Source: a virus | Reading direction: 5' to 3' (one strand) | Virus record (IMG/VR): IMGVR_UViG_3300045988_118131 | Length of the DNA: 64,000 nt | In this document: positions 1 through 64,000 of the stretch, piece by piece | Layout of the letters: each line of letters opens with the position of its first letter | How positions within the stretch are numbered: the first letter of the stretch is position 1 | Translations under genes and position numbers: made by a program | The notes under the pieces: generated by a model | The model's input: the letters and a program-made list of their open reading frames with translations, nothing else | Told to the model about the DNA's origin: nothing | Database searches by the model: none

Positions 1-138
1 CATATAGCAAAAATAAATTTAGAGAAAGTTGATAAATTAACGAAGGAAAAGAATGAGCTAATGAAGGAAAATGAAGAACTTAGTGAGAGAATAAAAGCTA
101 TAAGTAACAAAGTGTCGGATTTAATTTCGGATTTATAA
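1..138 (+). CDS. 3' end of a coiled-coil protein (partial, begins upstream of the window)
   Basis: Frame 1 is open from base 1 to TAA 136-138. K/E/L-rich tail: LTKEKNELMKENEELSERIKAISNKVSDLISDL. Confidence 0.4.
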   Translation, partial: HIAKINLEKVDKLTKEKNELMKENEELSERIKAISNKVSDLISDL

Positions 139-140
139 AG

Positions 141-446
141 ATGGGATTAATTGATAAAGTCACAGCCGTTTCTAAAAAGATTAAAAACAATAGAGATATT
201 AAAGATGTTTCTATAAAATTAGGCGAGGAATGCGGTGAAGTACAGGGAGTAGTAAGTATAATGACTGGATTATCTTCCTACAAAGAGGTTAAGAATAATG
301 ACTTAGTTGATGAACTCGTGGATGTGTTTATCAATATAGTGGATATTGGTTTTATTTTTTATGGAAAAAGATTTAGAAATCTGTTTCATAGAAGATTGAG
401 ATTGAAACTTAAAAAATGGGAAGAAAAATACCAACTACAACAGTAA
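141..446 (+). CDS. MazG-like nucleoside triphosphate pyrophosphohydrolase
   Basis: About 100 aa, all-alpha. Motifs LGEECGEVQG and DELVDVFINIVD resemble the MazG EExxE...ExxD metal-binding helices. Confidence 0.5.
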   Translation: MGLIDKVTAVSKKIKNNRDIKDVSIKLGEECGEVQGVVSIMTGLSSYKEVKNNDLVDELVDVFINIVDIGFIFYGKRFRNLFHRRLRLKLKKWEEKYQLQQ

Positions 447-856
447 TGAATGAGTGGGTTTATAATAAATTAAATGAACTGTGTAGGGTACTCCACGATA
501 AATATACTATAAATTGGGGAGGGTGTGCCTTTGTAGCATATTGTATAGCTAGAAACTTATCGGAACGTAATATTCCATATAAAGTAGTGTTATTTGGAAG
601 AATGACAGCAGAATATATGGTTAAAACTAGCTATGCTTGTAATCATGCTTCTATTATGGCAGAAGAGAAGTCTCTTATAAATCCCTATAGTATTTGTGGG
701 ATGAAAATTCCGGATGAAAGTATTGTAGACTTAACTCCAAAGGAGCTATTAGCATATTACAAAAATGCTAAAGGTTCTTGGAATAATGACTACGATGTAA
801 AACTGAATTCAACCGTAAGTAGACAGATTAATAACTTTTTTAAAACTATATTTTAA
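446..856 (+). CDS. hypothetical protein (Cys/His-containing)
   Basis: ORF track 416..856. Start moved to ATG 446, which overlaps the upstream TAA (TAATG). Contains WGGCAFVAY and CNHAS, which could form a Cys-His dyad. Confidence 0.5.
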   Translation: MNEWVYNKLNELCRVLHDKYTINWGGCAFVAYCIARNLSERNIPYKVVLFGRMTAEYMVKTSYACNHASIMAEEKSLINPYSICGMKIPDESIVDLTPKELLAYYKNAKGSWNNDYDVKLNSTVSRQINNFFKTIF

Positions 857-857
857 T

Positions 858-2174
858 ATGAAGAAATTTTTATTGACATTTTTTATTGCATTCGTATCTT
901 TAATGACTTATGCTCAAGTAGACACATTGAAATTGATTCCTGGAAAGGAAATTATGTATGAATTGCAAATTGATACTGTAAAGTATGACTATCTAAAGAA
1001 AGTAGCTTGGTTTGCAGGATTTCCTGAAGTAGAAGCAACTTTTCAAGAGGGAAAGAAAACAGTATGTGCGACTCTAATCAAGGAAGACGATATTATAACT
1101 TTAAATGGCAAGAGTTATTTATATCTAAAGAGTATTCCTAAAGACTGGTTTGAAGTAGCTACCTGGGAGGGAGCTCCACATCCAAGAACTATTACTTTAT
1201 TTTATGGACATAGACTTTCGACTAAGTCTCCTGTAACTGATGAATTTGGAACGTGGTATAGTAGAAAGGATTTTGAAGGAATGACCCTTGATACCGTTAC
1301 TGTAGCTCATATTCTTAAACCTTTAGATGGTATTAAGGATTTCTATATTAATGGAGAGCAGTCCAAAGCTAGTTATGATATTCAAATTGGAGACACTCTT
1401 GAAATTAAATTTGATGTAGAAGAACCAATGGATATTGATAACTATATGTTAGTTAAAGACGAAGATGCCATTAAAGTTTCGGAGCAAGATTCGTTTATTT
1501 TAATTCCAACAGAATCAATAGAAGAAGTTGCGCCAGTAATTAGCAATGTTTTAGGGGATTATACAATAGAATCAAGAAAATTTAATATCAATGTATTTCC
1601 CAAATTTGCCATTGAAGAATTGTCTTATACAACCTTTAGAAAAGGGAATACAGAAAAGAAAGACTATACTAACACTCTGGAAATTAGTCCTGTTGTTTTA
1701 AATGGAGATTCAGTTGTTTTGGAAATCTTGACCAATGAAGATAAACTTGGACCATTTAAAAAGGAATCTTCCAAATTTTCTTGGAATAAAGATGGAAAAG
1801 ATTTGAATGATTCTCTTTATATGGTAGAGGACTGTAAACTTATTATTCCTAAATACAATAAGGGGACTATGGATGGTAAGTATAATTGCATTGTTACTAA
1901 TGGTAAAATTACATTTACTGTAACATTTGATGTAACATCAAATTACCCAACCTCTAATGAGACTATAGATACTAACGATTTTAGAGTACTATGTCAAGAT
2001 GGGCATGTGCTAATCAGCAATGCTGTTTCTAAACATTTAGTTATATCTGATACTTCTGGAAAAATGTTGGTAAATAAAGTAATTACATCTGATATGGAGC
2101 AAATTTCTGTTCCTAAAAATACTGTTCTATTTGTTACGATAGAAGGGAAAACTATTAAGACAGTTTCCAAGTAA
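858..2174 (+). CDS. secreted protein with a candidate type IX secretion (Por) C-terminal sorting domain
   Basis: N-terminal signal peptide MKKFLLTFFIAFVSLMTYAQ. The last ~70 aa (HLVISDTSGKMLVNKVITSDMEQISVPKNTVLFVTIEGKTIKTVSK) have the beta-strand pattern of Bacteroidota T9SS C-terminal domains. Confidence 0.55.
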   Translation: MKKFLLTFFIAFVSLMTYAQVDTLKLIPGKEIMYELQIDTVKYDYLKKVAWFAGFPEVEATFQEGKKTVCATLIKEDDIITLNGKSYLYLKSIPKDWFEVATWEGAPHPRTITLFYGHRLSTKSPVTDEFGTWYSRKDFEGMTLDTVTVAHILKPLDGIKDFYINGEQSKASYDIQIGDTLEIKFDVEEPMDIDNYMLVKDEDAIKVSEQDSFILIPTESIEEVAPVISNVLGDYTIESRKFNINVFPKFAIEELSYTTFRKGNTEKKDYTNTLEISPVVLNGDSVVLEILTNEDKLGPFKKESSKFSWNKDGKDLNDSLYMVEDCKLIIPKYNKGTMDGKYNCIVTNGKITFTVTFDVTSNYPTSNETIDTNDFRVLCQDGHVLISNAVSKHLVISDTSGKMLVNKVITSDMEQISVPKNTVLFVTIEGKTIKTVSK

Positions 2175-2202
2175 TCTAATAATTATTCCTTAACTTTCTA
2201 AA

Positions 2203-2352
2203 ATGTACGAAATGATAATACCAATATTGTTACTAATATTAGGTGTTGTGTTCCTAAGAATTGATCCATATCTTGATATTAGTGACGATGGTATAATCCT
2301 TTGGTACTCAACACTACTGGCAAATAAACGTAAATATATAAAACTTAAATAA
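2203..2352 (+). CDS. small membrane protein (49 aa)
   Basis: ATG 2203 to TAA 2350-2352, below the track length cutoff. Hydrophobic N-terminus MYEMIIPILLLILGVVFL. Confidence 0.3.
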   Translation: MYEMIIPILLLILGVVFLRIDPYLDISDDGIILWYSTLLANKRKYIKLK

Positions 2353-2353
2353 G

Positions 2354-2605
2354 ATGGCTAATATTTTATCAAAATCAGTAACTGCAAGTTCTTTAAAAGC
2401 AAAATCTTCTGGAATCCTGTCAGTTTTTTATAAGACTATTGATTCTTTGCAGGAAGTAGTCAAATCTGCTAAACAGGAAGCTGATATTAAGCAGCAAAAT
2501 ATTGATAGACTGGCTTTAGAGAAGGAAGAGCTTATGCAAGTTGCTCAAGAAAACGAAGCTATTGTTAGTAAACTTTCAAAACTATTAACTAATGAGTTGG
2601 AGTAA
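2354..2605 (+). CDS. hypothetical coiled-coil protein
   Basis: ORF track. Heptad-rich sequence; tiles with + strand neighbours. Confidence 0.5.
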   Translation: MANILSKSVTASSLKAKSSGILSVFYKTIDSLQEVVKSAKQEADIKQQNIDRLALEKEELMQVAQENEAIVSKLSKLLTNELE

Positions 2606-3233
2606 AATAGAAAAATACCTAAAGCCTGGAAACCTAGTTAAGTTTGATACAGATGAGTTGGGAATAATCCTTCCAGATGAAGAAACAGGCACTATACGAG
2701 TATGTGGTGATGGAAACTCTTCTAGAGCATGGTATACCGAAGAAGGTTTAAGAGATAGATGTAATTCAATAGAAAAAATATGGGGACCTGCACCTAATAG
2801 GTATGGAGTAAGTTTTGATACCGAACACAGAAGTCTTTTATATTCTATTTCAACTTTTGAAGTAGATGTATGCGAGAGAAAGAAAGTATTTGTAGGAGTT
2901 AGTAATAATGCCAGCGAAAAGGATATAGCTAGAGTTTTACAAATTATTGAGAAGGAAGGAAAAGAAGCTGTTTTTTGGAGTACAAGTAAATCTCCTATAG
3001 TTAACTATGATATTTTATCCAAATGTCATGAGTTAATAATAGTTACTCCAGAAGGCTTTTGTAATGGCGGTTATGTGGGCAAAGGCTTAGACGAAATGAT
3101 CAGAACGGCTCTAGATAATTGCATTAAAATTAGAGTACTTGTTGAAAATAAACTTAGGAAGTTTAAGCGTTTAGTGAGCAACTACAAAGAAACAGGAAGT
3201 TACGTAAATTATTCTTTATTATTTGTTTTATGA
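2592..3233 (+). CDS. hypothetical protein
   Basis: ORF track. Its stop overlaps the next start (ATGA at 3230-3233). No motif that I can name. Confidence 0.55.
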   Translation: MSWSKIEKYLKPGNLVKFDTDELGIILPDEETGTIRVCGDGNSSRAWYTEEGLRDRCNSIEKIWGPAPNRYGVSFDTEHRSLLYSISTFEVDVCERKKVFVGVSNNASEKDIARVLQIIEKEGKEAVFWSTSKSPIVNYDILSKCHELIIVTPEGFCNGGYVGKGLDEMIRTALDNCIKIRVLVENKLRKFKRLVSNYKETGSYVNYSLLFVL

Positions 3234-3640
3234 CCGATTATACAATATTTACTGATGGGGCATATTCATTTGCTAGAAAGCAAGGTGGATGTGCCTTTAT
3301 CATTTTAAATAGTAAAGGTAAAGAAGTTACGGAATATTCTAAATGCTTCGTCAATTGCACTAACAATCAAATGGAAATGATGGCTTGTATAATAGCTCTA
3401 GAGTCTATAAAAACTCCTTCTGAAATTCTAATTATGAGCGATTCTATGTATGTGATAGGAACATATACAAAGAACTGGAGAAGAAAAAAGAACCAAAAAC
3501 TATGGGAAAGGTTTGATAAAGCTATAGCTTTTCACAAAAAGGTTGATTTTCAACACGTTAAGGGTCATGAAGACAATTTCTATAATAATAGGTGTGACCA
3601 ATTAGCGGTGGAGGCAACTAAGATTTGTTTAACTAAATAA
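3230..3640 (+). CDS. rnh: ribonuclease H (RNase HI type)
   Basis: The DEDD-H pattern aligns with E. coli RNase HI: IFTDGA, NNQMEMMACIIALE, MSDSMYV, HVKGH, NNRCDQLA. Confidence 0.8.
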   Translation: MTDYTIFTDGAYSFARKQGGCAFIILNSKGKEVTEYSKCFVNCTNNQMEMMACIIALESIKTPSEILIMSDSMYVIGTYTKNWRRKKNQKLWERFDKAIAFHKKVDFQHVKGHEDNFYNNRCDQLAVEATKICLTK

Positions 3641-3650
3641 ATAATTACAA

Positions 3651-3764
3651 ATGAAGTACAAGAAGAAATTAGCTTATTTGCAATCTCGCCAAGCATGGTG
3701 GGATAAACAGCCGAAGGATTATCAAGCAGCAACAACTAGACCAGGCTCTGTAAAAGTAAAATAA
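3651..3764 (+). CDS. small basic protein (37 aa), speculative
   Basis: ATG 3651 to TAA 3762-3764 fills an intergenic gap. No further support. Confidence 0.2.
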   Translation: MKYKKKLAYLQSRQAWWDKQPKDYQAATTRPGSVKVK

Positions 3765-3782
3765 AATAATAAATAGAAAAAC

Positions 3783-4880
3783 ATGGAAGGAATTAAAGAG
3801 TTAATTTGGTTAAACGATGGGAGAACTTATAGACAAATTGAGGAAAGTGTACAGCTGATTCCTACTTTGCCTAAAAAGGTTTATAATATGTGCTTAGATC
3901 CATACGAACGTATATATTTGGAAGAGTACTGTGAGAACTTTAACTTTGAATTCAAAGTATATGGCTTGGAAACTAAGTTTATTGACCACGTCATGACCAC
4001 TTTTGAAAATACGTCTGGTAATTTAGGCATTCTCCTAAATGGTACTAAAGGAACCGGTAAAACAGTATGTGCTAAGATTTTGGCCAATAAAATGAATCTT
4101 CCAGTTATTATTGTCCCCAGAAATATGAAGGGTCTTCAAGAATTTGTTTCCAAAATTAGTTCGGACGTTATTCTATTCTTTGACGAATTTGAAAAGTCTT
4201 TTGATAGAAATGATTCTACTATCTTAACTATTATGGATGGGGTGTATAATAGTGGACACCGTAAAATCTTCTTGCTGACCACTAATCAATTATATATCAA
4301 TGATAATTTGATTGGTAGACCTTCCCGTATTCGTTACAAGAAAACATTTGGAAATTTGTCTGTAGAAACTATTAAGGAATATCTTGAGGACAATCTTATA
4401 GATAAAAGTAGATCTAATCAAATTTTAGAATTTGTAGATTCTTTGTCTATATCTACTATTGATATTCTTAAATCAACTGTAGAAGAAATTAACATACATA
4501 ATTGTAATATTTCCGACTTTAAGAAATGGATTAATGTTGAGCAGGCTAAGTTCTCTTGGAAATTCTGGTATAAGAGAATAGATCGTGATGATGATATTTA
4601 TGGGGTTTATACTCTTGAAGACTTTAAGAAAGAATTAAAAGAAACTCCAAAGGATAAATTAGACGACAACTGCATTTGGCAGTCTAGTACTAATACAAAC
4701 TCTTCAGTAGAGTATATGCACGAAGGTGAGAATTTCTACTACGGGCAAATTACCCAAACTCTCACTAGTGACAATTATCTTGTTTTAGAAGACGAGGATA
4801 ACTCTATTTATTATTGTTATATCATTAATATTGACAAGAAACCGTCTCTATATAGAGGAGCGCTAGGTTACGCATTTTAA
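3783..4880 (+). CDS. AAA+ ATPase
   Basis: Walker A GTKGTGKT, Walker B ILFFDEFEK, sensor-1 LLTTNQ, Arg-finger region GRPSRIRY. Confidence 0.8.
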   Translation: MEGIKELIWLNDGRTYRQIEESVQLIPTLPKKVYNMCLDPYERIYLEEYCENFNFEFKVYGLETKFIDHVMTTFENTSGNLGILLNGTKGTGKTVCAKILANKMNLPVIIVPRNMKGLQEFVSKISSDVILFFDEFEKSFDRNDSTILTIMDGVYNSGHRKIFLLTTNQLYINDNLIGRPSRIRYKKTFGNLSVETIKEYLEDNLIDKSRSNQILEFVDSLSISTIDILKSTVEEINIHNCNISDFKKWINVEQAKFSWKFWYKRIDRDDDIYGVYTLEDFKKELKETPKDKLDDNCIWQSSTNTNSSVEYMHEGENFYYGQITQTLTSDNYLVLEDEDNSIYYCYIINIDKKPSLYRGALGYAF

Positions 4881-4899
4881 AAAAAAAATAAAAATAATT

Positions 4900-6906
4900 A
4901 TGCTATTCAAAGAATTTAAAGATAAAGTAGACAACAGTTTTCAACAAATGTGTAAAGGTCAATCTAATCTATTCAGAGCAAAAGTTGATAAAGACTTGCT
5001 TTGGAATACTTATTTGGAATCATTTCCAGAAGAGGAGAGACAAGAACATAATTGTAATTGTTGTAGACAATTTATTAAGAATTGGGGCAATGTAGTAGCT
5101 ATTAAAAACAATAAAGTTATAACTTTTTGGGATATAGAGTGCGAAGAACCCTATAATACTGTAGCTGCTAATCTCAAAAAATTAATTCTAGCTCATCCAG
5201 TTACCGACTTGTTAGTTCAAACTTTCCCTAAATTGGGAACAGACAAGAATACTTTTTTACGTGCTGATGGTACTGTTGGAGTCTGGAATCATCTTTTTAC
5301 AGTGCTACCTGAGAAATTCATATATAGAGGAAGCTCTAGCGAGGATACTGTAATGTCAGATTTTAGATCAACTTATGAAGTATTTACACGTTCATTGAAT
5401 ACGATAACTCCTGATGCAGTAGCTGTTGTTCTAGAGTTGATTGAACAAAACTCGCTATACAGAGGTTTAGAATTTAAGAAAGTAGTTGAAGAGTTTCAAA
5501 CTTTGCAAAATAAATACAATAAACTTCCTCAAAATGAGAAAAATGCTTACATTATTTCTCACGTTAAAAATTCTGGAGTCGTAGCTAGAATCCGAAATTC
5601 TGCAATTGGAACTCTTCTTGTTGACCTATCTGAGGGAGTTGACTTAGATACAGCTGTAACTAAATTTGAGAAAGTAGTTGCCCCTACTAATTATAAGAGA
5701 CCTACATCAGTTGTAACTAAATCAATGATTGAAGCTGCTCAGAAAAAAGTTAAGGAATTAGGTATTGAGAAATCTCTTAGCAGAGATTATGCAAAACTTG
5801 ATGATATTACCGTAAATAACGTTCTGTTTGTAAACAGAGACTTATCTGAACAAGTAGGAATCTTTGACAAACTTAAAGAAAACATAGTGATTAATCCTAA
5901 GAAGTTTTCTAAAGTTGAAGAAATTGGAATTGAAGATTTCATTAGCAAAGTTCTTCCTACTGCAAAAAGTGTTCAAGTATTAGTAGAACAGAAGCATGAG
6001 CCTAATTTAGTTACCTTAACTAAGTCCAAATATGAGGACGCTCCCAATATCTTTAAATGGAATAATAACTTTGCTTGGGCATATAACGGAAACTTAGCTG
6101 ATTCAATAAAAGAAAAGGTTAAGAAGGCAGGAGGTAACGTTAACGGAGTATTGAGATGTTCGTTGCATTGGTTTAATTATGATGATTTAGACATTCATGT
6201 TGTAGAGCCGCATGGAGCTCATATATACTATAGTGACAAATATTCCAATTCGTCAGGAATGCTGGATGTAGATATGAATGCCGGAAGTAAAAGAGAGTCT
6301 AGGGATGCTGTAGAGAATATTGTTTGGACTGATTCAAACAAGATGGCTGAAGGAGTTTATACACTGTACATTAATAACTTCTATAAGAAAGAGTGGACTG
6401 ACGAAGGATTTGAATGTGAAATAGAATGTAATGGAGAGTTGCATAAATTTTCATATGAAAGACCTGTTAGAGATAAAGAAAACGTTAAAGTATGCACTTT
6501 TAAATGGAGTAGAAAGCTAGGAATTACAGAAATAGCTGCATCCATTCCAGAAGCAAGCACTAATATTTCTAAAGAAATCTGGGGAATTAATACTAATAAA
6601 TTCCAGAAAGTCTCCATGATAATGTTATCGCCTAACTATTGGGATGATCAGTCAATTGGTAACAAGCACTATTTCTTCATGTTGGAAGGATGTAGAAGTT
6701 CCGAAAAAACTAGAGGGTTCTTTAATGAATATTTAAAGGAATCTCTAAATGAGCATAGAAAAGTGTTTGAAATTTTAGGAAACAATTTATTGCTTCCAAC
6801 CTCACTAGAGCAACTGAGCGGATTAGGGTTTTCTTCAACAGTAAGAAATGAACTAATTTGTAAGGTAGAAGGCTCATTTGAAAGAATTATTAAAGTTAAA
6901 TTTTAA
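4900..6906 (+). CDS. large hypothetical protein (668 aa) with an N-terminal Cys cluster and a C-terminal beta-rich domain
   Basis: Long clean ORF. HNCNCCRQF near the N-terminus. C-terminal LHWFNYDDLDIHVVEPHGAHIYY...MLDVDMNAG...AVENIVW pattern. Lies immediately downstream of the AAA+ ATPase. Confidence 0.7.
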   Translation: MLFKEFKDKVDNSFQQMCKGQSNLFRAKVDKDLLWNTYLESFPEEERQEHNCNCCRQFIKNWGNVVAIKNNKVITFWDIECEEPYNTVAANLKKLILAHPVTDLLVQTFPKLGTDKNTFLRADGTVGVWNHLFTVLPEKFIYRGSSSEDTVMSDFRSTYEVFTRSLNTITPDAVAVVLELIEQNSLYRGLEFKKVVEEFQTLQNKYNKLPQNEKNAYIISHVKNSGVVARIRNSAIGTLLVDLSEGVDLDTAVTKFEKVVAPTNYKRPTSVVTKSMIEAAQKKVKELGIEKSLSRDYAKLDDITVNNVLFVNRDLSEQVGIFDKLKENIVINPKKFSKVEEIGIEDFISKVLPTAKSVQVLVEQKHEPNLVTLTKSKYEDAPNIFKWNNNFAWAYNGNLADSIKEKVKKAGGNVNGVLRCSLHWFNYDDLDIHVVEPHGAHIYYSDKYSNSSGMLDVDMNAGSKRESRDAVENIVWTDSNKMAEGVYTLYINNFYKKEWTDEGFECEIECNGELHKFSYERPVRDKENVKVCTFKWSRKLGITEIAASIPEASTNISKEIWGINTNKFQKVSMIMLSPNYWDDQSIGNKHYFFMLEGCRSSEKTRGFFNEYLKESLNEHRKVFEILGNNLLLPTSLEQLSGLGFSSTVRNELICKVEGSFERIIKVKF

Positions 6907-6918
6907 AACAGTAAGAAT

Positions 6919-7302
6919 ATGAATAATTTTGAAAAGGCAACAAGACTTAGACTTCGTTTTGAAACATCTCGTGGAAATCTTAATGTAGAGGATCTTTGGA
7001 GACTTCCACTTGCTGAACTAGATAAACTAGCTATTGCTCTTAACAAGCAATTGAAGGAATCTAGTGAAGAGAGTTTCATTAAAGCCAAATCGAAAGATAA
7101 TAAACTTCTGGAGTTACGTTTTGATATTGTTAAACATATCATTGAAACTCTTCTTTCCGAAGATGAAGAAAAGAAGAAAGCTGCGGATAAAAGGGCTAAG
7201 CGTGAACAGCTTCTAGAACTGATTGCTAAGAAGAAGAACCAGGAACTTGAGGGAAAGAGCTTGGAAGAGTTAGAAGCTGAGTTAACTAAACTGGAAGATT
7301 AA
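6919..7302 (+). CDS. hypothetical coiled-coil protein
   Basis: ORF track. K/E-rich C-terminal half (EEKKKAADKRAKREQLLELIAKKKNQELEGKSLEELEAEL). Confidence 0.6.
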   Translation: MNNFEKATRLRLRFETSRGNLNVEDLWRLPLAELDKLAIALNKQLKESSEESFIKAKSKDNKLLELRFDIVKHIIETLLSEDEEKKKAADKRAKREQLLELIAKKKNQELEGKSLEELEAELTKLED

Positions 7303-7313
7303 CAATGCTCAAA

Positions 7314-7353
7314 GGTGGTAAAACTAAAGAGGGTTCGAATCCCTCTACCACTT
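7314..7353 (+). ncRNA. tRNA-like acceptor/T-arm minihelix (not a complete tRNA)
   Basis: GGTGGTA (7314-7320) pairs with TACCACT (7346-7352). GAGGG-TTCGAAT-CCCTC (7329-7345) is a canonical T arm. Only 8 nt (AAACTAAA) stand in place of the D and anticodon arms. Confidence 0.35.
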
Positions 7354-7368
7354 CAAAATTTAGACAAT

Positions 7369-7659
7369 ATGGCGGAGATTAGTATTTCAATTGGAATAGT
7401 TATAGCAGTTTTTATTCCTGTAATTATTGCAATATTGGTGGAAAAAAAGAAGATAAATAGTATAAGGGTAGGACAAGTATGGTTTACAGAAAAGCATTTT
7501 AATCCATTTCTTAGACATAAAAGAAGAGTAAGGGTGAAGGGTATATTAGATGGTTGGGTAAAACTAGACGATCTAAGTTGCTTCGATGCTAATGGGCGTC
7601 CAGTTCGGATGTATTTAACTTGTTCTGATTTAATCACATTATATAGATTAGAAGAATGA
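7369..7659 (+). CDS. membrane protein with an N-terminal TM helix
   Basis: ORF track 7315..7659. Start moved to ATG 7369 because 7315-7353 is occupied by the tRNA-like element. TM segment ISISIGIVIAVFIPVIIAILV. Confidence 0.5.
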   Translation: MAEISISIGIVIAVFIPVIIAILVEKKKINSIRVGQVWFTEKHFNPFLRHKRRVRVKGILDGWVKLDDLSCFDANGRPVRMYLTCSDLITLYRLEE

Positions 7660-7856
7660 AAAAATATTTATTAATTTTAGGGTTAGCAGTGGGACTAAGC
7701 TCGTGTACTAAAGTAAATGACTCAAAACATGAAATAAATTATAAAGGTCACAACTATATAGTATTTGAACATGGGTGTGGACTGAGTCAAAATTATAGTA
7801 TGAGTGTAGTACACGATCCAGACTGCCCTTGTCATAAAAGAGTTTTGAAAGAATGA
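7656..7856 (+). CDS. small lipoprotein (66 aa)
   Basis: Signal peptide with lipobox: MKKYLLILGLAVGLSSC. ATGA coupling at both ends. Confidence 0.6.
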   Translation: MKKYLLILGLAVGLSSCTKVNDSKHEINYKGHNYIVFEHGCGLSQNYSMSVVHDPDCPCHKRVLKE

Positions 7857-8284
7857 AAAAATTTGTATTTATATTGATTTTTTGTTTATCTACTTTATCG
7901 TTTTCACATGTAGAACCATCTAAAGAGATCTCTCCATTTATTGAGTCTTCTCCAACTTATGAAAGTGTCTATATGGTATGTAAGATGTATAATCTAGAGT
8001 GTCCAGAAATAGTGGTAGCTCAATCTGTATTAGAAACTGGTCATTATAAGTCTCAGCAGTGTTTGCAACATAATAACTTGTTTGGATTATATGATTCCAA
8101 GAATAAAAGATATTATAGATTTGACCACTGGACTCATTCGGTTTTAGCATATAAACAAAAAGTACAATATAGATACAAAGGAGGAGATTATTACGAATTT
8201 TTAAGAAAAATTGGTTATGCAGAGGATTCGTTATATGTAGAAAAGGTTAAGTTAATTCAAAAAAGGTTAGAGAATGATATTTAA
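7853..8284 (+). CDS. peptidoglycan hydrolase, N-acetylglucosaminidase (FlgJ C-terminal-like) family
   Basis: Signal-like N-terminus. VVAQSVLETGHYKSQ...HNNLFGL matches the glucosaminidase AQ..lETGwg...NNlFG motif. Confidence 0.65.
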   Translation: MKKFVFILIFCLSTLSFSHVEPSKEISPFIESSPTYESVYMVCKMYNLECPEIVVAQSVLETGHYKSQQCLQHNNLFGLYDSKNKRYYRFDHWTHSVLAYKQKVQYRYKGGDYYEFLRKIGYAEDSLYVEKVKLIQKRLENDI

Positions 8285-8432
8285 GTTTTTATTACCATTT
8301 TTAATGGTCATACTGTTTATTTATTATGTATGGCTGTTTCTTTCTATTACTGGAGTAGTGCCAAGAATTTCCAGTAGAGAATTTAAATTATACCGGATTT
8401 TTATTCCGTTTTACTATTTAATCTTCGAATAA
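8274..8432 (+). CDS. small membrane protein with two hydrophobic segments (52 aa), holin-like by topology only
   Basis: ATG 8274 overlaps the hydrolase stop; TAA at 8430-8432. Sequence MIFKFLLPFLMVILFIYYVWLFLSITGVV...IFIPFYYLIF. Confidence 0.3.
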   Translation: MIFKFLLPFLMVILFIYYVWLFLSITGVVPRISSREFKLYRIFIPFYYLIFE

Positions 8433-8462
8433 CTATTTACAAAATTTTAAATTATTTTATTT

Positions 8463-9668
8463 ATGAGAAAAGGTTTAATGGCAATTATTGCAGTGTTAGT
8501 AGTAGCATTCTTGTGTATGATTCCTAAATTGGGAGAAGACATGGATAAGAAGCAAATTGGTGTAAATCAAATTCCTTTTACTGGAACCTTGGAATACTGG
8601 ACAAATGGAGGATTTCAGTTTCAGAAAATGGGAACTGTAACCATTTATGACAAGACTTCCCAAATTTGGTTTAATGAATTGATTCGGAAGGATGATGGCA
8701 ATGTTACAGTTTCTCCGGAATTGGAAAATCCAGCTATGCCAATTACTTATAATGATAAGGGAAAAGGATTTGTATTAGGCTCAGTTCGAGTAGAAATGCC
8801 ATTGGAAGGTAAATATTTGGAACGTATTCAAACCCACTATGGCTCTCAAGAAAAACTTATTAGAGACTTAATTAAGCCTACCTTGAATAAAGTTATTATT
8901 GCTTGCGGTCCTTTGATGTCGTCACTTGAATCTGTTAGCGAAAAGAGAACTGATTTGATTGCATTAATTACTGATCAGCTCAATGCAGGTGTATATAAAA
9001 CACAAGTAAGAACTGTAGAAGTTTTGAATCCAATTACTAATGAAAAGCAGATTACTAAAATTGCAGAAGCTATTCCTGACAGTCTGTCTCCTAACGGAAT
9101 CAAAAGACAGGAAGCCTCTCCGTTTGCTTTCTATGGTTTAAAAGTATCACAATTATCTATTAGTGATCTTGAATATGAAAATGCTACTTTAGCTCAAATT
9201 TCAAAGCAAAGAGAAGCTGATATGTCTATTATTACAGCCAAATCTAAAGCCTTGGAAGCTATTCAGAGAACTATTCAAATTGAAGAAGAAGGTAAGGCTT
9301 CTGCAGCTCAAGCTAAATGGGAACAGGAAAAGATTAAGGCTGTAGAGGTAACGAAGGCACAGCAAGCATATGAAGTAGCCCAATTGCAAGCAAAAGAAGC
9401 TGCTGAAAAAGCTAAGAAAATTATCGAAGAAGGTAAAGCAGAAGCAGAAGCTAATCGCCTTAAAGTACAGGCTGGTTTGACTCCTCAAGAAGCAGCTGAA
9501 TGGCAGTATAAGACTACTGTAGGTGTAGCAGAAGCTCTTAGTAAATCTAATGTACGTTGGGTTCCTGAAATCATGATGAATGGTAATAATTCTGGAAGCG
9601 GTAGTGCAATGGATGCAGTAGGCTTGAATATGTTGATGGATGTTGCTAAGAAAATGAAAAAAGAGTAA
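8463..9668 (+). CDS. SPFH/band-7 (flotillin/prohibitin-like) membrane protein
   Basis: N-terminal TM helix, a central domain, then a long Ala/Glu/Lys coiled coil (AEKAKKIIEEGKAEAEANRLKVQAG) typical of SPFH proteins. Confidence 0.5.
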   Translation: MRKGLMAIIAVLVVAFLCMIPKLGEDMDKKQIGVNQIPFTGTLEYWTNGGFQFQKMGTVTIYDKTSQIWFNELIRKDDGNVTVSPELENPAMPITYNDKGKGFVLGSVRVEMPLEGKYLERIQTHYGSQEKLIRDLIKPTLNKVIIACGPLMSSLESVSEKRTDLIALITDQLNAGVYKTQVRTVEVLNPITNEKQITKIAEAIPDSLSPNGIKRQEASPFAFYGLKVSQLSISDLEYENATLAQISKQREADMSIITAKSKALEAIQRTIQIEEEGKASAAQAKWEQEKIKAVEVTKAQQAYEVAQLQAKEAAEKAKKIIEEGKAEAEANRLKVQAGLTPQEAAEWQYKTTVGVAEALSKSNVRWVPEIMMNGNNSGSGSAMDAVGLNMLMDVAKKMKKE

Positions 9669-9781
9669 CAAGGGGCTAAATTAAACTCTCCAAACCAGAG
9701 CCCTTGAACCTAAATGTTAAGTATTACAAGGTAACAGACCACGAGGTAATTCTCTAGGAGTGCTGTTAGGGAGAGTGGATT

Positions 9782-9854
9782 TCTTAGGTAGCTTCAATTG
9801 GTTAAAGCCCTGGATTTTACTAGGAGATTGTGGGTTCGAATCCCACCCTAAGAA
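9782..9854 (+). tRNA. tRNA-like gene with a non-canonical (6-nt) anticodon loop; identity undetermined
   Basis: Acceptor TCTTAGG/CCTAAGA, D arm GCTT-CAATTGGTTA-AAGC, T arm GTGGG-TTCGAAT-CCCAC. The only good anticodon stem, CCTGG/CTAGG, leaves the loop ATTTTA. No encoded CCA. Confidence 0.5.
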
Positions 9855-9875
9855 CAAATAATTAAAAACAAAAAA

Positions 9876-10256
9876 ATGATTAATATTAATGTAGCAAAGG
9901 AGTTAGTTAAAATGTATGATAACTTAACTCTTGAAGATTTTGAACGAGAATGGTGTGATGGAATGTGTGGATCCAACATTCTTCAAACTTTTACAGGTTT
10001 CGGAAGTCCTAGAAAATGTCTATTGTGTAAAGAGGCTGAGGCATTAAGAGACAGGTTTGAAGAAGATATGTGTAATTATTGTATTTATGGCGAACATTTT
10101 GGATGCGTAATAGCTCCATATTATTTAGCTATATGTGACTCTTGTTCTCCGGAAGAACTTTTAAAAGCTGTACGTAATAGAAGTAATTATATAAAAACTC
10201 TTATAAAGGAGATAGAAGAAAATTCAAACAATGTAGCTAATGAATCAGAAAAGTAA
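9876..10256 (+). CDS. hypothetical Cys-rich protein
   Basis: ORF track. Multiple Cys pairs (CDGMCG, CLLC, CNYC, CDSC) suggest metal binding. Confidence 0.55.
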   Translation: MININVAKELVKMYDNLTLEDFEREWCDGMCGSNILQTFTGFGSPRKCLLCKEAEALRDRFEEDMCNYCIYGEHFGCVIAPYYLAICDSCSPEELLKAVRNRSNYIKTLIKEIEENSNNVANESEK

Positions 10257-10368
10257 GATCTCTTCTAATAAGAAGAATTTAAAAAAGAAGTCAAAAACAA
10301 TTATCCCTCTTTACCAAGATCTTTTTGGAGAGGTTGACAGACAAATGATTCAAAACATATTGAGATAA
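10240..10368 (+). CDS. small basic protein (42 aa), speculative
   Basis: ATG 10240 to TAA 10366-10368, below the track cutoff. Lys-rich. Confidence 0.2.
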   Translation: MNQKSKISSNKKNLKKKSKTIIPLYQDLFGEVDRQMIQNILR

Positions 10369-10451
10369 CACTAAAGTTAAATTTTTAAAACTTAACAAAG
10401 ATGAAATTGCTAACATAGATGAAGAAATAGAAATTAAAAAAATAGCAAATT

Positions 10452-10748
10452 ATGACTATTGAGGGAGAGGATTTTATTCTAACTCCAATTAACGAACACT
10501 CTTTAGGATTTGATTTGGAGTTGTTACAGACTATTAATAAAGGGAAGGAAAACGAGAGAAAAGAATTTAAAAATGTGGCTTATGCTCTCCCTTTAGATGT
10601 AGCTGTTAAGAAAATTATAGCATATCGAATCTCAAAGAAATCTGGAAATTCAGTTTTAAAACTGAAAGATTATATTAATCTATTTATAGAGGAAAGTGAA
10701 AAGTTAAGACATTTGTGTAATGGCAAAGAAACAAAGTCAGAAGATTAA
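10452..10748 (+). CDS. hypothetical protein
   Basis: ORF track. Co-directional tiling. Confidence 0.5.
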   Translation: MTIEGEDFILTPINEHSLGFDLELLQTINKGKENERKEFKNVAYALPLDVAVKKIIAYRISKKSGNSVLKLKDYINLFIEESEKLRHLCNGKETKSED

Positions 10749-10875
10749 AAAGGTTTACGAACCCAGAAAGGTGTTAATGTGTCCTAAGTGTAGAACTAAG
10801 ACTATACACATGTTGTTTGATTACGACAAAGGTATCTACAAGTGTTTAATTTGTAACGCTGTACATTCGGTATGA
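10720..10875 (+). CDS. small zinc-ribbon protein (51 aa)
   Basis: ATG 10720 to TGA 10873-10875. CPKC...CLIC pairs. Its stop overlaps the next start (ATGA). Confidence 0.45.
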   Translation: MAKKQSQKIKKVYEPRKVLMCPKCRTKTIHMLFDYDKGIYKCLICNAVHSV

Positions 10876-11141
10876 TTTATACAATGATTTTTCTCTATAT
10901 CATTTCGAGCTTGTTTGTATTAGACTTAGGAATTGTTGTTTTAAAACAAATTAGACTAGAAAGTGAAGATCATAAAGCTTCTTTAGGAGTATTAATTGGT
11001 TTGATACTTACAACTATCATTCCAGTAGTTAATGCACTTTCTGCAACTATGGGAATAATGGTTATTTTAGTAGACTTAGAAGCTAGAGACGTTTATATTA
11101 AACATAGCAAAATTGTACAATTTTTTAATATAAGAGTATGA
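10872..11141 (+). CDS. membrane protein
   Basis: ORF track. Two or three hydrophobic helices. Confidence 0.5.
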   Translation: MIYTMIFLYIISSLFVLDLGIVVLKQIRLESEDHKASLGVLIGLILTTIIPVVNALSATMGIMVILVDLEARDVYIKHSKIVQFFNIRV

Positions 11142-11347
11142 AAAAAGAACAAACAAAAAAGACAGAAAACAAGAGAAAAGAACTATCTCCAGTAAATGTA
11201 CATAACCAAGAAGAAATGATAGCTTTGGGCATACATCCTAAATATAAAGTTCCTAGAGATCCAAGTGTATGGACAAAAACACCCCATGAAAAAGAACTTG
11301 TCAAAGAATGCAGACATAGATACGGAAGAAGTATCAAAAAGTACTAA
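11138..11347 (+). CDS. hypothetical basic protein
   Basis: ORF track. ATGA coupling to the upstream gene. Confidence 0.45.
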   Translation: MKKEQTKKTENKRKELSPVNVHNQEEMIALGIHPKYKVPRDPSVWTKTPHEKELVKECRHRYGRSIKKY

Positions 11348-11516
11348 CGAGTTTTTTTACGAGGTAGCCTTATATAGAATATTTCCAGATAGGGTAGAAT
11401 CTATGGGTGGAAAATTCTTTAAGACTACTTCACCATATAAAGGTGAAACTTGTATAGTTAGAAAACTTAACAAGGAAGTTAAGGTTATGAAAACAATTAG
11501 TCAAATTTATATGTAA
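11265..11516 (+). CDS. hypothetical protein (start uncertain; overlaps the previous ORF in the +1 frame)
   Basis: ORF track. The first in-frame ATG beyond the upstream stop is at 11403. Confidence 0.3.
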   Translation: MYGQKHPMKKNLSKNADIDTEEVSKSTNEFFYEVALYRIFPDRVESMGGKFFKTTSPYKGETCIVRKLNKEVKVMKTISQIYM

Positions 11517-11518
11517 TT

Positions 11519-12193
11519 ATGGAAGTATTGAAAAATGAGCAGGCAGCTCAAAATGAAATAAAATCTGGAGCAGAGAAAGTAGAATCTGTTATTGAAAGTT
11601 CTCCAACCAATAAAGCAGTTATATTTCCTCCTGAAAAGAAAGCTAGGAGAAAGTGTACATTAAGTGATGAAATGGTAAAGATGCTTATTTACCAAATGGC
11701 TCATGAGCTTGAAAATCACAATATGTACAAAACATTTGCAGCTTATTTTTATCGTAACGATTTGTCTAAATTAGGTATTTATTATGATGAACGTGCTGCA
11801 GAAGAAAATGTACATCATCAGTGGATTTATAACTATCTAACCGAATGTGATGCTGAGTTCACGTATCCTCAAGTGCCGGCTATCAACTTGGATATTACTG
11901 ACCATGTAATGCCTTTCCGACTTACTGTGGATAAGGAAATTGAAACTACTTTGGGAATTAATCAAATAGTTAACAGGGCTGCAGAAGAAGGTGATTGGGC
12001 AACTTTTACATTCCTATTGGGAGACGATCCTAAAACTGGCAAACTGGTGCTAGAGCAGAGGGAGGAGGAATCTGTTTCAAGAACTATTCTTGGTATGGCA
12101 GAAATGGAAGGAAGCTGGCTAAGAAAACAAAACTCTATTTTGGAATTTTACAGAAATCCAGAATCTATTCAACCAGATAAAGACGAAGATTAA
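11519..12193 (+). CDS. ferritin-like superfamily protein
   Basis: Two helix pairs carrying MAHELENHNMY and ERAAEENVHHQW, which resembles the ferritin-like E...ExxH di-iron ligand pattern. Confidence 0.5.
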   Translation: MEVLKNEQAAQNEIKSGAEKVESVIESSPTNKAVIFPPEKKARRKCTLSDEMVKMLIYQMAHELENHNMYKTFAAYFYRNDLSKLGIYYDERAAEENVHHQWIYNYLTECDAEFTYPQVPAINLDITDHVMPFRLTVDKEIETTLGINQIVNRAAEEGDWATFTFLLGDDPKTGKLVLEQREEESVSRTILGMAEMEGSWLRKQNSILEFYRNPESIQPDKDED

Positions 12194-12216
12194 CAATTAA
12201 AAAAAAATAATTTATT

Positions 12217-12714
12217 ATGAAAGTTCAATTTTTAACTCAGAAATTTACAGACTTTGCAGGTGTAGAACGTTCTTTTACTGTAGCAGCGGTTCCAGAAGAT
12301 TATGTATCTCTTCCAATGACCCCAGAAGAAACTGCAGACCTTGTTGATACAGTTGCTAACGCTGTTGACAATGGAGAGTGTGAATACTGCAGTGCTCTGG
12401 ACTGTGTAGATAAAGTAAACTCTTTGGAACAGAGTAAGCGAGTAGTGTTTGGAGTATCTATATGTCACCCAAGTGATGTTAAGAATGAAAACGAGGAGTT
12501 AGGTAAGAAAATTGCAGAAGGAAAGGCTAAGAGTTCTAGAACTAGAATAGGAGAAATTACCATGACCTCTGGAATGTTTGTGTCTTACGAATACATTGAA
12601 ATGTGTCTAAAGAGACTAGCAGAGCTTATTGCTAGAAATCCTGAAAACTATAGTATTTCGTATGCAAAAGCAAAAGAAAAATTCAAGACAGTTCAAAACT
12701 CTAAAAAAGAATAA
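12217..12714 (+). CDS. hypothetical protein
   Basis: ORF track. Clean 165-aa ORF. Confidence 0.55.
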   Translation: MKVQFLTQKFTDFAGVERSFTVAAVPEDYVSLPMTPEETADLVDTVANAVDNGECEYCSALDCVDKVNSLEQSKRVVFGVSICHPSDVKNENEELGKKIAEGKAKSSRTRIGEITMTSGMFVSYEYIEMCLKRLAELIARNPENYSISYAKAKEKFKTVQNSKKE

Positions 12715-13113
12715 ATGAATATAAAGAACCAGAATATACTTGTTGCAATCTTCTGTGTTCTTCTACTACTGACTAATATAGCTCTATGGACATATAATTG
12801 GAGATGTATGAAATCGGATAACTACAAAGAAGAGATATCTCGTTTAAATGGTTTAAAAGATTCCTTGACTAGTGTAAACGATTCCTTAATCCTAGTGTCC
12901 AAAGAGCTTGCTACTTCTGTAGACAGCTTAAAGAATGAGGTAGGTAAAGTAGACTCAGTTATTGTAAAAACAGAAAAAGCTTATGAAAAAGATTTTATTG
13001 ATATTACTAATCAGTCTATCGCTGCCGATGCTAGGTTTTTCTCAGAATACCTTTCCAAAGATAGTGCAAGATTCAATGATAGTAATAACTCCTCAACAAC
13101 TGAAGCACACTAA
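12715..13113 (+). CDS. membrane-anchored coiled-coil protein
   Basis: N-terminal TM helix ILVAIFCVLLLLTNIALW followed by a coiled-coil-like region. Confidence 0.5.
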   Translation: MNIKNQNILVAIFCVLLLLTNIALWTYNWRCMKSDNYKEEISRLNGLKDSLTSVNDSLILVSKELATSVDSLKNEVGKVDSVIVKTEKAYEKDFIDITNQSIAADARFFSEYLSKDSARFNDSNNSSTTEAH

Positions 13114-13387
13114 TCTCATCTTTCTAGAGCATAAGAAACTCAAGTCGGAGATATTAGAGCTGAATAAAAAGCTGTCTCTACAAAAACAGATAAATGATAA
13201 GCTAGAAGAATCTCTTGTAGTACAGACTAATACTATAGAAAATTATAAATCTATGGAATCCATAAATAAGGATATGCTATACAGAAAAGACCAAGAGATT
13301 AAAAAATATAAGCTATCTGCAAAAGGGTGGATGATAGGAGGAATTTCTGTCACTGTAGTAGGAGTGTTACTATTAATAGCAAAGTAA
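12983..13387 (+). CDS. protein with an N-terminal signal peptide and a C-terminal TM anchor
   Basis: MKKILLILLISLSLPMLGFSQ signal, coiled-coil middle, C-terminal MIGGISVTVVGVLLLIAK. Begins 131 nt inside the previous ORF in another frame. Confidence 0.5.
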   Translation: MKKILLILLISLSLPMLGFSQNTFPKIVQDSMIVITPQQLKHTNLIFLEHKKLKSEILELNKKLSLQKQINDKLEESLVVQTNTIENYKSMESINKDMLYRKDQEIKKYKLSAKGWMIGGISVTVVGVLLLIAK

Positions 13388-13388
13388 A

Positions 13389-13646
13389 ATGACTGAAATA
13401 GAAGAATGGGCAAAAAAGAACATGTTTATATCTATTTTTACTGTTATACATAACAATAGAATAGAGTGGTCTGCAGGAGTTAGGGTGGGAATGGATAATA
13501 AAAACACCTGGTTACCATCTAAAGATGAAGGATGCCAGTTTAGTTCATTTTTAACTCCAGAATCTGCGTTAAGACATGCCGTTGAATTTTGTGAAAATTA
13601 TAAACCTAAAGTCACTAGGGTTGTAGTTAGCAAGAAGAAAAAATGA
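13389..13646 (+). CDS. hypothetical protein
   Basis: ORF track. Confidence 0.5.
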   Translation: MTEIEEWAKKNMFISIFTVIHNNRIEWSAGVRVGMDNKNTWLPSKDEGCQFSSFLTPESALRHAVEFCENYKPKVTRVVVSKKKK

Positions 13647-13816
13647 ATTCAATAATTAAGGACAAAAAACAACAGGAAATTGAAGCTGAACATAAAAAAT
13701 ACTGGAAGTTTCCTGAAAGAAGCTGTCAAAAATGCAAGAAATACCCTTGTTTTATAGGACAAGAGAATGCTAAAGCTGATTTTGCCAAGTACGGGTGTGT
13801 AAAATTTGTAGAGTAA
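13643..13816 (+). CDS. small Cys-containing protein (57 aa)
   Basis: ATGA overlap at 13643-13646 and TAATG overlap at 13814-13818. Contains CQKCKKYPC. Confidence 0.4.
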   Translation: MNSIIKDKKQQEIEAEHKKYWKFPERSCQKCKKYPCFIGQENAKADFAKYGCVKFVE

Positions 13817-14094
13817 TGGTAAGTATTTTGATTATTGTATCGCTCATAACTACTTTGGCATTTATATTCATGAATCACAAATTTGGATATAAAAAATATA
13901 GTTATGGTCGAGAGATTAAGATTAAAGTTAGAAATGCTTTTAAAATAGTTCTAATATTAGTATGCCTTATTCCCATAGTTAATCTAATAGTATCATTTAT
14001 ATATGTTTTATATAGTCTAGATTCATATAGATACTATATTGACTTGGAATTAGAAAATGAAAGTAATAAAATAATTAAATGGTTGTTTAGATAA
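13816..14094 (+). CDS. membrane protein
   Basis: ORF track 13795..14094 (GTG). ATG 13816 is preferred because of the TAATG coupling. Two hydrophobic helices. Confidence 0.5.
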   Translation: MVSILIIVSLITTLAFIFMNHKFGYKKYSYGREIKIKVRNAFKIVLILVCLIPIVNLIVSFIYVLYSLDSYRYYIDLELENESNKIIKWLFR

Positions 14095-14414
14095 TGGATT
14101 ATAACATTTATGCCGGACTCGGAGGTTCTTTTGGGGGAGCCCAATATGTCGGAACTATTAAAAATGCTACGGCTGAAGAAGCCTTAGAATATGCATATGA
14201 TATAGCAGTAGAGAAGTATGAAGATTATACTTTCTATGACGGAGTACATAGTTATAGTGAAGTAGAAGAAAAAATGTTAAAGGAAGATCCTGAGTGTTCT
14301 GCTGAAGATATAGACATTGCTTATGAAGAAGAGATGAAAAATTGGATCGACTATTATGCCGAACCTACAGAAGAAGATGATATAGAAGACTTTATGTTAG
14401 AATATCTTGATTAA
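14094..14414 (+). CDS. hypothetical acidic protein
   Basis: ORF track. Very Glu/Asp-rich. Confidence 0.5.
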   Translation: MDYNIYAGLGGSFGGAQYVGTIKNATAEEALEYAYDIAVEKYEDYTFYDGVHSYSEVEEKMLKEDPECSAEDIDIAYEEEMKNWIDYYAEPTEEDDIEDFMLEYLD

Positions 14415-14734
14415 TGATAAAGATACTCCATTGCAAGTTACTAACATATCAAATAGACCCAGGAGACTATGTAATTTATGTCTTTAGGAACTTGGATTCC
14501 TTAAGTACTTGCGATAAGTACATAATGTGTACTAAACATCCTAACTGGCAGTCGAAACCTGTTAAGATAGGACAAAAGGGGTATCTAAAAATTAAAGAGA
14601 TAGAAGCTGGTAAGGATACATGGTACGACTGTGATTCCAAAGAATCTATTCCCTACAAATATGATGGGGTTCAGTTTTTTGAATTTATAGAGGAAAAGAA
14701 AGAAGAGTTACAACAAGAATGTATCATGGTTTAA
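14414..14734 (+). CDS. hypothetical protein
   Basis: ORF track. Confidence 0.5.
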   Translation: MIKILHCKLLTYQIDPGDYVIYVFRNLDSLSTCDKYIMCTKHPNWQSKPVKIGQKGYLKIKEIEAGKDTWYDCDSKESIPYKYDGVQFFEFIEEKKEELQQECIMV

Positions 14735-14803
14735 TTACTTACAATAGATGATTTAACTAATAACAGATAAGCTGATGATAAAAACGTAAGTGATTAATTT
14801 TAT

Positions 14804-15664
14804 ATGAGTATTTTACAAGAAAGATTGAGTCAAGCAATTGCATCTAAGAAAAACGACATTAATTCTTTTATTTGGAAGGGAGAAAAAAGAGAAGTAGACG
14901 GTAAATTTGTGCAGGATGAAAAACGATTAGTAGACTGTACTTTGGAAGAACTACAAAGAAATTACGATTATTGCAAGCAAATGCTTTACAATGAAAACAA
15001 ACAAAAACCTGGACGTTATGTTTTAATCTCTATTATTGACGACCAGATTCAAAGGTGTAATTGTGAACTATTTTTGAGATGGCTTAAAACTGAAAACAAT
15101 AAGGATAGATTCTCATTTGTATCAGAAATTAAAAGGGTACTTGATACCGCTGATAAGAATATATTGGAGAATTTGAATCAGATTCCAATCAAAGCAATGG
15201 TGTCAGACCTACCCGATGAATATTCATCTCTACCTGTTAACTTGATTTTAGATGGTGGACTTGATAAATTGGGTAAGTTCAACAAGCAACATATTACCTT
15301 AACTTTTATTTTGAAACAGGGAGTATGGTTTACTCCTGAGGAAATGAAGGATCTAACTATCAAGGATGAAGAAACTGGAGAAGTTAGAGATAGACTAGAA
15401 GTAGTTAAAGAGAATCTGGCTTTAGGGAATAATATTCCACTGAAGGTTACTCCAAAAGGTCTGACATATTCTCAGTTAAGAGCTATGACGACTTTAAAGA
15501 GTAAGAAATACTCAGAATTGACTACAGAGCAGTTAAAAACTTTAAGAAACAGAATTTTGTTTGCTCTTAGAGACGACTGTAAATTCCATATTAAGCAATG
15601 GGAAACTAGAATGAAGCAGTTGGAGATGGTCGCTGAATCAAAAGGATTTATGTTAGAACCTTAA
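14804..15664 (+). CDS. hypothetical protein
   Basis: ORF track. Clean 286-aa ORF. Confidence 0.55.
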   Translation: MSILQERLSQAIASKKNDINSFIWKGEKREVDGKFVQDEKRLVDCTLEELQRNYDYCKQMLYNENKQKPGRYVLISIIDDQIQRCNCELFLRWLKTENNKDRFSFVSEIKRVLDTADKNILENLNQIPIKAMVSDLPDEYSSLPVNLILDGGLDKLGKFNKQHITLTFILKQGVWFTPEEMKDLTIKDEETGEVRDRLEVVKENLALGNNIPLKVTPKGLTYSQLRAMTTLKSKKYSELTTEQLKTLRNRILFALRDDCKFHIKQWETRMKQLEMVAESKGFMLEP

Positions 15665-15665
15665 T

Positions 15666-15779
15666 ATGAGCCAAACACTAATAATTAAGTTGTACGAACT
15701 CTCAGAGTATCTATTAACCTTTCAAGAATTAATAGACCTCTATGGTCCAGCAGCATTATATTGTTTGATGTATGGATGA
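15666..15779 (+). CDS. small protein (37 aa), speculative
   Basis: ATG 15666 to TGA 15777-15779. Overlaps the helicase start. Confidence 0.2.
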   Translation: MSQTLIIKLYELSEYLLTFQELIDLYGPAALYCLMYG

Positions 15780-17034
15780 GAAAACTAGTCGAGATATAAG
15801 ACAAGAAAAATGTGTAGAAAAATGGGTAAAAGCTAAATGCAAGGGCACATTAATTGCAGCTACAGGTTTCGGGAAAACAAGAGTTGCATTAATGTGCATA
15901 AAAAAATTCTTAGACAAAAATCCTCAAGCCTCCATTATGGTTGTAGTTCCAACTCAGACTTTAAAAGATCAGTGGATAGGCTTATTGTTAACTAATGGGA
16001 TTGCTTTTGTTAATGTAGAAATCATAAATACGGTAGTAAAGGATGACCATGTAAAGTTTCAATGTGATTTACTAGTAATTGATGAAATTCATACTTGTGG
16101 AGCTAATCAATTCTTCAAGGTTTTTGAACAAGTTAAGTATAAAATTATTTTGGGACTTACAGCTACTCTAGAAAGGTTGGATGGAAGACATATTTTGTTG
16201 GAAAAGAAAGCTCCAGTATTTGATGAAATTACTATAGAGGAATGTCTAAAGAACCAATGGGTATCTACCTATAAAAAGTATAAGGTTCTTTTAGATGTTG
16301 ATCTTACAGAATATACCCAGGCTAATACCGAGTTTTACAACCATTTTGCATTTTTCAATTTTGACTTTGATAAAGCTATGAAGTGTTTGGGTCCAACTGG
16401 ATATTTGGGAAGAGAGTCTCTTCTAAAACAAATATGTTCCGATTCGTCTAAGTATAAAGACGTCAGAAAAGAGATTACTGCTCACGCGTTTGGGTTTATG
16501 AAAACTCTACAAGCTAGAAAGTCTTTCATAGCTAACCATCCAAAGAAGATTGAAATAACTAATAAAATTCTAGAAAATCGTCTGAATAGTAAAGCCATTA
16601 CTTTTAGCCCAACCATTAAGATTGCTGAAAAAATCAAATATGGAGGAGTTTTACATTCTAAACAGACTAAAAAGAAACGTGACTTATCTATAGAAGAGTT
16701 CATAGGAATGACTAGCGGTTGTATCAATACTAGCAAGGCGTTAGATGTTGGAAATGATATACCTGGAGTAAACTTAGGAATAATATTAGGTATAGATAGT
16801 AGTAAAACTAGACTAATTCAAAGAACTGGAAGAATTATTAGATATTCTCCTGGGAAGGAAGCTGAAATCTTTATACTGGTAATTAAGGGTACTGTAGAAG
16901 AAGAATGGCTAAGAAGATCATCTGGGGTTAGTAGTTATATAACAATAGACGAAGAAGGACTTGAGAAAGTATTAGCAAACCAGCCCTATACACCGAAAAA
17001 GGAAAAAGAGGTTGGGATGCTATTTAGGTTTTAA
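15772..17034 (+). CDS. SF2 DNA helicase (DEAD/DEAH-like; ResIII/XPB-UvsW-like)
   Basis: Motif I ATGFGKTRVAL, motif II LLVIDEIH, motif III GLTATLER, motif VI QRTGRIIR. Confidence 0.75.
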   Translation: MDEKTSRDIRQEKCVEKWVKAKCKGTLIAATGFGKTRVALMCIKKFLDKNPQASIMVVVPTQTLKDQWIGLLLTNGIAFVNVEIINTVVKDDHVKFQCDLLVIDEIHTCGANQFFKVFEQVKYKIILGLTATLERLDGRHILLEKKAPVFDEITIEECLKNQWVSTYKKYKVLLDVDLTEYTQANTEFYNHFAFFNFDFDKAMKCLGPTGYLGRESLLKQICSDSSKYKDVRKEITAHAFGFMKTLQARKSFIANHPKKIEITNKILENRLNSKAITFSPTIKIAEKIKYGGVLHSKQTKKKRDLSIEEFIGMTSGCINTSKALDVGNDIPGVNLGIILGIDSSKTRLIQRTGRIIRYSPGKEAEIFILVIKGTVEEEWLRRSSGVSSYITIDEEGLEKVLANQPYTPKKEKEVGMLFRF

Positions 17035-17068
17035 CATTTTTTACATTTTTTAATTAGAAAATTTTTAT

Positions 17069-17076
17069 TAATTTTG
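17069..17076 (+). promoter_or_regulatory. Bacteroidota-type -7 promoter box (TAATTTTG)
   Basis: Matches TAnnTTTG. Lies in the intergenic region upstream of the ORF at 17082. Confidence 0.4.
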
Positions 17077-17081
17077 TACTC

Positions 17082-17309
17082 GTGATTATACAAAATGATT
17101 GTATAGAAAATATTGTTAACTTTACTGTCGGAGAATGGTACTTAGAATTATGGCTTGTAGATGATCCAGAAACAGAGGAATTTATGTGGAATGTAGATAC
17201 TACAGTTGATGGGTATCATAGTATAAATTTTGAGAGTCATTCTATGATAGAGGTTTTGAACAATGCAATAGAATTTTGTAAGCACAAAAAATGGACTGAG
17301 ATATGGTAG
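17082..17309 (+). CDS. hypothetical protein
   Basis: ORF track (GTG start). Confidence 0.45.
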   Translation: MIIQNDCIENIVNFTVGEWYLELWLVDDPETEEFMWNVDTTVDGYHSINFESHSMIEVLNNAIEFCKHKKWTEIW

Positions 17310-17473
17310 AAGTAATTTTTTATCACAGAGATAAAACATCTCTTGACAATGTTGCTGTAGATAAGTTCTTAGAGCTATTAGATAACCATCGTTTAGGAGT
17401 CATAAATATAACAAAAGCAAGAATTGGCAATAAGGACTTAAACATAGAAAAATTAATAGAAGTATTAAAATAA
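17303..17473 (+). CDS. small protein (56 aa)
   Basis: ATG 17303 to TAA 17471-17473. Fills a gap that the track covers only with minus-strand shadow ORFs. Confidence 0.35.
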   Translation: MVEVIFYHRDKTSLDNVAVDKFLELLDNHRLGVINITKARIGNKDLNIEKLIEVLK

Positions 17474-17479
17474 GAGAAT

Positions 17480-17638
17480 ATGACTACTGAAGAACTATTA
17501 GAGCTCGACATTTTGCTTAGCCTTGCAACAGGAAGGTGGATAGCCTCTAAAGAGGATTATGATGTTCGAGCTATTTCTAAAAAAGCTAACGATTTATTAG
17601 AAAAATTTTTACAACCGTACAAGGTTAAACCAAGTTGA
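17480..17638 (+). CDS. small protein (52 aa)
   Basis: ATG 17480 to TGA 17636-17638. Confidence 0.35.
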   Translation: MTTEELLELDILLSLATGRWIASKEDYDVRAISKKANDLLEKFLQPYKVKPS

Positions 17639-17673
17639 TGATTCCACTACGAAAGTAGACTAAAACATTATAC

Positions 17674-17717
17674 AATTAATAGATTGACAAGTTGATAACT
17701 TATTGATTCTATTAATT
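17674..17717. repeat. perfect 10-bp inverted repeat flanking TTGAYA-type repeats
   Basis: AATTAATAGA (17674-17683) and TCTATTAATT (17708-17717) flank TTGACAAGTTGATAACTTATTGAT. Lies directly upstream of the replication-gene block. Confidence 0.5.
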
Positions 17718-18321
17718 GACTGATATTGAGAATGAATTGCTGATGTTGGAACGATATAATCTAACTCCTGAAGAGTGGTTAGTTACTAGACTTCTAATAT
17801 TGGCTAGCGTTGATGAAGGACATAAACAGTATTTTATTCGGTACTTGAACATTCCTCGAAAGAATACTTTGAGAGATGTATTAGTTAGCCTACAAGATAA
17901 ATCTATTATTTTAAAGTCTTACAAAATTCCAAATCCTGGAGAAAGATTTAATCCAGAAGATGTTGATTTAAATAAGAACTTTCTTAAAACTTTTTATAAA
18001 TGTTCCGGCATTTTAGGACAGGAACTATTTAATAATTATCCATATTGTATCGAAAGTGGAGGAAGAACTTATGTATTAAACAACATTACCAAAGGATATA
18101 AGGATATGGAGGAACTATATTATGATTATGGAAGAATTATTAAATTTAACCCAGACACTCATAAAGAGGTTATGGAGTTACTAAAATTTGGCAAGGAACA
18201 TAATCTTATATCTTATGGTATTTGTGAATTTATTAAATCTTATAAATGGTTAAATATAAAGAAAATGAAAGAAGATGGATCGTATGTAGGAAAAACTTTT
18301 GATAATATTACTGCTCTATAA
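17716..18321 (+). CDS. hypothetical protein upstream of the replicative helicase (loader/initiator candidate by position only)
   Basis: ORF track (TTG start; the first ATG is 9 codons in). Its stop abuts the helicase start. Confidence 0.5.
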   Translation: MTDIENELLMLERYNLTPEEWLVTRLLILASVDEGHKQYFIRYLNIPRKNTLRDVLVSLQDKSIILKSYKIPNPGERFNPEDVDLNKNFLKTFYKCSGILGQELFNNYPYCIESGGRTYVLNNITKGYKDMEELYYDYGRIIKFNPDTHKEVMELLKFGKEHNLISYGICEFIKSYKWLNIKKMKEDGSYVGKTFDNITAL

Positions 18322-19433
18322 TGGTTCTGGATAATTTATTATCTCAAATAGATAAGGGACGAGAGGGAAAGAACTGGGGCTTGTCTATGGGATTACCCAA
18401 ATTGGAACAGTATGTAGATGGAGTATCACAAGGTACTTATACTCTTCTATTTTCTGGATCTGGTGTTGGTAAAACCTCATTGGCATTATATGCTTATATT
18501 TATAGACCAATTATGGATAATTTGAATGATCCAGATCATTTTCATATTTTCTATATTAGTTTAGAAATGAAGGCTGAGGTTCTTTTAGCTAAATTACTCT
18601 CTACTTATATATTTGAAACATATAACAGAGAAATTTCCTATAAAGAGATGCTTTCCAAGACTAGAAACACTATATTATCCGACGAGGATTATGAACTTAT
18701 AAAAAAGTCTATTCCTTGGATGGAGAAAGTTATGTCTATGTTAACTATATGGGACAAATCTCTTAACTCAGTTAGCTTTTTCAAACTGATGAAAGATTTG
18801 GCTGATAAAAATGGGAAATTTTATGAGGAGCAAAATAGAAAATTCTATACTCCTGACAATCCAGATAAAGTTGTGTTAGTAGTAATAGACCATTTAGCGT
18901 TATCGCAACCCCAAACAGGAAATAGTCTTAAGAACGAAATGGATGCTATATCTAAGGTAGCTGTACAGTTTAGAAATAGATGTAACTTTAGTTTTTTAAT
19001 GATTATGCAAGCTAATAGAGAAGCAGCAAATGTTGAAAGAAGAAAGTTAGAACTGGTAGAGCCTCAACGTCAAGACGTAAAAGACTCAAGTTGTATGGAA
19101 GCTGATAGTGATATTATGATAGCTGTATTTAACCCGTTTCGAGAAAAACTTACCTCTTATAGAGGTTACAATATAAAAGCCTTAAAAGCTAAATTTAGAA
19201 GTATTATTTTACTAAAGAATAGATACGGAGATGGAGATATTTCTATAGGCTGTAACTTCTTTGGAAAATGTAATCTATGGAAAGAACTTCCTAAAGCTGA
19301 CCAAATCCAAGACTACGAAAAATTTACTGATATAAATACATATAAACAAACTAAAGATGAGGAGGAAATAGAAGATGTAAAAGAATTTAAATCAGATATG
19401 CCGTCAATAAAAAATATTGAAATTATATTATAA
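18321..19433 (+). CDS. DnaB-like replicative DNA helicase (RecA-fold C-terminal domain)
   Basis: Walker A FSGSGVGKTSLAL, Walker B VLVVIDHLAL, MQANRE, arginine-finger region KNRYGD. Confidence 0.75.
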   Translation: MVLDNLLSQIDKGREGKNWGLSMGLPKLEQYVDGVSQGTYTLLFSGSGVGKTSLALYAYIYRPIMDNLNDPDHFHIFYISLEMKAEVLLAKLLSTYIFETYNREISYKEMLSKTRNTILSDEDYELIKKSIPWMEKVMSMLTIWDKSLNSVSFFKLMKDLADKNGKFYEEQNRKFYTPDNPDKVVLVVIDHLALSQPQTGNSLKNEMDAISKVAVQFRNRCNFSFLMIMQANREAANVERRKLELVEPQRQDVKDSSCMEADSDIMIAVFNPFREKLTSYRGYNIKALKAKFRSIILLKNRYGDGDISIGCNFFGKCNLWKELPKADQIQDYEKFTDINTYKQTKDEEEIEDVKEFKSDMPSIKNIEIIL

Positions 19434-19702
19434 TGGCAGAATTAATAGGAATAGCAGGAAATTCAGGTTCAGGAAAAACAACTTCAGTAAAGGATTTAAA
19501 TCCAAAAGAAACTTTTATAATTAGTGTATTGGGTAAACCTCTTCCTTTTAGAGGATTTAAGAAAAACTATCCTCCTCTAAAAATTGTTGACAAAAGCTAT
19601 GTTGGTAATTTTTTCACTTCCAACAAAGTAGACAATATCATTAAAATCTTTGGAATTATTAATAAGTCTCGTCCAGAGATTAAACAAATTGTTATAGACG
19701 AT
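19433..19702 (+). CDS. P-loop ATPase, AAA_24/Sak4-like, exon 1
   Basis: Walker A GIAGNSGSGKTT and Walker B-like KQIVIDD. The frame closes at TAA 19706-19708, just inside the intron. Confidence 0.55.
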
Positions 19703-19756
19703 AAATAAAATTTTTCATTAAGTCACAAAATATTTTGTAGAGTAATTATTTTTTAG

Positions 19757-19764
19757 TAATTTTG
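19757..19764 (+). promoter_or_regulatory. -7 promoter box (TAATTTTG) inside the intron, upstream of the homing endonuclease ORF
   Basis: Matches TAnnTTTG, 24 nt upstream of ATG 19788. Confidence 0.4.
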
Positions 19765-19787
19765 TATCAAATTTAAAATGATACATT

Positions 19788-20690
19788 ATGAATAGAATTA
19801 ATTATGACCAAGAAAAAATTATAGAGCTTTATAATAAGGGCTATACAGATAGACAAATTGCAGAAACTTTAAACTATCCAGTTAATAATTTTGCTTCTTA
19901 TAGGAGGAAAAATTTAAAGCTTCCTCCTAATAAACCAAGGGAAACAGATATATTAACAGCTGACGAATTAGCTGTATTAATAGGAACTCTTTTAGGAGAT
20001 TCGTGTGTGCAGTATGTACATTCTAAATGTAAATATCCTTCACTGTCATTTACTCATTGCATTAAACAAAAAGAATACTTTTTAGTAAAATGCAAAAAAC
20101 TAGAAAAATTAATTTCATCATATAAAGAGTATAATTACGGAGAAAGAGCTACCTCTAAAGATAAGACGTTTCTCCATTGTACTGGTAAGAATATGAAATG
20201 CTTAGTGGATATTAGAAATGTCTTTTATCCTGATGGTATAAAAATTATACCAATAGAATTTCTAGAGAAACACATGACTAAAGAAAGTATTTACTACTTA
20301 ATGATGGATGATGGTAGTTATGATATACATACGAATAGCTACATATTAAATACACAATGTTTTACTAGAGAGAACTTAGAAAACTTTACTGAGTTTTTAA
20401 AAGTTAAGTTTGGTCTAGACTTTTCTGTAAAAAGTGATAATAGTCTTTATTTAAAACACTCATCTAATGAAAAGATGGTTGAAATACTACAAAAATATAA
20501 CATTTGTGATTCCATGAATTATAAGTGTTGTCTCAAAACTCCGTTAAACGGGGAAGTTCCAGATAATCTGGGTAATCCCGTGCTAAACCCTCAAGAAATT
20601 GAGGAAAATGCCGAACGACTAGAAGTGATGCCTAACACAAAAGGTGAGGCTATAAAATCTTCCACGAAAGCGGGGCACTACTTAAAGTAG
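19788..20690 (+). CDS. LAGLIDADG homing endonuclease with an N-terminal HTH
   Basis: Motifs LIGTLLGDSCV and YYLMMDDGSY. HTH-like YTDRQIAETLNYPVNNF. The C-terminal ~50 codons run through the ribozyme core sequence. Confidence 0.8.
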   Translation: MNRINYDQEKIIELYNKGYTDRQIAETLNYPVNNFASYRRKNLKLPPNKPRETDILTADELAVLIGTLLGDSCVQYVHSKCKYPSLSFTHCIKQKEYFLVKCKKLEKLISSYKEYNYGERATSKDKTFLHCTGKNMKCLVDIRNVFYPDGIKIIPIEFLEKHMTKESIYYLMMDDGSYDIHTNSYILNTQCFTRENLENFTEFLKVKFGLDFSVKSDNSLYLKHSSNEKMVEILQKYNICDSMNYKCCLKTPLNGEVPDNLGNPVLNPQEIEENAERLEVMPNTKGEAIKSSTKAGHYLK

Positions 20691-20773
20691 AATTTGTGAA
20701 AATACGAAATAAGCTAAAGAGATAGTCTGATCTATATAGTAATATATAGAACTATAGGATAAAGAGCCTATAG

Positions 20774-21265
20774 GGTAACATAATGGCTAATTATCTAATG
20801 TCTTGTGAGACTATGGATAGAGCGGAGGAAAAGGGATACGAAAAGTTTACCCAGATAGCTAAGCACTATTATGATATGTTGAAAACAGCCTTGAATTTGA
20901 GAGATGATTTAAAGGTTATTGTTATCTCCCACATTGAAAATGCAGGAGATACTATGAATCCTCAATACAAACTCAAAACTACTGGAAAAATGTTGGATAA
21001 CACTATCAATGTTGATGGTTTATTTACTTATTTGCTGTACACTGAGTTAGTAGAGAGTGAGAATGGGGATATAGAACATGTATTTAGAACCAACACTATT
21101 AAAGGTGAAGATACTTGTAAAACTCCACTGGGTTGTTTTAAAGAATTGTACATTCCTAATAATCTTCAACTAGTAGTCGAGACTATTGATCGCTATAATA
21201 ATGGCGATGAAGAGACGGAAGATGATACTGAAAACAAAACATCAAATACTGTTAATAACGAGTAA
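20774..21265 (+). CDS. P-loop ATPase, AAA_24/Sak4-like, exon 2
   Basis: The frame is open from 20774 (a TAG lies at 20771-20773). Continues exon 1 and contains VIVISHIE. Confidence 0.55.
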   Translation, partial: GNIMANYLMSCETMDRAEEKGYEKFTQIAKHYYDMLKTALNLRDDLKVIVISHIENAGDTMNPQYKLKTTGKMLDNTINVDGLFTYLLYTELVESENGDIEHVFRTNTIKGEDTCKTPLGCFKELYIPNNLQLVVETIDRYNNGDEETEDDTENKTSNTVNNE

Positions 21266-21849
21266 TGGGAAAAATTAAAGTTAAAATGGAGTTGGAATTC
21301 TGGTATGATCCAGAAACCAACACTTATGAACCAATTTCTAACAAAGTGATTGAAGATAACTCTAAGTCAAAACCATCTAAAAGCAAAGTCAAGGATGATG
21401 GTAGCACCTGTCCAATAATTACTTTGGAGGACAATAAATATACACTAAACAGCCGAGCTGTAGAGGTTCTTGGAGTAAAACATGAAGACAGACTAACAAT
21501 TCAGTATCACAAAGTAAGTGGAAAACTTGTTCCAGTCATTGCTAAGGATGAAGTTCTTGGAGTAAAGGGAGGAAACAAGTTGACTAAAAGTAATACTGTT
21601 GCCTGCCGAGGAAAGGCTAATGAGAAGTTATCTGAATATGGTTCAGAATTTGAGTTAGTAGAAAAGGGCGAAGGCATTTATATAATGAAAGGCGATAAAG
21701 AGCCTACCCCATATAAGGAAGTCGATAAGAACATTGAAATCAGTGAATCGGAAGATGACAATGATCTAGAAGATCTAGATTCTGTAGATTTAACTGCAGA
21801 CTTAGATTCCGAAGACGCTGTGGAAATCACGTTCAATGACATTCTTTAA
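21265..21849 (+). CDS. hypothetical protein with an acidic C-terminus
   Basis: ORF track. Asp/Glu-rich tail. Confidence 0.5.
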   Translation: MGKIKVKMELEFWYDPETNTYEPISNKVIEDNSKSKPSKSKVKDDGSTCPIITLEDNKYTLNSRAVEVLGVKHEDRLTIQYHKVSGKLVPVIAKDEVLGVKGGNKLTKSNTVACRGKANEKLSEYGSEFELVEKGEGIYIMKGDKEPTPYKEVDKNIEISESEDDNDLEDLDSVDLTADLDSEDAVEITFNDIL

Positions 21850-21908
21850 ATGGTCAAGAGATAAATTTATATTTTTAGATAATTACAATAGAAATAGATG
21901 CTTAAAAA

Positions 21909-22646
21909 ATGAAAGTATTAAAAATATTTGTAATTATGAGTATGAATTTGAACATTGGTTTTAACAAAGACGAGAAGTTTGTATCTAACAGTTTACCTTT
22001 ATTGAAGGCTTGGGGAATTTATGAAGTGCAGTTTGATGGTTGTGAATACACAACTTTTGCAGGTAAAAAGGATCCAAATGCCAATTATGAAGTTTTGAAG
22101 TTCAAATTTAAAGGAGAAGCTGGCCAGTATGTTGAAACCTTGTTTGCACCGAAACCGGGGGATGAAGAAAGAAAGACTAGAACTAATGCCAATGGTCACG
22201 AAGTTCCGACTCCCTCTAATATAGACAATTTTAAATATGAACTTGGTCAATTGTTGACCTATATTAGCCCAGAAGCTCTAACTAAGCTGGCGGGAAAATC
22301 AGTATCGTTCTCTGATATTGCTAAATTTGTAGTTAAACAAACTGAAGCTTCTATCGGTAAGACGGTGTATATCAAGTTGATAGGTAATAAGAGCAACAAA
22401 CCAAGATTTCCTTATTTCTTGAGTTTCTTTGAAGGGCAGAGCGAGCCAGTGATTACTAATAACTTCATTAGTGATAATATTAATAAGTTAGGATTCACAG
22501 AGTATGAACTGTCTCAGAAGGAGAAAATTGAGAATGCAAAACCTACTAATATGGCGAGTGTGTCCGGAGGTAGTTCTGAAAGTATCGACAACCCAGATAC
22601 CCCTGACGAAACTGCATCCTCTGATTTAGATTTGGATTTGCTTTAA
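21909..22646 (+). CDS. candidate single-stranded DNA-binding protein (gp2.5-like size, acidic tail)
   Basis: About 235 aa. Sits between the recombination ATPase and the primase. Extreme C-terminus SSDLDLDLL resembles an SSB acidic tail. The start may be at 21936 or 21942. Confidence 0.35.
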   Translation: MKVLKIFVIMSMNLNIGFNKDEKFVSNSLPLLKAWGIYEVQFDGCEYTTFAGKKDPNANYEVLKFKFKGEAGQYVETLFAPKPGDEERKTRTNANGHEVPTPSNIDNFKYELGQLLTYISPEALTKLAGKSVSFSDIAKFVVKQTEASIGKTVYIKLIGNKSNKPRFPYFLSFFEGQSEPVITNNFISDNINKLGFTEYELSQKEKIENAKPTNMASVSGGSSESIDNPDTPDETASSDLDLDLL

Positions 22647-22660
22647 TCAAAAATTCTTAG

Positions 22661-22668
22661 TATATTTG
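22661..22668 (+). promoter_or_regulatory. -7 promoter box (TATATTTG)
   Basis: Matches TAnnTTTG, 23 nt upstream of the primase ATG. Confidence 0.4.
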
Positions 22669-22690
22669 TAGTCTAAATTTAGATGCTAGT

Positions 22691-23695
22691 ATGCAAATAA
22701 AAATTCAGCCTACGAAAATTACTAAAGAATTAATCCTAAGCCATATATCAGAAGAGACTCTAATGGAGCATTATCTAGGAATACCTGTCAAAAAGGGGAT
22801 CTTTAGGTCCCCTTTGAGAACAGATAATAATCCTACTTGCAGCTTCGATAGAGATAAATATGGAAGACTAGTATTTAAAGATTTTAATGGGAGTTTTTAT
22901 GGCGATGCTTTTGAAGTAGTTAAAAGACTATACAATGTTCCCTATTATGAGGCTTTAAATATTATTGCTAACGATTTTGGGATTATTGAGATTCCCCGAC
23001 TAGTAAAACACCCCAAGATAATTGAGTATTCAAACACTCAATTCGAAGAATCAGGACCAAGTAACATCCAAATAGAAGTACAACCGTTTTCTGAACAAGA
23101 ACTAAAGTGGTGGGAATCATTTGGAATTACTCAAGAACTATTGAAAAAATATAATGTTTATTCATGCAAGAATGTTTTTTTAAATGGTTCGTACTTGACC
23201 TCTTCGTCAGAAACAGATTTCATCTTTGCTTACTACAGGGGTAGTATAGACGGAATAGATTATTTCAGAATATACTTTCCCATGAGAAAACACTTTAGAT
23301 TTTTATCTAATTGGACAGCAAAAATGATTCAAGGAGCCAAACAGCTTCCAAAAACTGGAGATTTTTTAGTAATCACCAAGAGTATGAAAGATGTAATGAC
23401 TCTGGCGAGTTTTGGTATAACGGCAATAGCCCCAAATTCAGAAACACTATTCCTTTCGGAAGAGCAATATGAGAAAGTTAAAAAACGGTTTAAACGTATA
23501 ATTCTTTTATATGACAATGATTTAGCTGGAATTAGTAATATGAACAAAATTCGTAAAAGTTTTAAAGATATTAGCTGTGTTTGGATTCCCAGAAAATATG
23601 CAAAAGATATAAGTGATTTTCGCAAAAAATACGGAGAAGAAAACACTAGAAAATTAATCAATAAAGCTAAACGAATTTTAAACATAAATGGCTAA
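22691..23695 (+). CDS. DNA primase (TOPRIM domain)
   Basis: TOPRIM-like FLVITKSMKDV and ILLYDNDLAG (DxD). N-terminal primase-like region. Confidence 0.6.
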   Translation: MQIKIQPTKITKELILSHISEETLMEHYLGIPVKKGIFRSPLRTDNNPTCSFDRDKYGRLVFKDFNGSFYGDAFEVVKRLYNVPYYEALNIIANDFGIIEIPRLVKHPKIIEYSNTQFEESGPSNIQIEVQPFSEQELKWWESFGITQELLKKYNVYSCKNVFLNGSYLTSSSETDFIFAYYRGSIDGIDYFRIYFPMRKHFRFLSNWTAKMIQGAKQLPKTGDFLVITKSMKDVMTLASFGITAIAPNSETLFLSEEQYEKVKKRFKRIILLYDNDLAGISNMNKIRKSFKDISCVWIPRKYAKDISDFRKKYGEENTRKLINKAKRILNING

Positions 23696-24239
23696 AAATA
23701 AAGAATTAAATACATCTTGTAGAGCAACTTTCAAAGATAGTAGTGTACAAGAATTTGAATCAATAGAAGAGGCTGCAGAAGCCACAGGATTAACTGTAGC
23801 AGCTATTAAGATACGATGTAATAGACCTGGATGTGTGGGAAAGGATAAAACAGCTTTTGAGTGGTTAGACGAGCACACAAAAAGAAGTTACCAGGCTAAA
23901 AAATCTAAATCTAAAGGCAGTGCTTTGGAGTATCAAGTAGTAAAAGACTTAAAAGAATTAGGGTTTACAGGATGTGTAACAGCTAGGGGAGAGTCCAAAA
24001 GAGTTGATAACAACAAAATAGACATTATTGACACTGAAGGTAGGCTTCCAGTTAATATACAATGTAAACATTATAAAAATACTCCTAACTATTTTAAAAT
24101 TAGAGAAGAGTGTGGTGATAAGTCTAAACCATTTACGATTGTGTGGAAAAAGTCTGCAGAAGGAGGAAACAACAGTCCTGGCACAGTTGCGATTATTCCA
24201 ATAGAGTTATTTTATGAATTTTTAAAGGCTTACCTATAA
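23688..24239 (+). CDS. PD-(D/E)XK nuclease, Hjc-like Holliday junction resolvase candidate, with an N-terminal HTH
   Basis: ALEYQVVKDLKELGF...DIID...VNIQCKH fits the E...D...(E/Q)xK nuclease pattern. N-terminal FESIEEAAEATGLTVAAIKIRC resembles a NUMOD-type HTH. Confidence 0.45.
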   Translation: MAKNKELNTSCRATFKDSSVQEFESIEEAAEATGLTVAAIKIRCNRPGCVGKDKTAFEWLDEHTKRSYQAKKSKSKGSALEYQVVKDLKELGFTGCVTARGESKRVDNNKIDIIDTEGRLPVNIQCKHYKNTPNYFKIREECGDKSKPFTIVWKKSAEGGNNSPGTVAIIPIELFYEFLKAYL

Positions 24240-24255
24240 AATAGGTGAGCCATTT

Positions 24256-24525
24256 TTGTATATGGAAGTAATAGTTAGACCATTTAAAGAAGATTTCCAA
24301 AAGTTATCCAAAATGGGATTTACGTTTCTCACGTTTGAGGAAAGATACGCCAAATGGCTGTCTTCTTCCAATAAAAAGAAATTAGGTTTATGTACTCCTG
24401 AGGTATTTTCTTTAGGATATGATTCTCTTTTATCGGAATTGAAGGAATCTATATTTGTTATAGTTAATACTGAGGAGGAATTAAATTTAGTCGATTCAAA
24501 TTTTAATATTATAGAGTACAATTAA
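24256..24525 (+). CDS. hypothetical protein
   Basis: ORF track. Confidence 0.45.
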   Translation: MYMEVIVRPFKEDFQKLSKMGFTFLTFEERYAKWLSSSNKKKLGLCTPEVFSLGYDSLLSELKESIFVIVNTEEELNLVDSNFNIIEYN

Positions 24526-25344
24526 ATGAAAGACATTTTATTCGGAGCTATCATTGGAGATATGTGTGGCTCATCTTATGAAAGAAGTTTCAATAAAGAT
24601 ATGGAACTTGACAAAATTGAGTTAATAACTCCAGAAATGCATTTTACTGACGACACAGTTTGTAGTATAGCCATTGCTGATGCAATTATTAAAGATGTCG
24701 ATAATCCAAACTTTGAAGAATCTCTTATTAAATGGTGTAGGAAATATCCAAAAGCAGGATACGGTAAAATATTCTACGAATGGTTTATGTCTGTTGATAG
24801 TGAAAGACCTAACATCGAAAGTTATGGTAATGGGTCTGCAATGAGAGTAAGCTCTTGTGGATGGCTTCCTACTAAAGACGAGGCTCTGGAATTAGCTAGA
24901 CTTTCAGCTCTTCCTACTCATAGTCATCCGGCAGGAATTAGAGGAGCACAAGCAATTGCTGAATGTATATGGACAGCTTATAATAGTTGTAATGCAAAAG
25001 CATTAGTACTTGATATAGCTAAAAAGTATTATCCAGAATTTGATTTTGATGTTCCTATTTCAGAACTAAGAAAGGAATACACACTCGACTGTACTTGCCA
25101 AGGGTCTGTACCTCAAGCTATAAAATGTTATTGGGAATCTAATAGTTTTGAAGACTGTCTGAAGAGGGCTATTTGGCTTGGAGGGGATACTGATACAATA
25201 GCAGCTATGGCTGGTAGTATTGCCTATGCTGACTATTGGTATGTTCCAGCTTATTTGATTGAAGCAGCAAAGAATAATCTTCCGGATGAAATGTTGGAGG
25301 TAGTGGATGCGTTTGATGATTTTGTAACTTACGAAGAATGGTAA
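24526..25344 (+). CDS. ADP-ribosylglycohydrolase (ARH/DraG family)
   Basis: GAIIGDMCGSSYE, GNGSAMRVS and GGDTDTIAAMAGSIAYA match the conserved ARH metal-binding motifs. Confidence 0.8.
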   Translation: MKDILFGAIIGDMCGSSYERSFNKDMELDKIELITPEMHFTDDTVCSIAIADAIIKDVDNPNFEESLIKWCRKYPKAGYGKIFYEWFMSVDSERPNIESYGNGSAMRVSSCGWLPTKDEALELARLSALPTHSHPAGIRGAQAIAECIWTAYNSCNAKALVLDIAKKYYPEFDFDVPISELRKEYTLDCTCQGSVPQAIKCYWESNSFEDCLKRAIWLGGDTDTIAAMAGSIAYADYWYVPAYLIEAAKNNLPDEMLEVVDAFDDFVTYEEW

Positions 25345-25550
25345 ATACATATCTTTATCCAATATACGACACTGAAAGCGATGAATGCCTTATTAAGGCA
25401 ATCAAGGCTCGTAGTTTAGAAGACGCTTATGAAAAGTTGTCGGAATATTATGATCTTGATACTATTTGTGAAAATCACTTTGAGTTTCAGGAAGCCATGA
25501 AGGAGTATGGCTATATAGTTGGATTACTAACTGATATTGACGAAATATAA
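25338..25550 (+). CDS. hypothetical acidic protein
   Basis: ORF track. Confidence 0.45.
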   Translation: MVNTYLYPIYDTESDECLIKAIKARSLEDAYEKLSEYYDLDTICENHFEFQEAMKEYGYIVGLLTDIDEI

Positions 25551-26075
25551 ATGAATAAATTAAGAATAGGGTTAGATATTGACGACACTTTAGGAGATTT
25601 TTATGGACATTACAAATCCTTTTTTAATGCCGAAAAGAATCCAAGAGTAATGGAAGATAAGAACATTACTAAAAATGTGTGTAAATTAAGAACTAATAAA
25701 GACTTTTGGCTAAGTTTGCCCAAAATAGACAGTATAAATTTTGAACCAGAATTGTACTGTACTAAGAGAATTAATCCAAAGGCTTGGAGTAGAGAATGGC
25801 TTGTAAATAATGGATTCCCAAATAAGCCTATATATCAAATGGTATACCAGGGTGGAAATAAAGCTGTTATGATTAAGGGAAGATGTGATGTCCTAATTGA
25901 TGATTCAGTGTCTAACGTACTCAAGTGCATAGATTCTGGTATGCCAGCTTTACTTATAGATAGACCACACAATAGGTGGTTTGGACCGCAATATCGAATC
26001 TTTAGTTTAGACATAGACGAGATTATTGATGCTTACAACATTTTATTAGAATTTAATGGAGAAAACTTTATTTGA
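25551..26075 (+). CDS. 5'(3')-deoxyribonucleotidase (HAD superfamily, NT5C-like)
   Basis: HAD motif I GLDIDDTLGDF. Late IDD motif. About 175 aa. Confidence 0.6.
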   Translation: MNKLRIGLDIDDTLGDFYGHYKSFFNAEKNPRVMEDKNITKNVCKLRTNKDFWLSLPKIDSINFEPELYCTKRINPKAWSREWLVNNGFPNKPIYQMVYQGGNKAVMIKGRCDVLIDDSVSNVLKCIDSGMPALLIDRPHNRWFGPQYRIFSLDIDEIIDAYNILLEFNGENFI

Positions 26076-26283
26076 CTGGAGGGGATATGATGCACTCGAT
26101 ATGACAGCTTTAATATTTTACGAGTGCGTTTTGAAAGTACCTATTGGATCGTTTCCTATAGGGTACTGTGCTAACAGCATATTTATAGATTACGAACAAG
26201 GCATTTTGTCTATTTTTGATAATGAAGATAAGGAGTATAAATTTTCTCTAAATCTTCAAGTAGGTGAACCATTGTCAGCATAA
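26056..26283 (+). CDS. hypothetical protein
   Basis: ORF track. Confidence 0.4.
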   Translation: MEKTLFDWRGYDALDMTALIFYECVLKVPIGSFPIGYCANSIFIDYEQGILSIFDNEDKEYKFSLNLQVGEPLSA

Positions 26284-27292
26284 TGAAATTCAAATAGTTC
26301 CACTTTTAGATACTCTGCAAATATTAGATATTAGTGACGAAGAGTATTTTGGAGAGAAATATAGAGAATATATAAGTAACTCAAGACTTAAACTTATTGA
26401 TCCTGAAGAAGGAGGTAGTCCAGAATTATTTAAAGCTGGCTTATCTCCAGCTTTTAGTGATGCTTTCTATTATGGATCAGCCATTCACTGTTTAACCTTA
26501 CAACCTGATGATTTTGAATTAGTAGAATCTGTAGATAGACCTACTTCAAAAGCTGGATTTATGGCTGATGAATTATTCAAAAGTTTTTCTAAGAATAGAC
26601 CATTTAAAACAGAAGAGATAATTAAGGCTTCTGATAAAATTGGATACTATAAGGGTAAAATGAATGAAAATCGGATTGCTGATTTAATAAGTAAATGTTC
26701 TAATTATTGGCATGATAGATACGATTTTGAGAAGTCTTATGTAGGAGGGAAGGAATTAATTTATTTAGACCAAAGAAGCCGGGGAAAAGTCCATACAAGC
26801 CTTAAAAACATAAAATCTAATACAGAAATACAAAAACTATTAAATCCAGAAGGATTACTTGAAACACCAAAATCTTACAATGAGGCTACAATACTATTAG
26901 AAGTCAAGGCTGTTTCCCCATCTAAAGATGAAACTATACTTAAACTTAAGGGAAAATTAGATAATTTTACAGTAGATGAAGAATCTAAAATTATTACATT
27001 AAATGACCTTAAAACCACAGGTCATTATATTGAGGATTTTCCCGAAGGAAGTTTTGTTAATTTTAAGTATGCCCGGCAAATGGCAATGTATGGATGGATG
27101 TTATCTCTAGCTAATAAAACCACATTTAACATCTCCAATCCAACATTTAAATCTAATATGTTACTTGTATCTTCCATTCCTCCGTGTAATTGCGGAGTAT
27201 TCTCTTTAAATGGTTCACACATAAATTTAGGTATGAAAATGTTTACAGATTTATTAAAAAGAGTAGCATATTTAGAATTGTATGGAAACTAA
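26264..27292 (+). CDS. PD-(D/E)XK exonuclease (RecB/Cas4-like)
   Basis: GSAIHCL, KGKLDNFTVD, ITLNDLKTT (DxK) and RQMAMYGWM (QxxxY). GTG start at 26264, no nearby ATG. Confidence 0.55.
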   Translation: MNHCQHNEIQIVPLLDTLQILDISDEEYFGEKYREYISNSRLKLIDPEEGGSPELFKAGLSPAFSDAFYYGSAIHCLTLQPDDFELVESVDRPTSKAGFMADELFKSFSKNRPFKTEEIIKASDKIGYYKGKMNENRIADLISKCSNYWHDRYDFEKSYVGGKELIYLDQRSRGKVHTSLKNIKSNTEIQKLLNPEGLLETPKSYNEATILLEVKAVSPSKDETILKLKGKLDNFTVDEESKIITLNDLKTTGHYIEDFPEGSFVNFKYARQMAMYGWMLSLANKTTFNISNPTFKSNMLLVSSIPPCNCGVFSLNGSHINLGMKMFTDLLKRVAYLELYGN

Positions 27293-27659
27293 AACAGATG
27301 TAGGATTCCTATTGGCTGGCACTCCATCATATAAAGATTTACAAAATGTATATCTAAAATGGTTCAGTCTAGGTGGAATTGCTGGAGAAATTGATAATAA
27401 ATTTGCACTAATTTCTTTAATATGTGCGCTTACTGCGGCACAAAAAAATAAGAATCCAGATATTACCTGCTATGAGGTAATAAAGAAAATTATTGCTAAA
27501 GGAGGTCCACAACTAACAGATGATTACCTATTTGGTTTATCTATAGTTTGTGAAGATTTTCTTAAAGGAAGCACCAAATTTAATACCTGTGGATTGAAAA
27601 CGGCAAAAGACATGGTTGAGAAAATCAACGAGATACTTGAAAAATGGCTCCCGTTTTAA
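27282..27659 (+). CDS. hypothetical protein
   Basis: ORF track. Confidence 0.5.
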   Translation: METKTDVGFLLAGTPSYKDLQNVYLKWFSLGGIAGEIDNKFALISLICALTAAQKNKNPDITCYEVIKKIIAKGGPQLTDDYLFGLSIVCEDFLKGSTKFNTCGLKTAKDMVEKINEILEKWLPF

Positions 27660-27724
27660 ATACACATTAGATGAGAATATCAAGAAAATAGATAAGAAAT
27701 TTTAAAAAGATTTTTTCACAAGTG

Positions 27725-27756
27725 TTTGGAGGATACAAAAAATTGTACTACCTTTG
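27725..27756 (+). promoter_or_regulatory. Bacteroidota-type promoter P1 (-33 TTTG, -7 TACCTTTG)
   Basis: TTTG at 27725-27728 and TACCTTTG at 27749-27756, with a 20-nt spacer. Confidence 0.5.
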
Positions 27757-27818
27757 TATCACTTTCTCGGTGAGAGAAGGGAGTACAAAAAGTGTTCACA
27801 AAAATTAACACTTATATG

Positions 27819-27850
27819 TTTGGATGATTACGAAAAAAGTAGTACCTTTG
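27819..27850 (+). promoter_or_regulatory. Bacteroidota-type promoter P2 (-33 TTTG, -7 TACCTTTG), a near-duplicate of P1
   Basis: TTTG at 27819-27822 and TACCTTTG at 27843-27850, with the same 20-nt spacer. TGTTTGGA..GTA.TACCTTTGTA is shared with P1. Confidence 0.5.
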
Positions 27851-27905
27851 TAGCATCAAACATTGAGATAATGAATATGAATTAATGACTTAAAATTTTT
27901 TATTT

Positions 27906-28460
27906 ATGGAAATCAATTTGAACTTTAAACGTGTCGATGTAAACGCTTTCACTTTAAAAGAAGCAGAAGAAATTTTAGCTGAAAAAGCAAACTTTGAAAA
28001 ATTTGCAAACGCAACTCAAGCATGGAAAAACGCTGGTAGTCCAATGCAGAATACAAAAGAATTTAAAGAATTTTGTGCAAATTACTTGGCTGAAAAGACT
28101 AAGAACAAACAAGGTTTAGGATGTGTTATTGTTTACGAAGCTGGAAAGGCTGATACCAGAGAACGTCCCTGGGAAATGAACGATGTTGTAAACGAACTCG
28201 GAAAACGTAAATATAAAACGACTTATCTAATTATTGATGAAGAAACTGGCAAGATTCTTGCTAAGACACAGGAAAACAAGGCTAAAGCTAAGGAATTGGC
28301 TAAGGAATTGTACACTAAGGGTGGTTACAGAGGAAAACTTACTTGTATTTATACTAAGGAAGTAGTTGAAGGTGAAAAAAGAGCATTTACAATGAAGTAT
28401 CAGGCATCTAAGAGTGCAAAAGAAGGATACTTTATCTTCTTCGGAATCGAACGTAACTAA
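27906..28460 (+). CDS. hypothetical Lys/Glu-rich protein, probably highly expressed
   Basis: Clean 184-aa ORF bracketed by tandem promoters and a strong terminator. No motif that I recognise. Confidence 0.65.
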   Translation: MEINLNFKRVDVNAFTLKEAEEILAEKANFEKFANATQAWKNAGSPMQNTKEFKEFCANYLAEKTKNKQGLGCVIVYEAGKADTRERPWEMNDVVNELGKRKYKTTYLIIDEETGKILAKTQENKAKAKELAKELYTKGGYRGKLTCIYTKEVVEGEKRAFTMKYQASKSAKEGYFIFFGIERN

Positions 28461-28500
28461 CCCCCCCCGAAGACTAAAAGTCGAGTATTAAACTTTAATA

Positions 28501-28537
28501 AAGTCTCCTTATTATATTATGAGGAGACTTTTTTTAT
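28501..28537 (+). terminator. rho-independent terminator
   Basis: AAGTCTCCT (28501-28509) and AGGAGACTT (28522-30) form a 9-bp stem followed by a T tract. Confidence 0.7.
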
Positions 28538-28551
28538 TTTGTAAAATTTCT

Positions 28552-29472
28552 ATGGATAGGTATGAATTTATATGAAAATCTGTACAAAAATTTGGATACA
28601 AATTTGATTATAGAGAGGTAGGAAAAATTAAAAATTCTAAATCAAAGGTAGTTTTAATATGCCCTATACATGGAGTGTTTATGCAAGAGGTCGGGAATCA
28701 TCTTCGTAGTGCTCATGGATGTACTGAATGTGGTAAGGAGGCAAGAGGGAAATCTAACAGGGATACTAAAGATTCCTGAATAATTAAAGCTATAAAAAGA
28801 CATGGAGACTTTTATAATTATAGTAAGGTTAGATATATAGACTGCTATACTCCAGTTACTATAATTTGTCCCATCCACGGAGAATTTCAACAAGTTCCTT
28901 ATTATCATACAAGTGAAAATGGTTGCCCTAAATGTGGAAATATTAAGAAAAATGCTAATAAAATATTAACAACTGAAGAATTTGTTGAAAAAGCTAAAAG
29001 TATTCACGGAACTACTTACAGTTATGATGCAGTAGAATATGAAACTACTGATAGTAAAGTTTGTATAATTTGTCCTATTCATGGTGAATTTTGACAAACT
29101 CCACATTCTCATTTGCAAGGACATGGATGTCCTTATTGTAATCATCTTTCTAAAGGTGAAGAGTACGTTAAAAATGTCCTAAACGAACTTGGAATAAATT
29201 ATATATGACAATATTGTATTAAAACTGATAAAAGACATTATAATATTGACTTTTACCTACCTGAATACAATTTAGCAATAGAGTATAATGGAGAGCAACA
29301 TTACAAGTTTTCTCCATATTTTCACAAAACAGAAGAAAACTTTATTAAACAAAAACAAAGGGATTCTGAAGTAAAAGATTTATTATATGCTAAGAATATT
29401 AAATTACATATTATAAGTTATAGAACTCCTTTTGAAAAAGTTAAAATAGATTTAGAAAAACTGTTAAAATAG
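28552..29472 (+). CDS. free-standing endonuclease-like ORF (three CPxHGxF..GCxxC zinc-ribbon repeats plus a Vsr/DUF559-like nuclease core) with four in-frame TGA codons; either recoded or a pseudogene
   Basis: My hand translation from ATG 28552 to TAG 29470-29472 gives 306 sense positions. No TAA or TAG in frame; TGA at 28573, 28777, 29092 and 29206; no TGG codon. Repeats CPIHGVF..GCTEC, CPIHGEF..GCPKC and CPIHGEF*..GCPYC. C-terminal NIDFYLPEYNLAIEYNGEQHY. Confidence 0.5.
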
Positions 29473-29509
29473 GGGAATTATCTGAACAAGGTAGTTCCCC
29501 TTATTTTTT
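29472..29509 (+). terminator. rho-independent terminator
   Basis: GGGGAA (29472-29477) and TTCCCC (29495-29500) form a stem followed by TTATTTTTT. Confidence 0.5.
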
Positions 29510-29582
29510 ATATATAGATAAAAAAGTAACATAACTAAATCGGAGAAATAACCTCCGAGTTCTAAATAAAATAAAACATTAT

Positions 29583-31187
29583 ATGAAATTATCAACTGTT
29601 GTTAAGTTCAGAAAAGAACTGGAATGTGTTAAAGAGTCAGGATTAACAATCGCGGAGTATTGTCAACAGAATAAAAAGAACAGATCGTGGTTTACTGAGC
29701 GTATCAAGAGAGTGCTAGATACTAAAGACTTGTATGTTGAAGAAACTGCACAAATTCTTGAGTTGTATTCTGAGCTTGTAGATAACAGAGGACGGGGAAG
29801 AGGCAAGGAATTTTACAAAAATCTGGCAGATTCTCTTTTAAATGGTAAGCCAGAGAAAATTATTTCGAAAGAAGAGAATGATGAAGAAGATAAAACTCAC
29901 GTAACTTATGTTAGAAATACATCTACTAATAAGATTGAGTCCTATGATGTTATAGTTTATGTTAGAGACTCTAAGCCCTTTAGAACAATCTTATCCAGAG
30001 AAGACGCTGAAGTATTGTTTGGTTTATATACCTATTATGGTGGTAATGTAACTGCTAGGAATGTAGCTAACGAGTTTCCTAAATTTACTCTTCCAGAGGT
30101 TAAAAAGCTATTTAGAGCATTCAAATTAACTAAGGATTCAGCTTGGTTCCCTCCACACTTAGGAGAAGAGTTAACAGAAGAGGAGCTTAGTCAGTATCGA
30201 ATGAATCTTAAGGAAAGAGCTGCATTTAAGTATGCTGATGCTAGACAAGAAAGAGACTTCAAGAATACCATTAACAAAATGGCTTCGGAAATCAATAAAT
30301 TGAAGAATTTTAATGGACAGTTTGAAGAAGTTCTTGCTAAGTTTGTAAATGAAAATAATATAGTTACAAAACAGTTTCCTAGAGTTGTTTCTAGTGATAA
30401 GACTGTTATGATATTTCTGGCGGATATGCACATTGGAGCTAAAGTGAATGATCAAGCTTTGTTTGACAACCACTATGATATGGAGGTAGTATATAAAAGA
30501 ATGGATCAAATTATTTCTTATTTCTCTAAGCTTGACCCATTTAAAAGGATTGTGGTAGTTAATGTCGGAGATGCTTTGGATGGAATGGATAACCAAACTG
30601 CAAGGCGAGATCATTTCATTCCTCAGAACATGAATAATTTTGAGCAACTTAACAATTATGTAGCTGCAATAAAGTATTTGTTCCATAATATGATTGTAAA
30701 TAAGATGGCTTCTGAATATTCTTATATTTCTGTTCCTTGCGGAAATCATGATGGAGCATTTGGATACGCTGCGGCACAATTGGCAGCTAGTGTTCTTAAA
30801 CTTAACTATCCCCAAATTGAAACTTGTGTAGAAAGCAAATTTTATTTACGGTATGATGTAGGGGAATTCTCATATCTAGTTTGTCATGGTAAAGACGAAC
30901 AGTTTATGAAAAATGGATTTAAGATCAATTTGGATGATAATACTGAATTAAAGATTAATCAGTATATAGACTCTTTAGATGGTTTGAAACCTAACATAAA
31001 TGTAGTTAGTGGGGACTTACACAACGAATCTATGAGTAGAGGAAAGAAATTTAAATATTGGAAAGTGGGATCTTTCTTTGGCTCTTCCGAATATTGTATG
31101 TATGGTTGGGGTAATACTCCAGCTCATGTAAATTATCACATAATTTCAGATGATATTTTAATGAACGGAACTGTAGAACTAAAATGA
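29583..31187 (+). CDS. calcineurin-like metallophosphoesterase-domain protein (SbcD/Mre11-like motif set) with an N-terminal HTH-like region
   Basis: FLADMHIG, VGDALDG, CGNHDG and VCHGKD in the C-terminal half. Confidence 0.55.
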   Translation: MKLSTVVKFRKELECVKESGLTIAEYCQQNKKNRSWFTERIKRVLDTKDLYVEETAQILELYSELVDNRGRGRGKEFYKNLADSLLNGKPEKIISKEENDEEDKTHVTYVRNTSTNKIESYDVIVYVRDSKPFRTILSREDAEVLFGLYTYYGGNVTARNVANEFPKFTLPEVKKLFRAFKLTKDSAWFPPHLGEELTEEELSQYRMNLKERAAFKYADARQERDFKNTINKMASEINKLKNFNGQFEEVLAKFVNENNIVTKQFPRVVSSDKTVMIFLADMHIGAKVNDQALFDNHYDMEVVYKRMDQIISYFSKLDPFKRIVVVNVGDALDGMDNQTARRDHFIPQNMNNFEQLNNYVAAIKYLFHNMIVNKMASEYSYISVPCGNHDGAFGYAAAQLAASVLKLNYPQIETCVESKFYLRYDVGEFSYLVCHGKDEQFMKNGFKINLDDNTELKINQYIDSLDGLKPNINVVSGDLHNESMSRGKKFKYWKVGSFFGSSEYCMYGWGNTPAHVNYHIISDDILMNGTVELK

Positions 31188-31188
31188 T

Positions 31189-31611
31189 ATGACGGTATTA
31201 GTAAATGGTCAAGACCTTGACGCGTTTGGAGACTTGGAATCCTTCGAGGATTCCATTCAAGATATAGAGACAGTTACTATAGATAACTATACCTTTGAAC
31301 CCTATTGTTCGCACAAAGAGATATGGGACTTTTATATTTGCTGGAACACCTATGAAGAGTATGAACAAAAAATATTGTGGCATTATGCAGAAGCTAGTGG
31401 ACTACCTATTTTAGAAGTAGACAGTATAGCTGAAGACGCCTTTGATAACTTTTTTGGAATTTATAGTACTAATGCAGAAGCAGGTGAGGAATTGCTAAAG
31501 TTGTCTATTAAGGATTATTGTTTTGTAGAACATCTCTTCGACGATGAAATATTAAACTTAATCGCAGTTAACAATTTAATAGAAGATGAGGATTACTACT
31601 TTTATATTTAA
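31189..31611 (+). CDS. hypothetical acidic protein
   Basis: ORF track. Highly Asp/Glu-rich. Confidence 0.5.
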   Translation: MTVLVNGQDLDAFGDLESFEDSIQDIETVTIDNYTFEPYCSHKEIWDFYICWNTYEEYEQKILWHYAEASGLPILEVDSIAEDAFDNFFGIYSTNAEAGEELLKLSIKDYCFVEHLFDDEILNLIAVNNLIEDEDYYFYI

Positions 31612-31619
31612 CAATTAAT

Positions 31620-32396
31620 ATGGAACTGACACTAGAAGAAGCCTTGAAGGGGAAAGCAACAAGAATTAAAAATAAAGATTATTTTGAAACTAAGGCATAT
31701 TTAGAACCATTTATAGAACGTATGTCCAAGTTTACTAATGATTTTAGAATCAATGCAGTACTTCCTGATCAGATTACCAAGACTAAGACTGGTGAAATTG
31801 ATATGGATGATATTACATTTAATAGAATGTGGATTCAAGCAGTATTGCCTGGAGAGTTTGCGTTCAATAACCATCAAGAAGTGGTCGGAATGGTATATGG
31901 ATTGGATGTAAGAAAACCTATTGTAAAAATATATAGAGGTGGACTTAATATGGCTTGTACTAATTTATGTATATTTCAGCCAGAGGAGTTAAATGTTCAA
32001 GAACTAGAACCAGAGCGTCCCATTGATTTCTCTCCCATTAAACGGATTATGGAACATACTTGTGAAATGAAAGCTTATCTAGAAAGGTTGGACAATACTG
32101 AATTTGTTCGAGATAAGCAATCTATTGAAAGAGAACTAGGAAGATGGGTAAACAATTCTATTGTAAAGTCCTATGATAATGGATTTGGGAAAGTAAAATT
32201 AGCTACCTCTCTAATTATTGACGCTTATAAGAATTTATTCATAAACGAGGAGTCTGATTACTTTATTGAAGAAAATACTCCAGTTTCTATGTTCACTGTA
32301 TATAACTCATTCACTGATCAAATTTGTAACAAGGATAAGGATATAATGAATAAAGCTGAGAAGACTTTACTATTAAAGGAAGTTCTAGAATTTTAA
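31620..32396 (+). CDS. hypothetical protein
   Basis: ORF track. Clean 258-aa ORF. Confidence 0.55.
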   Translation: MELTLEEALKGKATRIKNKDYFETKAYLEPFIERMSKFTNDFRINAVLPDQITKTKTGEIDMDDITFNRMWIQAVLPGEFAFNNHQEVVGMVYGLDVRKPIVKIYRGGLNMACTNLCIFQPEELNVQELEPERPIDFSPIKRIMEHTCEMKAYLERLDNTEFVRDKQSIERELGRWVNNSIVKSYDNGFGKVKLATSLIIDAYKNLFINEESDYFIEENTPVSMFTVYNSFTDQICNKDKDIMNKAEKTLLLKEVLEF

Positions 32397-32428
32397 TGAA
32401 AATACTTTGTAGAATCTAAAATTTTTAT

Positions 32429-32436
32429 TAACTTTG
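32429..32436 (+). promoter_or_regulatory. -7 promoter box (TAACTTTG)
   Basis: Matches TAnnTTTG, 32 nt upstream of the RNR ATG. Confidence 0.4.
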
Positions 32437-32467
32437 TATTTTATTAACTTTATAAACTGTAAAAATT

Positions 32468-34894
32468 ATGAATAATGCGTTAAATGAATTTATTTTTCAG
32501 TCAAAGTATTCTAGATATAACCCTTCTTTAGGTAGAAAGGAAACTTGGGAAGAGTCTGTGGATAGAATTTCTAATATGCATATCCAGCATTTAACTGAAA
32601 ATTATCCACAAGCCTTAAATAATGCTGAATTTGCTAGTGATTACCTTGAAGCAATAGAAGCATATAAAGAAAAGAAGGTATTTGGTTCTCAGCGTGGTCT
32701 TCAATTTGGAGGTACTCCTATTTTAAGAAAGCATTGCAGATTATTTAATTGTAGTGCTACTTATGCTGATAGACTAGAAGTATTCAAACAGGCTGAATGG
32801 GTTATGCTATGTGGTTGTGGAGTAGGTATATCTGTAGAAAAACAACATGTTGACAAGCTGCCATCCATGAATAATGTTCTTCGTTCTGATACTGAAGATT
32901 GGATAATTCCAGATACAATAGAAGGTTGGGCATTAGCAATTCAACAAATTATTAATTATTACTTCGTTGCAGGCACTAAATATCCAAAATTTGACTATTC
33001 TCAAATTAGACCTAAGGGCGCGTTAATTACTGGAGGATTTGTAGCTCCTGGACCTAAAGGGCTAAGGAAAACTATTCAGAAAATAGATGAATTGTTAAAG
33101 CAAGTCCATAAAACTACAAAGAAATTGTCCCCTCTTAATGTAGCTGATATTCTATGTTTTGAAGCTGATTCTGTACTATCTGGAGGTTTAAGACGAAGTG
33201 CTATGATTATTTTATTTGATCCAGATGATCAAGAAATGACTCAGGCTAAGACTGGAAACTGGTTTATTGAAAATCCTCAAAGGGGAAGGTTTAATGCGTC
33301 GGCTGTTTTGCAAAGAGGCGAGACTAATAAAGATGTCTTTATGTCTTTGTTTAATTCTACCAGACAGTTTGGAGAACCAGGATTTCTCTGGAGATCTAAC
33401 AAAGGATTGGTAGTTAATCCATGTTGTGAAATAGGGATGTACCCTGTAGACCCTACTACAGGACAAACTGGATGGCAGTTCTGTAATCTAATTTCAATAT
33501 CTGGAAAGGATGTCCATACAGAGGAAGAGTTTTATAATATATGCAAACATGCGGCAACTATTGGGACTATACAAGCATCATATATGAGTTTCCCATTTCT
33601 GGGAGAAGCAACTGAAAACATTATTAAAAATGATCCTTTAATCGGAGTCTCTATTGCCGGAGTTATGTGCTCTCCTAATATTCTTTTAAATGGTAATGTT
33701 CTAGAAAAAGGGGCTGAAATAGTTAAACAGCAAAATGCTAAAATAGCTGAAGTACTGAATATAAAACCTTCATCCAGATGTACATGTATAAAGCCAGACG
33801 GAAATACAAGTGCTATGTCTGGTAATACTCCAGGGTGTCATGGGGACCATGCTAGACATTATATAAGAAGAGTACAAGTTAATAAAGACGAGGAAGCTGG
33901 ACAAATTTATCAAAAAGCAAATCCTAAAGCTGTACTGGAATCTGTCTGGTCTAACAATAGAACCGACAACTGTATTATGTTTGCTATTAGTGCAGAACCT
34001 AATGCTTTAACCAAAAAGGATTTACTTGGAATAAAACAACTTGCAGTTGTTAAAGAACTCCAAAATCATTGGGTAAGGGCTGGTAAAGTAAATCCAAATG
34101 ATACTATTGAAAACAATGTGTCTAATACTGTCAATGTTCCGGAAGATCAGTGGGAAGAAGTGTCGGAATATGTATGGGAAAACCAGAATGATTTAGCAGG
34201 AGTTTCTTTCATTGCCGAAACTGGAGATCTAGATTATGTTCAGCCTGCATATTCAGAAGTATTAATGCCTCAGGAACTTTTGGATAGATACGGAGAAGGC
34301 GTTATATTTGCAAGCGGACTTATTGTAGATTCTATTGATATATTTGGAGACTTATGGAATGCCTGCGAAACATTTAGAGGTAGAGGAGAGTCTATTTTCA
34401 CTTCATTAAAGGATGCAGAGGAGTTTATAGAGGAGTTTACCATTGCCAAGATAGAGGACTATCTAGACAAGCCATTAAAAGAGTGGAACGAGGTTAAAGC
34501 TAAACAATATAGCAGATGGATTGATTTGCTTGTCCAAATTGGATATTCAGAAGAATTTGCAGAACAATTAGTTGATAATGATGTTCCAATTCCAACTACT
34601 GAAATTCAAAAATATTTGGATAAACAATTGTTTGGAAGAGTGCCTAATTTGGCAGCCAAGAGAGACTTAATCAGACGAATGAAGAAGTACTCTGATAAAT
34701 ATTATGAAGGAAATGATACTCTTATGATTAATGCCTTGAAACACGTCCAGTTGTATCATGATTGGTGTGATATTACTAAATCATATAAGCCAATTGACTG
34801 GAAAGAAGTTAAATGGAAAAATGTATTAATTGAAGCTGATACTACAGGGGCAGTAGCCTGCAATGGTGGAGCTTGTGAAGTAACTAGAATTTAA
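32468..34894 (+). CDS. nrdJ: class II (adenosylcobalamin-dependent) ribonucleotide reductase, monomeric RTPR-like
   Basis: N-terminal QSKYSRYNPSLGRKETWEESVDRI resembles the L. leichmannii RTPR N-terminus. Active-site NPCCEIGM. C-terminal redox pair CNGGACEV. Confidence 0.8.
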   Translation: MNNALNEFIFQSKYSRYNPSLGRKETWEESVDRISNMHIQHLTENYPQALNNAEFASDYLEAIEAYKEKKVFGSQRGLQFGGTPILRKHCRLFNCSATYADRLEVFKQAEWVMLCGCGVGISVEKQHVDKLPSMNNVLRSDTEDWIIPDTIEGWALAIQQIINYYFVAGTKYPKFDYSQIRPKGALITGGFVAPGPKGLRKTIQKIDELLKQVHKTTKKLSPLNVADILCFEADSVLSGGLRRSAMIILFDPDDQEMTQAKTGNWFIENPQRGRFNASAVLQRGETNKDVFMSLFNSTRQFGEPGFLWRSNKGLVVNPCCEIGMYPVDPTTGQTGWQFCNLISISGKDVHTEEEFYNICKHAATIGTIQASYMSFPFLGEATENIIKNDPLIGVSIAGVMCSPNILLNGNVLEKGAEIVKQQNAKIAEVLNIKPSSRCTCIKPDGNTSAMSGNTPGCHGDHARHYIRRVQVNKDEEAGQIYQKANPKAVLESVWSNNRTDNCIMFAISAEPNALTKKDLLGIKQLAVVKELQNHWVRAGKVNPNDTIENNVSNTVNVPEDQWEEVSEYVWENQNDLAGVSFIAETGDLDYVQPAYSEVLMPQELLDRYGEGVIFASGLIVDSIDIFGDLWNACETFRGRGESIFTSLKDAEEFIEEFTIAKIEDYLDKPLKEWNEVKAKQYSRWIDLLVQIGYSEEFAEQLVDNDVPIPTTEIQKYLDKQLFGRVPNLAAKRDLIRRMKKYSDKYYEGNDTLMINALKHVQLYHDWCDITKSYKPIDWKEVKWKNVLIEADTTGAVACNGGACEVTRI

Positions 34895-34895
34895 C

Positions 34896-36299
34896 ATGTT
34901 TGATTTCAACCTGAAGCCAAAAGTTCAGAAAGTAAATTTCGGAGAGGAACAGCTACGAGCGCTGTCCCTCTTAGAAGAATTTACAAAAAGTGACCAGACC
35001 ACTACCACACTATCTGGTAGTGCTGGCACTGGAAAAACTTCTTTGGTAATAGAGTATTTAGATTATTTAGATGATAAAGGAATACCGTATATTCTTGCAG
35101 CTCCAACACATAAAGCTAAGCTAGTGCTAGAGGCACTTACTGGTCAAGGAGCATTTACAGTACATCAATTATTATCTCTACAACCTAATCTTGATATATT
35201 TGAGTTAGATTTTAGAGAATTGGATTTCTTTTCTAATTCTGACGCATACAATCACCCAAATCAAATCCCATATAAAGGAGTTATTATTATAGACGAAGCA
35301 TCCATGATAAACGACGATTTGTTTGAGTTTATTATAGATTGTGCTAGAAAGAGTGAGTCTAAAGTTGTGTGGGTAGGAGATGAAAAGCAGCTTCAGCCTG
35401 TAAAGAGCGATAAATTATCCAAGGTGTTTTCTTTAGATAATAAGATACTATTAACCAAAATATATCGACAGAAAGAAGACTCTCCTGTGCTTGATGTATT
35501 ATCAGAGTTACGAGAACATTCTCTTAATAACTTTGAACCATGTAAAGGGACAGAGGATTCTATATATACATTTAATAATGCTATGGATTTTATGAGGTCT
35601 TCCAAAGACATTTTAAGAGAAACTGTAGCAACTGGAAACGTATTAAATGCAAAAATATTAGCTTTTACTAATGCGAGGGTTAAAGCTCTTAACCAGGCTT
35701 CAAGGAAACTTATATTTGGAGAAAACTTTAAAAATGAGTTTAATCTAGGAGAAATAATAACTGGATATGACAATTTTCAATATGATTCAGTCCAGTTTTA
35801 TAATTCTTTGGATTATATTATTAGAAATAATCCCATTAAAGAGAAAAAAATACTCCCATATCTAACTAAGCCTTTAAATGGCTTCACTTTAAGTTTATAT
35901 GATACTGTATATAAAAATGTAAATAAAGTATTTGTATTATCTAGGGATAATGATCCAAACGATATTATTAATCTAGCCAAATTGTTAGAGCAAACTCGAC
36001 AACATGCAGTATTATTGAAAAAATCTGGTAAATCATCTAACTTAATGTGGGGCAAATATTACACTCTAATGGGAAGTTTTGCTACTACCTTTGATTTGTT
36101 CTGTGATAACAGAGTTATTAAAAAGAAGACCTTTGATTATGGGTACGCCTTGACGGTACATAAGAGTCAGGGTTCATCATTCAACACTGTATTTGTAGAT
36201 ATTGCTAATATTAACGCGTGTTCAGATGAAGAAGTATTGCGACAATTGCAATATGTAGCTATTTCCAGAACTAAAGGCGATGTTTATTTACTAGTATGA
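34896..36299 (+). CDS. SF1B DNA helicase (Dda/RecD-like)
   Basis: Walker A GSAGTGKTS, Walker B IIIDEASMI, C-terminal ALTVHKSQGSSF and AISRTKG. Confidence 0.8.
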   Translation: MFDFNLKPKVQKVNFGEEQLRALSLLEEFTKSDQTTTTLSGSAGTGKTSLVIEYLDYLDDKGIPYILAAPTHKAKLVLEALTGQGAFTVHQLLSLQPNLDIFELDFRELDFFSNSDAYNHPNQIPYKGVIIIDEASMINDDLFEFIIDCARKSESKVVWVGDEKQLQPVKSDKLSKVFSLDNKILLTKIYRQKEDSPVLDVLSELREHSLNNFEPCKGTEDSIYTFNNAMDFMRSSKDILRETVATGNVLNAKILAFTNARVKALNQASRKLIFGENFKNEFNLGEIITGYDNFQYDSVQFYNSLDYIIRNNPIKEKKILPYLTKPLNGFTLSLYDTVYKNVNKVFVLSRDNDPNDIINLAKLLEQTRQHAVLLKKSGKSSNLMWGKYYTLMGSFATTFDLFCDNRVIKKKTFDYGYALTVHKSQGSSFNTVFVDIANINACSDEEVLRQLQYVAISRTKGDVYLLV

Positions 36300-36589
36300 T
36301 ACTTAAATTTATATACTCCGACCCCACTCAAAAAGATGTTTTTGAGCAACTTAAAAACCTACATAAGGATATAACCTGTGTAGGATACGATTATAACCAT
36401 TTTAAAGAGAAGAAAGATGCTTTTAAGGTAATGAATTTCTGCGGTACTAAACTAGTTCCATTTTGTGCCATCTATAATGACAAAAAGGAAGTAGTTAAAG
36501 CATTTTATTCAGAAGTTTCTGAATGTACGTTTAACAACATTAATAATTATTTAAATGATAAATTCTATTATAATTCAGCCAGTAATTAA
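36296..36589 (+). CDS. hypothetical protein
   Basis: ORF track. ATGA coupling to the helicase gene. Confidence 0.45.
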   Translation: MILKFIYSDPTQKDVFEQLKNLHKDITCVGYDYNHFKEKKDAFKVMNFCGTKLVPFCAIYNDKKEVVKAFYSEVSECTFNNINNYLNDKFYYNSASN

Positions 36590-36770
36590 ATTGGATACCT
36601 ATCCTTGTTTAAAATCGTATAATAAAATTATAGTACTATTCACAGATAACAATACAGGAACTTGCGTACATAGCGATGATCCAGATGTATGTGTTGGAGC
36701 ATATTCAGACGACTGGAGAGAATCTGAATTTATATCGTTTAATGGAAAAATTATATTAAAAAATGAATAA
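36555..36770 (+). CDS. hypothetical protein
   Basis: ORF track. Confidence 0.4.
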   Translation: MINSIIIQPVIKLDTYPCLKSYNKIIVLFTDNNTGTCVHSDDPDVCVGAYSDDWRESEFISFNGKIILKNE

Positions 36771-37479
36771 AGTACTTATACTTCCCGATATTCATGGGAG
36801 AACATTTTGGAAATACGCTTTAGAGCATATTGATGAATTTGATAAAGTAATCTTTCTTGGAGATTATCTTGATCCTTATCCACATGAGGAAATTACTTTT
36901 GATGAATCTGTAGAAAATTTTAAAGAAATTCTAGAATTTAAAAAGAATAATATAGACAAAGTTGAATTACTTATAGGTAATCACGATTGTCATTATATCT
37001 GGTTAGATTTTATGGATTGTAGTCGCCTAAATAGGTCTAGGAGAAAGGAAATGAATAAACTCTATAATGATAATTATGAGTTATTCAGGATAGCTTATCT
37101 ACTTAATGATAAATATTTATTCTCTCATGCTGGAGTATATAAAGAATGGCTAGCAGCAAACTCTATAGAATTAAATGATTTTCTTGATAAGCCTATTTCA
37201 TTTTGGAATGGGACTTACAATACATTTCTAGAGGACCTCAGCTATTACCGAGGAGGAAATAATCTAGCAGGAAGTATAGTGTGGGCTGATATAAGGGAGT
37301 CTCTAACTCAATCTCTTTTAGATGGTTATTATCAAATAGTTGGGCATACCCAAATGGAAGAGTTTCCATATCTTACTAATTCTATAGCCTGTCTGGATGT
37401 TAGGAGACCTTTTGTGTTAGATTTAGATAAAGAAATTATTACAAATATTAACGGAATAGAATATAAGATATATGATTAA
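36763..37479 (+). CDS. calcineurin-like metallophosphoesterase (Ser/Thr phosphatase-like)
   Basis: ILPDIHGR, LGDYLD, GNHD, SHAG, VGHT. Confidence 0.7.
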   Translation: MNKVLILPDIHGRTFWKYALEHIDEFDKVIFLGDYLDPYPHEEITFDESVENFKEILEFKKNNIDKVELLIGNHDCHYIWLDFMDCSRLNRSRRKEMNKLYNDNYELFRIAYLLNDKYLFSHAGVYKEWLAANSIELNDFLDKPISFWNGTYNTFLEDLSYYRGGNNLAGSIVWADIRESLTQSLLDGYYQIVGHTQMEEFPYLTNSIACLDVRRPFVLDLDKEIITNINGIEYKIYD

Positions 37480-37723
37480 ATGTACACCCAAGCCAGTAAA
37501 AAGAGGAGCTATTCAGTTTGGACCTCACAGTCTTGCAGAAATAATTGACATTATAGGACCTAATAATATAGACGATCATATGGGTCAATCCTTAGTAAAT
37601 ACTAGAAGACATGGATGGCAAAACGTTAATTATGGAGACTACTTGGTATTCGATGAAAATAATAGATTGTTAAAAGTACTAAGAGCAGATGATTTTAAAA
37701 ATAATTACTTAATACAAGAATAA
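37472..37723 (+). CDS. hypothetical protein
   Basis: ORF track. Confidence 0.45.
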   Translation: MIKCTPKPVKRGAIQFGPHSLAEIIDIIGPNNIDDHMGQSLVNTRRHGWQNVNYGDYLVFDENNRLLKVLRADDFKNNYLIQE

Positions 37724-37724
37724 T

Positions 37725-38267
37725 ATGAAAAAGGTTCCAGTTTACGTTTACAATCAATCTAGTAATAAACTTCCGGCTTACGAAACAACATTAGCAGCAG
37801 GAATGGATGTAAGAGCAGATTTTTCTAGAATTACAGAAACTAATTTATTGAAAACAAAAGGTGAATGTGAGTTCATCTTTGAAGCAGGTGTAGAAGATAT
37901 GGAACACGATCATCCAGCTATGCTAAAATTAGGAGCTGGGTCTAGAGCTCTAATTCCCACTGGTTTGTTTGTAGCTATACCTGAGGGTTTTGAAATTCAG
38001 GTAAGACCTAGAAGTGGCTGGGCGATTAAACATGGTATTACTGTATTAAATACTCCAGGCACAGTTGATGCTGATTACAGAAATGAGATTGGAGTTATTT
38101 TGATTAATAACGGTCTTGAACCTGTGTGGATAGAAGACGGAGAACGTATTGCTCAGTTAGTATTAAATGTAGTTCCTCAGATTGAATGGGTTCCAGTAGA
38201 TGATAAAGACAAATTAGGAAAAACAGACCGTACTGGAGGTTTTGGCTCCACAAATACTAGAAAATAA
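37725..38267 (+). CDS. dut: dUTP diphosphatase (trimeric dUTPase)
   Basis: AGMDVRA, RPRSG, GTVDADYRNEIGVILIN, GERIAQLV and C-terminal RTGGFGSTN. Confidence 0.85.
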   Translation: MKKVPVYVYNQSSNKLPAYETTLAAGMDVRADFSRITETNLLKTKGECEFIFEAGVEDMEHDHPAMLKLGAGSRALIPTGLFVAIPEGFEIQVRPRSGWAIKHGITVLNTPGTVDADYRNEIGVILINNGLEPVWIEDGERIAQLVLNVVPQIEWVPVDDKDKLGKTDRTGGFGSTNTRK

Positions 38268-38686
38268 TGAACACAGTTGTATTCTCAGAAGTTAAGGCAG
38301 CTTGTTTAGCAGTATCTACATTAAGCACTCAATTAGAAGAGATAATAAAAAATAAGTTAAAAGAAGTATTAGGTAAATACTATAAAGATTCAGAACGAAG
38401 TTACTTCGTTAGAGGAGTAAATACAAAACAATACACATTGTTATTGGAATGTGTATATAACAATCACTTTAGAGGAAGGATTGTATATAATGAGCACTAC
38501 GAGGAAATGTCCCTAGAAAGTTTCTTCACTAATGCTAATCTTACTGAGTCTACAGCAATGGAGCATATAATAGCTAAAAAAGCCTCTTTTAAAAATATTG
38601 GAACGTATTATAATATGGAACTTATCGACCTTAACATAGAGGACTTTTTTAATAAACATAATATCTCAGACTACATTTTGGTATGA
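38267..38686 (+). CDS. hypothetical protein
   Basis: ORF track. Confidence 0.5.
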   Translation: MNTVVFSEVKAACLAVSTLSTQLEEIIKNKLKEVLGKYYKDSERSYFVRGVNTKQYTLLLECVYNNHFRGRIVYNEHYEEMSLESFFTNANLTESTAMEHIIAKKASFKNIGTYYNMELIDLNIEDFFNKHNISDYILV

Positions 38687-38916
38687 TTAGGAAAAACCCG
38701 AAAGAAACAAGCCCAAAGGAGCCTATCAAAACTGTACCTGTTTTAGAAATAGAAGATATAGAGTATGTAGAAATAGAAAGCAATTTATATGCTTATGTTG
38801 CGTATAACGCAAATGGACCACTATATATTTCTACTAATATTGAGTCTATAAAAGAATACTCTAAGAGAACTAAAGCTAAAGATGTTAAGTATAAGAAAAT
38901 TAAATTTAAACTATGA
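38683..38916 (+). CDS. hypothetical protein
   Basis: ORF track. ATGA coupling at both ends. Confidence 0.45.
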   Translation: MIRKNPKETSPKEPIKTVPVLEIEDIEYVEIESNLYAYVAYNANGPLYISTNIESIKEYSKRTKAKDVKYKKIKFKL

Positions 38917-40118
38917 ACCAAGACTATTTAATATCTAAGGATAGTAAAGGAAAAATAAGAGTAGTAAACATATCTTATGATTGGGATAAAGACTTAAATG
39001 GATATGTTATTAGAAGATTTACAAGTCAGTATGGAGGAAAGATTACTACTCAACCTATAATTCTTGTAGATAAAGGTAAAGGAATTGGAAAAGCCAGAAG
39101 AACAGTATCAGAACAAGCTAAATTAGAGTACGATTCTAGGGTAAATAAATATATGGATAAGGGATATAAAAAACTCCCTAAATCCATAGATTTGTATACA
39201 AAGGAGGAGTTAGACGCTTTGTTACCGGAAGAAACTACTGACTCTGAGGGAAACTTAAAACCTATGCTAGCAAAGGACTTTCACGATGTAGCTACATCTG
39301 TCTTAGAAAAACAATGGTGGTATGCTAGTAGAAAAATTGACGGAGTTAGGTGTTTAATGTTTGTAAAAGACGGAGAAATACATACTTCTTCAAGAGGAGG
39401 TAAAAATTATGATGCCTCAACATATCATATTACTTGTAATCCTGAACTTAAGAGATTTATGTTGGATAATCCGACACTCATTTTAGATGGTGAATTATAT
39501 ATTCACGGATATTCTTTACAGACATTAAGTGGATTAGCTAGACTAAAGAAGGAAACAGACAAATGTGACGAGCTTCAATATTATATATATGATATAGTAG
39601 ATACTAGTAAAACATTTGAAGAGCGTCTTGAGGTTCTTGACCATATAAAGGATGAACTCCAACTTGATTTTGATCCTAATAAAACATTTGAAAATGGAGA
39701 TTTACAAATTCAAATGGTTCCTCATATTAAAGTAGAAGGCTGGGTTCAAATAAAGAAAATTCATGATTCCTATGTAAAAGAAGGATTTGAAGGAGCAGTT
39801 ATAAGACGTCCGGACAAAAAGTATGGAGTCAATAAACGAACCAATGATATGGTTAAGGTAAAAGAGTATCAAGATGGAGAATTTAAAATTATTGGATTCT
39901 CTGAAGGGCTCAGACCAGAAGATATGGTATTCGTCTGTGTAACTGAAGATGGAAAAGAGTTTGAAGCAAAGCCTATTGGTCCTAGAGAGTTGAAGCATGA
40001 ATATTTAGAAAGAATGAGTGAGATTGTTGGTAAAATGGCAACTGTAAAATACTTCAGTTTTTCTGACGGAGGAACTCCGACACAACCAGTACTAAAATGT
40101 ATAAGGGATTATGAGTAA
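38913..40118 (+). CDS. lig: ATP-dependent DNA ligase
   Basis: Motif I SRKIDGVR, motif III LDGELY, motif IV EGAVIR, motif V MVKVKE, plus an OB-fold-sized C-terminus. Confidence 0.75.
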   Translation: MNQDYLISKDSKGKIRVVNISYDWDKDLNGYVIRRFTSQYGGKITTQPIILVDKGKGIGKARRTVSEQAKLEYDSRVNKYMDKGYKKLPKSIDLYTKEELDALLPEETTDSEGNLKPMLAKDFHDVATSVLEKQWWYASRKIDGVRCLMFVKDGEIHTSSRGGKNYDASTYHITCNPELKRFMLDNPTLILDGELYIHGYSLQTLSGLARLKKETDKCDELQYYIYDIVDTSKTFEERLEVLDHIKDELQLDFDPNKTFENGDLQIQMVPHIKVEGWVQIKKIHDSYVKEGFEGAVIRRPDKKYGVNKRTNDMVKVKEYQDGEFKIIGFSEGLRPEDMVFVCVTEDGKEFEAKPIGPRELKHEYLERMSEIVGKMATVKYFSFSDGGTPTQPVLKCIRDYE

Positions 40119-40296
40119 AATAAAATGTGCTATTGATGTATCAAACAAGTTAGCTGAATATGTAGTCACAGCTACTGATAAATGCCTTAAGCTTGATGAA
40201 CAAGAGTACATGCATGACAGTTTGTTTGAAAAGTTATTTGAAATATTCAGGAATTACGATAGTAAGACTTTAGAAACACTTAATAAAAATTTATAA
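40111..40296 (+). CDS. hypothetical protein
   Basis: ORF track. Confidence 0.4.
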   Translation: MSKIKCAIDVSNKLAEYVVTATDKCLKLDEQEYMHDSLFEKLFEIFRNYDSKTLETLNKNL

Positions 40297-40556
40297 TGGA
40301 CAGTTTAGTTGGAAAATATTTTGACTTCGGTCAAGCTCTGGAATTTCTCAAGCAAGGTATTTCAGTGACCAATGAGTTATACAATGACAAATTTAGGTTC
40401 GAACTAATAGATGGAATTGTATATCTCACGAATTATGTTAGTGAATTTGGAAATGAATTTTTTGATGTTGATGGAGAACATGCTTATTTAGAAGAATTAG
40501 ATTCAATAAGTATGGAGGACATCATGAATGAACGTTGGTATATTTATGAATCTTAA
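40296..40556 (+). CDS. hypothetical protein
   Basis: ORF track. Confidence 0.45.
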   Translation: MDSLVGKYFDFGQALEFLKQGISVTNELYNDKFRFELIDGIVYLTNYVSEFGNEFFDVDGEHAYLEELDSISMEDIMNERWYIYES

Positions 40557-41217
40557 GTTTAGAAAGTATAGTCATGGAGGAAGCTACTCTGAAGAGGAGT
40601 TGCTCCTTCCAGACAATACTACCTTGTCTACTATTAATATTATTTACGGTAGCTATAGAGTATATAAAGAGGGCGATATAGAAGAGTGGACTAAAGATTA
40701 TATTATAACGTGTGAGTTTTCTAAGGAAGTAAAAGCTCGTCTAGAGGAATCCTATGCAGAAATATTATTTTATACTGATAATACTATAGTTGCAATATTG
40801 TCAGAAGTTCACATTACAAGTAATTTCGAAACAATTCCTTTAAGTAATTTGAATAATATTTTAGATGGGCTATTCTTCGAACTTCAAGAAGACAATGACA
40901 TAGAATTATCAAAGTTATACAGGGAGTGTGATATAGAAACATACGTTAAGGAAGCTAACACATACCTGAATATAGTTATGGAAATTCTTAGACCTATGAA
41001 GTTTACTGAAAACGGTATATTAATGTCCAGAGTATGTTTCTATACATCATTCTATTTTGAGGACTTTCCTAGAATAGAAATAGATACCCTTCCATATAAA
41101 GCTCTTAGAAGGCTTAAAATATCTAAAAAGGAAAACATAAAAGAAATTTATCAAAAGAGAGTAAACAAAATATATGACGAAGTTTCTCTAATTGATAGTT
41201 ATACTCAAACAAATTAA
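40528..41217 (+). CDS. hypothetical protein
   Basis: ORF track. An alternative ATG is at 40546. Confidence 0.5.
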   Translation: MNVGIFMNLKFRKYSHGGSYSEEELLLPDNTTLSTINIIYGSYRVYKEGDIEEWTKDYIITCEFSKEVKARLEESYAEILFYTDNTIVAILSEVHITSNFETIPLSNLNNILDGLFFELQEDNDIELSKLYRECDIETYVKEANTYLNIVMEILRPMKFTENGILMSRVCFYTSFYFEDFPRIEIDTLPYKALRRLKISKKENIKEIYQKRVNKIYDEVSLIDSYTQTN

Positions 41218-41231
41218 AAATAATATAGAAA

Positions 41232-42593
41232 ATGAATATTTCAAGAAGCGACAAATTCAATCAAAATTATGCTTGTAAAATTGTTGAATTAAATGAGTTC
41301 AGACCCCATTGTAATCCAGAAGTGACTAGGTTAAAAGTCGCCAGAGTAGATGGATTTGACATTATAGTCGGAATTGATACGGAGAAAGGGCTATATATTT
41401 ATTTTCCTGTAGGATGCGCAATAGATCCAGAGTTTTTAAAATTAAATAATTTGTTTAGAGACAAAGATAAGAACTCTGACCCAGAAGCAAAACCTGGATT
41501 CTTTGAAGATAATGGACGAGTAAAAGCAATTATGCTTAGAAAGGAGAAAAGTCAAGGATTTATTATTCCTATATCATCTTTAAATGGTTACATATCAAGC
41601 AGTTTAGAAATACAGAAAAGTGATATTGGAGTAGACTTCGACGTTATTGATGGTAAGCAAATTTGTAAGAAGTATATCGTTAAAATAGCAAGAACTCCTG
41701 GAGCTCCTGGAAGTGCTAAATCTAGAAAAGGTAAAACTCCAACTATTGACTTAGTGGAAGATCAGTTTAGATTCCATGTTGATACAATTCTCTTAAGAAA
41801 AGTTCCAAATGTAATTAAACCAGACTCTTTAATTAGTATTACTTCTAAATGGCATGGAACTAGTGGTATTTCAGCTAATTTGTTACAGAAAATTCCTATT
41901 AAAGAAAATTTCTTTAAAAAGATTAGTAGAAAGTGGTTTACTAACAATCCTGAACCATATAAAGAAGAATATCGAGACTTATGTTCTTCTAGAACTGTAA
42001 TTAAATGTCCTGGAGTGGGAGGCGGATATTATGGGGTAGATATTTGGAATATTGCTCATGAAGTTATTAAACCTCATCTATCAAAGGGTTTAACAGTATA
42101 TTACGAAATTGTAGGGTTTCTTCCAACTGGAGGATATATTCAGAAAGGGTATGATTATGGATATGTTCCTCCAAAATCAGGAGAATCTTTCGAGTATGGA
42201 AAGCACTTCGGTATTAGAGTGTATCGCGTAACCTATACCAACGTGTCTGGCTCAGTCTTTGAATTTTCAGCTAGACAAGTACAACAATGGTGTGAGAGAA
42301 ATTCATTAGATCCAGTGATTCAGTTATACTATGGATATGCTAAAGATTTATATCCTAGTCTAGATCCTGCTAATCATTGGAATGAGAACTTTATTGAGGC
42401 TCTAGCTAATGATAAAAGGTTCTATATGGAATTAGACAGCCCTGATTGTATTAACAATGTGCCACACGAAGGAATTGTAGTGCGAAACGAAACTTTAAAC
42501 ATTGATGTCTATAAACTCAAATGCTTTAGATTCTTGAAAAAGGAAGATGAAGCTATGGACAGGGGTGAGGTAGACATAGAAACTGAATCATAA
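41232..42593 (+). CDS. RNA ligase-like nucleotidyltransferase (Rnl2-type motif I)
   Basis: TSKWHGTSG resembles the T4 Rnl2 motif KIHGTN. Followed by YYEIVGF, HEGIVVR and VYKLKC, in the order of ligase motifs III, IV and V. Confidence 0.55.
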   Translation: MNISRSDKFNQNYACKIVELNEFRPHCNPEVTRLKVARVDGFDIIVGIDTEKGLYIYFPVGCAIDPEFLKLNNLFRDKDKNSDPEAKPGFFEDNGRVKAIMLRKEKSQGFIIPISSLNGYISSSLEIQKSDIGVDFDVIDGKQICKKYIVKIARTPGAPGSAKSRKGKTPTIDLVEDQFRFHVDTILLRKVPNVIKPDSLISITSKWHGTSGISANLLQKIPIKENFFKKISRKWFTNNPEPYKEEYRDLCSSRTVIKCPGVGGGYYGVDIWNIAHEVIKPHLSKGLTVYYEIVGFLPTGGYIQKGYDYGYVPPKSGESFEYGKHFGIRVYRVTYTNVSGSVFEFSARQVQQWCERNSLDPVIQLYYGYAKDLYPSLDPANHWNENFIEALANDKRFYMELDSPDCINNVPHEGIVVRNETLNIDVYKLKCFRFLKKEDEAMDRGEVDIETES

Positions 42594-42594
42594 A

Positions 42595-42843
42595 GTGAAA
42601 TTTAAGCTTGAGTATATAATGGAAGTGGATGATTTCGAACTGTTGGAATTAGTTAATGACTATCAAGAGCGTTGCGAGGTATCCACTTTCAATACATTAG
42701 ACGACATTCCAGAGGCTTTAATGATAGAAGCCTTATATGAAGCTAATTACATAGAAGATGAGATTAATGATTATATGATGGTAGAAGACATTAGTATTTC
42801 TAAACTCGCTATTGAAGAGTTCAAAGGCGACGACAAAGAGTAG
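42595..42843 (+). CDS. hypothetical acidic protein
   Basis: ORF track (GTG start). An in-frame ATG is at 42619. Confidence 0.4.
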   Translation: MKFKLEYIMEVDDFELLELVNDYQERCEVSTFNTLDDIPEALMIEALYEANYIEDEINDYMMVEDISISKLAIEEFKGDDKE

Positions 42844-42865
42844 GAAGAGTATAGAGGAGAAATTT

Positions 42866-43258
42866 ATGGAAAAGACAACTAAAAATTTGAATGATTTATT
42901 ATCGCAATTTCTATCACTCAGAAACGAAGTTTCCGAAATTGCAGATAAAACTGCTGATGCTGTATTTGATTCTGTTGAGTCTGGAGACATAACTAAAGAG
43001 GAAGCGCTAACCATACTGACAGATAATAAGCTATTACCTGTAGCAAATTGGATATGTCTTCCTGATTTTATGGATGACTATGATTATTTTAGTAGATATT
43101 CAACTATCTATTATATGGATTATATGTATCCACAGAATTTTGGGAATCATGAATATGCTAGTTGGTCTGAAATGTCTTACGAAGAAGGTATTAATGAATT
43201 ATATGACTTCGTTGAAGGGAATAGAGTAATTGGTTGTATATATGATTGGCGATTTTAA
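42866..43258 (+). CDS. hypothetical protein
   Basis: ORF track 42812..43258. ATG 42866 is preferred because it avoids overlap with the previous ORF. Confidence 0.5.
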   Translation: MEKTTKNLNDLLSQFLSLRNEVSEIADKTADAVFDSVESGDITKEEALTILTDNKLLPVANWICLPDFMDDYDYFSRYSTIYYMDYMYPQNFGNHEYASWSEMSYEEGINELYDFVEGNRVIGCIYDWRF

Positions 43259-43376
43259 GTTTTATGAAGTAGGTGGTAAGATACGTGATGAACTCCTAGG
43301 TCTTACTAATAAGAGCCAAACTAATGAAAATATTGTAAACTTATTAAATAATTTACTACTAAATGGAAAAATATAA
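43242..43376 (+). pseudogene. 44-codon remnant resembling the N-terminus of a CCA-adding tRNA nucleotidyltransferase
   Basis: MIGDFKFYEVGGKIRDELLGL matches the conserved xYxVGGxVRDxLLG head motif. The ORF stops before the catalytic DxD. Confidence 0.35.
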
Positions 43377-43713
43377 AGTTCCAACTGATTATGAACTTGA
43401 TGGGTTAGCAGAAGATTTTGTGTGCTCTACAAATGATGATGAACTCCCTATAAAAGAGGAGATCTTAACTGAAGAATGTTTAAGGGAATTCCTTAAAGAC
43501 AGAGGTTATGCGTTTGTAAAAGAGCAAATGAGTGACTTTATAGGTTATATACTGCTTAGCTCTGATGCCGCTTATAAACAGATAAGGGATAATGCAATTA
43601 GTGAGTTTAGAGAATCATTAAACCGAGCTATTTCAGATGCGAGTTGGGTGTTATGTGATGAGGACAAATTGAAGATTATGATTGAAGTAGCTAGTGAGTT
43701 TTGTTATACATAA
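43363..43713 (+). CDS. hypothetical protein
   Basis: ORF track. Confidence 0.5.
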   Translation: MEKYKVPTDYELDGLAEDFVCSTNDDELPIKEEILTEECLREFLKDRGYAFVKEQMSDFIGYILLSSDAAYKQIRDNAISEFRESLNRAISDASWVLCDEDKLKIMIEVASEFCYT

Positions 43714-43952
43714 TGGAGAACGACATTGATACTAACGAATATTATGCTTCTTATCATGTAAAAGGATGGTTTGATTGTTGCTGGGTAATTCCAAAAATAA
43801 GGCTTCCGAAGCATATAGGCAGAGGGTATCTCAGTGGAATGATAGATAATAACGAAATTAAGGGCATAATAAAAGAAAGCAACTGGGCTAAATATAGCTC
43901 AGTAGATATTGACGATATAGAAATATTAAATGTATATAAAAGGAAAATATGA
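43713..43952 (+). CDS. hypothetical protein
   Basis: ORF track 43701..43952 (TTG). ATG 43713 overlaps the upstream TAA. Confidence 0.45.
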   Translation: MENDIDTNEYYASYHVKGWFDCCWVIPKIRLPKHIGRGYLSGMIDNNEIKGIIKESNWAKYSSVDIDDIEILNVYKRKI

Positions 43953-44425
43953 AATTAGAAAATCTTGATGATAATATTAAAAAGTTATTTTTCTCTCTCA
44001 TATATGAAACTCCAGCTGTTATAACGAACCATTGTAGTCTAATTTATAATGTAGGTGGAGAATTGGTTAAGATATGGTGGACAATAAAGAGAGAAAGTCA
44101 TTTAAAATCCCAGTCATGTGACTTATATGGCAAACATCCTTTTAATAGAACAAAAGTGGTTCCTATGGGATGGCTTGGTAATACATGGAGTATTGACAAT
44201 AGCCCAGAATTGGATGGATATACATTCTATATAGATACCCCTATATGCCAATTCAGAGTTCCAGAACTATCAAGGCAAGAGTTAGTTGATATTCAGGAAC
44301 AAATTGAATATCATTTTGAGAAGTTTATTCCTAATTACCTTAAAAAGTTAATAGATACTCCTACTTGTGATTATGGGGAAGTAATACCCAAAAATAGATA
44401 TAATGATTGGGAGGTTAAGAAATGA
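43949..44425 (+). CDS. hypothetical protein
   Basis: ORF track. ATGA coupling. Confidence 0.5.
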   Translation: MKLENLDDNIKKLFFSLIYETPAVITNHCSLIYNVGGELVKIWWTIKRESHLKSQSCDLYGKHPFNRTKVVPMGWLGNTWSIDNSPELDGYTFYIDTPICQFRVPELSRQELVDIQEQIEYHFEKFIPNYLKKLIDTPTCDYGEVIPKNRYNDWEVKK

Positions 44426-44679
44426 TCATAGAGTATTACAAAGAAATGAGCTATGAAATTGATATACCTAAATTAACAAAGGTATTTCGAGATGATATAG
44501 GAGTAGAAAAATTCAATTCTGAAGACGTTGATGATTTGATAACTTATTTTGGAGATAATACATTATATTACCTGGAAAAATATGGGTTTAATGACACTGA
44601 TTGTCTAGAAGATTATACTCTTGATCTTATAACTGAAGAGGTTTATAAAATACTAAAATTATGGAAGCAAGAAAATTAA
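44422..44679 (+). CDS. hypothetical acidic protein
   Basis: ORF track. Confidence 0.45.
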   Translation: MIIEYYKEMSYEIDIPKLTKVFRDDIGVEKFNSEDVDDLITYFGDNTLYYLEKYGFNDTDCLEDYTLDLITEEVYKILKLWKQEN

Positions 44680-45596
44680 TTATTTGTAGAGGTATTCAAG
44701 GATCCGGTAAGTCAACTTGGGCCAAACAGTGGTGTCATGAAGACCCAGAGCATAGAATTAGGTTTAATAACGATGATATTCGTAATATGTTAGGAGACTA
44801 TTGGGTCCCTAGTAGGGAGAAGGTTGTTACCTCAACTTATCATACTGTGCTAGCTTATAGTATGGGAGAGGGTTATGATATTGTAGTTGATAACATGAAT
44901 CTTAACCCTAAAACTTGTGCTGAGTTAGAGAAAATAGTTAAAGACTTTAACGAGAATTATACCTACGATTGGAAGTATAAAGTTGAATACAAAGACTTTT
45001 TTATTCCAGTTGAAGAGTGTATTCGTCGTGATGCTATGAGACCTAATCCTATCGGAGAGAAAGTTATTCGCGACACTTGGAAAAGGTATAGAAATCTTGT
45101 CATTCATGAAGAAGTAATGAAGGTAGTAGACAACATGAACAAGATGGAGGATTCGTATAGCCATAATAAAGAAAATGCCATTATAGTAGATATGGACTCT
45201 ACTCTTTGTTTCAATACTACTAAAAGACCTTTCTGGGGAGACGGTGCAGCAGAAGGTATGCTAACTGATATTCCAAATAAGCCTATATGTGACTTAGTTC
45301 AAATTATGCATATGCAAAACTTTAAGATACTTATTGTAACAGGAAGAGAAGGTGCTCCAGATATTATGGAAGCTACTAAAACTTGGCTAAAAGATCACTA
45401 TATTCCTTATGATGATATATTCTTTAGACCATATAAAGATTACAGCAAGGGTGCTCCAACTAAAGAGAAAATCTATAAGGAAAAAATCGAATCTAATTAC
45501 AATGTATGGTTTGTACTAGACGATAACTATAAATGTGTGCAAATGTATAGAGATTTAGGTTTAACTGTGTTACAACCTAATGAAGGAAAATTTTAA
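44661..45596 (+). CDS. pnk: polynucleotide 5'-kinase/3'-phosphatase (T4 Pnkp-like)
   Basis: N-terminal kinase P-loop CRGIQGSGKSTWAKQW. C-terminal HAD phosphatase motifs AIIVDMDSTL, VTGRE and VLDDN. Confidence 0.8.
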   Translation: MEARKLIICRGIQGSGKSTWAKQWCHEDPEHRIRFNNDDIRNMLGDYWVPSREKVVTSTYHTVLAYSMGEGYDIVVDNMNLNPKTCAELEKIVKDFNENYTYDWKYKVEYKDFFIPVEECIRRDAMRPNPIGEKVIRDTWKRYRNLVIHEEVMKVVDNMNKMEDSYSHNKENAIIVDMDSTLCFNTTKRPFWGDGAAEGMLTDIPNKPICDLVQIMHMQNFKILIVTGREGAPDIMEATKTWLKDHYIPYDDIFFRPYKDYSKGAPTKEKIYKEKIESNYNVWFVLDDNYKCVQMYRDLGLTVLQPNEGKF

Positions 45597-45618
45597 TTTA
45601 TGATTACATTAAGTGAAG

Positions 45619-45792
45619 ATGATGTTAGTGGGACAACTGATTGAAATACTGAAACAATTTGATTTTGATAGAGAGGTTAGAATACACACTCTTCAAGGTG
45701 AAAATGTAGAAGTAAATGGATATTTTATACAGAAGGATCTGAATGATCCTTCATTTTATTTAACGGATTTAGACGTAATGCCTAGAGAATAG
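45619..45792 (+). CDS. small protein (57 aa)
   Basis: ATG 45619 to TAG 45790-45792, below the track cutoff. Fills the gap. Confidence 0.35.
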   Translation: MMLVGQLIEILKQFDFDREVRIHTLQGENVEVNGYFIQKDLNDPSFYLTDLDVMPRE

Positions 45793-45797
45793 AACAA

Positions 45798-46823
45798 ATG
45801 AAAATAGCTGAACAACTTAATGACACACTTCGCAGACTCTGGGAAGATTGCAAAGTAAAGAAATTAAATGAAATAGTAAAGGGAATAGAAGGTATTTCTA
45901 ATGAACAAGTACTTTCTGTTTTACAAGGAGAAAAGAATTTTTATGATACTGATGATGGAGGATTATTGTTGGAAAACTCTACTCCAGAAGAACATCTTAG
46001 TATTGAGTCGGTACTGAATAATTTTAAATATCAGTATGAAGATCTCACATCTAGAATAGTATCCTATAGTTTTGGTATGCGTGAAAACTATAATGAAGAT
46101 GATTATGAAGGATTCTTGCATTACTGGAGACTGTTAAATAACTATACTGGATCTCTTACAAGGTTACAGGAAAATTATAAAGAATTTGTTGAACTAACTG
46201 GAATAGACGAAATTCAACCCAAAGAAATATTAAAGGAAGTTTATAATGAACTTAAAGAAGACGAAGACGAAGGCTCCTATAAAAATGTGAACGATTATTG
46301 GTTACATACTCTTAATTTTAGCCATTTACATGTTAAGAATCTACTAGTACTAGAAAAAAATTATTCAGCACTGGAGATTATGAAAGTAACAGGTTCTAAC
46401 GGTATGGACTTACTTCTGAAATATAAACAAGCTCAGAGAGAAGCTGACGAAGCTAGAGGTAACAAAATATTTTCAGAGGATATAATGAACTGTATATGGA
46501 ATAGTGGATGGCTCTCTCCATCTGGAGAATTTTATGGATGTCCAGACTTAAGTCATGTAGAATTCACTAAAAAATTAGTAGAATGTTTAAACATAAGCGA
46601 TGTTTGTGATAATAACTATGATAGAGCTTTGGAATTAGATGGATGGATTAAATTTTCTTCAGGCAGATGGTTATACATGGAAGAAGATTTTAAACCATCT
46701 AAAGCTCAACTGCAAATTATATTCAAATGGGCGCATGATAAAGCTGATGATTTTAGAGTATATCTAGGAGACGAGTTTGTTAACTTAGATGTACTTCAAT
46801 GTAAAATTAATTCTACAGAATAA
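45798..46823 (+). CDS. hypothetical protein
   Basis: ORF track. Clean 341-aa ORF. Confidence 0.55.
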   Translation: MKIAEQLNDTLRRLWEDCKVKKLNEIVKGIEGISNEQVLSVLQGEKNFYDTDDGGLLLENSTPEEHLSIESVLNNFKYQYEDLTSRIVSYSFGMRENYNEDDYEGFLHYWRLLNNYTGSLTRLQENYKEFVELTGIDEIQPKEILKEVYNELKEDEDEGSYKNVNDYWLHTLNFSHLHVKNLLVLEKNYSALEIMKVTGSNGMDLLLKYKQAQREADEARGNKIFSEDIMNCIWNSGWLSPSGEFYGCPDLSHVEFTKKLVECLNISDVCDNNYDRALELDGWIKFSSGRWLYMEEDFKPSKAQLQIIFKWAHDKADDFRVYLGDEFVNLDVLQCKINSTE

Positions 46824-47005
46824 TGATTGAGGATTCTATTTTGGAAGAAGCTATAAACTGGTTAGAATCACTAGAACGTGAAGCATGGCATGAAGTTTAT
46901 AGGATTGATAAGGATAATTTTGAAGATGCTTATCTAGAATATAAATCAAAAGCAGCTATAATAAGTAATTATATAAATTGTATTAAAGAGGAAATATATG
47001 GATAA
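46823..47005 (+). CDS. hypothetical protein
   Basis: ORF track. Confidence 0.4.
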   Translation: MIEDSILEEAINWLESLEREAWHEVYRIDKDNFEDAYLEYKSKAAIISNYINCIKEEIYG

Positions 47006-47357
47006 GAGTTTAGATTTTCATAAGTTAAGAAAGCCTTTCTATTTAGATAACGACACTTTACTTGTTAGAACTCCTTCTGCAAAACATATGAATACTAGTC
47101 ATGCGGAATGGTTTAGTTCAGAGGGAATTCCATACTTACATACCGTTAGAGGATACTACATGCCTTCTTATGATGGAAGTGAAGAATATTTAATGATATA
47201 TTCCAACGACTTTGAAATACCTAATATCATTTGTAATATATTCATCTATTTATTCGATTATTTTCCTAATGTCAAATGGATAGGTGTTGGGTGTAATAAG
47301 GGTAAGATTGGAGAAATTTGGTTGCCAAAATTAAAAATTTATAGAGACAATGTCTAA
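46998..47357 (+). CDS. hypothetical protein
   Basis: ORF track. Confidence 0.5.
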   Translation: MDKSLDFHKLRKPFYLDNDTLLVRTPSAKHMNTSHAEWFSSEGIPYLHTVRGYYMPSYDGSEEYLMIYSNDFEIPNIICNIFIYLFDYFPNVKWIGVGCNKGKIGEIWLPKLKIYRDNV

Positions 47358-47640
47358 TAGCTTTTCTGAATGGTTAGAGAGTAATTATAATAAAGAAGAA
47401 TTATTAGGGGATGTGCAGGAACTGCGTCTTAATAACTGTGTATATGCAGATAATGACGAGTTTGAAAGAGGAGAATGGAGTACTTGGGATGAGTACATAG
47501 ACGAAGTGGCAGGCGCTAGTTTTGGTTATTCAGAAATATTTGAAGAATTAATTGACGTATATAAAGAGCAAGGCGGAGAGGTAATTGATGATTTAAGTTC
47601 GCTATACTGTGACTTTATAGACTTTTTGACCTTAATATAA
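47350..47640 (+). CDS. hypothetical acidic protein
   Basis: ORF track. Confidence 0.45.
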   Translation: MSNSFSEWLESNYNKEELLGDVQELRLNNCVYADNDEFERGEWSTWDEYIDEVAGASFGYSEIFEELIDVYKEQGGEVIDDLSSLYCDFIDFLTLI

Positions 47641-47819
47641 TGGAAATATTTTTAATTTTATTGTTAGCGATATTTATAGTTCCTCTATGCTATCTAAAGG
47701 GAATAAAGAAGGGCATAGATTCTGTAACGTGGGATCTATACATTAATAAAAAATTATCGGAGGAAGATATAAGTAAATATAAGGAAGATACTTACATAAT
47801 GACCACTTTTATTAAATAA
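47640..47819 (+). CDS. small membrane protein (59 aa)
   Basis: ATG 47640 overlaps the upstream TAA; TAA at 47817-47819. TM segment MEIFLILLLAIFIVPLCYL. Confidence 0.4.
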   Translation: MEIFLILLLAIFIVPLCYLKGIKKGIDSVTWDLYINKKLSEEDISKYKEDTYIMTTFIK

Positions 47820-47827
47820 ATTTATAA

Positions 47828-49404
47828 TTGATCTACTTAGTAAGTAATCAAGCTGAGTTGTTTAAATCTGACAGGTATTCTAAAATTTCTGTAGAAAAAT
47901 CTTTAGAAATTATGGATTCCTGGAAGGTTGTACAACTAGATACTGAAACCGAAGGATTAGACGTATATACTAAGAGATTATTAACCGTGCAGTTTGGTAC
48001 AAGGGATATTCAAATAGTTGTAGATTGTACTAGTGTAGATATTTTACAGTATAAATCTTTCTTAGAATCCAATAGAGTGTTTCTGGGGTGGAACTTACTG
48101 TTTGACCTCAAATTCTTATATCATCATAATATATATCCTAATAATATATATGACGGTATGTTAGCTGAGAAGCTAATTTGGTTGGGATATCCTGCAGGTA
48201 TGAAGGGTATGAGCTTGAAAGATACTGCTTTTAGATATTTAGGCATAGACATAGACAAAACCATTCGAGGTAAAATTAACCAAACTGGATTAACTGAAGA
48301 TGTTATTGTTTATGCTGCAGGAGATGTTCAACCCCTAGAAGACATTAAAGATGCTCAAGAAAAGGAAATACAAGCTCAAGAATTAGAAACTGCTGTATCA
48401 TTCGAAAACGAATTTGTAAAATGCTTAGCTTATATTGAGTATTGTGGTGTTAGATTAGATGTTCCCAGATGGAAGGCTAAAATGGAGAATGATTTAGAGA
48501 GATTAAATAAAGCCGAAAAAGCCTTAAATGATTGGGTAGTAAGCTATTATAAAGAACATTTACATGATCCTGATTCTACTAATACCTTAGAAGTTGAAGT
48601 AGATTTTTGTTTAGAGGAAAGAGTAGGCTCTAAAGTAATAAAACATGCTATAGAGTATAAAACATATACTCCAATAGAAGCTCCTAGAACAATAACTGGA
48701 CCTGATTGTGTATCATATTTGAAGCAGAAACTTAAGGTAGTATTCCCTTTTGTCAAAATAAATCTTCAGGGAGACTTATTTTCCGGATTTGATACAGAAC
48801 CTAAGTGTTGTATAAATTGGTCTAGCTCTAAGCAGGTTATTCCCTTGTTTGAACTACTAGGATTTAATCTTATAACATTTGATAAGGTTACTAAGAAGAA
48901 AAAGAAGTCTGTAGATGCTAAGATTATTAAGGCACAGTTAGATGTGTCCCCAATAGCAGCATTATATTTAGACTATCAAGGTGCTTCAAAAGTGGTATCC
49001 ACATATGGACAAAATTGGTTAAATGCAATTAACCCTGTTACTGGTAGAATTCACGCTAATTTTTATCAGTTAGGAGCAGACACAGCTAGATTGTCCTGCG
49101 GAGGTGGTACTGCTAATGTCAACGTTCAAAACTTACCGCACGATCCAGAAACTAGAGCGTGTTTTATTCCAGAAGATGGTAACGATTGGATCTCTGCGGA
49201 TTATCAAGGTCAGGAAAGTCGCATTATTGCATCAGTTTCCAATGATACAGCTATGTTAGACCTGTTTATTAACGGTTGTGGAGATGTCCATTCTCTAGTA
49301 GCTAAAATGGCATACTCACATGTAATTGGAGATACTCCCATCGAGGAAATTAAAGAAAAATTTCCTCAGTATCGTCAAGAAGCTAAAGGAATTGAGTTCG
49401 CAGT
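47828..49404 (+). CDS. polA: family A DNA polymerase with 3'-5' exonuclease domain, exon 1
   Basis: Exo I VQLDTETEGL, Exo II GWNLLFDLKFL, Exo III YAAGDV, pol motif A ISADYQGQESRIIA, and the first half of motif B RQEAKGIEFA. TTG start in the track. Confidence 0.8.
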
Positions 49405-49474
49405 GAGCCTACTTATTTAACATTAATTAACATAAATTTGCCATAAAACAATTCGCAATTAATCAAAAATTTAT

Positions 49475-49482
49475 TATCTTTG
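49475..49482 (+). promoter_or_regulatory. -7 promoter box (TATCTTTG) inside the intron, upstream of the homing endonuclease ORF
   Basis: Matches TAnnTTTG, 23 nt upstream of ATG 49505. Confidence 0.4.
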
Positions 49483-49504
49483 TGCGTAATTTAAAAATAT
49501 AATT

Positions 49505-50326
49505 ATGAACGAGAGAGAATTGGAAATTGCAGAATTGTATAAACAAGGCGTGTCCTTAAAAGAAATTTGTGCTAAGCATCATTGTAGCACAAATACAATT
49601 AGTAAGATAATAGATAAATTTAACATACCTAGGAGAACTAAAAGAAAGTCTAATAAAGATTTTAGTAAATTTTTTGATTTAAATGCAAAAGAAACTCAAT
49701 ATTGGATTGGATACATCTGTGCTGACGGAAGTATTCAATACGATGAGAAAAATAGGGTATATAAGGTATCTTTACATAGTAAAGAAGAAGAGCCTATAAA
49801 CAATTTCATAAAATATTTTGGCGAAGATACAGTCAGTCTACATAAACGTAAAACTGGAATATTAGAAGCATATATAAATTCCAAAGAACTTTGCGAATAT
49901 TTTATCAATATTTTAAATATTACTCCTAGAAAATCTTTGACATTAAATCCTAATATAGAATTTACTACTAATTTTATCTTGGGCTATTTTGATGGGGATG
50001 GATGTATCAGAAACAGTTCTGATACTCAAACTAGATATGAGTGTAATATAACCTGTGGAAATAGAGAATTTTTAGAAAAAATTAAATCTATACTAGACTC
50101 TGAAGGTATTTACTCTATTATATACAAACATACTGATTGTGACGCTTATAAAATAAGAATTGATAGAAAAGAAGAATCTAGAAAATTTTATAAGTTCCTT
50201 TATAAGGATAAAGTAGTATGTTTATCTAGAAAGTTAAATAATTTTGCTGCCCTCTTTGGAAACTTAGAGGATACATCATCGAGTGAATTGCTGGAATCTG
50301 TAGGAGAATCAGCAGCCAAGCATTAA
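49505..50326 (+). CDS. LAGLIDADG homing endonuclease with an N-terminal HTH
   Basis: WIGYICADGSI and ILGYFDGDGCI. HTH-like VSLKEICAKHHCSTNTISKII. Confidence 0.85.
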   Translation: MNERELEIAELYKQGVSLKEICAKHHCSTNTISKIIDKFNIPRRTKRKSNKDFSKFFDLNAKETQYWIGYICADGSIQYDEKNRVYKVSLHSKEEEPINNFIKYFGEDTVSLHKRKTGILEAYINSKELCEYFINILNITPRKSLTLNPNIEFTTNFILGYFDGDGCIRNSSDTQTRYECNITCGNREFLEKIKSILDSEGIYSIIYKHTDCDAYKIRIDRKEESRKFYKFLYKDKVVCLSRKLNNFAALFGNLEDTSSSELLESVGESAAKH

Positions 50327-50498
50327 AACTAAAAAGTTAATGAAGGTTCAACGACTAACGATTGACACTTCTTTGAAGAATATAATATCGACACGAGCGC
50401 TCGACACCTAAATCTTTTACAGACATGGTGAAGATATAGTCTAGCCTATATGGTAACATATAGAGTCTCGGATAAAGAGCCGAGAGTTAATACAAGCG

Positions 50499-51111
50499 AA
50501 ATTACGGAGGAGACGCTAATACTATTATGAACAATAAAGGTATTCCTCTTTCAGAAGCTAAGGCTATTTATGAGAACTTTATGAAAGGTTTTCCTGGAGT
50601 AGCTAAATATCAAGACTATTGTAGAAGAGAAGTCATGAGGAAAGGATATATTCTATTAAATCCAGTCACCAAACACAGAGCACATATTTATGACTTTGAG
50701 GAATTAGATAGAATACAGAAAAAGTTCAATGATCCAGAATTTTGGGATTACTACAGAGAAATGAAGAAATACGATCCTAGTTGTGAAACTGTAAAGGATG
50801 TACAAAATTATTTTAGAAGAAAATCAGCCTCTGAAAAACAATCTATTAATTATAGAATTCAAAATAGAGGAGCTATGATGTTTAAACTGGCTTCAATAAA
50901 GCTCTTCAACTATTTGAAGAAGAATAATCTACTAGGAGTTGTAAAGTATTGTATTCCAGTCCATGACGAGATCAACTTAGAGTGTCCTAAAGCAATGTCA
51001 GAGGAAATATCTAAGATATTAGTAAAATGTATGGAACAAGGAGCAAAACCATTTTGCACTAGACTTCCTTTAGGAGCAGATGTGTCAGTAGGAGAACATT
51101 GGATTCATTAA
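50499..51111 (+). CDS. polA: family A DNA polymerase, exon 2
   Basis: The frame is open from 50491. NYGG completes motif B. Motif C is IPVHDEINLE. Confidence 0.8.
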
Positions 51112-51117
51112 CCATTT

Positions 51118-51155
51118 AAAAGAAGATTCCGAATTAAATTGGAGATTCTTCTTTT
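51118..51155 (+). terminator. rho-independent terminator
   Basis: AAAAGAAGA..TCC / GGA..TCTTCTTTT form an imperfect hairpin ending in a T-rich run, directly after the polymerase stop. Confidence 0.55.
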
Positions 51156-51170
51156 AGATGGTCTAACTTT

Positions 51171-51515
51171 ATGAACGAGAAAAAAATTGACTATACAGAA
51201 TATGGAGAAGATTGGGTTAATATGATACTCGATCTTAGATTAGCTTTAGATAATGTTAAAACTAAGTATCCTCACTTTGTATTTTACGCTTGGAATATAT
51301 CAAAAGGTGAGGAAGATGGAGTTGCAGCTGGAGCAGAATGGGTAGGAGATGATATTTATGGGTTAATAGAGTCTTTCTTTCTTGTCTTTAATAAGGATAA
51401 AAGATTAATTCCAATAATAGCTGCTAGTATGAATAAATATATAGAAACTCATTCAAAAGAAGATAGAGATAAATATAGAGGAGCTTTGGCTAAAATATTA
51501 AAAATAAATGAATAA
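51171..51515 (+). CDS. hypothetical protein
   Basis: ORF track. Confidence 0.5.
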   Translation: MNEKKIDYTEYGEDWVNMILDLRLALDNVKTKYPHFVFYAWNISKGEEDGVAAGAEWVGDDIYGLIESFFLVFNKDKRLIPIIAASMNKYIETHSKEDRDKYRGALAKILKINE

Positions 51516-51963
51516 AGTATTATCTTACGAGGGATTTTATAAGTGGCATCTAATTAAAACTTCACCTTCGTATAATTCCTATACCTTATATAAAGTGTGT
51601 TCATCTACTGGAGCCTTTTTTGCACTTACTTATATAAGTAATATAGAATTAAAACACCTTAACGATAGTTCTATTACTTATAGAAATTTAATTGTTTTTA
51701 AATCAGGAAGTCCCTGGGATATGTGGGCAACAAATGAGGAAAAAATTCATGACAACCTTGTTATAGCTCCTTTAGAAGAACATGACTTAGGAAAGATTAA
51801 GGCAGCCATAAAGTTTATACGATTAAAAATAACCTCGGAAAAGGGATATAATAAAGATTATTGGTATTCGGTTGTTGAAGATTATTTAGACTCTCTAGAT
51901 GAACTAGAAAATAAGTTCAAAGTAAAACAAACTCTTAATCTATTTTGTCGTGAAATTAATTAA
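51508..51963 (+). CDS. hypothetical protein
   Basis: ORF track. Confidence 0.5.
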   Translation: MNKVLSYEGFYKWHLIKTSPSYNSYTLYKVCSSTGAFFALTYISNIELKHLNDSSITYRNLIVFKSGSPWDMWATNEEKIHDNLVIAPLEEHDLGKIKAAIKFIRLKITSEKGYNKDYWYSVVEDYLDSLDELENKFKVKQTLNLFCREIN

Positions 51964-52426
51964 ACCTAAATTCGAAATCTTAGAGCAGCGACCAGGTATA
52001 TCTGGTATTTATAGAATGATAGAGCTAGCTGGGAGGACTTGCTACCGTTCAGAAGATAAGATTACTCCAGATTCAGCAGTAGCTTTCGTAGATAGGATGA
52101 TTAAATCAGGTCATGGAGCTATGCTAGAACATGGTACTGTATATTTAATTATACCATTTGAGTATATTGATATATCTGAGAAATTTGATATTCCTATTGT
52201 ATCAAATATTGTTAAAAAGTATCAGAATAATCCATACACTAAATGGCGTCTAAGAGATGATGGATTTAGTCAACTAGCATTTATAACTACTAATCTAAGA
52301 GTTCTAGTAGAAAATAATTGGATGGATGATTTACAATATGTTTGTGAACCTACAGAGTATCATGAAAAAAGAATTACTGTTAGGCTTACCTGTGACAGAG
52401 GAGTATCCCATGAATTTGTAAGGCAT
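51950..52426 (+). CDS. thyX: flavin-dependent thymidylate synthase ThyX, exon 1
   Basis: AGRTCYRS, GHGAMLEHG, and SHEFVRH (the first two residues of the RHR signature). GTG start. Confidence 0.8.
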
Positions 52427-53435
52427 AAAATTATACTTTGTGTCGCCTAATGGTAACATTAGGGCAATAACCCAGTGAATTGCTGGAAAGCTAAAATTCA
52501 ATGTTTATTAATAAAATTTGATAGAATCATGCTAATCAGCAGCCAAGCCAACCTTTAACAAAGTTGGAAGGTTCAGAGACTAATAGTATTATATAGTAAG
52601 AACAAGCTAAATGTTTGATTATGACTAAAGAAGAAAAAGCAACGTTAATTGGATTAGTGCTAGGTGATGGTCACTTAGCGTGTAGTAAGTATAAAAATTG
52701 CAATGCTTTCCACCAAGAGTTTTCTTTAATCCATTCTATAGAACAAAGAGAATATCTTGAATGGAAGGTTAATTTAATACATTCCATTTTAGGAGGACAT
52801 AAGCCGTCTATTATAGAGTTTAATAATAATGGATACAAAGGTGTTAAAGCTATGAAGTCTCATAGATATTTTAGGGTTTTATATAAATATTTATACAAAA
52901 ATGGAATTAAAACAATCCCATTAAAAGCCCTTAATAGATTAACTCCTCTGGCTATTGCTATATGGTGGATGGATGATGGCTCTCTATGTAAGAAAGTTAG
53001 AAATGGTAAAGTTCACGCATGGGAATTATATCTAAATACCTATTTGAGTAAGGAAGAAAATCAAACTATAATTGATTACTTTCAAAGTAAATGGAATGTT
53101 AAATGGAATCTTAATTTGAGTAAAGGTAAATACAGATTAAGATGTTCTACAAGAGAAGGTAGAAAATTTCTAAGTATTATAAGACCTATTGTATCTCAAA
53201 TTAAGTGTATGCAATATAAATGCTTGGAAATCTAACTAACAGTTGAAACTATGAATTATATAGAAGAATATAAAAAATGTATCAATGATTTTGATTATTG
53301 GTTAAAACATTATGTTAGGTTTATAGAATATAATACTGACACGAGTGCTGGGCATTCTGTAAAGGATGATGATATAGTCCGATACTCCTTTGAAAAGAGG
53401 AGAGTTAAGGATAAAGAGCCTTAACACAACGATTG
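52427..53435 (+). mobile_element. group I intron with a LAGLIDADG homing endonuclease, inserted in the ThyX RHR motif
   Basis: 5' splice site after T52426 and terminal G53435. Splicing gives EFVRH|RVFSFAQESTRY, which restores RHRxxSxxxxSxR. Core elements: AGTGAATTGCTGGAA, CAGCAGCCAAGC, GGTTCAGAGACTAA, GATATAGTCC, a GAAA-capped hairpin, and the GTTAAGG-ATAAAGAG-CCTTAAC hairpin. Confidence 0.75.
52615..53235 (+). CDS. LAGLIDADG homing endonuclease
   Basis: LIGLVLGDGHL and AIWWMDDGSL. The track start is TTG 52615; the first ATG is at 52621. Confidence 0.85.
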   Translation: MIMTKEEKATLIGLVLGDGHLACSKYKNCNAFHQEFSLIHSIEQREYLEWKVNLIHSILGGHKPSIIEFNNNGYKGVKAMKSHRYFRVLYKYLYKNGIKTIPLKALNRLTPLAIAIWWMDDGSLCKKVRNGKVHAWELYLNTYLSKEENQTIIDYFQSKWNVKWNLNLSKGKYRLRCSTREGRKFLSIIRPIVSQIKCMQYKCLEI

Positions 53436-53798
53436 AGAGTATTCAGTTTTGCTCAAGAAAGCACAAGATATTGTAATTATATCAAAAGCAAATTTGGAGG
53501 TTCTGTAACTTTTATAACTCCACCTTGGCTCAAGCAAGAGGATGAATTAGAATTTGAAGAAGATATGCAGGTCATAGAGAATCTATACTTCAAGTGGCTC
53601 AATAAAGGATGGACTGCTCAACAGGCTAGAGGTTTTTTGTGTAACTTCTTGAAGACTGAATTAGTTATGACTGGTACTATTGAGCAGTGGGAAGGATTCT
53701 TTAAGCTTAGGGATGCCAAAGATGCACATCCGCAGGCTAGAGAATTAGCACAGCCATTACATGAAGAATTTATTAAAAAAGGGTTAATTAAAGTATAA
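53436..53798 (+). CDS. thyX: flavin-dependent thymidylate synthase ThyX, exon 2
   Basis: RVFSFAQESTRYCNY completes the ThyX signature. The frame is open from 53415. Confidence 0.8.
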   Translation, partial: RVFSFAQESTRYCNYIKSKFGGSVTFITPPWLKQEDELEFEEDMQVIENLYFKWLNKGWTAQQARGFLCNFLKTELVMTGTIEQWEGFFKLRDAKDAHPQARELAQPLHEEFIKKGLIKV

Positions 53799-53801
53799 AC
53801 T

Positions 53802-54320
53802 ATGAATATAAAAGAAGCGATAGATCATTGCCAAGAGGTTATAGCTAATACCAATAATACCTCTTGTCAATTAGATCACAGACAGTTAATAGATTGGCTC
53901 ACAGAGCTACATAACCTAAAAAATCCTGAAAAAATGTACAATATAGGATTTACATTAGGAGATGTTAAAGGGCTAAGGGATCACATTACTTTAGAAGAAC
54001 ATATACAATGTAATTATTCAGTATCGGAAATAACGGAGGCTTACAGGAATGCTTGTAAGAAACTTGATTTTGATATTATAAAATTCTCTCATTCTAATTG
54101 CTGCATTAATATAGATACAGTTAAGAGACTAATACACTTCGGAGTAATAGATCCAGAATATGAGGAAGACGGAATTTACTGTTTGGAGGATTCATTTGAT
54201 TTCATAAATACATTTTTTAGAATTGTTAAAATAGAACTTCCTGATATTGAATGGTCTTATAGAGACTTTAATGAAGATTGGCTAGAAATTTTACACGGTG
54301 CTGCCAATGCAATTTTATAA
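53802..54320 (+). CDS. hypothetical protein
   Basis: ORF track. Confidence 0.5.
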   Translation: MNIKEAIDHCQEVIANTNNTSCQLDHRQLIDWLTELHNLKNPEKMYNIGFTLGDVKGLRDHITLEEHIQCNYSVSEITEAYRNACKKLDFDIIKFSHSNCCINIDTVKRLIHFGVIDPEYEEDGIYCLEDSFDFINTFFRIVKIELPDIEWSYRDFNEDWLEILHGAANAIL

Positions 54321-54332
54321 AATAAAGTAAAT

Positions 54333-54659
54333 ATGAAATACAATGTATTAATTCAAGATTTTAATTCTAGAAAATTTGTTCCTTATGATATTTTTCCATA
54401 TTTACATAGGCAATATAATAAGAGGGAACAGAAACCTCTAACTCTTCAAGAGTATAAAGATTTTATACTCTCGGAAGCTAGATATCAATGGTGGGCTAGA
54501 TGTGAGTATGAAATTATAGTATCAGGTTGGCCCAACATAACTAATAGTAAAAAAATAGACGTTTATGATCAAATAGAGTTAAACATAGACGCTATTACTA
54601 CCTTATTTATGGAATATGTGGACATTAATAAAACAAACATTGGAAGCGATACAGAATAA
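54333..54659 (+). CDS. hypothetical protein
   Basis: ORF track. Confidence 0.5.
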   Translation: MKYNVLIQDFNSRKFVPYDIFPYLHRQYNKREQKPLTLQEYKDFILSEARYQWWARCEYEIIVSGWPNITNSKKIDVYDQIELNIDAITTLFMEYVDINKTNIGSDTE

Positions 54660-54789
54660 ATGGTTCTGTATGCACGAATGGAAACTTTGGAGAGCTGTAC
54701 ATGTAAAAACAGATATTGGCTCTACATATGATGTTTACCATTTTTATTGTATTAAGTGTGGAAAATTTAAGAAAATAAAATCATATTAA
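54616..54789 (+). CDS. small protein (57 aa) with a CxxC pair
   Basis: ATG 54616 to TAA 54787-54789, below the track cutoff. Confidence 0.3.
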   Translation: MWTLIKQTLEAIQNKWFCMHEWKLWRAVHVKTDIGSTYDVYHFYCIKCGKFKKIKSY

Positions 54790-54791
54790 GT

Positions 54792-54965
54792 ATGTATGTA
54801 GTAGTACAATGGCCTGAAATTCAGGAAATTATGACAATAGAAGGTTTTGACGAGCATTCTTATCTTATTAACGATGAGAAAGGTATGGAAGATTTCGGAA
54901 GTTCTGCATATTTTGTAGACTATGATTGGTTAATTTGTGCAACAGATGGAATACAAATTAACTAA
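54792..54965 (+). CDS. small protein (57 aa)
   Basis: ATG 54792 to TAA 54963-54965. Confidence 0.3.
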   Translation: MYVVVQWPEIQEIMTIEGFDEHSYLINDEKGMEDFGSSAYFVDYDWLICATDGIQIN

Positions 54966-55149
54966 TACAGAACGTCTAGCTGCTAATAAGTTTCAGCTTA
55001 AACATGAGTTTTGTAAAAGCGAGTTTCTTTCTGCTGTAGGAGGTAGATTTTCATATATAGTCACTCCTACAGGTTTGGGAAATGTGGTTGAAATAAAATG
55101 TAATTATTGTAATTGTAAAGAAAACATAACAGACTTTAGCACTTGGTAA
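54946..55149 (+). CDS. small Cys-containing protein
   Basis: ORF track 54937..55149 (GTG). ATG 54946 is preferred. C-terminal CNYCNC. Confidence 0.4.
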   Translation: MEYKLTNTERLAANKFQLKHEFCKSEFLSAVGGRFSYIVTPTGLGNVVEIKCNYCNCKENITDFSTW

Positions 55150-55152
55150 AAT

Positions 55153-55326
55153 ATGGCTATATTAAGTATAGAAACTAGGGAAAAGTACTCTATGGAAATA
55201 GAGGAAGAGTTATACAATAAATACCTTAATGGCGAACTTACAGAGGAAGAGGTATTGGATGAGGTAAGAGATGAAATTTGGGATTGCAACCAATGGGCAG
55301 ATGTTGAGAAAATTAGTATAAAATAA
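55153..55326 (+). CDS. small acidic protein (57 aa)
   Basis: ATG 55153 to TAA 55324-55326. The track covers this gap only with a minus-strand shadow ORF. Confidence 0.35.
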   Translation: MAILSIETREKYSMEIEEELYNKYLNGELTEEEVLDEVRDEIWDCNQWADVEKISIK

Positions 55327-55563
55327 ATGCAAGTATTAGATTTAATAAATCAAGCCTCCGCTAACCCTCAAATGAATGAGGATGAACAAAAATTAATAGT
55401 AGAAACTGGAACCTCAATAGTGGAGGAAATACTAAAGAATAGGCACAAACCTGTTGTTAAAGTAAAGACTCCTAATAGAAATGATCCTTGTCCTTGCGGA
55501 AGTGGTAAGAAATACAAAAAGTGTTGCATGGATATAGATCAATCAATCATAAATAAACTATAA
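55327..55563 (+). CDS. SEC-C motif-containing protein
   Basis: C-terminal [16 protein letters not shown] is the SEC-C zinc-binding motif. Confidence 0.65.
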
Positions 55564-56154
55564 ATGGGAAAACTGTTAAAATTACCTTACGATAAAGTCT
55601 TCTTTACGTCTGACACTCATTTTGGACATTCCAATATAATTAAATACTGTAATAGACCATTTAAAGATAAAGACGAGATGAATGAAACTCTTATTTCTAA
55701 TTGGAATAAAGTAGTTCCAGAAGATGGAATAGTAATTCATTGTGGAGACTTTGCTTTTGCTGGAGGAGATAAGATAAAGCAGATATTAGAGCGTTTAAAT
55801 GGTCATAAACATTTAGTGTTAGGAAATCATGACCATCAAATTAATTTTCCAAATAATTATCCCTACTTTGAAACTGTGGGAGATTTTGGTTTAATTAGAG
55901 TTATTGGAGATACAGAAATTCCTTCTCAAGACATTTTCTGTTGCCATTATCCAATGATAACATGGGATCAGGCTCATAGAGGAAGTTGGAACATATTTGG
56001 TCATATTCATACCTGTAAAGGGCAAAATATGATAACAAATAAACAAAGTCCGAATCAATACGATGTTGGAGTAGATCAGAACGATTATACTCCTGTGTCA
56101 TTTCAACAATTAAAAGAGATTATAACAAAACAAAATTTGTATGGAATTTTATAA
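55564..56154 (+). CDS. calcineurin-like metallophosphoesterase
   Basis: FTSDTHFGH, CGDF, LGNHD, GHIH. Confidence 0.7.
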   Translation: MGKLLKLPYDKVFFTSDTHFGHSNIIKYCNRPFKDKDEMNETLISNWNKVVPEDGIVIHCGDFAFAGGDKIKQILERLNGHKHLVLGNHDHQINFPNNYPYFETVGDFGLIRVIGDTEIPSQDIFCCHYPMITWDQAHRGSWNIFGHIHTCKGQNMITNKQSPNQYDVGVDQNDYTPVSFQQLKEIITKQNLYGIL

Positions 56155-56419
56155 CACCTATGTAAATTTAGAAACAGGTAAAAATGTTTCTATAAATGAA
56201 GTAATTGAATTTGTAGAGTATGTAGCTAAGACATTTAATCCTAATGCTTCATATAATAATGATATTACAACAGCCGCTTTTAGAAATGGTTTTGGAGGAT
56301 ATATAATACAAACATGTTTAGATGTTGTACGAAAGAATCCAAATAAATTTTTTATACAAAAAACCAATTTATACTCCAGAACTGGAGAATTATTAAATAC
56401 TTATTTTAAACAACTTTAA
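56141..56419 (+). CDS. hypothetical protein
   Basis: ORF track. Confidence 0.45.
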   Translation: MEFYNTYVNLETGKNVSINEVIEFVEYVAKTFNPNASYNNDITTAAFRNGFGGYIIQTCLDVVRKNPNKFFIQKTNLYSRTGELLNTYFKQL

Positions 56420-56431
56420 ATTTTAACAACT

Positions 56432-56833
56432 ATGGCAGTAAAGAAATCTTTTCAGGTATTAAGTGATTTATTAGTATTTAACAGTATTGAACCTACAATT
56501 GAAACTATCCCAACGGATGGATATAATGGCGCACATCGTTACCGTGTAAAATTATGTAATGGATTTAATAAAGAAACCCAAACAGCGGATTATGTAGACA
56601 AAACTGTTACTCTACAGTTTGTTCACAAAAATGAAGATGGAACTATAATTCCGGGATTACAGTCTGAACAGCTAGCTCTAATTCTTCTAGATAGAGTTAA
56701 GAAACTTAATGCGAAATTTCCTCATCCTACTAATGAAAAGCAAGTTGCAGGTTTGCAAATGTTTCTAGATGCTTGCAAGGAACGAGTTCAAGAGAGAATT
56801 GATAGAGGAGTCATGGGAGAGCTTAAACAATAA
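56432..56833 (+). CDS. hypothetical protein
   Basis: ORF track. Confidence 0.5.
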   Translation: MAVKKSFQVLSDLLVFNSIEPTIETIPTDGYNGAHRYRVKLCNGFNKETQTADYVDKTVTLQFVHKNEDGTIIPGLQSEQLALILLDRVKKLNAKFPHPTNEKQVAGLQMFLDACKERVQERIDRGVMGELKQ

Positions 56834-57019
56834 ATGCTTAAGATAAAAATAGGATTAAGTTGGGATGACCCCTACCCACTAATAATGTGGGTTACTCCAT
56901 TCCAACTTTATGAATTTTTAAAAATCCCCTATGACATACCAGTAAAAGTGTTGGGATGGAGAACCTTTCAAACATCTTGTTATATAACAGTTTTAGAATA
57001 TGATAATAGACAATTTTGA
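56834..57019 (+). CDS. hypothetical protein
   Basis: ORF track. Confidence 0.4.
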   Translation: MLKIKIGLSWDDPYPLIMWVTPFQLYEFLKIPYDIPVKVLGWRTFQTSCYITVLEYDNRQF

Positions 57020-57611
57020 TTTAATGCAAAGTATTTTAAAACCAGAATCTACAGACGATTTTTGGTTTGGACAAATTATTGCTAGGAGAAAGGATGTTAA
57101 AGATCTTCCAAGAGCTGATAAATGGATTAAATCTTATTATATTAAAGATTTTGACCATTTAAAAAGTAAAGAATCCGAAATAAAAAAGCTTTGTAATGTA
57201 TTTAAAGCTAGATTCTATCTTAATCCAAATGTAAGAAGTTTTGAAAGAGTTAATCTAAATTTAATCAAATCCTTAGTAGAGAATATTCAATATAAACAAT
57301 TTGATTCACTTGCTTCTAAAATTGATTCCGTTTGTGGATATACTACAACTCCGGGTAGAAAAAAAGTTTGGGTGATAGATGTAGACGAGTCTGACTTTAC
57401 TAAAAATAGTTTAGTTGAATGTATAAACCAATGCGACCCTGTTGGGGAGAAACATTTAGTTACAATTCCTACAGTAAATGGCTATCATCTGCTATGTAGT
57501 CCATTTAATAAAGCTAAATTTTCTGCAATTAAATCAAGTTATAATGTAGATTTAGTAGAAGATGCTATTAAATCTAATTCTCCAACTCTAATTTATTTTA
57601 ATAATGATTAA
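57000..57611 (+). CDS. hypothetical protein
   Basis: ORF track. Confidence 0.5.
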   Translation: MIIDNFDLMQSILKPESTDDFWFGQIIARRKDVKDLPRADKWIKSYYIKDFDHLKSKESEIKKLCNVFKARFYLNPNVRSFERVNLNLIKSLVENIQYKQFDSLASKIDSVCGYTTTPGRKKVWVIDVDESDFTKNSLVECINQCDPVGEKHLVTIPTVNGYHLLCSPFNKAKFSAIKSSYNVDLVEDAIKSNSPTLIYFNND

Positions 57612-57990
57612 GTATAAAGGATCTCCGATTAACTTTCCTCCATTAGAACATCCTGTTGTTCTTATAATTACTGATAATGTAGTAGAGGCTAAAAAAGAAT
57701 TACAATTAGCTTGGGATTTAGAGGATTCAAGTGATGTGGGTCAGGCTGTATTTCAACATAGTACTGGAATAGTATATTGTATAGTTTTAGACACTGCAAC
57801 AAGACTAACTGTGCTGCACGAAGCTCTACATTGTATAAACTTTATATATTCTGTTATAAACGCTGAGATTGATCCTAACTCTGATGAAATTTATGTAAGA
57901 CATGCATCTTGGTTGCAAGATGTTATATTAACAGAGTGGGAAGATTATTATAATAATTTAGCTTTAAGAAATGAAAACAATAGCAATTAG
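57604..57990 (+). CDS. hypothetical protein with an HEXXH motif (possible small zinc metallopeptidase)
   Basis: VLHEALHCINF contains HEALH. 128 aa. Confidence 0.4.
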   Translation: MIKYKGSPINFPPLEHPVVLIITDNVVEAKKELQLAWDLEDSSDVGQAVFQHSTGIVYCIVLDTATRLTVLHEALHCINFIYSVINAEIDPNSDEIYVRHASWLQDVILTEWEDYYNNLALRNENNSN

Positions 57991-58687
57991 TGATTTACAT
58001 GGACTGCTTCCAGAAATAGTAGAACCTGCTGATATAATGTTTATTTGTGGAGATATTAGTCCCTTGCATATTCAGTTTAATAAGCCAGAAATGTGGAAGT
58101 GGCTAACTGGAGAGTTTATGGATTGGATAATTGGTCTTCCAGTAGAAAAAGTGTATTTAGTAGCTGGAAATCATGACGCATTTTTTGAAGGAGCTTCTAC
58201 GTCTAAGAAGGTTGAACTTTCATTTTTATCGTCCCATAAATTAATATACTTGGAAAACGAGCTAGTGTATTATGTTGATAATGATGGGATTACTTGGAGT
58301 ATATTTGGGACTCCTTACTGTCATCAATATGGAAACTGGCCTTTTATGAGGACAGATGCGTATATGGAAGAAAAATTTAAGGAAATTCCTGACGAAGTCA
58401 ACTTTATTCTAACTCATGATACTCCTTACGGATGGAAAAATCAAGATGTAATACTAGAAAGACCGAGATGGAGTAATGAAAGTTTAGAGCATGTTGGAAA
58501 TGAGCCACTAGCGAATAGACTAAAAGAGATTCAATTTGCTTGGTGCTTTCACGGACATATTCATAGTTCTAGTCATGAACCTGAAGCTATTGAAGGGGAG
58601 AATACTGGATTTGTAGTAAATGTTAGTTATTGCAATGAGAGTTATGACGGAATTTATGAACCTCTTTATTTAACTCATATAAAATAG
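57971..58687 (+). CDS. calcineurin-like metallophosphoesterase
   Basis: IAISDLHG, CGDIS, AGNHD, THDTP, HGHIH. Confidence 0.7.
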   Translation: MKTIAISDLHGLLPEIVEPADIMFICGDISPLHIQFNKPEMWKWLTGEFMDWIIGLPVEKVYLVAGNHDAFFEGASTSKKVELSFLSSHKLIYLENELVYYVDNDGITWSIFGTPYCHQYGNWPFMRTDAYMEEKFKEIPDEVNFILTHDTPYGWKNQDVILERPRWSNESLEHVGNEPLANRLKEIQFAWCFHGHIHSSSHEPEAIEGENTGFVVNVSYCNESYDGIYEPLYLTHIK

Positions 58688-58688
58688 T

Positions 58689-58844
58689 ATGGCATTCTTA
58701 TATTATATGGCACTCGTACTTCTGATAATATTTGCAATAATTGGAGTGATGCCATTTATACTTTTTATTATAATATTATTAAAATTAGGAATACATATAA
58801 AATTACCAAATGAACGCATTAGTAATAGTAGATCCTCAAAATGA
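58689..58844 (+). CDS. small membrane protein (51 aa), speculative
   Basis: ATG 58689 to TGA 58842-58844. Very hydrophobic. Overlaps the pncA start by 35 nt. Confidence 0.25.
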   Translation: MAFLYYMALVLLIIFAIIGVMPFILFIIILLKLGIHIKLPNERISNSRSSK

Positions 58845-59391
58845 TTTTATAAACGGATCATTAGCAGTTCCGGGAGCTGAAAAAGCAATTAATAATACAA
58901 TAGAATTTATAAAGGAACACAAAGAAGATCTTGCTTATATAGCAATAACGGCAGATTGGCATCCTTATGACCATTGTTCGTTTAAAGAATATGGAGGTAC
59001 GTGGGAATCCCACTGTGTTATGTATAGTGCTGGAGCAAGTATTTATCAACCACTTCTGGAAGTTATTAAAGAGACTGGAATTTTTTGTAAAGTCTGGAAT
59101 AAAGGAACATATTCTGATAGAGAAGAATACAGCATTTTTGACAGAGAAGAAGGACGAGAGTTTCTTGACGAACTTAACGATAGAACTACAATAGATGCAA
59201 GTAAAGAAGAGTACGGAGAAATTTATGTAGCAGGATTAGCTGGAGACTTTTGTGTATTCCACACAGTAAAAGATTTAGTTGATGAAGGATTAGGAGATTG
59301 GATGCATATTCTTTTAGATGGTGTAGCCTCTATTGATGGTGGAGTTAAATTGAAAAATCTTCTGAAGGAATGTGGTATATCATCCCTCTAA
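58810..59391 (+). CDS. pncA: nicotinamidase/pyrazinamidase (isochorismatase family)
   Basis: Aligns by eye with E. coli PncA: LVIVDPQNDF, ADWHPYDHCSF, WESHCVMYSAGA, KGTYSDREEYSIF, and GLAGDFCV (catalytic Cys). Confidence 0.8.
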   Translation: MNALVIVDPQNDFINGSLAVPGAEKAINNTIEFIKEHKEDLAYIAITADWHPYDHCSFKEYGGTWESHCVMYSAGASIYQPLLEVIKETGIFCKVWNKGTYSDREEYSIFDREEGREFLDELNDRTTIDASKEEYGEIYVAGLAGDFCVFHTVKDLVDEGLGDWMHILLDGVASIDGGVKLKNLLKECGISSL

Positions 59392-59558
59392 TAATTTGCC
59401 TACTAGGAGGAATGTTTATTCCTAATATAGTAGATAAGAATGATTGTGAGGAAAGACTAATATATTCTATATTAGTTATTCTCCCACTCGTTAATATAGT
59501 AATTTCAGTTGTATGCATAGTATATACTATTGCTTATATTTTAGAATTAACAGAATAG
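59370..59558 (+). CDS. small membrane protein
   Basis: ORF track. Two hydrophobic helices. Confidence 0.4.
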   Translation: MWYIIPLIICLLGGMFIPNIVDKNDCEERLIYSILVILPLVNIVISVVCIVYTIAYILELTE

Positions 59559-59561
59559 ACA

Positions 59562-60734
59562 ATGACAACTTCAATTTTAGACAACGATTTATATAAGTTT
59601 ACAACTTCTTACGCATATATGAAAATGTTCCCTCAAGCGACGGGGACATTTAAATTTTATGACAGAAATCATACAAAATATACTAAAGAAGAAGTCGCAA
59701 AAATTATACAAAGAGTATGGCATCTTCAGAATTTAGCTCTTACAGATGAAGAAGCTAATTTTATGAAAAATGCTTGTTATTTTATTCCTACATATTATTT
59801 TGATTGGTTGAAATCATTTAGGTTTAACCCTAAGCAATTAAACATAACTTATAATGAAGAGACTAAAGAGCTGGGAATAGAAGCCACAGGGTTATTATAT
59901 GAAGTTACTCTATGGGAAGTACCTATTTTAGCTATTATTAGCGAAGTCCAGACTTTAGAACAAGGTCCAATAGACACTTTATACACTATACGTAAAACTG
60001 TTGAGAAAGCTACTATAGCAGAACGCAACAACTTAAAATTTAGTGAATTTGGAACACGACGTAGAGCTTCGTTTAGTGTACAGGATTTGGTTGTAGAAAC
60101 TTTAGCAAAGAATTGTCCTACTTCATTAACTGGTACTTCTAATTGTTTCTTTGCAATGAAATACCACCTTACTCCTATAGGCACTCATCCTCACGAATGG
60201 TTTATGTTTCATGGAGCTATGTATGGATACGAACATGCCAACTATATGGCTTTAGAAAATTGGATCAACGTGTATGATGGAGATTTAGGTATTGCCTTAT
60301 CCGATACTTACACTTCTGACGTCTTCTTCAAGAACTTTTCAAAGAAACACGCTAAGTTATACGATGGTATCAGACAGGATAGTGGAGATCCCTTTAGGTT
60401 TATCGAAAAAGCTATAAACAGGTATAAAGAATTAAAAGTAAATCCTATAACCAAGACAATTATATTTTCAGATGCTTTAACTATGGATAAAGCTGTAGAA
60501 ATTAACAATAATTGCATTGGACGAATTGGTTGTGCATTTGGTATTGGAACCCATTTAACTAATGACTGTGGTTTAAAGCCGGCTAATATTGTGATGAAAC
60601 TTACAGAATGTAGAATGAATAGTAAACAGCCATCAAAACACTGTGTTAAACTATCTGATGCTGAAGGAAAGCATATGGGAGATCCAGATGAAGTTAGTCT
60701 AGCTTTATTAACTATAAACCAACATTATAAATAA
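59562..60734 (+). CDS. pncB: nicotinate phosphoribosyltransferase
   Basis: LDNDLYKFT, SEFGTRRR, LTGTSN and IGTHPHEWF match the conserved PncB motifs. Confidence 0.8.
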   Translation: MTTSILDNDLYKFTTSYAYMKMFPQATGTFKFYDRNHTKYTKEEVAKIIQRVWHLQNLALTDEEANFMKNACYFIPTYYFDWLKSFRFNPKQLNITYNEETKELGIEATGLLYEVTLWEVPILAIISEVQTLEQGPIDTLYTIRKTVEKATIAERNNLKFSEFGTRRRASFSVQDLVVETLAKNCPTSLTGTSNCFFAMKYHLTPIGTHPHEWFMFHGAMYGYEHANYMALENWINVYDGDLGIALSDTYTSDVFFKNFSKKHAKLYDGIRQDSGDPFRFIEKAINRYKELKVNPITKTIIFSDALTMDKAVEINNNCIGRIGCAFGIGTHLTNDCGLKPANIVMKLTECRMNSKQPSKHCVKLSDAEGKHMGDPDEVSLALLTINQHYK

Positions 60735-60983
60735 ATGAAAGTAACTGTTAAACAATTAATAAGAGACGACAGTTTCCAAGCTGAAAGACTACTAATTGAT
60801 GGTAAAGAAGTAATGAGTGTGTGCGACCTATGGGAGTGTCCAGAAGATGCTATTTTAGGAAGGGATTTAAATTCCATGGAAGAAGTAGCCGATCTTATGT
60901 ACCTGGCATATCAAGCAGGTAAAAAGGGGGAAGTATGGGATAGAGAAACTATTGAATACGAAGAAGAAGAATTTTATAATTAA
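60735..60983 (+). CDS. hypothetical acidic protein
   Basis: ORF track. Confidence 0.45.
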   Translation: MKVTVKQLIRDDSFQAERLLIDGKEVMSVCDLWECPEDAILGRDLNSMEEVADLMYLAYQAGKKGEVWDRETIEYEEEEFYN

Positions 60984-60990
60984 ATTTATT

Positions 60991-61941
60991 ATGGATAAGA
61001 AATTAAATTACGAAACAGTATTTGACACTTTAGTAGAGAAAACTCAAGAGTATGTGGAATCAAACCATCTAAAGGCTATGATACTTGGAATTAGTGGTGG
61101 TATAGACTCTACTGTTGTTGCTGCTATTTGTCATGAGGTTAGTAAGAAGACTGACATTCCTCTTATAGGCAGGAGTCTTCCTATATATAAACATGCAGAT
61201 GCAACATTTAATGAATCTATTCTGGTAGGAAGAGCTTTCTGTGATGATTTTCGAATATGCCCTATGACTAGATTGTATTTAGCAGCACTTAAAGAAGTAT
61301 ACCAAGTAGAGAATATGGAACGTCATGAATCTACATATTCTATTGAGGAACTGGAACAAGCCAATGGTCAGACTAAAGTAGCTAATGGCAATATTCAAGC
61401 TAGACTTAGAATGATGTTCTTATATAACCTTGCTTCAATTCATAAAGGACTAGTAATGAGTACAGATAATCAAACTGAATATCAGCTTGGATTCTGGACT
61501 ATTCATGGTGATGTAGGTGACTTCGATCCTCTACAGGATTTGTGGAAGACTGAAGTCTATGGATTGGCTGAATATCTACGTGATATGTATCTTGAACTTT
61601 ACTGTGCAGCCACTTTGGATAAACATGAAGAATCTAGAGAATGGGAACTCTATTGGAAAGCAAAGTTTGAAGCCATGGAACACTCTATAGCCCTTACTCC
61701 TACCGATGGTCTTGGTATCAGTAACAGTGACCTTGATCAGATTGGAGCTAAAAGTTATGCTGAGGTTGATGATATACTTCAAACTATGCTTTTATATAAA
61801 AATCCAGAAAGAGAGAAGTGGGATATTTTATATAATAAGTATGGAGAAGAAGTAGTAAACAAAGTTTGGAATAGACATCTTGCTTCTGAATTTAAAAGAA
61901 AGGATCTACCTGTAGTAATAGAAAGAGAGTTGTATATTTAA
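60991..61941 (+). CDS. nadE: NH3-dependent NAD+ synthetase
   Basis: PP-loop ILGISGGIDSTVVA. Also STDNQTEYQLGFWTIHGDVGDFDPLQDLWKTEVYGLAEYL. No glutaminase domain. Start moved to ATG 60991 (track gives 60952). Confidence 0.8.
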   Translation: MDKKLNYETVFDTLVEKTQEYVESNHLKAMILGISGGIDSTVVAAICHEVSKKTDIPLIGRSLPIYKHADATFNESILVGRAFCDDFRICPMTRLYLAALKEVYQVENMERHESTYSIEELEQANGQTKVANGNIQARLRMMFLYNLASIHKGLVMSTDNQTEYQLGFWTIHGDVGDFDPLQDLWKTEVYGLAEYLRDMYLELYCAATLDKHEESREWELYWKAKFEAMEHSIALTPTDGLGISNSDLDQIGAKSYAEVDDILQTMLLYKNPEREKWDILYNKYGEEVVNKVWNRHLASEFKRKDLPVVIERELYI

Positions 61942-61963
61942 CGTACTTATATAAGTAATATAA

Positions 61964-62476
61964 ATGAAAGTAATAAATTTATTTGCTGGACCTGGAAGCG
62001 GTAAGTCTACAACCTGTGCTGGAGTATTTAGTAAATTAAAATTAGCAGGAATAAATTGTGAAATGGCATTAGAGTATGCCAAGGATAAAGTGTGGGAACA
62101 ATCCTTCCACACTTTAGACAATCAAATCTATATATTTGGAAAACAGTTACATAGGCTATGGAGATTAAAGGATCAGGTAGATGTAGTAATTACTGATTCT
62201 CCGTTATTATTTTCTATAATTTACGATAAAACTTGTAATGAGAAATTTGGAGCTCTTGTTTTGGATCAATTTAATCAATTTGAAAATATCAACTACTTCA
62301 TAACGAGAGGTAACACATATAATCCAAAGGGAAGAATGCAAACTCTTGAAGAATCTATGGATTTAGACTGTAAAATAGCATCATTATTGGAGAGTAATAA
62401 TATTCCTTTCAATTTTGTTAATAAAATGGATGCAGTTGATATAATTTGTGAAAACACTTTAAAATTTGATTTATGA
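61964..62476 (+). CDS. P-loop NTPase (AAA_28/NadR-kinase-like; possible ribosylnicotinamide or nucleotide kinase)
   Basis: Walker A FAGPGSGKSTT, EYAKD, Walker B-like VVITDSP. 170 aa. Embedded between nadE and nadD. Confidence 0.4.
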   Translation: MKVINLFAGPGSGKSTTCAGVFSKLKLAGINCEMALEYAKDKVWEQSFHTLDNQIYIFGKQLHRLWRLKDQVDVVITDSPLLFSIIYDKTCNEKFGALVLDQFNQFENINYFITRGNTYNPKGRMQTLEESMDLDCKIASLLESNNIPFNFVNKMDAVDIICENTLKFDL

Positions 62477-63099
62477 AAATAGGTTTATTCTTAGGATCCT
62501 TTGACCCAATTCATATAGGACATATATCTATTATATCTTCAGTTTTAAATGCTGGATTTGTAGACAAAGTAATAGTTATTCCAGCCTGGCATAACCCATT
62601 TAAAGAGCATAGCCCAGCCTCTTTTATGAAAAGGTGGTTAATGTGCTATCAATCATTTAAAGACATTCCAAATGTTCAATGTTCTCAGATAGAAAGCACA
62701 CTACACGATAGGTTACAAATAGATAGGATTCCTACCTATAAAGTGTTGGACGTATATAGAAATGATCCTTCTTTAAAAAACGGGGAGATATACATAATTA
62801 CTACTTCTGAGACATTCTCTGAAATTCCATCTTGGGAAAATGGAGATGAAATATTAAAGTCCAATAATTTTGTTATTATCAAAGTAGAGGGTCATGATAT
62901 TGATTGGAAATTAGCCAAAAAAGTAGAAACTTATGGTAATAAATGTATTTGTGACACCAGTCTAGAGTTTATAGATATAAGTTCTACTAAAATTAGAAAT
63001 ATGATAAAGGAAAATAAAATTATTTCTCCTTATGTACCTAATGATGCTCAGTTAATAATTAAAAAATTTGATTTATATAATGAAAAACTTTCCAATTAA
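62473..63099 (+). CDS. nadD: nicotinate-nucleotide adenylyltransferase
   Basis: GSFDPIHIGH, the (H/T)xGH motif, and the ISSTKIRN motif. Confidence 0.8.
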   Translation: MKIGLFLGSFDPIHIGHISIISSVLNAGFVDKVIVIPAWHNPFKEHSPASFMKRWLMCYQSFKDIPNVQCSQIESTLHDRLQIDRIPTYKVLDVYRNDPSLKNGEIYIITTSETFSEIPSWENGDEILKSNNFVIIKVEGHDIDWKLAKKVETYGNKCICDTSLEFIDISSTKIRNMIKENKIISPYVPNDAQLIIKKFDLYNEKLSN

Positions 63100-63592
63100 A
63101 GTACAAGAAGATACCATTATTAATGGCGAAAATATGAAGGGTAAAACCTTTTGGGTTAGTAGATCCTGTGCGGTAGCTGTATTCGTATTTGCGAATATAA
63201 AAGGAATCTGGTATGTTTTAGCCAATCAAAGAGGTAAAGGATGTCCAGATTATCAAGGGTATTGGAATTGTCCTTGTGGTTATGTAGACTACAATGAAAC
63301 TATCCGAGAAGCTGCATATAGAGAATTGTGGGAAGAATCTATGCTTAATAAATCAGATGTTAAATTGAGACAAGTAGGCTTTAATGATAACCCAAATGAT
63401 GATAATAAGCAAAATATCACATTCAGATTGGTGGGACTAATAGACACTAATTCTTTACCAGAAATTTATTGTGAATTTTCTGAGCCAGATGAAATAGAAA
63501 ATCTAGCATGGATTCCTTTAGCTGAAATTGGTATATACGACTGGGCATTTAACCACGATAAACTAATCTTCGAAATGTTTAGACAATTATAA
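63080..63592 (+). CDS. Nudix hydrolase
   Basis: Nudix box GYVDYNETIREAAYRELWEES. The track start is TTG 63068; ATG 63080 is preferred. Confidence 0.75.
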   Translation: MKNFPIKVQEDTIINGENMKGKTFWVSRSCAVAVFVFANIKGIWYVLANQRGKGCPDYQGYWNCPCGYVDYNETIREAAYRELWEESMLNKSDVKLRQVGFNDNPNDDNKQNITFRLVGLIDTNSLPEIYCEFSEPDEIENLAWIPLAEIGIYDWAFNHDKLIFEMFRQL

Positions 63593-63894
63593 TGAATCCT
63601 AATACATTTAATAAAATAACTAGACTTCTGAATGGTGAATCATTTATAACTAAAGAACCAGGAAATTCTATGCTTCCATTATACAAAAGTAATGAGGAGC
63701 ATTTGCTTACTCCTATTACATGGGAACAGTGCAAAGTAGGTGACGTAGTATTTTGCAAAGTAAAAGGAAGTTGCCTCACTCATAAGGTATATGCTATTGA
63801 TTCCAAGAAAGGCTGTCTTATAGGAAATAACAAAGGGCATATGAATGGATGGACTAAAAATGTATATGGACTAGCTCACAAACTAAAGAAATGA
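63592..63894 (+). CDS. S24/S26-like peptidase domain protein (no DNA-binding domain)
   Basis: EPGNSMLPL resembles the GxSMxP catalytic Ser motif. 100 aa. Confidence 0.4.
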   Translation: MNPNTFNKITRLLNGESFITKEPGNSMLPLYKSNEEHLLTPITWEQCKVGDVVFCKVKGSCLTHKVYAIDSKKGCLIGNNKGHMNGWTKNVYGLAHKLKK

Positions 63895-64000
63895 AAACTT
63901 TAAAACTTTTTATTAGAGTCTTATTAATTCCTGTATGGATAACAATATTTTTTATATATTTGTTTATATGGTATATTCAAATGAGTTGGTACTACTTTGA
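63891..64000 (+). CDS. membrane protein, 5' partial (runs off the window)
   Basis: ATGA overlap at 63891-63894. The hydrophobic sequence MKTLKLFIRVLLIPVWITIFFIYLFIWY stays open to the end of the window. Confidence 0.35.
   Translation, partial: MKTLKLFIRVLLIPVWITIFFIYLFIWYIQMSWYYF

Follow-up and report, generated by a model that had tools for sequence, protein, structure and literature searches.

A putative homing endonuclease gene with TGA probably read as tryptophan in the standard-code replication block of a Zeta-type crAss-like phage

How can a gene be crossed four times by TGA and still read as a coherent protein, among neighbors that use TGA to stop? The question is raised by an open reading frame (ORF) of 306 codons and 921 nt on the plus strand, running from ATG 28552 to TAG 29470–29472 of the window, that is, the whole 64,000-nt stretch of viral DNA analyzed here. 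A preliminary description offered three answers: TGA is read as Trp, the gene arrived recently from a recoded source, or it is a pseudogene. We conclude that the ORF is very probably a functional endonuclease gene, in which TGA is translated as Trp through the recoding system of the phage itself. The features of the locus are as follows; allele A is that of the window, allele B that of sister genomes and allele C that of the closest orthologue.

27906–28460, plus strand: flanking gene on the upstream side, 184 aa, without a family match; the cassette starts directly after its stop codon
28461–29471, plus strand: inserted mobile cassette, ~1.0 kb, boundaries ± ~20 nt, defined on empty versus filled sites of 10 genomes
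28500–28540, plus strand: terminator-like hairpin (28500–28531) and T-run, cassette-borne, 12 nt 5' of the start codon; missing from empty sites
28552–29472, plus strand: predicted homing endonuclease gene (allele A), with three zinc-finger repeats (DUF723, treble-clef) followed by a Vsr/I-Bth0305I-like nuclease domain; TAG stop
28573–28575, plus strand: in-frame TGA, codon 8; TGA in allele B, TGG in allele C
28777–28779, plus strand: in-frame TGA, codon 76; TGA in allele B, TGG in allele C; aromatic (Phe) column in the wider family
29092–29094, plus strand: in-frame TGA, codon 181, within HGEF[W]Q; TGA in allele B, TGG in allele C; family consensus Trp
29206–29208, plus strand: in-frame TGA, codon 219; allele A only, AGG in B and AGA in C; variable linker column
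29471–29511, plus strand: terminator hairpin (29471–29501) and T-run; directly 3' of the upstream gene in empty sites
29583–31187, plus strand: downstream flanking gene, 534 aa, exonuclease-like (PHROG 284/704), TGA as stop; next gene from 31189

The reading frame and its product

Translation bore out the frame as first described: TGG and TAA are absent from it, TAG occurs only as the terminal codon, and its sole interruptions are the four TGAs at 28573, 28777, 29092 and 29206. The flagged frame is open far beyond chance, given that TAA and TAG together number 19 and 32 in the two alternative frames of this stretch. No other ORF in the 64-kb window shows the pattern: the remaining 89 ORFs on the plus strand (≥80 aa) contain 263 TGG codons and no internal TGA. 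TGA is the stop codon of 12 of these 89, and ATGA stop/start overlaps are present, in agreement with the earlier statement on the neighboring genes. The start at 28552 is supported by allele C, which starts at the same position (with TTG), and by the low confidence (pLDDT <50) of an 11-residue extension added in a code-4 gene call.

The product contains the three CPIHGxF...GCxxC repeats and the nuclease-like core (DFYLP...IEYNGEQH) noticed earlier, and it matches Pfam DUF723 (4e-14) and PHROG families 559, 681 and 9084, annotated as endonuclease or homing endonuclease (PHROG 559 at 5.5e-56). A search of PDB sequences gave no match at the sequence level, and NCBIfam nothing useful. The AlphaFold model of P0001, which is 98% identical to the endonuclease, has a pLDDT of 92, and Foldseek searches with the model matched Vsr, I-Bth0305I and PvuRts1I. 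I-Bth0305I (PDB 3r3p; EDxHD/Vsr-like) and Escherichia coli Vsr (1vsr, 1cw0) superpose on the predicted C-terminal domain with a Foldseek probability of 1.00, although E-values are modest (3e-3 to 6e-3); the TM score on the target is 0.53–0.67 against these folds and the identity to 3r3p_B is 28%. The conserved D...E-x-x-G-x-Q-H constellation of acidic and His residues is present as in I-Bth0305I and Vsr, and the predicted catalytic residues D233, E244, G247, Q249 and H250 fall in nearly invariant columns among 43 homologues. The DNA-binding part differs, three DUF723 zinc-finger repeats standing in place of the N-terminal domain of I-Bth0305I. The flagged ORF thus appears to be an intact, free-standing homing endonuclease gene, with catalytic activity predicted for its product.

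The preliminary description suggested checking whether homologues have Trp in the TGA columns. In an alignment of 119 homologues, the column of codon 181 is Trp in 59, making it the sole Trp-consensus column among the four, and that of codon 76 is Phe in 109, whereas codons 8 and 219 fall in variable columns.

TGA recoding in the phage lineage

Contigs carrying exact copies of window proteins are 171–178 kb long, within the 145–192 kb range of Zeta crAss-like phages from the human gut or mouth, and the window proteins occur in >1,200 blocks of the public collection. The replication block matches Toprim, DnaB_C, ResIII/Helicase_C, AAA, DNA_pol_A, RNR and Thy1, and the window holds a group I intron and three endonuclease genes. 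In relatives, the transcription block contains four giant ORFs, and a 1319-aa protein matches Pfam crAss_MUZ (66.4 bits against a cut-off of 27; 2e-18) as well as crAss_MUZ_C. From this architecture and size, the phage probably belongs to the gut Zeta group of crAss-like phages (Crassvirales). An annotated close relative seems to be lacking, since megablast of the locus against 50,697 GenBank phage records gave no match and tblastn of a 668-aa window protein and a giant late protein returned distant matches only (≤49% and ≤23% identity, respectively); among PHROGs, five large late-region proteins, those of the four giant ORFs and an adjoining 628-codon gene, had no family.

As the window ends before the late genes, we read these and the suppressor tRNA from close relatives, whose identity is 90–99% in their overlaps with the window or among themselves; the reading covered ~77% of the relative's genome, presumably exclusive of TerL, MCP and portal. 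The contrast between blocks was strong. With the flagged ORF set aside, the replication block in the window has 0 sense TGA against 263 TGG, while in the relatives the transcription block has about 9–10 against 66, or ~12% TGA among its Trp codons, and the structural block 38 against 61, or ~38% (Fisher P ~1e-24 for early genes of the window versus late genes). Conserved ORFs of 1537, 2785, 3097, 961, 1319 and 938 codons contain 2–10 TGAs each, and are broken under code 11 and restored under code 4. The giant ORFs of 2785, 3097, 961 and 1537 codons have 2–3 TGA each against 4–25 TGG, the crAss muzzle protein gene has 10 TGA and 7 TGG, and in the 1537-codon gene just past the window end two TGAs present in five relatives are both TGG in a sixth (L007).

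The assertion that the genome otherwise stops at TGA is therefore true of the window and untrue of the phage, whose relatives have sense TGA in dozens of late genes; the ORF looked like a lone exception because only the replication block was in view. A host using code 4 throughout was considered and rejected: the 263 early Trp codons without sense TGA, together with the ATGA overlaps, imply that TGA means stop to the machinery translating the early genes. Recoding appears to be limited to late genes, early and late being assigned by gene function.

The amino acid is indicated by differences between strains. Across 39 sites with TGA in at least one of two strains, 16 were TGA in both, 21 were TGA in one and TGG in the other, and 2 were otherwise; 21 of the 23 variable sites thus interchange TGA and TGG, and none pairs TGA with a Ser, Cys or Gly codon. 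Judged from these sequences, the phage lineage decodes TGA as a synonym of TGG in its late genes. As the phage switches TGA from stop to Trp for late genes, the TGAs of the endonuclease are almost certainly read as Trp as well.

A candidate decoder lies outside the window. The proposed search for a tRNA with anticodon UCA was successful: ARAGORN placed one at L107 3710–3805, minus strand, with identical copies in L108 and L112, and its position in the relative is roughly 17 kb upstream of window position 1. Across the tRNA block, L107 and L010 are 99.4–99.6% identical, and the overlap of L010 with the window has 98.4% identity. The tRNA(UCA) has an unusual form: it is 96 nt long, with anticodon and T stems of 6 and 4 bp, a long variable arm and G73. 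It scores below the gathering thresholds of the Rfam tRNA and tRNA-Sec models, the best being tRNA-Sec at 34 bits. Such a form would ordinarily suggest SerRS over TrpRS, raising the alternative that TGA is decoded as Ser, Sec or Gly. We hold this to be highly improbable, given the absence of interchange with Ser, Cys or Gly codons and the TGA at the family-consensus Trp of HGEFWQ. Furthermore, the anticodon loop CUUCAAA, the A1–U72 pair and G73 resemble those of the phage's own tRNA-Trp(CCA), and SECIS-dependent Sec is ruled out by the presence of up to 10 TGAs per gene.

Other tRNAs were considered for the role. One was the phage tRNA-Trp(CCA), as a Hirsh-type UGA reader; its anticodon stem has 5 bp, and it is mismatched at A12·A23 (D stem) and at G7·A66. 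This candidate became unnecessary once the tRNA(UCA) was found. A tRNA in the window at 9782–9855 (6-nt anticodon loop AUUUUA) was rejected, as it lacks UCA and has discriminator A, and three further Rfam tRNA matches missed by ARAGORN have Val, Ile-like and Tyr anticodons.

Selection and movement of the endonuclease gene

One reading of four in-frame stops, the first at codon 8, is a dead endonuclease gene whose Trp codons happened to mutate from TGG to TGA. Comparison of alleles argues strongly against this. Allele B differs from allele A at 91 of 921 nt and has TGA in common with it at codons 8, 76 and 181, and the two are separated by dS 0.52 and dN 0.036 (omega 0.069). Omega remains low after each TGA, at 0 for codons 9–75, 0.08 for 77–180, 0.09 for 182–218 and 0.05 for 220–306, consistent with the earlier argument that random decay was unlikely. 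Allele C (P0012/P0135; loci L002 and L044), the closest orthologue, was called under the standard code and occupies the same site in a phage ~70% identical in DNA. It reads TGG where alleles A and B share TGA (codons 8, 76, 181) and AGA at codon 219, so the three shared TGAs mark ancestral TGG positions and the fourth a derived Arg-to-Trp change (AGA>TGA). The ORF has thus been under strong purifying selection while carrying three shared TGAs. For allele A alone, a genuine stop at codon 219 is conceivable in principle; selection on the codons beyond it is inseparable for the A lineage, with few differences between the window and L001.

The pattern of stops also argues against decay. TGA arose at all three ancestral Trp codons and at just one other codon of allele A, with no TAA or TAG, even though 127 of 166 single-base routes to a stop give one of these. 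The copies in the window, L027, L028, L031 and L001 show no frameshift. Some signs of decay do exist: one allele-B copy (L022) has a 1-nt deletion, which may reflect the decay of some copies or an assembly error, and the window and L001 differ by 3 nonsynonymous and 1 synonymous changes. Against these stand also the recent movement of the cassette between genomes and the essential structural genes of the same lineage, which contain as many as 10 TGAs in frame, and we consider a pseudogene extremely improbable.

The mobility of the gene was evident from its insertion site. Among 10 near-identical genomes, the endonuclease gene is present in 4 and absent in 6, although the flanks are 98.6–99.8% identical to the window in all but the downstream flank of L031 (81%). 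In genomes without the gene, the place of the cassette is taken by 20 nt, TAACAAATTAACGTTTTAAA, and the empty-site sequence around the insertion point includes CGTAACTAATAACAAATTAACGTTTTAAAGGGGAATTATC. The cassette begins with a C8 run immediately 3' of the upstream stop codon, and at its other end the final G of the endonuclease TAG comes from the stem of the flanking terminator. Alleles A and B are ~10% divergent despite near-identical flanks, whereas the allele A cassette is 99.6% identical in L001, whose flanks, visibly so in the downstream gene, diverge much more. Divergence of the endonuclease gene does not track that of its flanks, and the gene is, on this comparison, mobile.

The empty sites also reverse the assignment of terminators in the preliminary description, which gave the endonuclease gene the downstream one. 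As the hairpin at 29471–29501 lies directly 3' of the 184-aa gene in endonuclease-less genomes, it is the ancestral terminator of that gene, and the hairpin at 28500–28531 belongs to the cassette. The latter would shield the endonuclease ORF from transcripts reading through from the upstream gene.

Mobility lends some weight to the view that the gene was recently acquired from another organism or phage with full TGA recoding, and that in its present host it is undecodable but has not yet decayed. The suggested comparison of codon usage points the same way: the gene is distinct, with GC3 of 0.15 against 0.24 ± 0.035 in its neighbors and a codon-usage distance ~3 SD above similar-sized genes. 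However, the gene appears decodable where it is, in a lineage that reads TGA as Trp and has a tRNA(UCA). The A and B alleles, at dS ~0.5 under purifying selection, are found at the same site in the same phage species, and allele C, at the syntenic position of a distant Zeta phage, implies long residence at the locus. Horizontal arrival thus survives weakly, as movement of the cassette, while a foreign donor is not needed, since the cassette moves among Zeta phages that are themselves recoded; we regard import as very improbable. Reading of TGA as Trp is favored in its place by the TGG codons of the orthologue, the low dN/dS, the interchange of TGA and TGG in late genes and the tRNA(UCA).

A proposed late code in an early block and its known counterparts

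We propose that the phage uses two codes, early and replication genes being written in the standard code with TGA as stop, and transcription-block and structural genes with TGA as Trp, decoded by the phage-encoded tRNA(UCA). The endonuclease gene would be written in the late code, with TGA for each Trp codon. Before the code switch, a host ribosome should stop after 7 residues; with the suppressor tRNA active, the full 306-residue enzyme could be made. The endonuclease would then cut endonuclease-less genomes in co-infection, and the cassette would be copied into the site between the 184-aa gene and its terminator. In this scheme we infer the late-only timing, the adaptive gating, the cleavage target and the synthetase charging the suppressor.

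Whether the TGAs are an adaptive gate for late expression is, in our estimate, an even question. The competing account accepts that they are read as Trp and takes them to be neutral: a selfish, late-expressed and very AT-rich gene would drift from TGG to TGA at no cost once a suppressor is available. The very low GC3 suits this, as mutation pressure alone could drive the change once TGA is tolerated. Several late genes likewise have TGA as their only Trp codon (4 TGA/0 TGG, 3/0, 1/0 and 1/0), at the 38% late-gene frequency three TGAs out of three give only P ~0.05, and the two other endonuclease genes in the window (19788–20690 and 49505–50326) have no TGA. Drift does not, however, readily account for TGG at all 263 other Trp codons of the surrounding block, nor for the sole TGA-bearing genes seen in the relatives' early and nucleotide-metabolism blocks being endonucleases as well (GIY-YIG in L009, LAGLIDADG in L007). 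The neutral account is possible but on balance unlikely. In our view also unlikely is the combined proposition that the opal suppressor of this highly abundant lineage is structurally noncanonical, of tRNA-Sec or allo-tRNA form, and that selfish endonucleases dispersed over the early blocks, DUF723/Vsr-like here and GIY-YIG and LAGLIDADG in relatives, use the code switch as a late translational gate.

The case has consequences for annotation. It is a clean example of a gene that is apparently dead under the standard code and yet, by all the sequence evidence, alive, and it illustrates how a recoded gene can pass for a lone anomaly when only 64 kb of a dual-coded phage are in view. Endonuclease genes in standard-code blocks of crAss-like phages merit a check under code 4. 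Some suppressors of code-4 phages go unreported by tRNA-finding pipelines, and the tRNA-Sec-shaped tRNA(UCA) offers a concrete candidate for them. If such tRNAs were general, they could explain why Sup-TCA has been reported as "missing" from most crAss-like phages with code 4, and would raise the question of how a type-II-shaped tRNA gets read as Trp.

Both the recoding of Zeta crAss-like phages and a TGA-preferring endonuclease among early genes are already published. Zeta crAss-like phages reassign TGA to Trp, chiefly in late genes (Yutin et al. 2021, PMC7886860; PMC12386605); opal dual coding has been described for Lera/Echekvirus and relatives (PMC12386605) and the block structure by Mgcod (bioRxiv 10.1101/2022.06.29.495998). 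The phage studied here resembles them in size (~172–178 kb), GC content (~32%), large tRNA block and PolA, as well as in its many introns and endonuclease genes, giant transcription-block genes and crAss muzzle protein. In both, TGA is read as Trp only in late genes while the replication block keeps the standard code, and Sup-TCA and Sup-CTA tRNAs are both present with only opal recoding evident. Unlike in the published phages, the recoded gene here is a single-gene island within the standard-code replication block, and the suppressor is a 96-nt, tRNA-Sec-shaped molecule with a sub-gathering Rfam score, whereas several published relatives are listed without a detectable suppressor.

In the unrelated Agate phages, which are also TGA-recoded, the endonuclease of an intron inserted into an early gene belongs to one of three families preferring TGA over TGG (Borges et al., bioRxiv 10.1101/2021.08.26.457843; later Nat Microbiol 2022). 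The bias is statistically significant for that endonuclease family, which speaks against mere drift, and late gating was proposed (10.1101/2021.08.26.457843). The two cases are alike in that a homing endonuclease among early genes favors TGA, with the proposed effect that none is made until the late code switch. They differ in clade, the phage here being a Zeta crAss-like phage of ~175 kb and Agate ~127 kb, and in the element, which is free-standing, intergenic and of another nuclease family here and borne by a group I intron in Agate; allele-level dN/dS and empty-site evidence go beyond the Agate case. The gene thus provides a second, independent case of a late-code homing endonuclease in an early block, and strengthens the idea that selfish elements time their expression via the code switch.

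T-even phages, too, carry free-standing homing endonucleases, the seg and mob genes, as intergenic cassettes polymorphic between related phages. I-TevI of T4 is translated late only, an RNA hairpin hiding the ribosome-binding site in early transcripts. The endonuclease gene described here shares with these elements the presence/absence polymorphism and, as proposed, the restriction to late expression by a post-transcriptional block; in T4 the block is an RNA hairpin, whereas here it would be the identity of a stop codon.

The open frame and its four TGA codons

Translation of 28552-29472 (+) gave a 306-residue protein interrupted solely by TGA codons, with no TGG or TAA and with TAG as the terminal stop. 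A code 4 scan of the whole window identified it as the only ORF with internal TGAs between coding-length stretches, which bears out the preliminary description of its frame.

In-frame TGA codons of the endonuclease (translation, + strand)
Codon 8: 28573
Codon 76: 28777
Codon 181: 29092
Codon 219: 29206

The two alternative frames of the same stretch contained 19 and 32 TAA and TAG codons, and the endonuclease frame is thus open far beyond chance. The remaining 89 plus-strand ORFs of the window (at least 80 aa) had 263 TGG codons and no internal TGA, and 12 of them ended in TGA, several as ATGA overlaps. The view that the genome otherwise stops at TGA therefore holds inside the window but not in the late genes of its relatives, which carry sense TGA.

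We searched for homologues with X at the four TGA sites and found two informative proteins. The DNA of P0001 has the identical set of four TGAs in a gene called under code 4, while P0012, 66% identical and also 306 aa long, was called under the standard code and its DNA (L002, L003) has TGG at codons 8, 76, and 181 and AGA at codon 219. The site of P0012 and P0135 is syntenic, with a 183-aa gene on one side and the exonuclease gene on the other, in a phage with flanks ~70% identical to the window. Among 119 homologues, column 181 was W in 59, column 76 was F in 109 and W in 4, and columns 8 and 219 were variable. Combined with the TGG codons of P0012, these data indicate that three of the TGAs are ancestral TGG codons; the TGA at codon 219, in a variable linker, arose from AGA. 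The idea that the TGA columns are Trp positions is thus upheld for codons 8, 76, and 181 by the orthologue, and for column 181 also by the family, but not for codon 219, nor across the family for the mostly F column 76 and the variable column 8.

Allele A (window, L027, L001) has all four TGAs. Allele B (sister genomes L028 and L031) differs from it at 91 of 921 nt and has TGA at codons 8, 76, and 181, AGG at 219, and a new TGG at 132. Between the two, dS was 0.52 and dN 0.036 (Nei–Gojobori), giving an omega of 0.069; by segment, omega was 0 for codons 9-75, 0.08 for 77-180, 0.09 for 182-218, and 0.05 for 220-306. The low values in all segments show strong purifying selection over the full length with the TGAs present, and such selection along the whole TGA-carrying ORF excludes the reading of the gene as a pseudogene. 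One allele-B copy (L022, ~5420) has a single-base deletion relative to L028 that frameshifts the last ~50 codons, which may reflect a misassembled homopolymer or decay of this copy.

TGA usage and suppressor tRNAs in the lineage

In the public collection, >1,200 blocks contain proteins of the window, and their contigs measure 171-178 kb. Such close relatives were read for the late genes and tRNA(UCA) in place of the window's own molecule. Immediately past the end of the window, five relatives have two in-frame TGAs in a 1537-codon minus-strand gene, and a sixth, 95% identical in protein, has TGG at both sites. Our source for the late genes was an IMG/VR genome from the same lineage, ~90% identical at its overlap with the window end. 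Its giant ORFs of 2785, 3097, 961, and 1537 codons had 2-3 TGA each versus 4-25 TGG, and TGA/TGG counts of structural-block genes included 10/7, 8/11, 4/8, 4/0, 3/3, and 3/0. The protein with 10 TGAs matched Pfam crAss_MUZ, the Crassvirus muzzle protein (66 bits, cut-off 27).

TGA and TGG codons by genome block (our tally)
Structural block: TGA 38, TGG 61, TGA share about 38%
Transcription block: TGA about 9-10, TGG 66, TGA share about 12%
Replication block (window), endonuclease left out: TGA 0, TGG 263, TGA share 0%

The early and late genes differed strongly in TGA versus TGG (Fisher P about 1e-24). In a comparison of two strains, 39 aligned sites had TGA in at least one; 16 were TGA/TGA, 21 TGA/TGG, and 2 other, which indicates that the two codons are synonymous in the lineage. 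Other TGA-containing genes, the presence of which the preliminary description had left to be checked, are thus found in the relatives' transcription and structural blocks. The early genes avoid sense TGA totally and use TGA stops, which argues that the host is on the standard code and that the code switch occurs during infection. Two further TGA-bearing endonucleases, the sole others seen in non-late blocks, lie in the relatives' early/nucleotide-metabolism blocks, and the window's own two LAGLIDADG genes contain no in-frame TGA:

L009 11500-12276 (+), GIY-YIG endonuclease, 1 TGA and 8 TGG
L007 1562-2434 (+), LAGLIDADG endonuclease, 1 TGA (in AYY*IGFILADGS) and 3 TGG

A tRNA with the anticodon UCA was sought and found outside the window. 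The main tRNA block directly upstream of the window has about 23 tRNAs, among them tRNA-Trp(CCA) and none with UCA, and none with UCA was found in the late region. A metagenome scan further upstream, roughly 17 kb from window position 1 in the relatives, revealed a small minus-strand cluster of tRNA-Asn, tRNA(CUA), tRNA-Thr, and a 96-nt tRNA(UCA), the last identical in three contigs:

L107 3710-3805 (-), tRNA(UCA)
L108 4202-4297, tRNA(UCA)
L112 1280-1375, tRNA(UCA)

One of the three contigs, OGMN01000019.1 (178 kb), is 99.4-99.6% identical in the tRNA block to L010, itself 98.4% identical to the window over their overlap. The tRNA has A1-U72, G73, and a Trp-like anticodon loop, CUUCAAA; its shape is tRNA-Sec-like, the anticodon stem measuring 6 bp and the T stem 4 bp, with a long variable arm. 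In Rfam it scored highest with the tRNA-Sec model (34 bits against a threshold of 47), and at gathering thresholds it was reported by no family, both tRNA models missing it. Such sub-threshold genes may explain why many code-4 crAss-like genomes are reported to lack a suppressor, and we consider the tRNA-Sec-shaped suppressor the most interesting loose end.

The tRNA(CUA) of the same cluster (L107 2827-2899, -) is of the amber-suppressor type. Despite it, TAG seems still to act as a stop, as long late ORFs are intact under it and the endonuclease ends in TAG, the next in-frame TAG being 16 codons further; an equivalent puzzle of tRNA(CUA) without TAG recoding is reported for phage Lera (PMC12386605). 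Two other RNA genes were observed:

Window 9782-9855 (+), tRNA-like gene (Rfam tRNA, 42.9 bits)
L010 7966-8506 (+), also L013 7424-7963 and L015 7980-8512, tmRNA of ~540 nt

The former, conserved in every relative examined (in one, a G·U pair is replaced by A-U and the stem is preserved), has a 5-bp anticodon stem and a 6-nt loop, AUUUUA, with a 2-base anticodon according to ARAGORN; this loop and its discriminator A reject it as a UGA decoder. The tmRNA, which precedes window position 1 by about 1.4-1.9 kb, is a full-length match to RF00023 (79-80 bits, E about 1e-28) with no ARAGORN call at these three loci, and it might rescue ribosomes running off host mRNAs under TGA suppression.

The mobile cassette, its enzyme, and neighbouring genes

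Among ten genomes sharing the exact upstream 184-aa protein, the endonuclease site was filled in four and empty in six. At the empty sites, 20 nt separate the upstream stop codon from the hairpin GGGGAATTATCTGAACAAGGTAGTTCCCC-T-run, so the structure at 29472-29509, initially assigned to the endonuclease as its own terminator, belongs to the upstream gene; the hairpin at 28500-28531 arrives with the cassette. Filled and empty genomes share 98.6-99.8% identity with the window in their flanks, except for the downstream flank of L031 (81%). Despite near-identical flanks, alleles A and B are 10% apart, and L001 has a 99.6% identical allele A beside a far more diverged downstream gene. These comparisons show clearly that the gene is mobile. 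The cassette's left edge, immediately 3' of the upstream TAA, is a C8 homopolymer (28461-28468), unusual at 32% genome GC, which may mark a junction or serve in recognition.

With the TGAs translated as Trp, the protein had three matches to Pfam DUF723 (4e-14), and it also matched the treble-clef zinc finger DUF4379 and PHROG 559, 681, and 9084 (5.5e-56, 1.4e-39, and 8.7e-16), annotated as endonuclease/homing endonuclease; public data contain >7,500 homologues, and a PDB sequence search gave no match. The 98%-identical P0001 was modelled with AlphaFold from 43 homologues, at a mean pLDDT of 92. In Foldseek, its C-terminal domain resembled E. coli Vsr (1cw0, 1vsr), PvuRts1I, and the I-Bth0305I catalytic domain (3r3p_B; TM on target 0.67, 28% identity), with probability 1.00 and modest E-values of 3e-3 to 6e-3. 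In the 43-homologue alignment, the columns with the acidic and His residues of DFYLP...IEYNGEQH are almost invariant. In one relative, a paralogous 305-aa gene (L009 5087-6004, +) has been inserted ahead of that for NAPRTase; it is an uninterrupted standard-code ORF and contains no TGA in frame. DUF723/Vsr-like endonucleases of the lineage are thus not all recoded.

Elsewhere in the window, the family A DNA polymerase gene (47828-51111, +) is split, and a LAGLIDADG_2 gene lies between those for a DnaB-like helicase (18321-19433) and a Toprim primase (22691-23695):

47828-49420 (+), polymerase N-terminal part
49505-50326 (+), LAGLIDADG endonuclease ORF
50226-50463 (+), group I intron core (Rfam, 83 bits)
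50527-51111 (+), polymerase C-terminal part (Pfam DNA_pol_A)
19788-20690 (+), LAGLIDADG_2 endonuclease gene (1.3e-25; TGG 0, TGA 0)

A run of NAD-related genes at about 58810-63592 (+), with coordinates assigned from precomputed Pfam hits through gene size and gene order, extends into L004 10766-13436. It encodes isochorismatase/nicotinamidase-like, NAPRTase, NAD synthase, AAA_28, nucleotidyltransferase (CTP_transf_like), and Nudix proteins, with SIR2 and a Tad3-family protein following just beyond the window end. The run resembles a full pathway of NAD salvage and may counter NAD-depleting defences. Downstream of the locus, the ribonucleotide reductase class is swapped in situ between otherwise near-identical genomes (L023/L025 7572-8555 versus L024/L026/L029/L030 about 7953-8555), the forms being an 808-aa RNR_Alpha/RNR-II type (window 32468-34894) and a 714-aa ATP-cone/NrdD-type anaerobic reductase.

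Proposed late decoding and comparison with known systems

The first alternative of the preliminary description, that TGA is read as Trp, proved correct: the orthologue has TGG, the mobile gene is under selection with its TGG-equivalent TGAs, and the lineage combines a tRNA(UCA) with dual coding by block. Translation would then halt at codon 8 until the suppressor builds up, such late timing would be advantageous to the endonuclease, and the enzyme would cleave the empty site. The low GC3 of the gene (0.15 versus 0.24 ± 0.035 in neighbouring genes) is in line with a neutral route, by which a selfish gene expressed late reached the all-TGA state under AT pressure; we regard this route as plausible but less likely than not.

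Placed by architecture alone, the phage matches the Zeta group of crAss-like phages (PMC7886860; PMC12386605). The matching traits are its size and GC content, the tRNA block, the number of introns and endonucleases, PolA, the giant transcription genes, the muzzle protein, and opal recoding of late genes. Block-wise dual coding has been reported in phages of this group (10.1101/2022.06.29.495998), for which the phenomenon is already described. A precedent also exists for endonucleases among early genes. In the TGA-recoded Agate phages, an early-gene group I intron endonuclease is one of three families preferring TGA to TGG, and Borges et al. proposed that this preference postpones endonuclease production to late infection (10.1101/2021.08.26.457843). 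The case described here is the same phenomenon, but in a different clade, a different nuclease family, and a free-standing cassette.

Follow-up and report, generated by a model that had tools for sequence, protein, structure and literature searches.

Within the window (the whole stretch of 64,000 nucleotides analysed here), positions 58810-63592 of the + strand carry six co-directional genes, whose products are PncA, PncB, NadE, an AAA_28 protein, NadD and a Nudix hydrolase (Table 1). The open reading frame list has all six where a preliminary description of this DNA had placed them. Spacing across the cluster is −35 to +22 nt, two small open reading frames are interleaved, and a search for + strand terminators between the cluster genes found none. 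We infer that the genes are co-transcribed. The cluster is located inside a 64-kb one-strand block that contains genes for helicases, a primase, a class II ribonucleotide reductase, an ATP-dependent ligase, PNKP, PolA and Thy1. No prs gene was found across the window, and therefore the supply of PRPP must come from the host.

Table 1. Genes and repeats of the NAD+ salvage locus and its upstream neighbour
Feature	Position	Strand	Size	Match or remark
Metallophosphoesterase	57971..58687	+	238 aa	Metallophos 40.7 bits (Pfam)
PncA-like nicotinamidase	58810..59391	+	193 aa	Isochorismatase E 1.5e-12 (Pfam)
Hydrophobic ORF	59370..59558	+	62 aa	gene call on six contigs
PncB, nicotinate phosphoribosyltransferase	59562..60734	+	390 aa	NAPRTase and NAPRTase_N domains (Pfam)
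Direct repeat ATAAATGAAAGTAA, copy 1	60731..60744	+	14 bp	covers orf82 start codon
orf82	60735..60983	+	82 aa	phrog_19569, 'unknown function'
NadE, NH3-dependent NAD+ synthetase	60991..61941	+	316 aa	TIGR00552 129.7 bits (cut-off 63.65)
Direct repeat ATAAATGAAAGTAA, copy 2	61960..61973	+	14 bp	covers AAA_28 start codon
AAA_28 P-loop kinase-like protein	61964..62476	+	170 aa	AAA_28 29.7 bits vs cut-off 27 (marginal, Pfam)
NadD-type nicotinate (nicotinamide) mononucleotide adenylyltransferase	62473..63099	+	208 aa	CTP_transf_like 55 bits (Pfam)
Nudix hydrolase	63080..63592	+	170 aa	NUDIX 57.5 bits (Pfam)

The source genome is probably that of a Zeta-type crAss-like gut phage with a Bacteroidales host. 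Near-identical contigs of 173,044, 173,571, 174,797 and 175,639 bp are found in independent samples and in IMG/VR, and at least 95 data blocks contain the exact PncB protein, the contigs that carry it reaching 173-175 kb. PolA and DnaB are nearest to those of crAss-like phages, every neighbour of the cluster is a phage replication gene, and the description of the sequence as phage DNA is thus borne out. A different origin, in which the region represents host genes or a mis-assembled chimera, is suggested by PncB, which is 53-57% identical to the chromosomal pncB of Bacteroides, Parabacteroides and Phocaeicola. However, these closest bacterial pncB genes are solitary at 14 of 14 loci. With the recurring phage contigs and the phage neighbours, this makes a bacterial origin extremely improbable, and it is rejected for practical purposes. 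The solitary pncB of Bacteroidales indicates that the cluster was assembled in phages and that clustering is phage-specific; its chromosomal location shows that the host lineage already owns a pncB gene.

Pfam and NCBIfam profiles uphold the four enzyme assignments of the preliminary description, with PncB and NadE above and PncA and NadD below equivalog cut-offs. The motifs it quoted are all present, the catalytic residues are intact, and active-site residues are invariant across 49-72 distinct homologues of the cluster proteins. The sole NCBIfam match of PncA is nicotinamidase/pyrazinamidase NF008623, at 67.6 bits, which is below the cut-off of 174. Among its seven best PDB matches, six chains are named nicotinamidase/pyrazinamidase and one (3R2J) 'alpha/beta-hydrolase-like protein'; the top match is P. 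horikoshii PncA 1ILW (E 4.4e-21). In the alignment to 1ILW, residues D8, D49, H51, H68, K98 and C148 fall on conserved positions; they are presumed to have catalytic and metal-binding roles, and are unchanged in 56-58 of 58 phage homologues. PncB passes the cut-offs of both TIGR01514 (437 against 269.55 bits) and NF003704 (446 against 379 bits), and its motifs FGTRRR, GTSN and GTHPHEW are invariant or near-invariant in 65 homologues.

NadE has a single NAD_synthase domain, the Pfam scan finding no glutaminase domain, and SGGxDS is kept in ~70 of 72 homologues. It most likely starts at ATG 60991, which gene callers chose on six contigs, and less likely at TTG 60952. Neither of the two small open reading frames has a Pfam match. 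By tblastn, the hydrophobic one is restricted to the nearest relatives (L003-L009). The other, orf82, is fused in strain L008 into a 401-aa NadE, and is missing in strain L004 along with nadE. The two copies of the direct repeat flank 1,229 bp that are missing exactly in L004, where the junction sequence is a single copy of the repeat. As this clean loss of nadE in a natural strain shows, at least one of the steps need not be phage-encoded in some hosts.

Against the equivalog TIGR00482, NadD scores 104.2 bits, slightly below the cut-off of 112.45. Its best PDB matches are all NadD (E ~1e-9), and it aligns with solved NaMN adenylyltransferases over HxGH and ISSTxxR; among 58 homologues, HxGH is found in all and SSTxIR in 55. 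For the Nudix gene, ATG 63080 is the most likely start, since the homologue consensus opens with MKNFPI. Weak NCBIfam matches of its product are NadM-Nudix and NtrR, and the sequence-level PDB matches are NUDT15 and MutT. The top Foldseek match of an AlphaFold2 model (pLDDT 91.6) is the ADP-ribose-bound NrtR Nudix domain 3GZ8 (E 1.3e-9, rmsd 2.1-2.4 Å), and the catalytic residues G71, E77, R85, E86, E89 and E90 are unchanged in 49 homologues. The protein is probably an ADP-ribose pyrophosphatase, as had been supposed, with the substrate resting on this one best structural match.

The AAA_28 protein has a PHROG match to 'thymidylate kinase' (43 bits). In Foldseek, its AlphaFold2 model (pLDDT 87.7) is equally close to NadR, TMP kinases and deoxynucleoside kinases (TM 0.6-0.69); a cryo-EM structure of NadR is among the top fold matches, and the Pfam family is one that we take to include the NadR kinase domain. 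A Preiss-Handler gene is found within 8 kb at just six of the 80 viral loci that encode AAA_28 homologues, and the gene is truncated in strain L006 and missing from most clusters of this phage family. The earlier suggestion that the kinase-like gene is a pathway component is not supported by the generic P-loop kinase fold and this distribution; the protein is an accessory passenger, outside the core pathway.

The four enzymes very likely act together as a pathway from nicotinamide to NAD+. PncA is predicted to hydrolyse nicotinamide to nicotinate and NH3, PncB to join nicotinate and PRPP into NaMN, NadD to adenylylate NaMN with ATP to NaAD, although sequence cannot discriminate NaMN from NMN preference, and the NH3-dependent NadE to amidate NaAD to NAD+. 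These activities constitute the known four-step route, as given in PMC9316036. The adjacent Nudix enzyme would most likely cleave ADP-ribose to AMP and ribose-5-phosphate, which the host can return to ATP and PRPP. By the route from PncA to NadE, the Nudix step and host recycling, both cleavage products of NAD+ would be reused.

Perhaps the genes do not form one such pathway: an isochorismatase-family protein may act on another amide, NadD may be an NMN adenylyltransferase fed by an AAA_28 nicotinamide-riboside kinase, and the Nudix enzyme may function in oxidised-nucleotide clean-up or RNA decapping. The scores of PncA and NadD below equivalog cut-offs, the likeness of AAA_28 to NadR in fold and presumed family, and the NUDT15 and MutT matches are in keeping with this, as is a 66%-identical AAA_28 homologue inside the PncA-PncB-NadE cluster of another lineage, which has no recognisable NadD. 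However, six of the seven best PDB matches of PncA carry the name nicotinamidase or pyrazinamidase, and its conserved residues at the active site and metal site are retained. The identities of PncB and NadE are clear, and nothing but NaMN and NaAD would sensibly connect them, a connection that requires NadD activity. AAA_28 matches other kinases as well as NadR, it is absent from most clusters, and 74 of its 80 loci have no nearby NAD genes, while five enzymes co-travel over deep divergence. A set of unconnected functions is thus very unlikely.

A survey of viral genomes for co-occurrence, as the preliminary description had proposed, reveals the order Metallophos-PncA-PncB-NadE-NadD-Nudix in ~70 viral contigs (60-190 kb) at amino acid identities of 33-60%. 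Recurrence of one gene order in so many diverged contigs indicates that the clustering is not a matter of chance. A related PncA-PncB-NadE set is found in contigs of 158-435 kb (L068, L072, L073, L076, L077), two of which also have NadD. The metallophosphoesterase, whose best PDB match is MPPED2 (E 4e-7), is directly upstream of PncA in the ~70 contigs, whereas jumbo-lineage clusters are without this neighbour. It is a syntenic neighbour and a candidate module member only. Two more Metallophos genes are present elsewhere in the window.

The preliminary description had presented the cluster as a third phage route to NAD+, but this had been pre-empted. Complete salvage or Preiss-Handler pathways were reported in 174 jumbo phages, including a clustered pncB-nadD-nadE set (e.g. 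in Kuafu_71) and mention of phage pncA, and counter-defence against Sir2 was proposed without experiments (PMC11662467, Microbiome 2024). In the paper on phage X1, too, pncB, nadD and nadE are listed and the same suggestion is made. The present cluster is therefore a further case of catalogued phage Preiss-Handler clusters, not a new NAD+ route. It shares with the jumbo phages the clustered genes, an occurrence in gut metagenomes, Bacteroidota among the hosts, and a pairing with NAD+-consuming enzymes. It differs in belonging to a crAss-like genome of ~174 kb, which falls short of the 200-kb jumbo threshold, in having pncA, and so starting at nicotinamide, together with a conserved ADP-ribose-type Nudix gene, and in an order that is conserved over a whole non-jumbo lineage.

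NARP1 and NARP2 have been described as phage routes against NAD+-depleting defence, and in experiments aRES defence was cancelled by NARP2. NARP2 (NAMPT/NadV and NMNAT/NatV of Vibrio phage KVP40) likewise makes NAD+ from nicotinamide, PRPP and ATP with canonical salvage enzymes, and works whether or not NAD+ is depleted. NatV is an NMNAT fused to a Nudix-like module, and here the NadD and Nudix genes are adjacent and overlapping. However, NARP2 passes through NMN in two amidated steps, whereas the present cluster takes four deamidated ones, with nicotinate, NaMN and NaAD as intermediates; NAMPT is absent here, PncB being above the NAPRTase equivalog cut-off. The deamidating route has a higher ATP cost than NARP2, and NadE needs ammonia. 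NARP1 (Adps and Namat) and NARP1-AP also reuse NAD+ cleavage products, but NARP1 re-ligates ADP-ribose-PP and nicotinamide directly, whereas here ADP-ribose would be degraded and not reused whole; no genes for a PRPS-like Adps, Namat or a macro domain were found in the window. NARP3 is similar as a phage NAD+-restoring module, and through the presumed kinship of AAA_28 with the NadR kinase domain, but PnuC and a NadR-type NMNAT-kinase fusion are both absent here, the likeness of AAA_28 to NadR goes no further than a generic P-loop fold, and the precursor is nicotinamide, not imported nicotinamide riboside. The name NARP3 denotes a PnuC-like transporter with a NadR-like bifunctional enzyme, which restores NAD+ depleted by Sir2-HerA and has been shown to defeat that system (PMC13464706, 2026). 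Bacterial pncA-pncB-nadE operons cluster the same enzymes, with expression tied to phage infection in P. aeruginosa, where the pncA-pncB1-nadE operon is up-regulated during infection by jumbo phage PA5oct. Yet pncB is solitary in the probable host lineage, and the phage cluster adds nadD and the Nudix gene.

Just beyond the window, ~3 kb downstream of the cluster, is a strong homologue (118.6 bits) of Tad3, which inhibits type I Thoeris; this neighbour lends context to a counter-defence reading. A sirtuin-type SIR2 (143 bits) and a variably present NADAR are encoded near it. The region displays strain-level gain, loss and allele swaps, like accessory or anti-defence islands. All three genes are limited to this phage and its nearest relatives, and thus cannot account for family-wide retention of the cluster. 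Two genes that the preliminary description had tied to the same theme fare differently: the ADP-ribosylglycohydrolase (24526-25344) is upheld, at 120 bits, whereas the MazG-like gene at 141, with no Pfam match at E ≤ 0.01, is not confirmed.

A counter-defence role is plausible. It is weakened by the family-wide presence of the cluster and its site within a replication and nucleotide-metabolism module; both features suit a core metabolic module better than an anti-defence gene of patchy occurrence. This raises the question of whether it is a purely metabolic auxiliary module, which buffers or boosts NAD+ for phage needs and has no role against host immunity. NAD+ would then provide redox cofactors for the chemistry of ribonucleotide reductase and ThyX, and it would feed phage enzymes that consume NAD+ or handle ADP-ribose (SIR2, the ADP-ribosylglycohydrolase and NADAR); PncA would also clear nicotinamide, a sirtuin inhibitor. 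The presence of these enzymes agrees with this, as does the like pairing of NAD+ synthesis and use in jumbo phages (PMC11662467), and loss of nadE in one strain suggests that the boost is quantitative and can be dispensed with. On the other hand, SIR2 and NADAR are confined to nearest relatives, and the ATP-dependent ligase removes one classic NAD+ need. The likely hosts own pncB, and a plain top-up seems costly grounds for keeping five genes. The Tad3 homologue points to conflict with NAD+-processing immunity, and all three phage NAD+ routes studied by experiment proved to be counter-defence. A solely metabolic role is possible but rather doubtful.

The reading favoured here, held at somewhat better than even confidence, is that of a phage-assembled operon that salvages nicotinamide to NAD+ by the deamidating route (PncA plus Preiss-Handler), sustains replication and probably blunts defences. 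That the module raises or maintains NAD+ in infection is likely; that it measurably counters NADase defences is nearly an even question, leaning slightly to the negative. We infer the timing of expression, as well as any counter-defence benefit. Expressed in infection, the module would keep or restore the NAD+ pool independently of host regulation, and the maintained NAD+ would sustain phage replication and probably blunt defences that deplete NAD+, among them type I Thoeris and SIR2 or TIR effectors.

The route from nicotinamide to NAD+ through PncA, PncB, NadD and NadE comprises four steps (PMC9316036). Open reading frames with the signatures of all four enzymes had been placed in the preliminary description at 58810-63592, and this is borne out, for the + strand, by ORF calls and by Pfam and NCBIfam profile searches, from which the families of the cluster were assigned. 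The probable starts of two genes are corrected, to the ATG at 60991 for NadE and to the ATG at 63080 for the Nudix gene.

Features of the window and of the island that lies beyond its end in the nearest relatives
Feature	Coordinates	Strand	Match or remark
Proposed MazG-like gene	141-446		
438-aa protein ending in DUF6383	858-2174		59.6 bits
tRNA gene	9782-9855		Rfam 42.9 bits
Ferritin-like protein	11519-12193		
LAGLIDADG_2 homing endonuclease	19788-20690		
ADP-ribosylglycohydrolase	24526-25344		Pfam 120 bits; PHROGs 177 bits
Calcineurin-like metallophosphoesterase	36763-37479		
DNA ligase	38913-40118		DNA_ligase_A_M
PolA, first part	47828-49420		
LAGLIDADG homing endonuclease	49505-50326		within PolA region 47828-51111
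Group I intron	50226-50463		Rfam 83 bits
PolA, second part	50527-51111		
LAGLIDADG_2 homing endonuclease	52615-53235		
Calcineurin-like metallophosphoesterase	55564-56154		
Calcineurin-like metallophosphoesterase	57971-58687		
PncA-like	58810-59391	+	Isochorismatase (PF00857) E 1.5e-12
Small ORF	59370-59558		
PncB	59562-60734	+	TIGR01514 437 bits (cut-off 269.55); NF003704 446 bits (cut-off 379)
14-bp direct repeat	60731-60744, 61960-61973		
Small ORF (orf82)	60735-60983		
NadE	60991-61941	+	TIGR00552 129.7 bits (cut-off 63.65); single NAD_synthase domain
AAA_28	61964-62476	+	29.7 bits (cut-off 27)
NadD	62473-63099	+	CTP_transf_like 55 bits; TIGR00482 104.2 bits (cut-off 112.45)
Nudix	63080-63592	+	NUDIX 57.5 bits
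Canonical SIR2 (sirtuin)	downstream island		143 bits
NADAR	downstream island		129 bits; variable, L006 and L008 only
258-aa Tad3 homologue	downstream island, ~3 kb downstream		118.6 bits to Pfam 'Type I Thoeris inhibitor Tad3'
Two uncharacterised ORFs, HAD_SAK_2, YqeY, dNMP kinase	downstream island		

The PncA-like protein has a single NCBIfam match, to nicotinamidase NF008623 (67.6 bits, under the cut-off of 174), and six of its seven best PDB matches bear the name nicotinamidase or pyrazinamidase. When the protein is aligned with Pyrococcus horikoshii PncA (1ILW), its residues D8, D49, H51, H68, K98 and C148 fall on conserved positions. In that enzyme the equivalents of D8, K98 and C148 form the catalytic triad, and those of D49, H51 and H68 the metal site; triad and metal ligands are invariant in 56-58 of 58 homologues. 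PncB lies above the NAPRTase equivalog cut-off and stands apart from NAMPT, for which the PHROG match is just 56 bits. NadE carries the SGGIDS PP-loop, conserved among homologues, and as it consists of one NAD_synthase domain without a glutaminase domain, it is assigned to the NH3-dependent type. NadD is marginally under the TIGR00482 equivalog cut-off. Its HxGH and ISSTxxR motifs are present and conserved, the alignment to NaMN adenylyltransferases spans both, and the best PDB matches are all NadD. Specificity for NaMN or NMN in solved NadD enzymes depends largely on main-chain contacts. Over 49-72 distinct sequences per enzyme, these PncA residues, FGTRRR, GTSN and GTHPHEW of PncB, SGGxDS of NadE, HxGH and SSTxIR of NadD, and the catalytic residues of the Nudix protein are invariant or almost so. 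The residues singled out for checking in the preliminary description (the PncA triad, NadE SGGxDS and NadD HxGH) are thus intact, and judged by sequence the cluster proteins appear to be active enzymes that have long been kept together.

In the Nudix protein the catalytic box is intact, G71, E77, R85, E86, E89 and E90 being shared by all 49 homologues. Position 92 is G in 47 of the 49 and M in the window allele. The top Foldseek match of its AlphaFold2 model (pLDDT 91.6) is the ADP-ribose-bound NrtR Nudix domain 3GZ8 (E 1.3e-9, rmsd 2.1-2.4 Å), ahead of the second-best target by a factor of about 25. Weak NCBIfam matches are to NadM-Nudix and NtrR. The Nudix signature of NrtR is itself degenerate. 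On the NrtR-like model match together with the retained catalytic box, ADP-ribose pyrophosphatase is the best, if tentative, reading of the protein, but a sequence-only PDB search (phmmer) gives NUDT15 and MutT as best matches. The structural match is in keeping with the earlier suggestion that the Nudix gene may feed ADP-ribose into the pathway.

The AAA_28 gene had been suggested to feed nicotinamide riboside into the pathway. Its confident AlphaFold2 model (pLDDT 87.7) is about as close to NadR as to TMP kinases and deoxynucleoside kinases (Foldseek TM 0.61 for NadR versus 0.6-0.69 for TMP kinases), and shows no NadR-kinase-specific likeness beyond the generic P-loop kinase fold. Sequence search found no PDB relative, and the PHROG match is 'thymidylate kinase'. 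The protein has about 2,700 homologues. In a profile survey, a Preiss-Handler gene lies no more than 8 kb away at just 6 of 80 viral loci that encode such homologues, the neighbours in the other loci being heterogeneous and unrelated. Within the phage family the gene is absent from most clusters, and it is truncated in L006, one of the nearest relatives. A role as core component, supplying the pathway as a nicotinamide-riboside kinase, is rejected on the generic fold, the missing PDB match and the sparse linkage to NAD genes, and AAA_28 is treated as a mobile accessory kinase.

Upstream of PncA is one of three calcineurin-like metallophosphoesterase genes found within the one 64-kb window. This copy is syntenic with PncA family-wide, and the solved structure nearest to it in sequence is that of the phosphodiesterase MPPED2. 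It is conceivable that it degrades ADP-ribose-derived or cyclic-nucleotide signals. As a dedicated hydrolase of ADP-ribose or cyclic ADP-ribose it was dropped, given the two further copies, the MPPED2 likeness and the lack of an upstream metallophosphoesterase in the clusters of the jumbo lineage. It counts as a neighbour of the cluster, not as an established member of the pathway.

A scan of IMG/VR with PncB gave 80 loci. About 70 contigs, 60-190 kb long, retain the order metallophosphoesterase, PncA, PncB, NadE, NadD, Nudix, with identities to the window proteins of 35-49% for PncA, 56-69% for PncB, 51-81% for NadE and 37-58% for Nudix; NadD is at 32-40%, except in L010 and L011, the nearest clade, where it reaches 73%. 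The closest bacterial pncB genes in a profile scan of the genomes of 185,579 species are those of Bacteroides, Parabacteroides and Phocaeicola (53-57%), with complete chromosomes among the hits. They stand alone: every one of the 14 Bacteroidales loci has a solitary pncB, as do 75 of the 80 loci taken together. Capture of a host operon is rejected on this ground, and the clustered arrangement is read as a phage construction. The likely hosts already possess pncB.

In larger contigs, of 158-435 kb, PncA and PncB lie side by side and NadE at a distance of a few kb, and two of these contigs show a weak NadD match. Contigs of up to 385,640 bp (L089-L091) form a separate jumbo-size lineage with the order PncA, 169 aa, 60 aa, PncB, AAA_28, 37 aa, 290 aa, NadE. 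Their AAA_28 is 66% identical to the window protein, and because of this cluster a nicotinamide-riboside kinase role for AAA_28 is kept as a side idea of low probability. YqeY lies downstream of the NAD genes both here and in the window lineage. No recognisable NadD is present in the L089-L091 cluster; as Pfam matches neither the 169-aa nor the 290-aa protein, a non-orthologous adenylyltransferase may hide among them. A 410,106-bp scaffold filed among species genomes as 'uncultured Firmicutes bacterium RUG343' (L186, ONIZ01000001.1) also has a PncA-PncB-NadE arrangement. It is matched in size (410,106 bp) and in NAD-gene arrangement by the viral contig L072 (IMGVR_UViG_2799112330_000002), and probably represents a jumbo phage that was assigned to a bacterial MAG in binning.

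The genes of the cluster are closely packed, with intergenic spacing of -35 to +22 nt, two small ORFs interleaved with the enzymes and no + strand terminator between cluster genes. A sigma-70 promoter scan was uninformative (30 sites versus 34.5 expected), its models not covering Bacteroidota promoters. One close relative, L004, is without precisely 1,229 bp carrying orf82 and nadE (L004 11140-11200) and amounts to a natural nadE knockout. The deletion is bracketed by a 14-bp direct repeat, ATAAATGAAAGTAA, whose copies span two start codons. Two Nudix alleles circulate, with 99% and 59% protein identity to that of the window, as a comparison with L005, L006, L007 and L009 shows; apart from this gene, the clusters of the strains agree at about 97-99%. 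Compared with L010, the cluster is a mosaic in nucleotide identity, at 77% in pncB and 85-91% in nadE, AAA_28 and nadD. The alleles and the mosaic pattern indicate recombination within the cluster.

The exact PncB protein occurs in at least 95 data blocks. Near-identical contigs that carry it are of 173,044, 173,571 and 174,797 bp, and an IMG/VR contig with it is of 175,639 bp; this recurrence argues for a genome of about 174 kb, below the 200 kb of jumbo phages. The window forms a block of genes for replication and nucleotide metabolism, all on one strand, including SF2, SF1 and DnaB-like helicases, Toprim primase, class II RNR, ATP-dependent ligase, PNKP, PolA and ADP-ribosylglycohydrolase. 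The last of these had been proposed at 24.5 kb and was recovered there by both Pfam and PHROGs, whereas the MazG-like gene proposed at position 141 has no Pfam match at E ≤ 0.01. PolA is 45-53% identical to Crassvirales PolA, the first matches of the DnaB-like helicase are crAss-like and Bacteroidota phages, and window GC is 30-35%. The Zeta group of crAss-like phages (proposed Echekviridae) has genomes of 155-190 kb, 28-37% GC, PolA or PolB, Bacteroidales-type hosts and a rich replication and dNTP-metabolism block (PMC7886860; PMC12386605). The genome agrees in size, GC, polymerase, replication/dNTP block and, probably, Bacteroidales-type hosts. Membership in the Zeta group is accordingly probable, on the basis of size, GC and gene content; the structural genes lie beyond the window and its retrieved flanks. 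A megablast search for a close deposited phage genome matched only 188 bp, in two faecal scaffolds that carry no annotation.

Several other features of the window were observed. PolA is split into two ORFs by an insert with a LAGLIDADG homing endonuclease and a group I intron. It is intact (701 aa) in L003, L004, L006 and L007 among the nearest relatives, and in L008 it is interrupted elsewhere (412 aa, then an endonuclease, then 297 aa). Of two further LAGLIDADG_2 homing-endonuclease genes, the one nearer the cluster is missing from the matching region of L003, which points to extra mobile insertions in the window strain. A ferritin-like protein is encoded, as is a protein ending in DUF6383; this C-terminal domain is of the Bacteroidota type and would agree with the proposed hosts. 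ARAGORN gives no anticodon for the tRNA gene ('tt' at position 35), which may encode an unusual or suppressor tRNA. Suppressor tRNAs are reported in Zeta crAss-like phages.

Three phage pathways of NAD+ reconstitution are known: NARP1 (Adps and Namat), NARP2 (NAMPT and NMNAT) and NARP3 (PnuC and a NadR-like enzyme). All differ in composition from the window cluster, and no Adps/PRPS-like, NAMPT, PnuC or NadR fusion gene was found in the window. The original NARP preprint makes no mention of pncA, pncB, nadE or nicotinic acid, and the Zeta paper none of NAD, nicotin-, Nudix, SIR2 or Thoeris. As a novelty, the third route suggested in the preliminary description is nevertheless pre-empted. PMC11662467 (2024) reports 174 gut jumbo phages with complete salvage or Preiss-Handler pathways; it depicts clustered pncB-nadD-nadE, refers to pncA in phages and suggests that such phages counter Sir2 defence. 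NARP3 is also now named, and a paper of 2026 on a phage genome names pncB, nadD and nadE, likewise suggesting counter-defence. The window genome differs from a 'NAD-jumbo phage' (PMC11662467) in size, at 173,044-175,639 bp as against >200 kb, and agrees with it in having a complete pathway, PncB, NadD and NadE plus PncA. PHROGs has NAD-synthetase and NMNAT families and no annotated NAPRTase or nicotinamidase family, and PncB-like genes occur in 13 GenBank phage records, PncA-like genes in 14. PncB and PncA are thus rare yet known in catalogued phages. A Rheinheimera phage 'pncB' (PMC6715854) was not counted as prior art. It encodes 496 aa beside prs and a macro-domain gene, and looks like a NARP1-AP-like arrangement, not a true PncB. 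What is new is the non-jumbo crAss-like lineage, a pathway complete from nicotinamide onwards, a Nudix partner that is conserved with it, evidence for phage-specific assembly and deep conservation, and the Tad3 neighbourhood.

That neighbourhood is an island found about 0.8-4.5 kb past the window end in L003-L009 (e.g. L006 14797-18587). Its SIR2 and Tad3 genes are confined to the nearest relatives of the window phage. Tad3-type proteins are reported to block the NAD+-processing site of the defence protein. In the mechanism proposed, the phage would express the cluster as one unit and restore the NAD+ of the cell that it infects. ADP-ribose would be split by the Nudix enzyme into AMP and ribose-5-phosphate, which the host could convert back into ATP and PRPP. 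The search for a prs gene in the 64-kb window was negative. Ligation is not the reason for a phage need of NAD+, since the ligase is ATP-dependent and not NAD+-dependent. The cluster may be mainly a metabolic housekeeping module, as would suit its family-wide conservation, its place within the replication block, the NAD+-related enzymes that the phage itself encodes and the viability of the nadE deletion. The Tad3 homologue nearby, the presence of a pncB in the host already and NARP1-3 as precedents favour counter-defence against NAD+-depleting systems, the other plausible main benefit. It is possible, if on balance doubtful, that the cluster represents a fourth class of NAD+ reconstitution: a deamidating four-enzyme route with an ADP-ribose pyrophosphatase, which recycles both NADase products, is conserved in an abundant gut crAss-like lineage and acts with a Tad3-type inhibitor to defeat Thoeris/SIR2 in Bacteroidales.

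Rebuilding of NAD+ by phages is a recognised counter to many NAD+-destroying bacterial defences, and NARP1, NARP2 and NARP3, all the experimentally proven routes, bypass the deamidated branch. Here the branch from nicotinamide to NAD+, with an ADP-ribose-type Nudix protein, is a conserved phage-assembled module across a large crAss-like lineage, and crAss-like phages are among the most abundant human-gut viruses. A catalogue-level remark on jumbo phages thereby becomes a directly testable family-wide trait, for which the nadE-deleted strain and the two Nudix alleles offer natural variants for experiments. With the Tad3 homologue adjoining the cluster, metabolic and inhibitor-based counter-defence would meet in one genome. 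Should the cluster give just a housekeeping boost, it would be an ordinary auxiliary metabolic gene cluster. If the fourth-class reading is true, phages would shift gut nicotinamide into nicotinate-pathway metabolites, a flux that matters for mammalian NAD+ supply (PMC9981684). Gut viruses may share in niacin and nicotinamide turnover.
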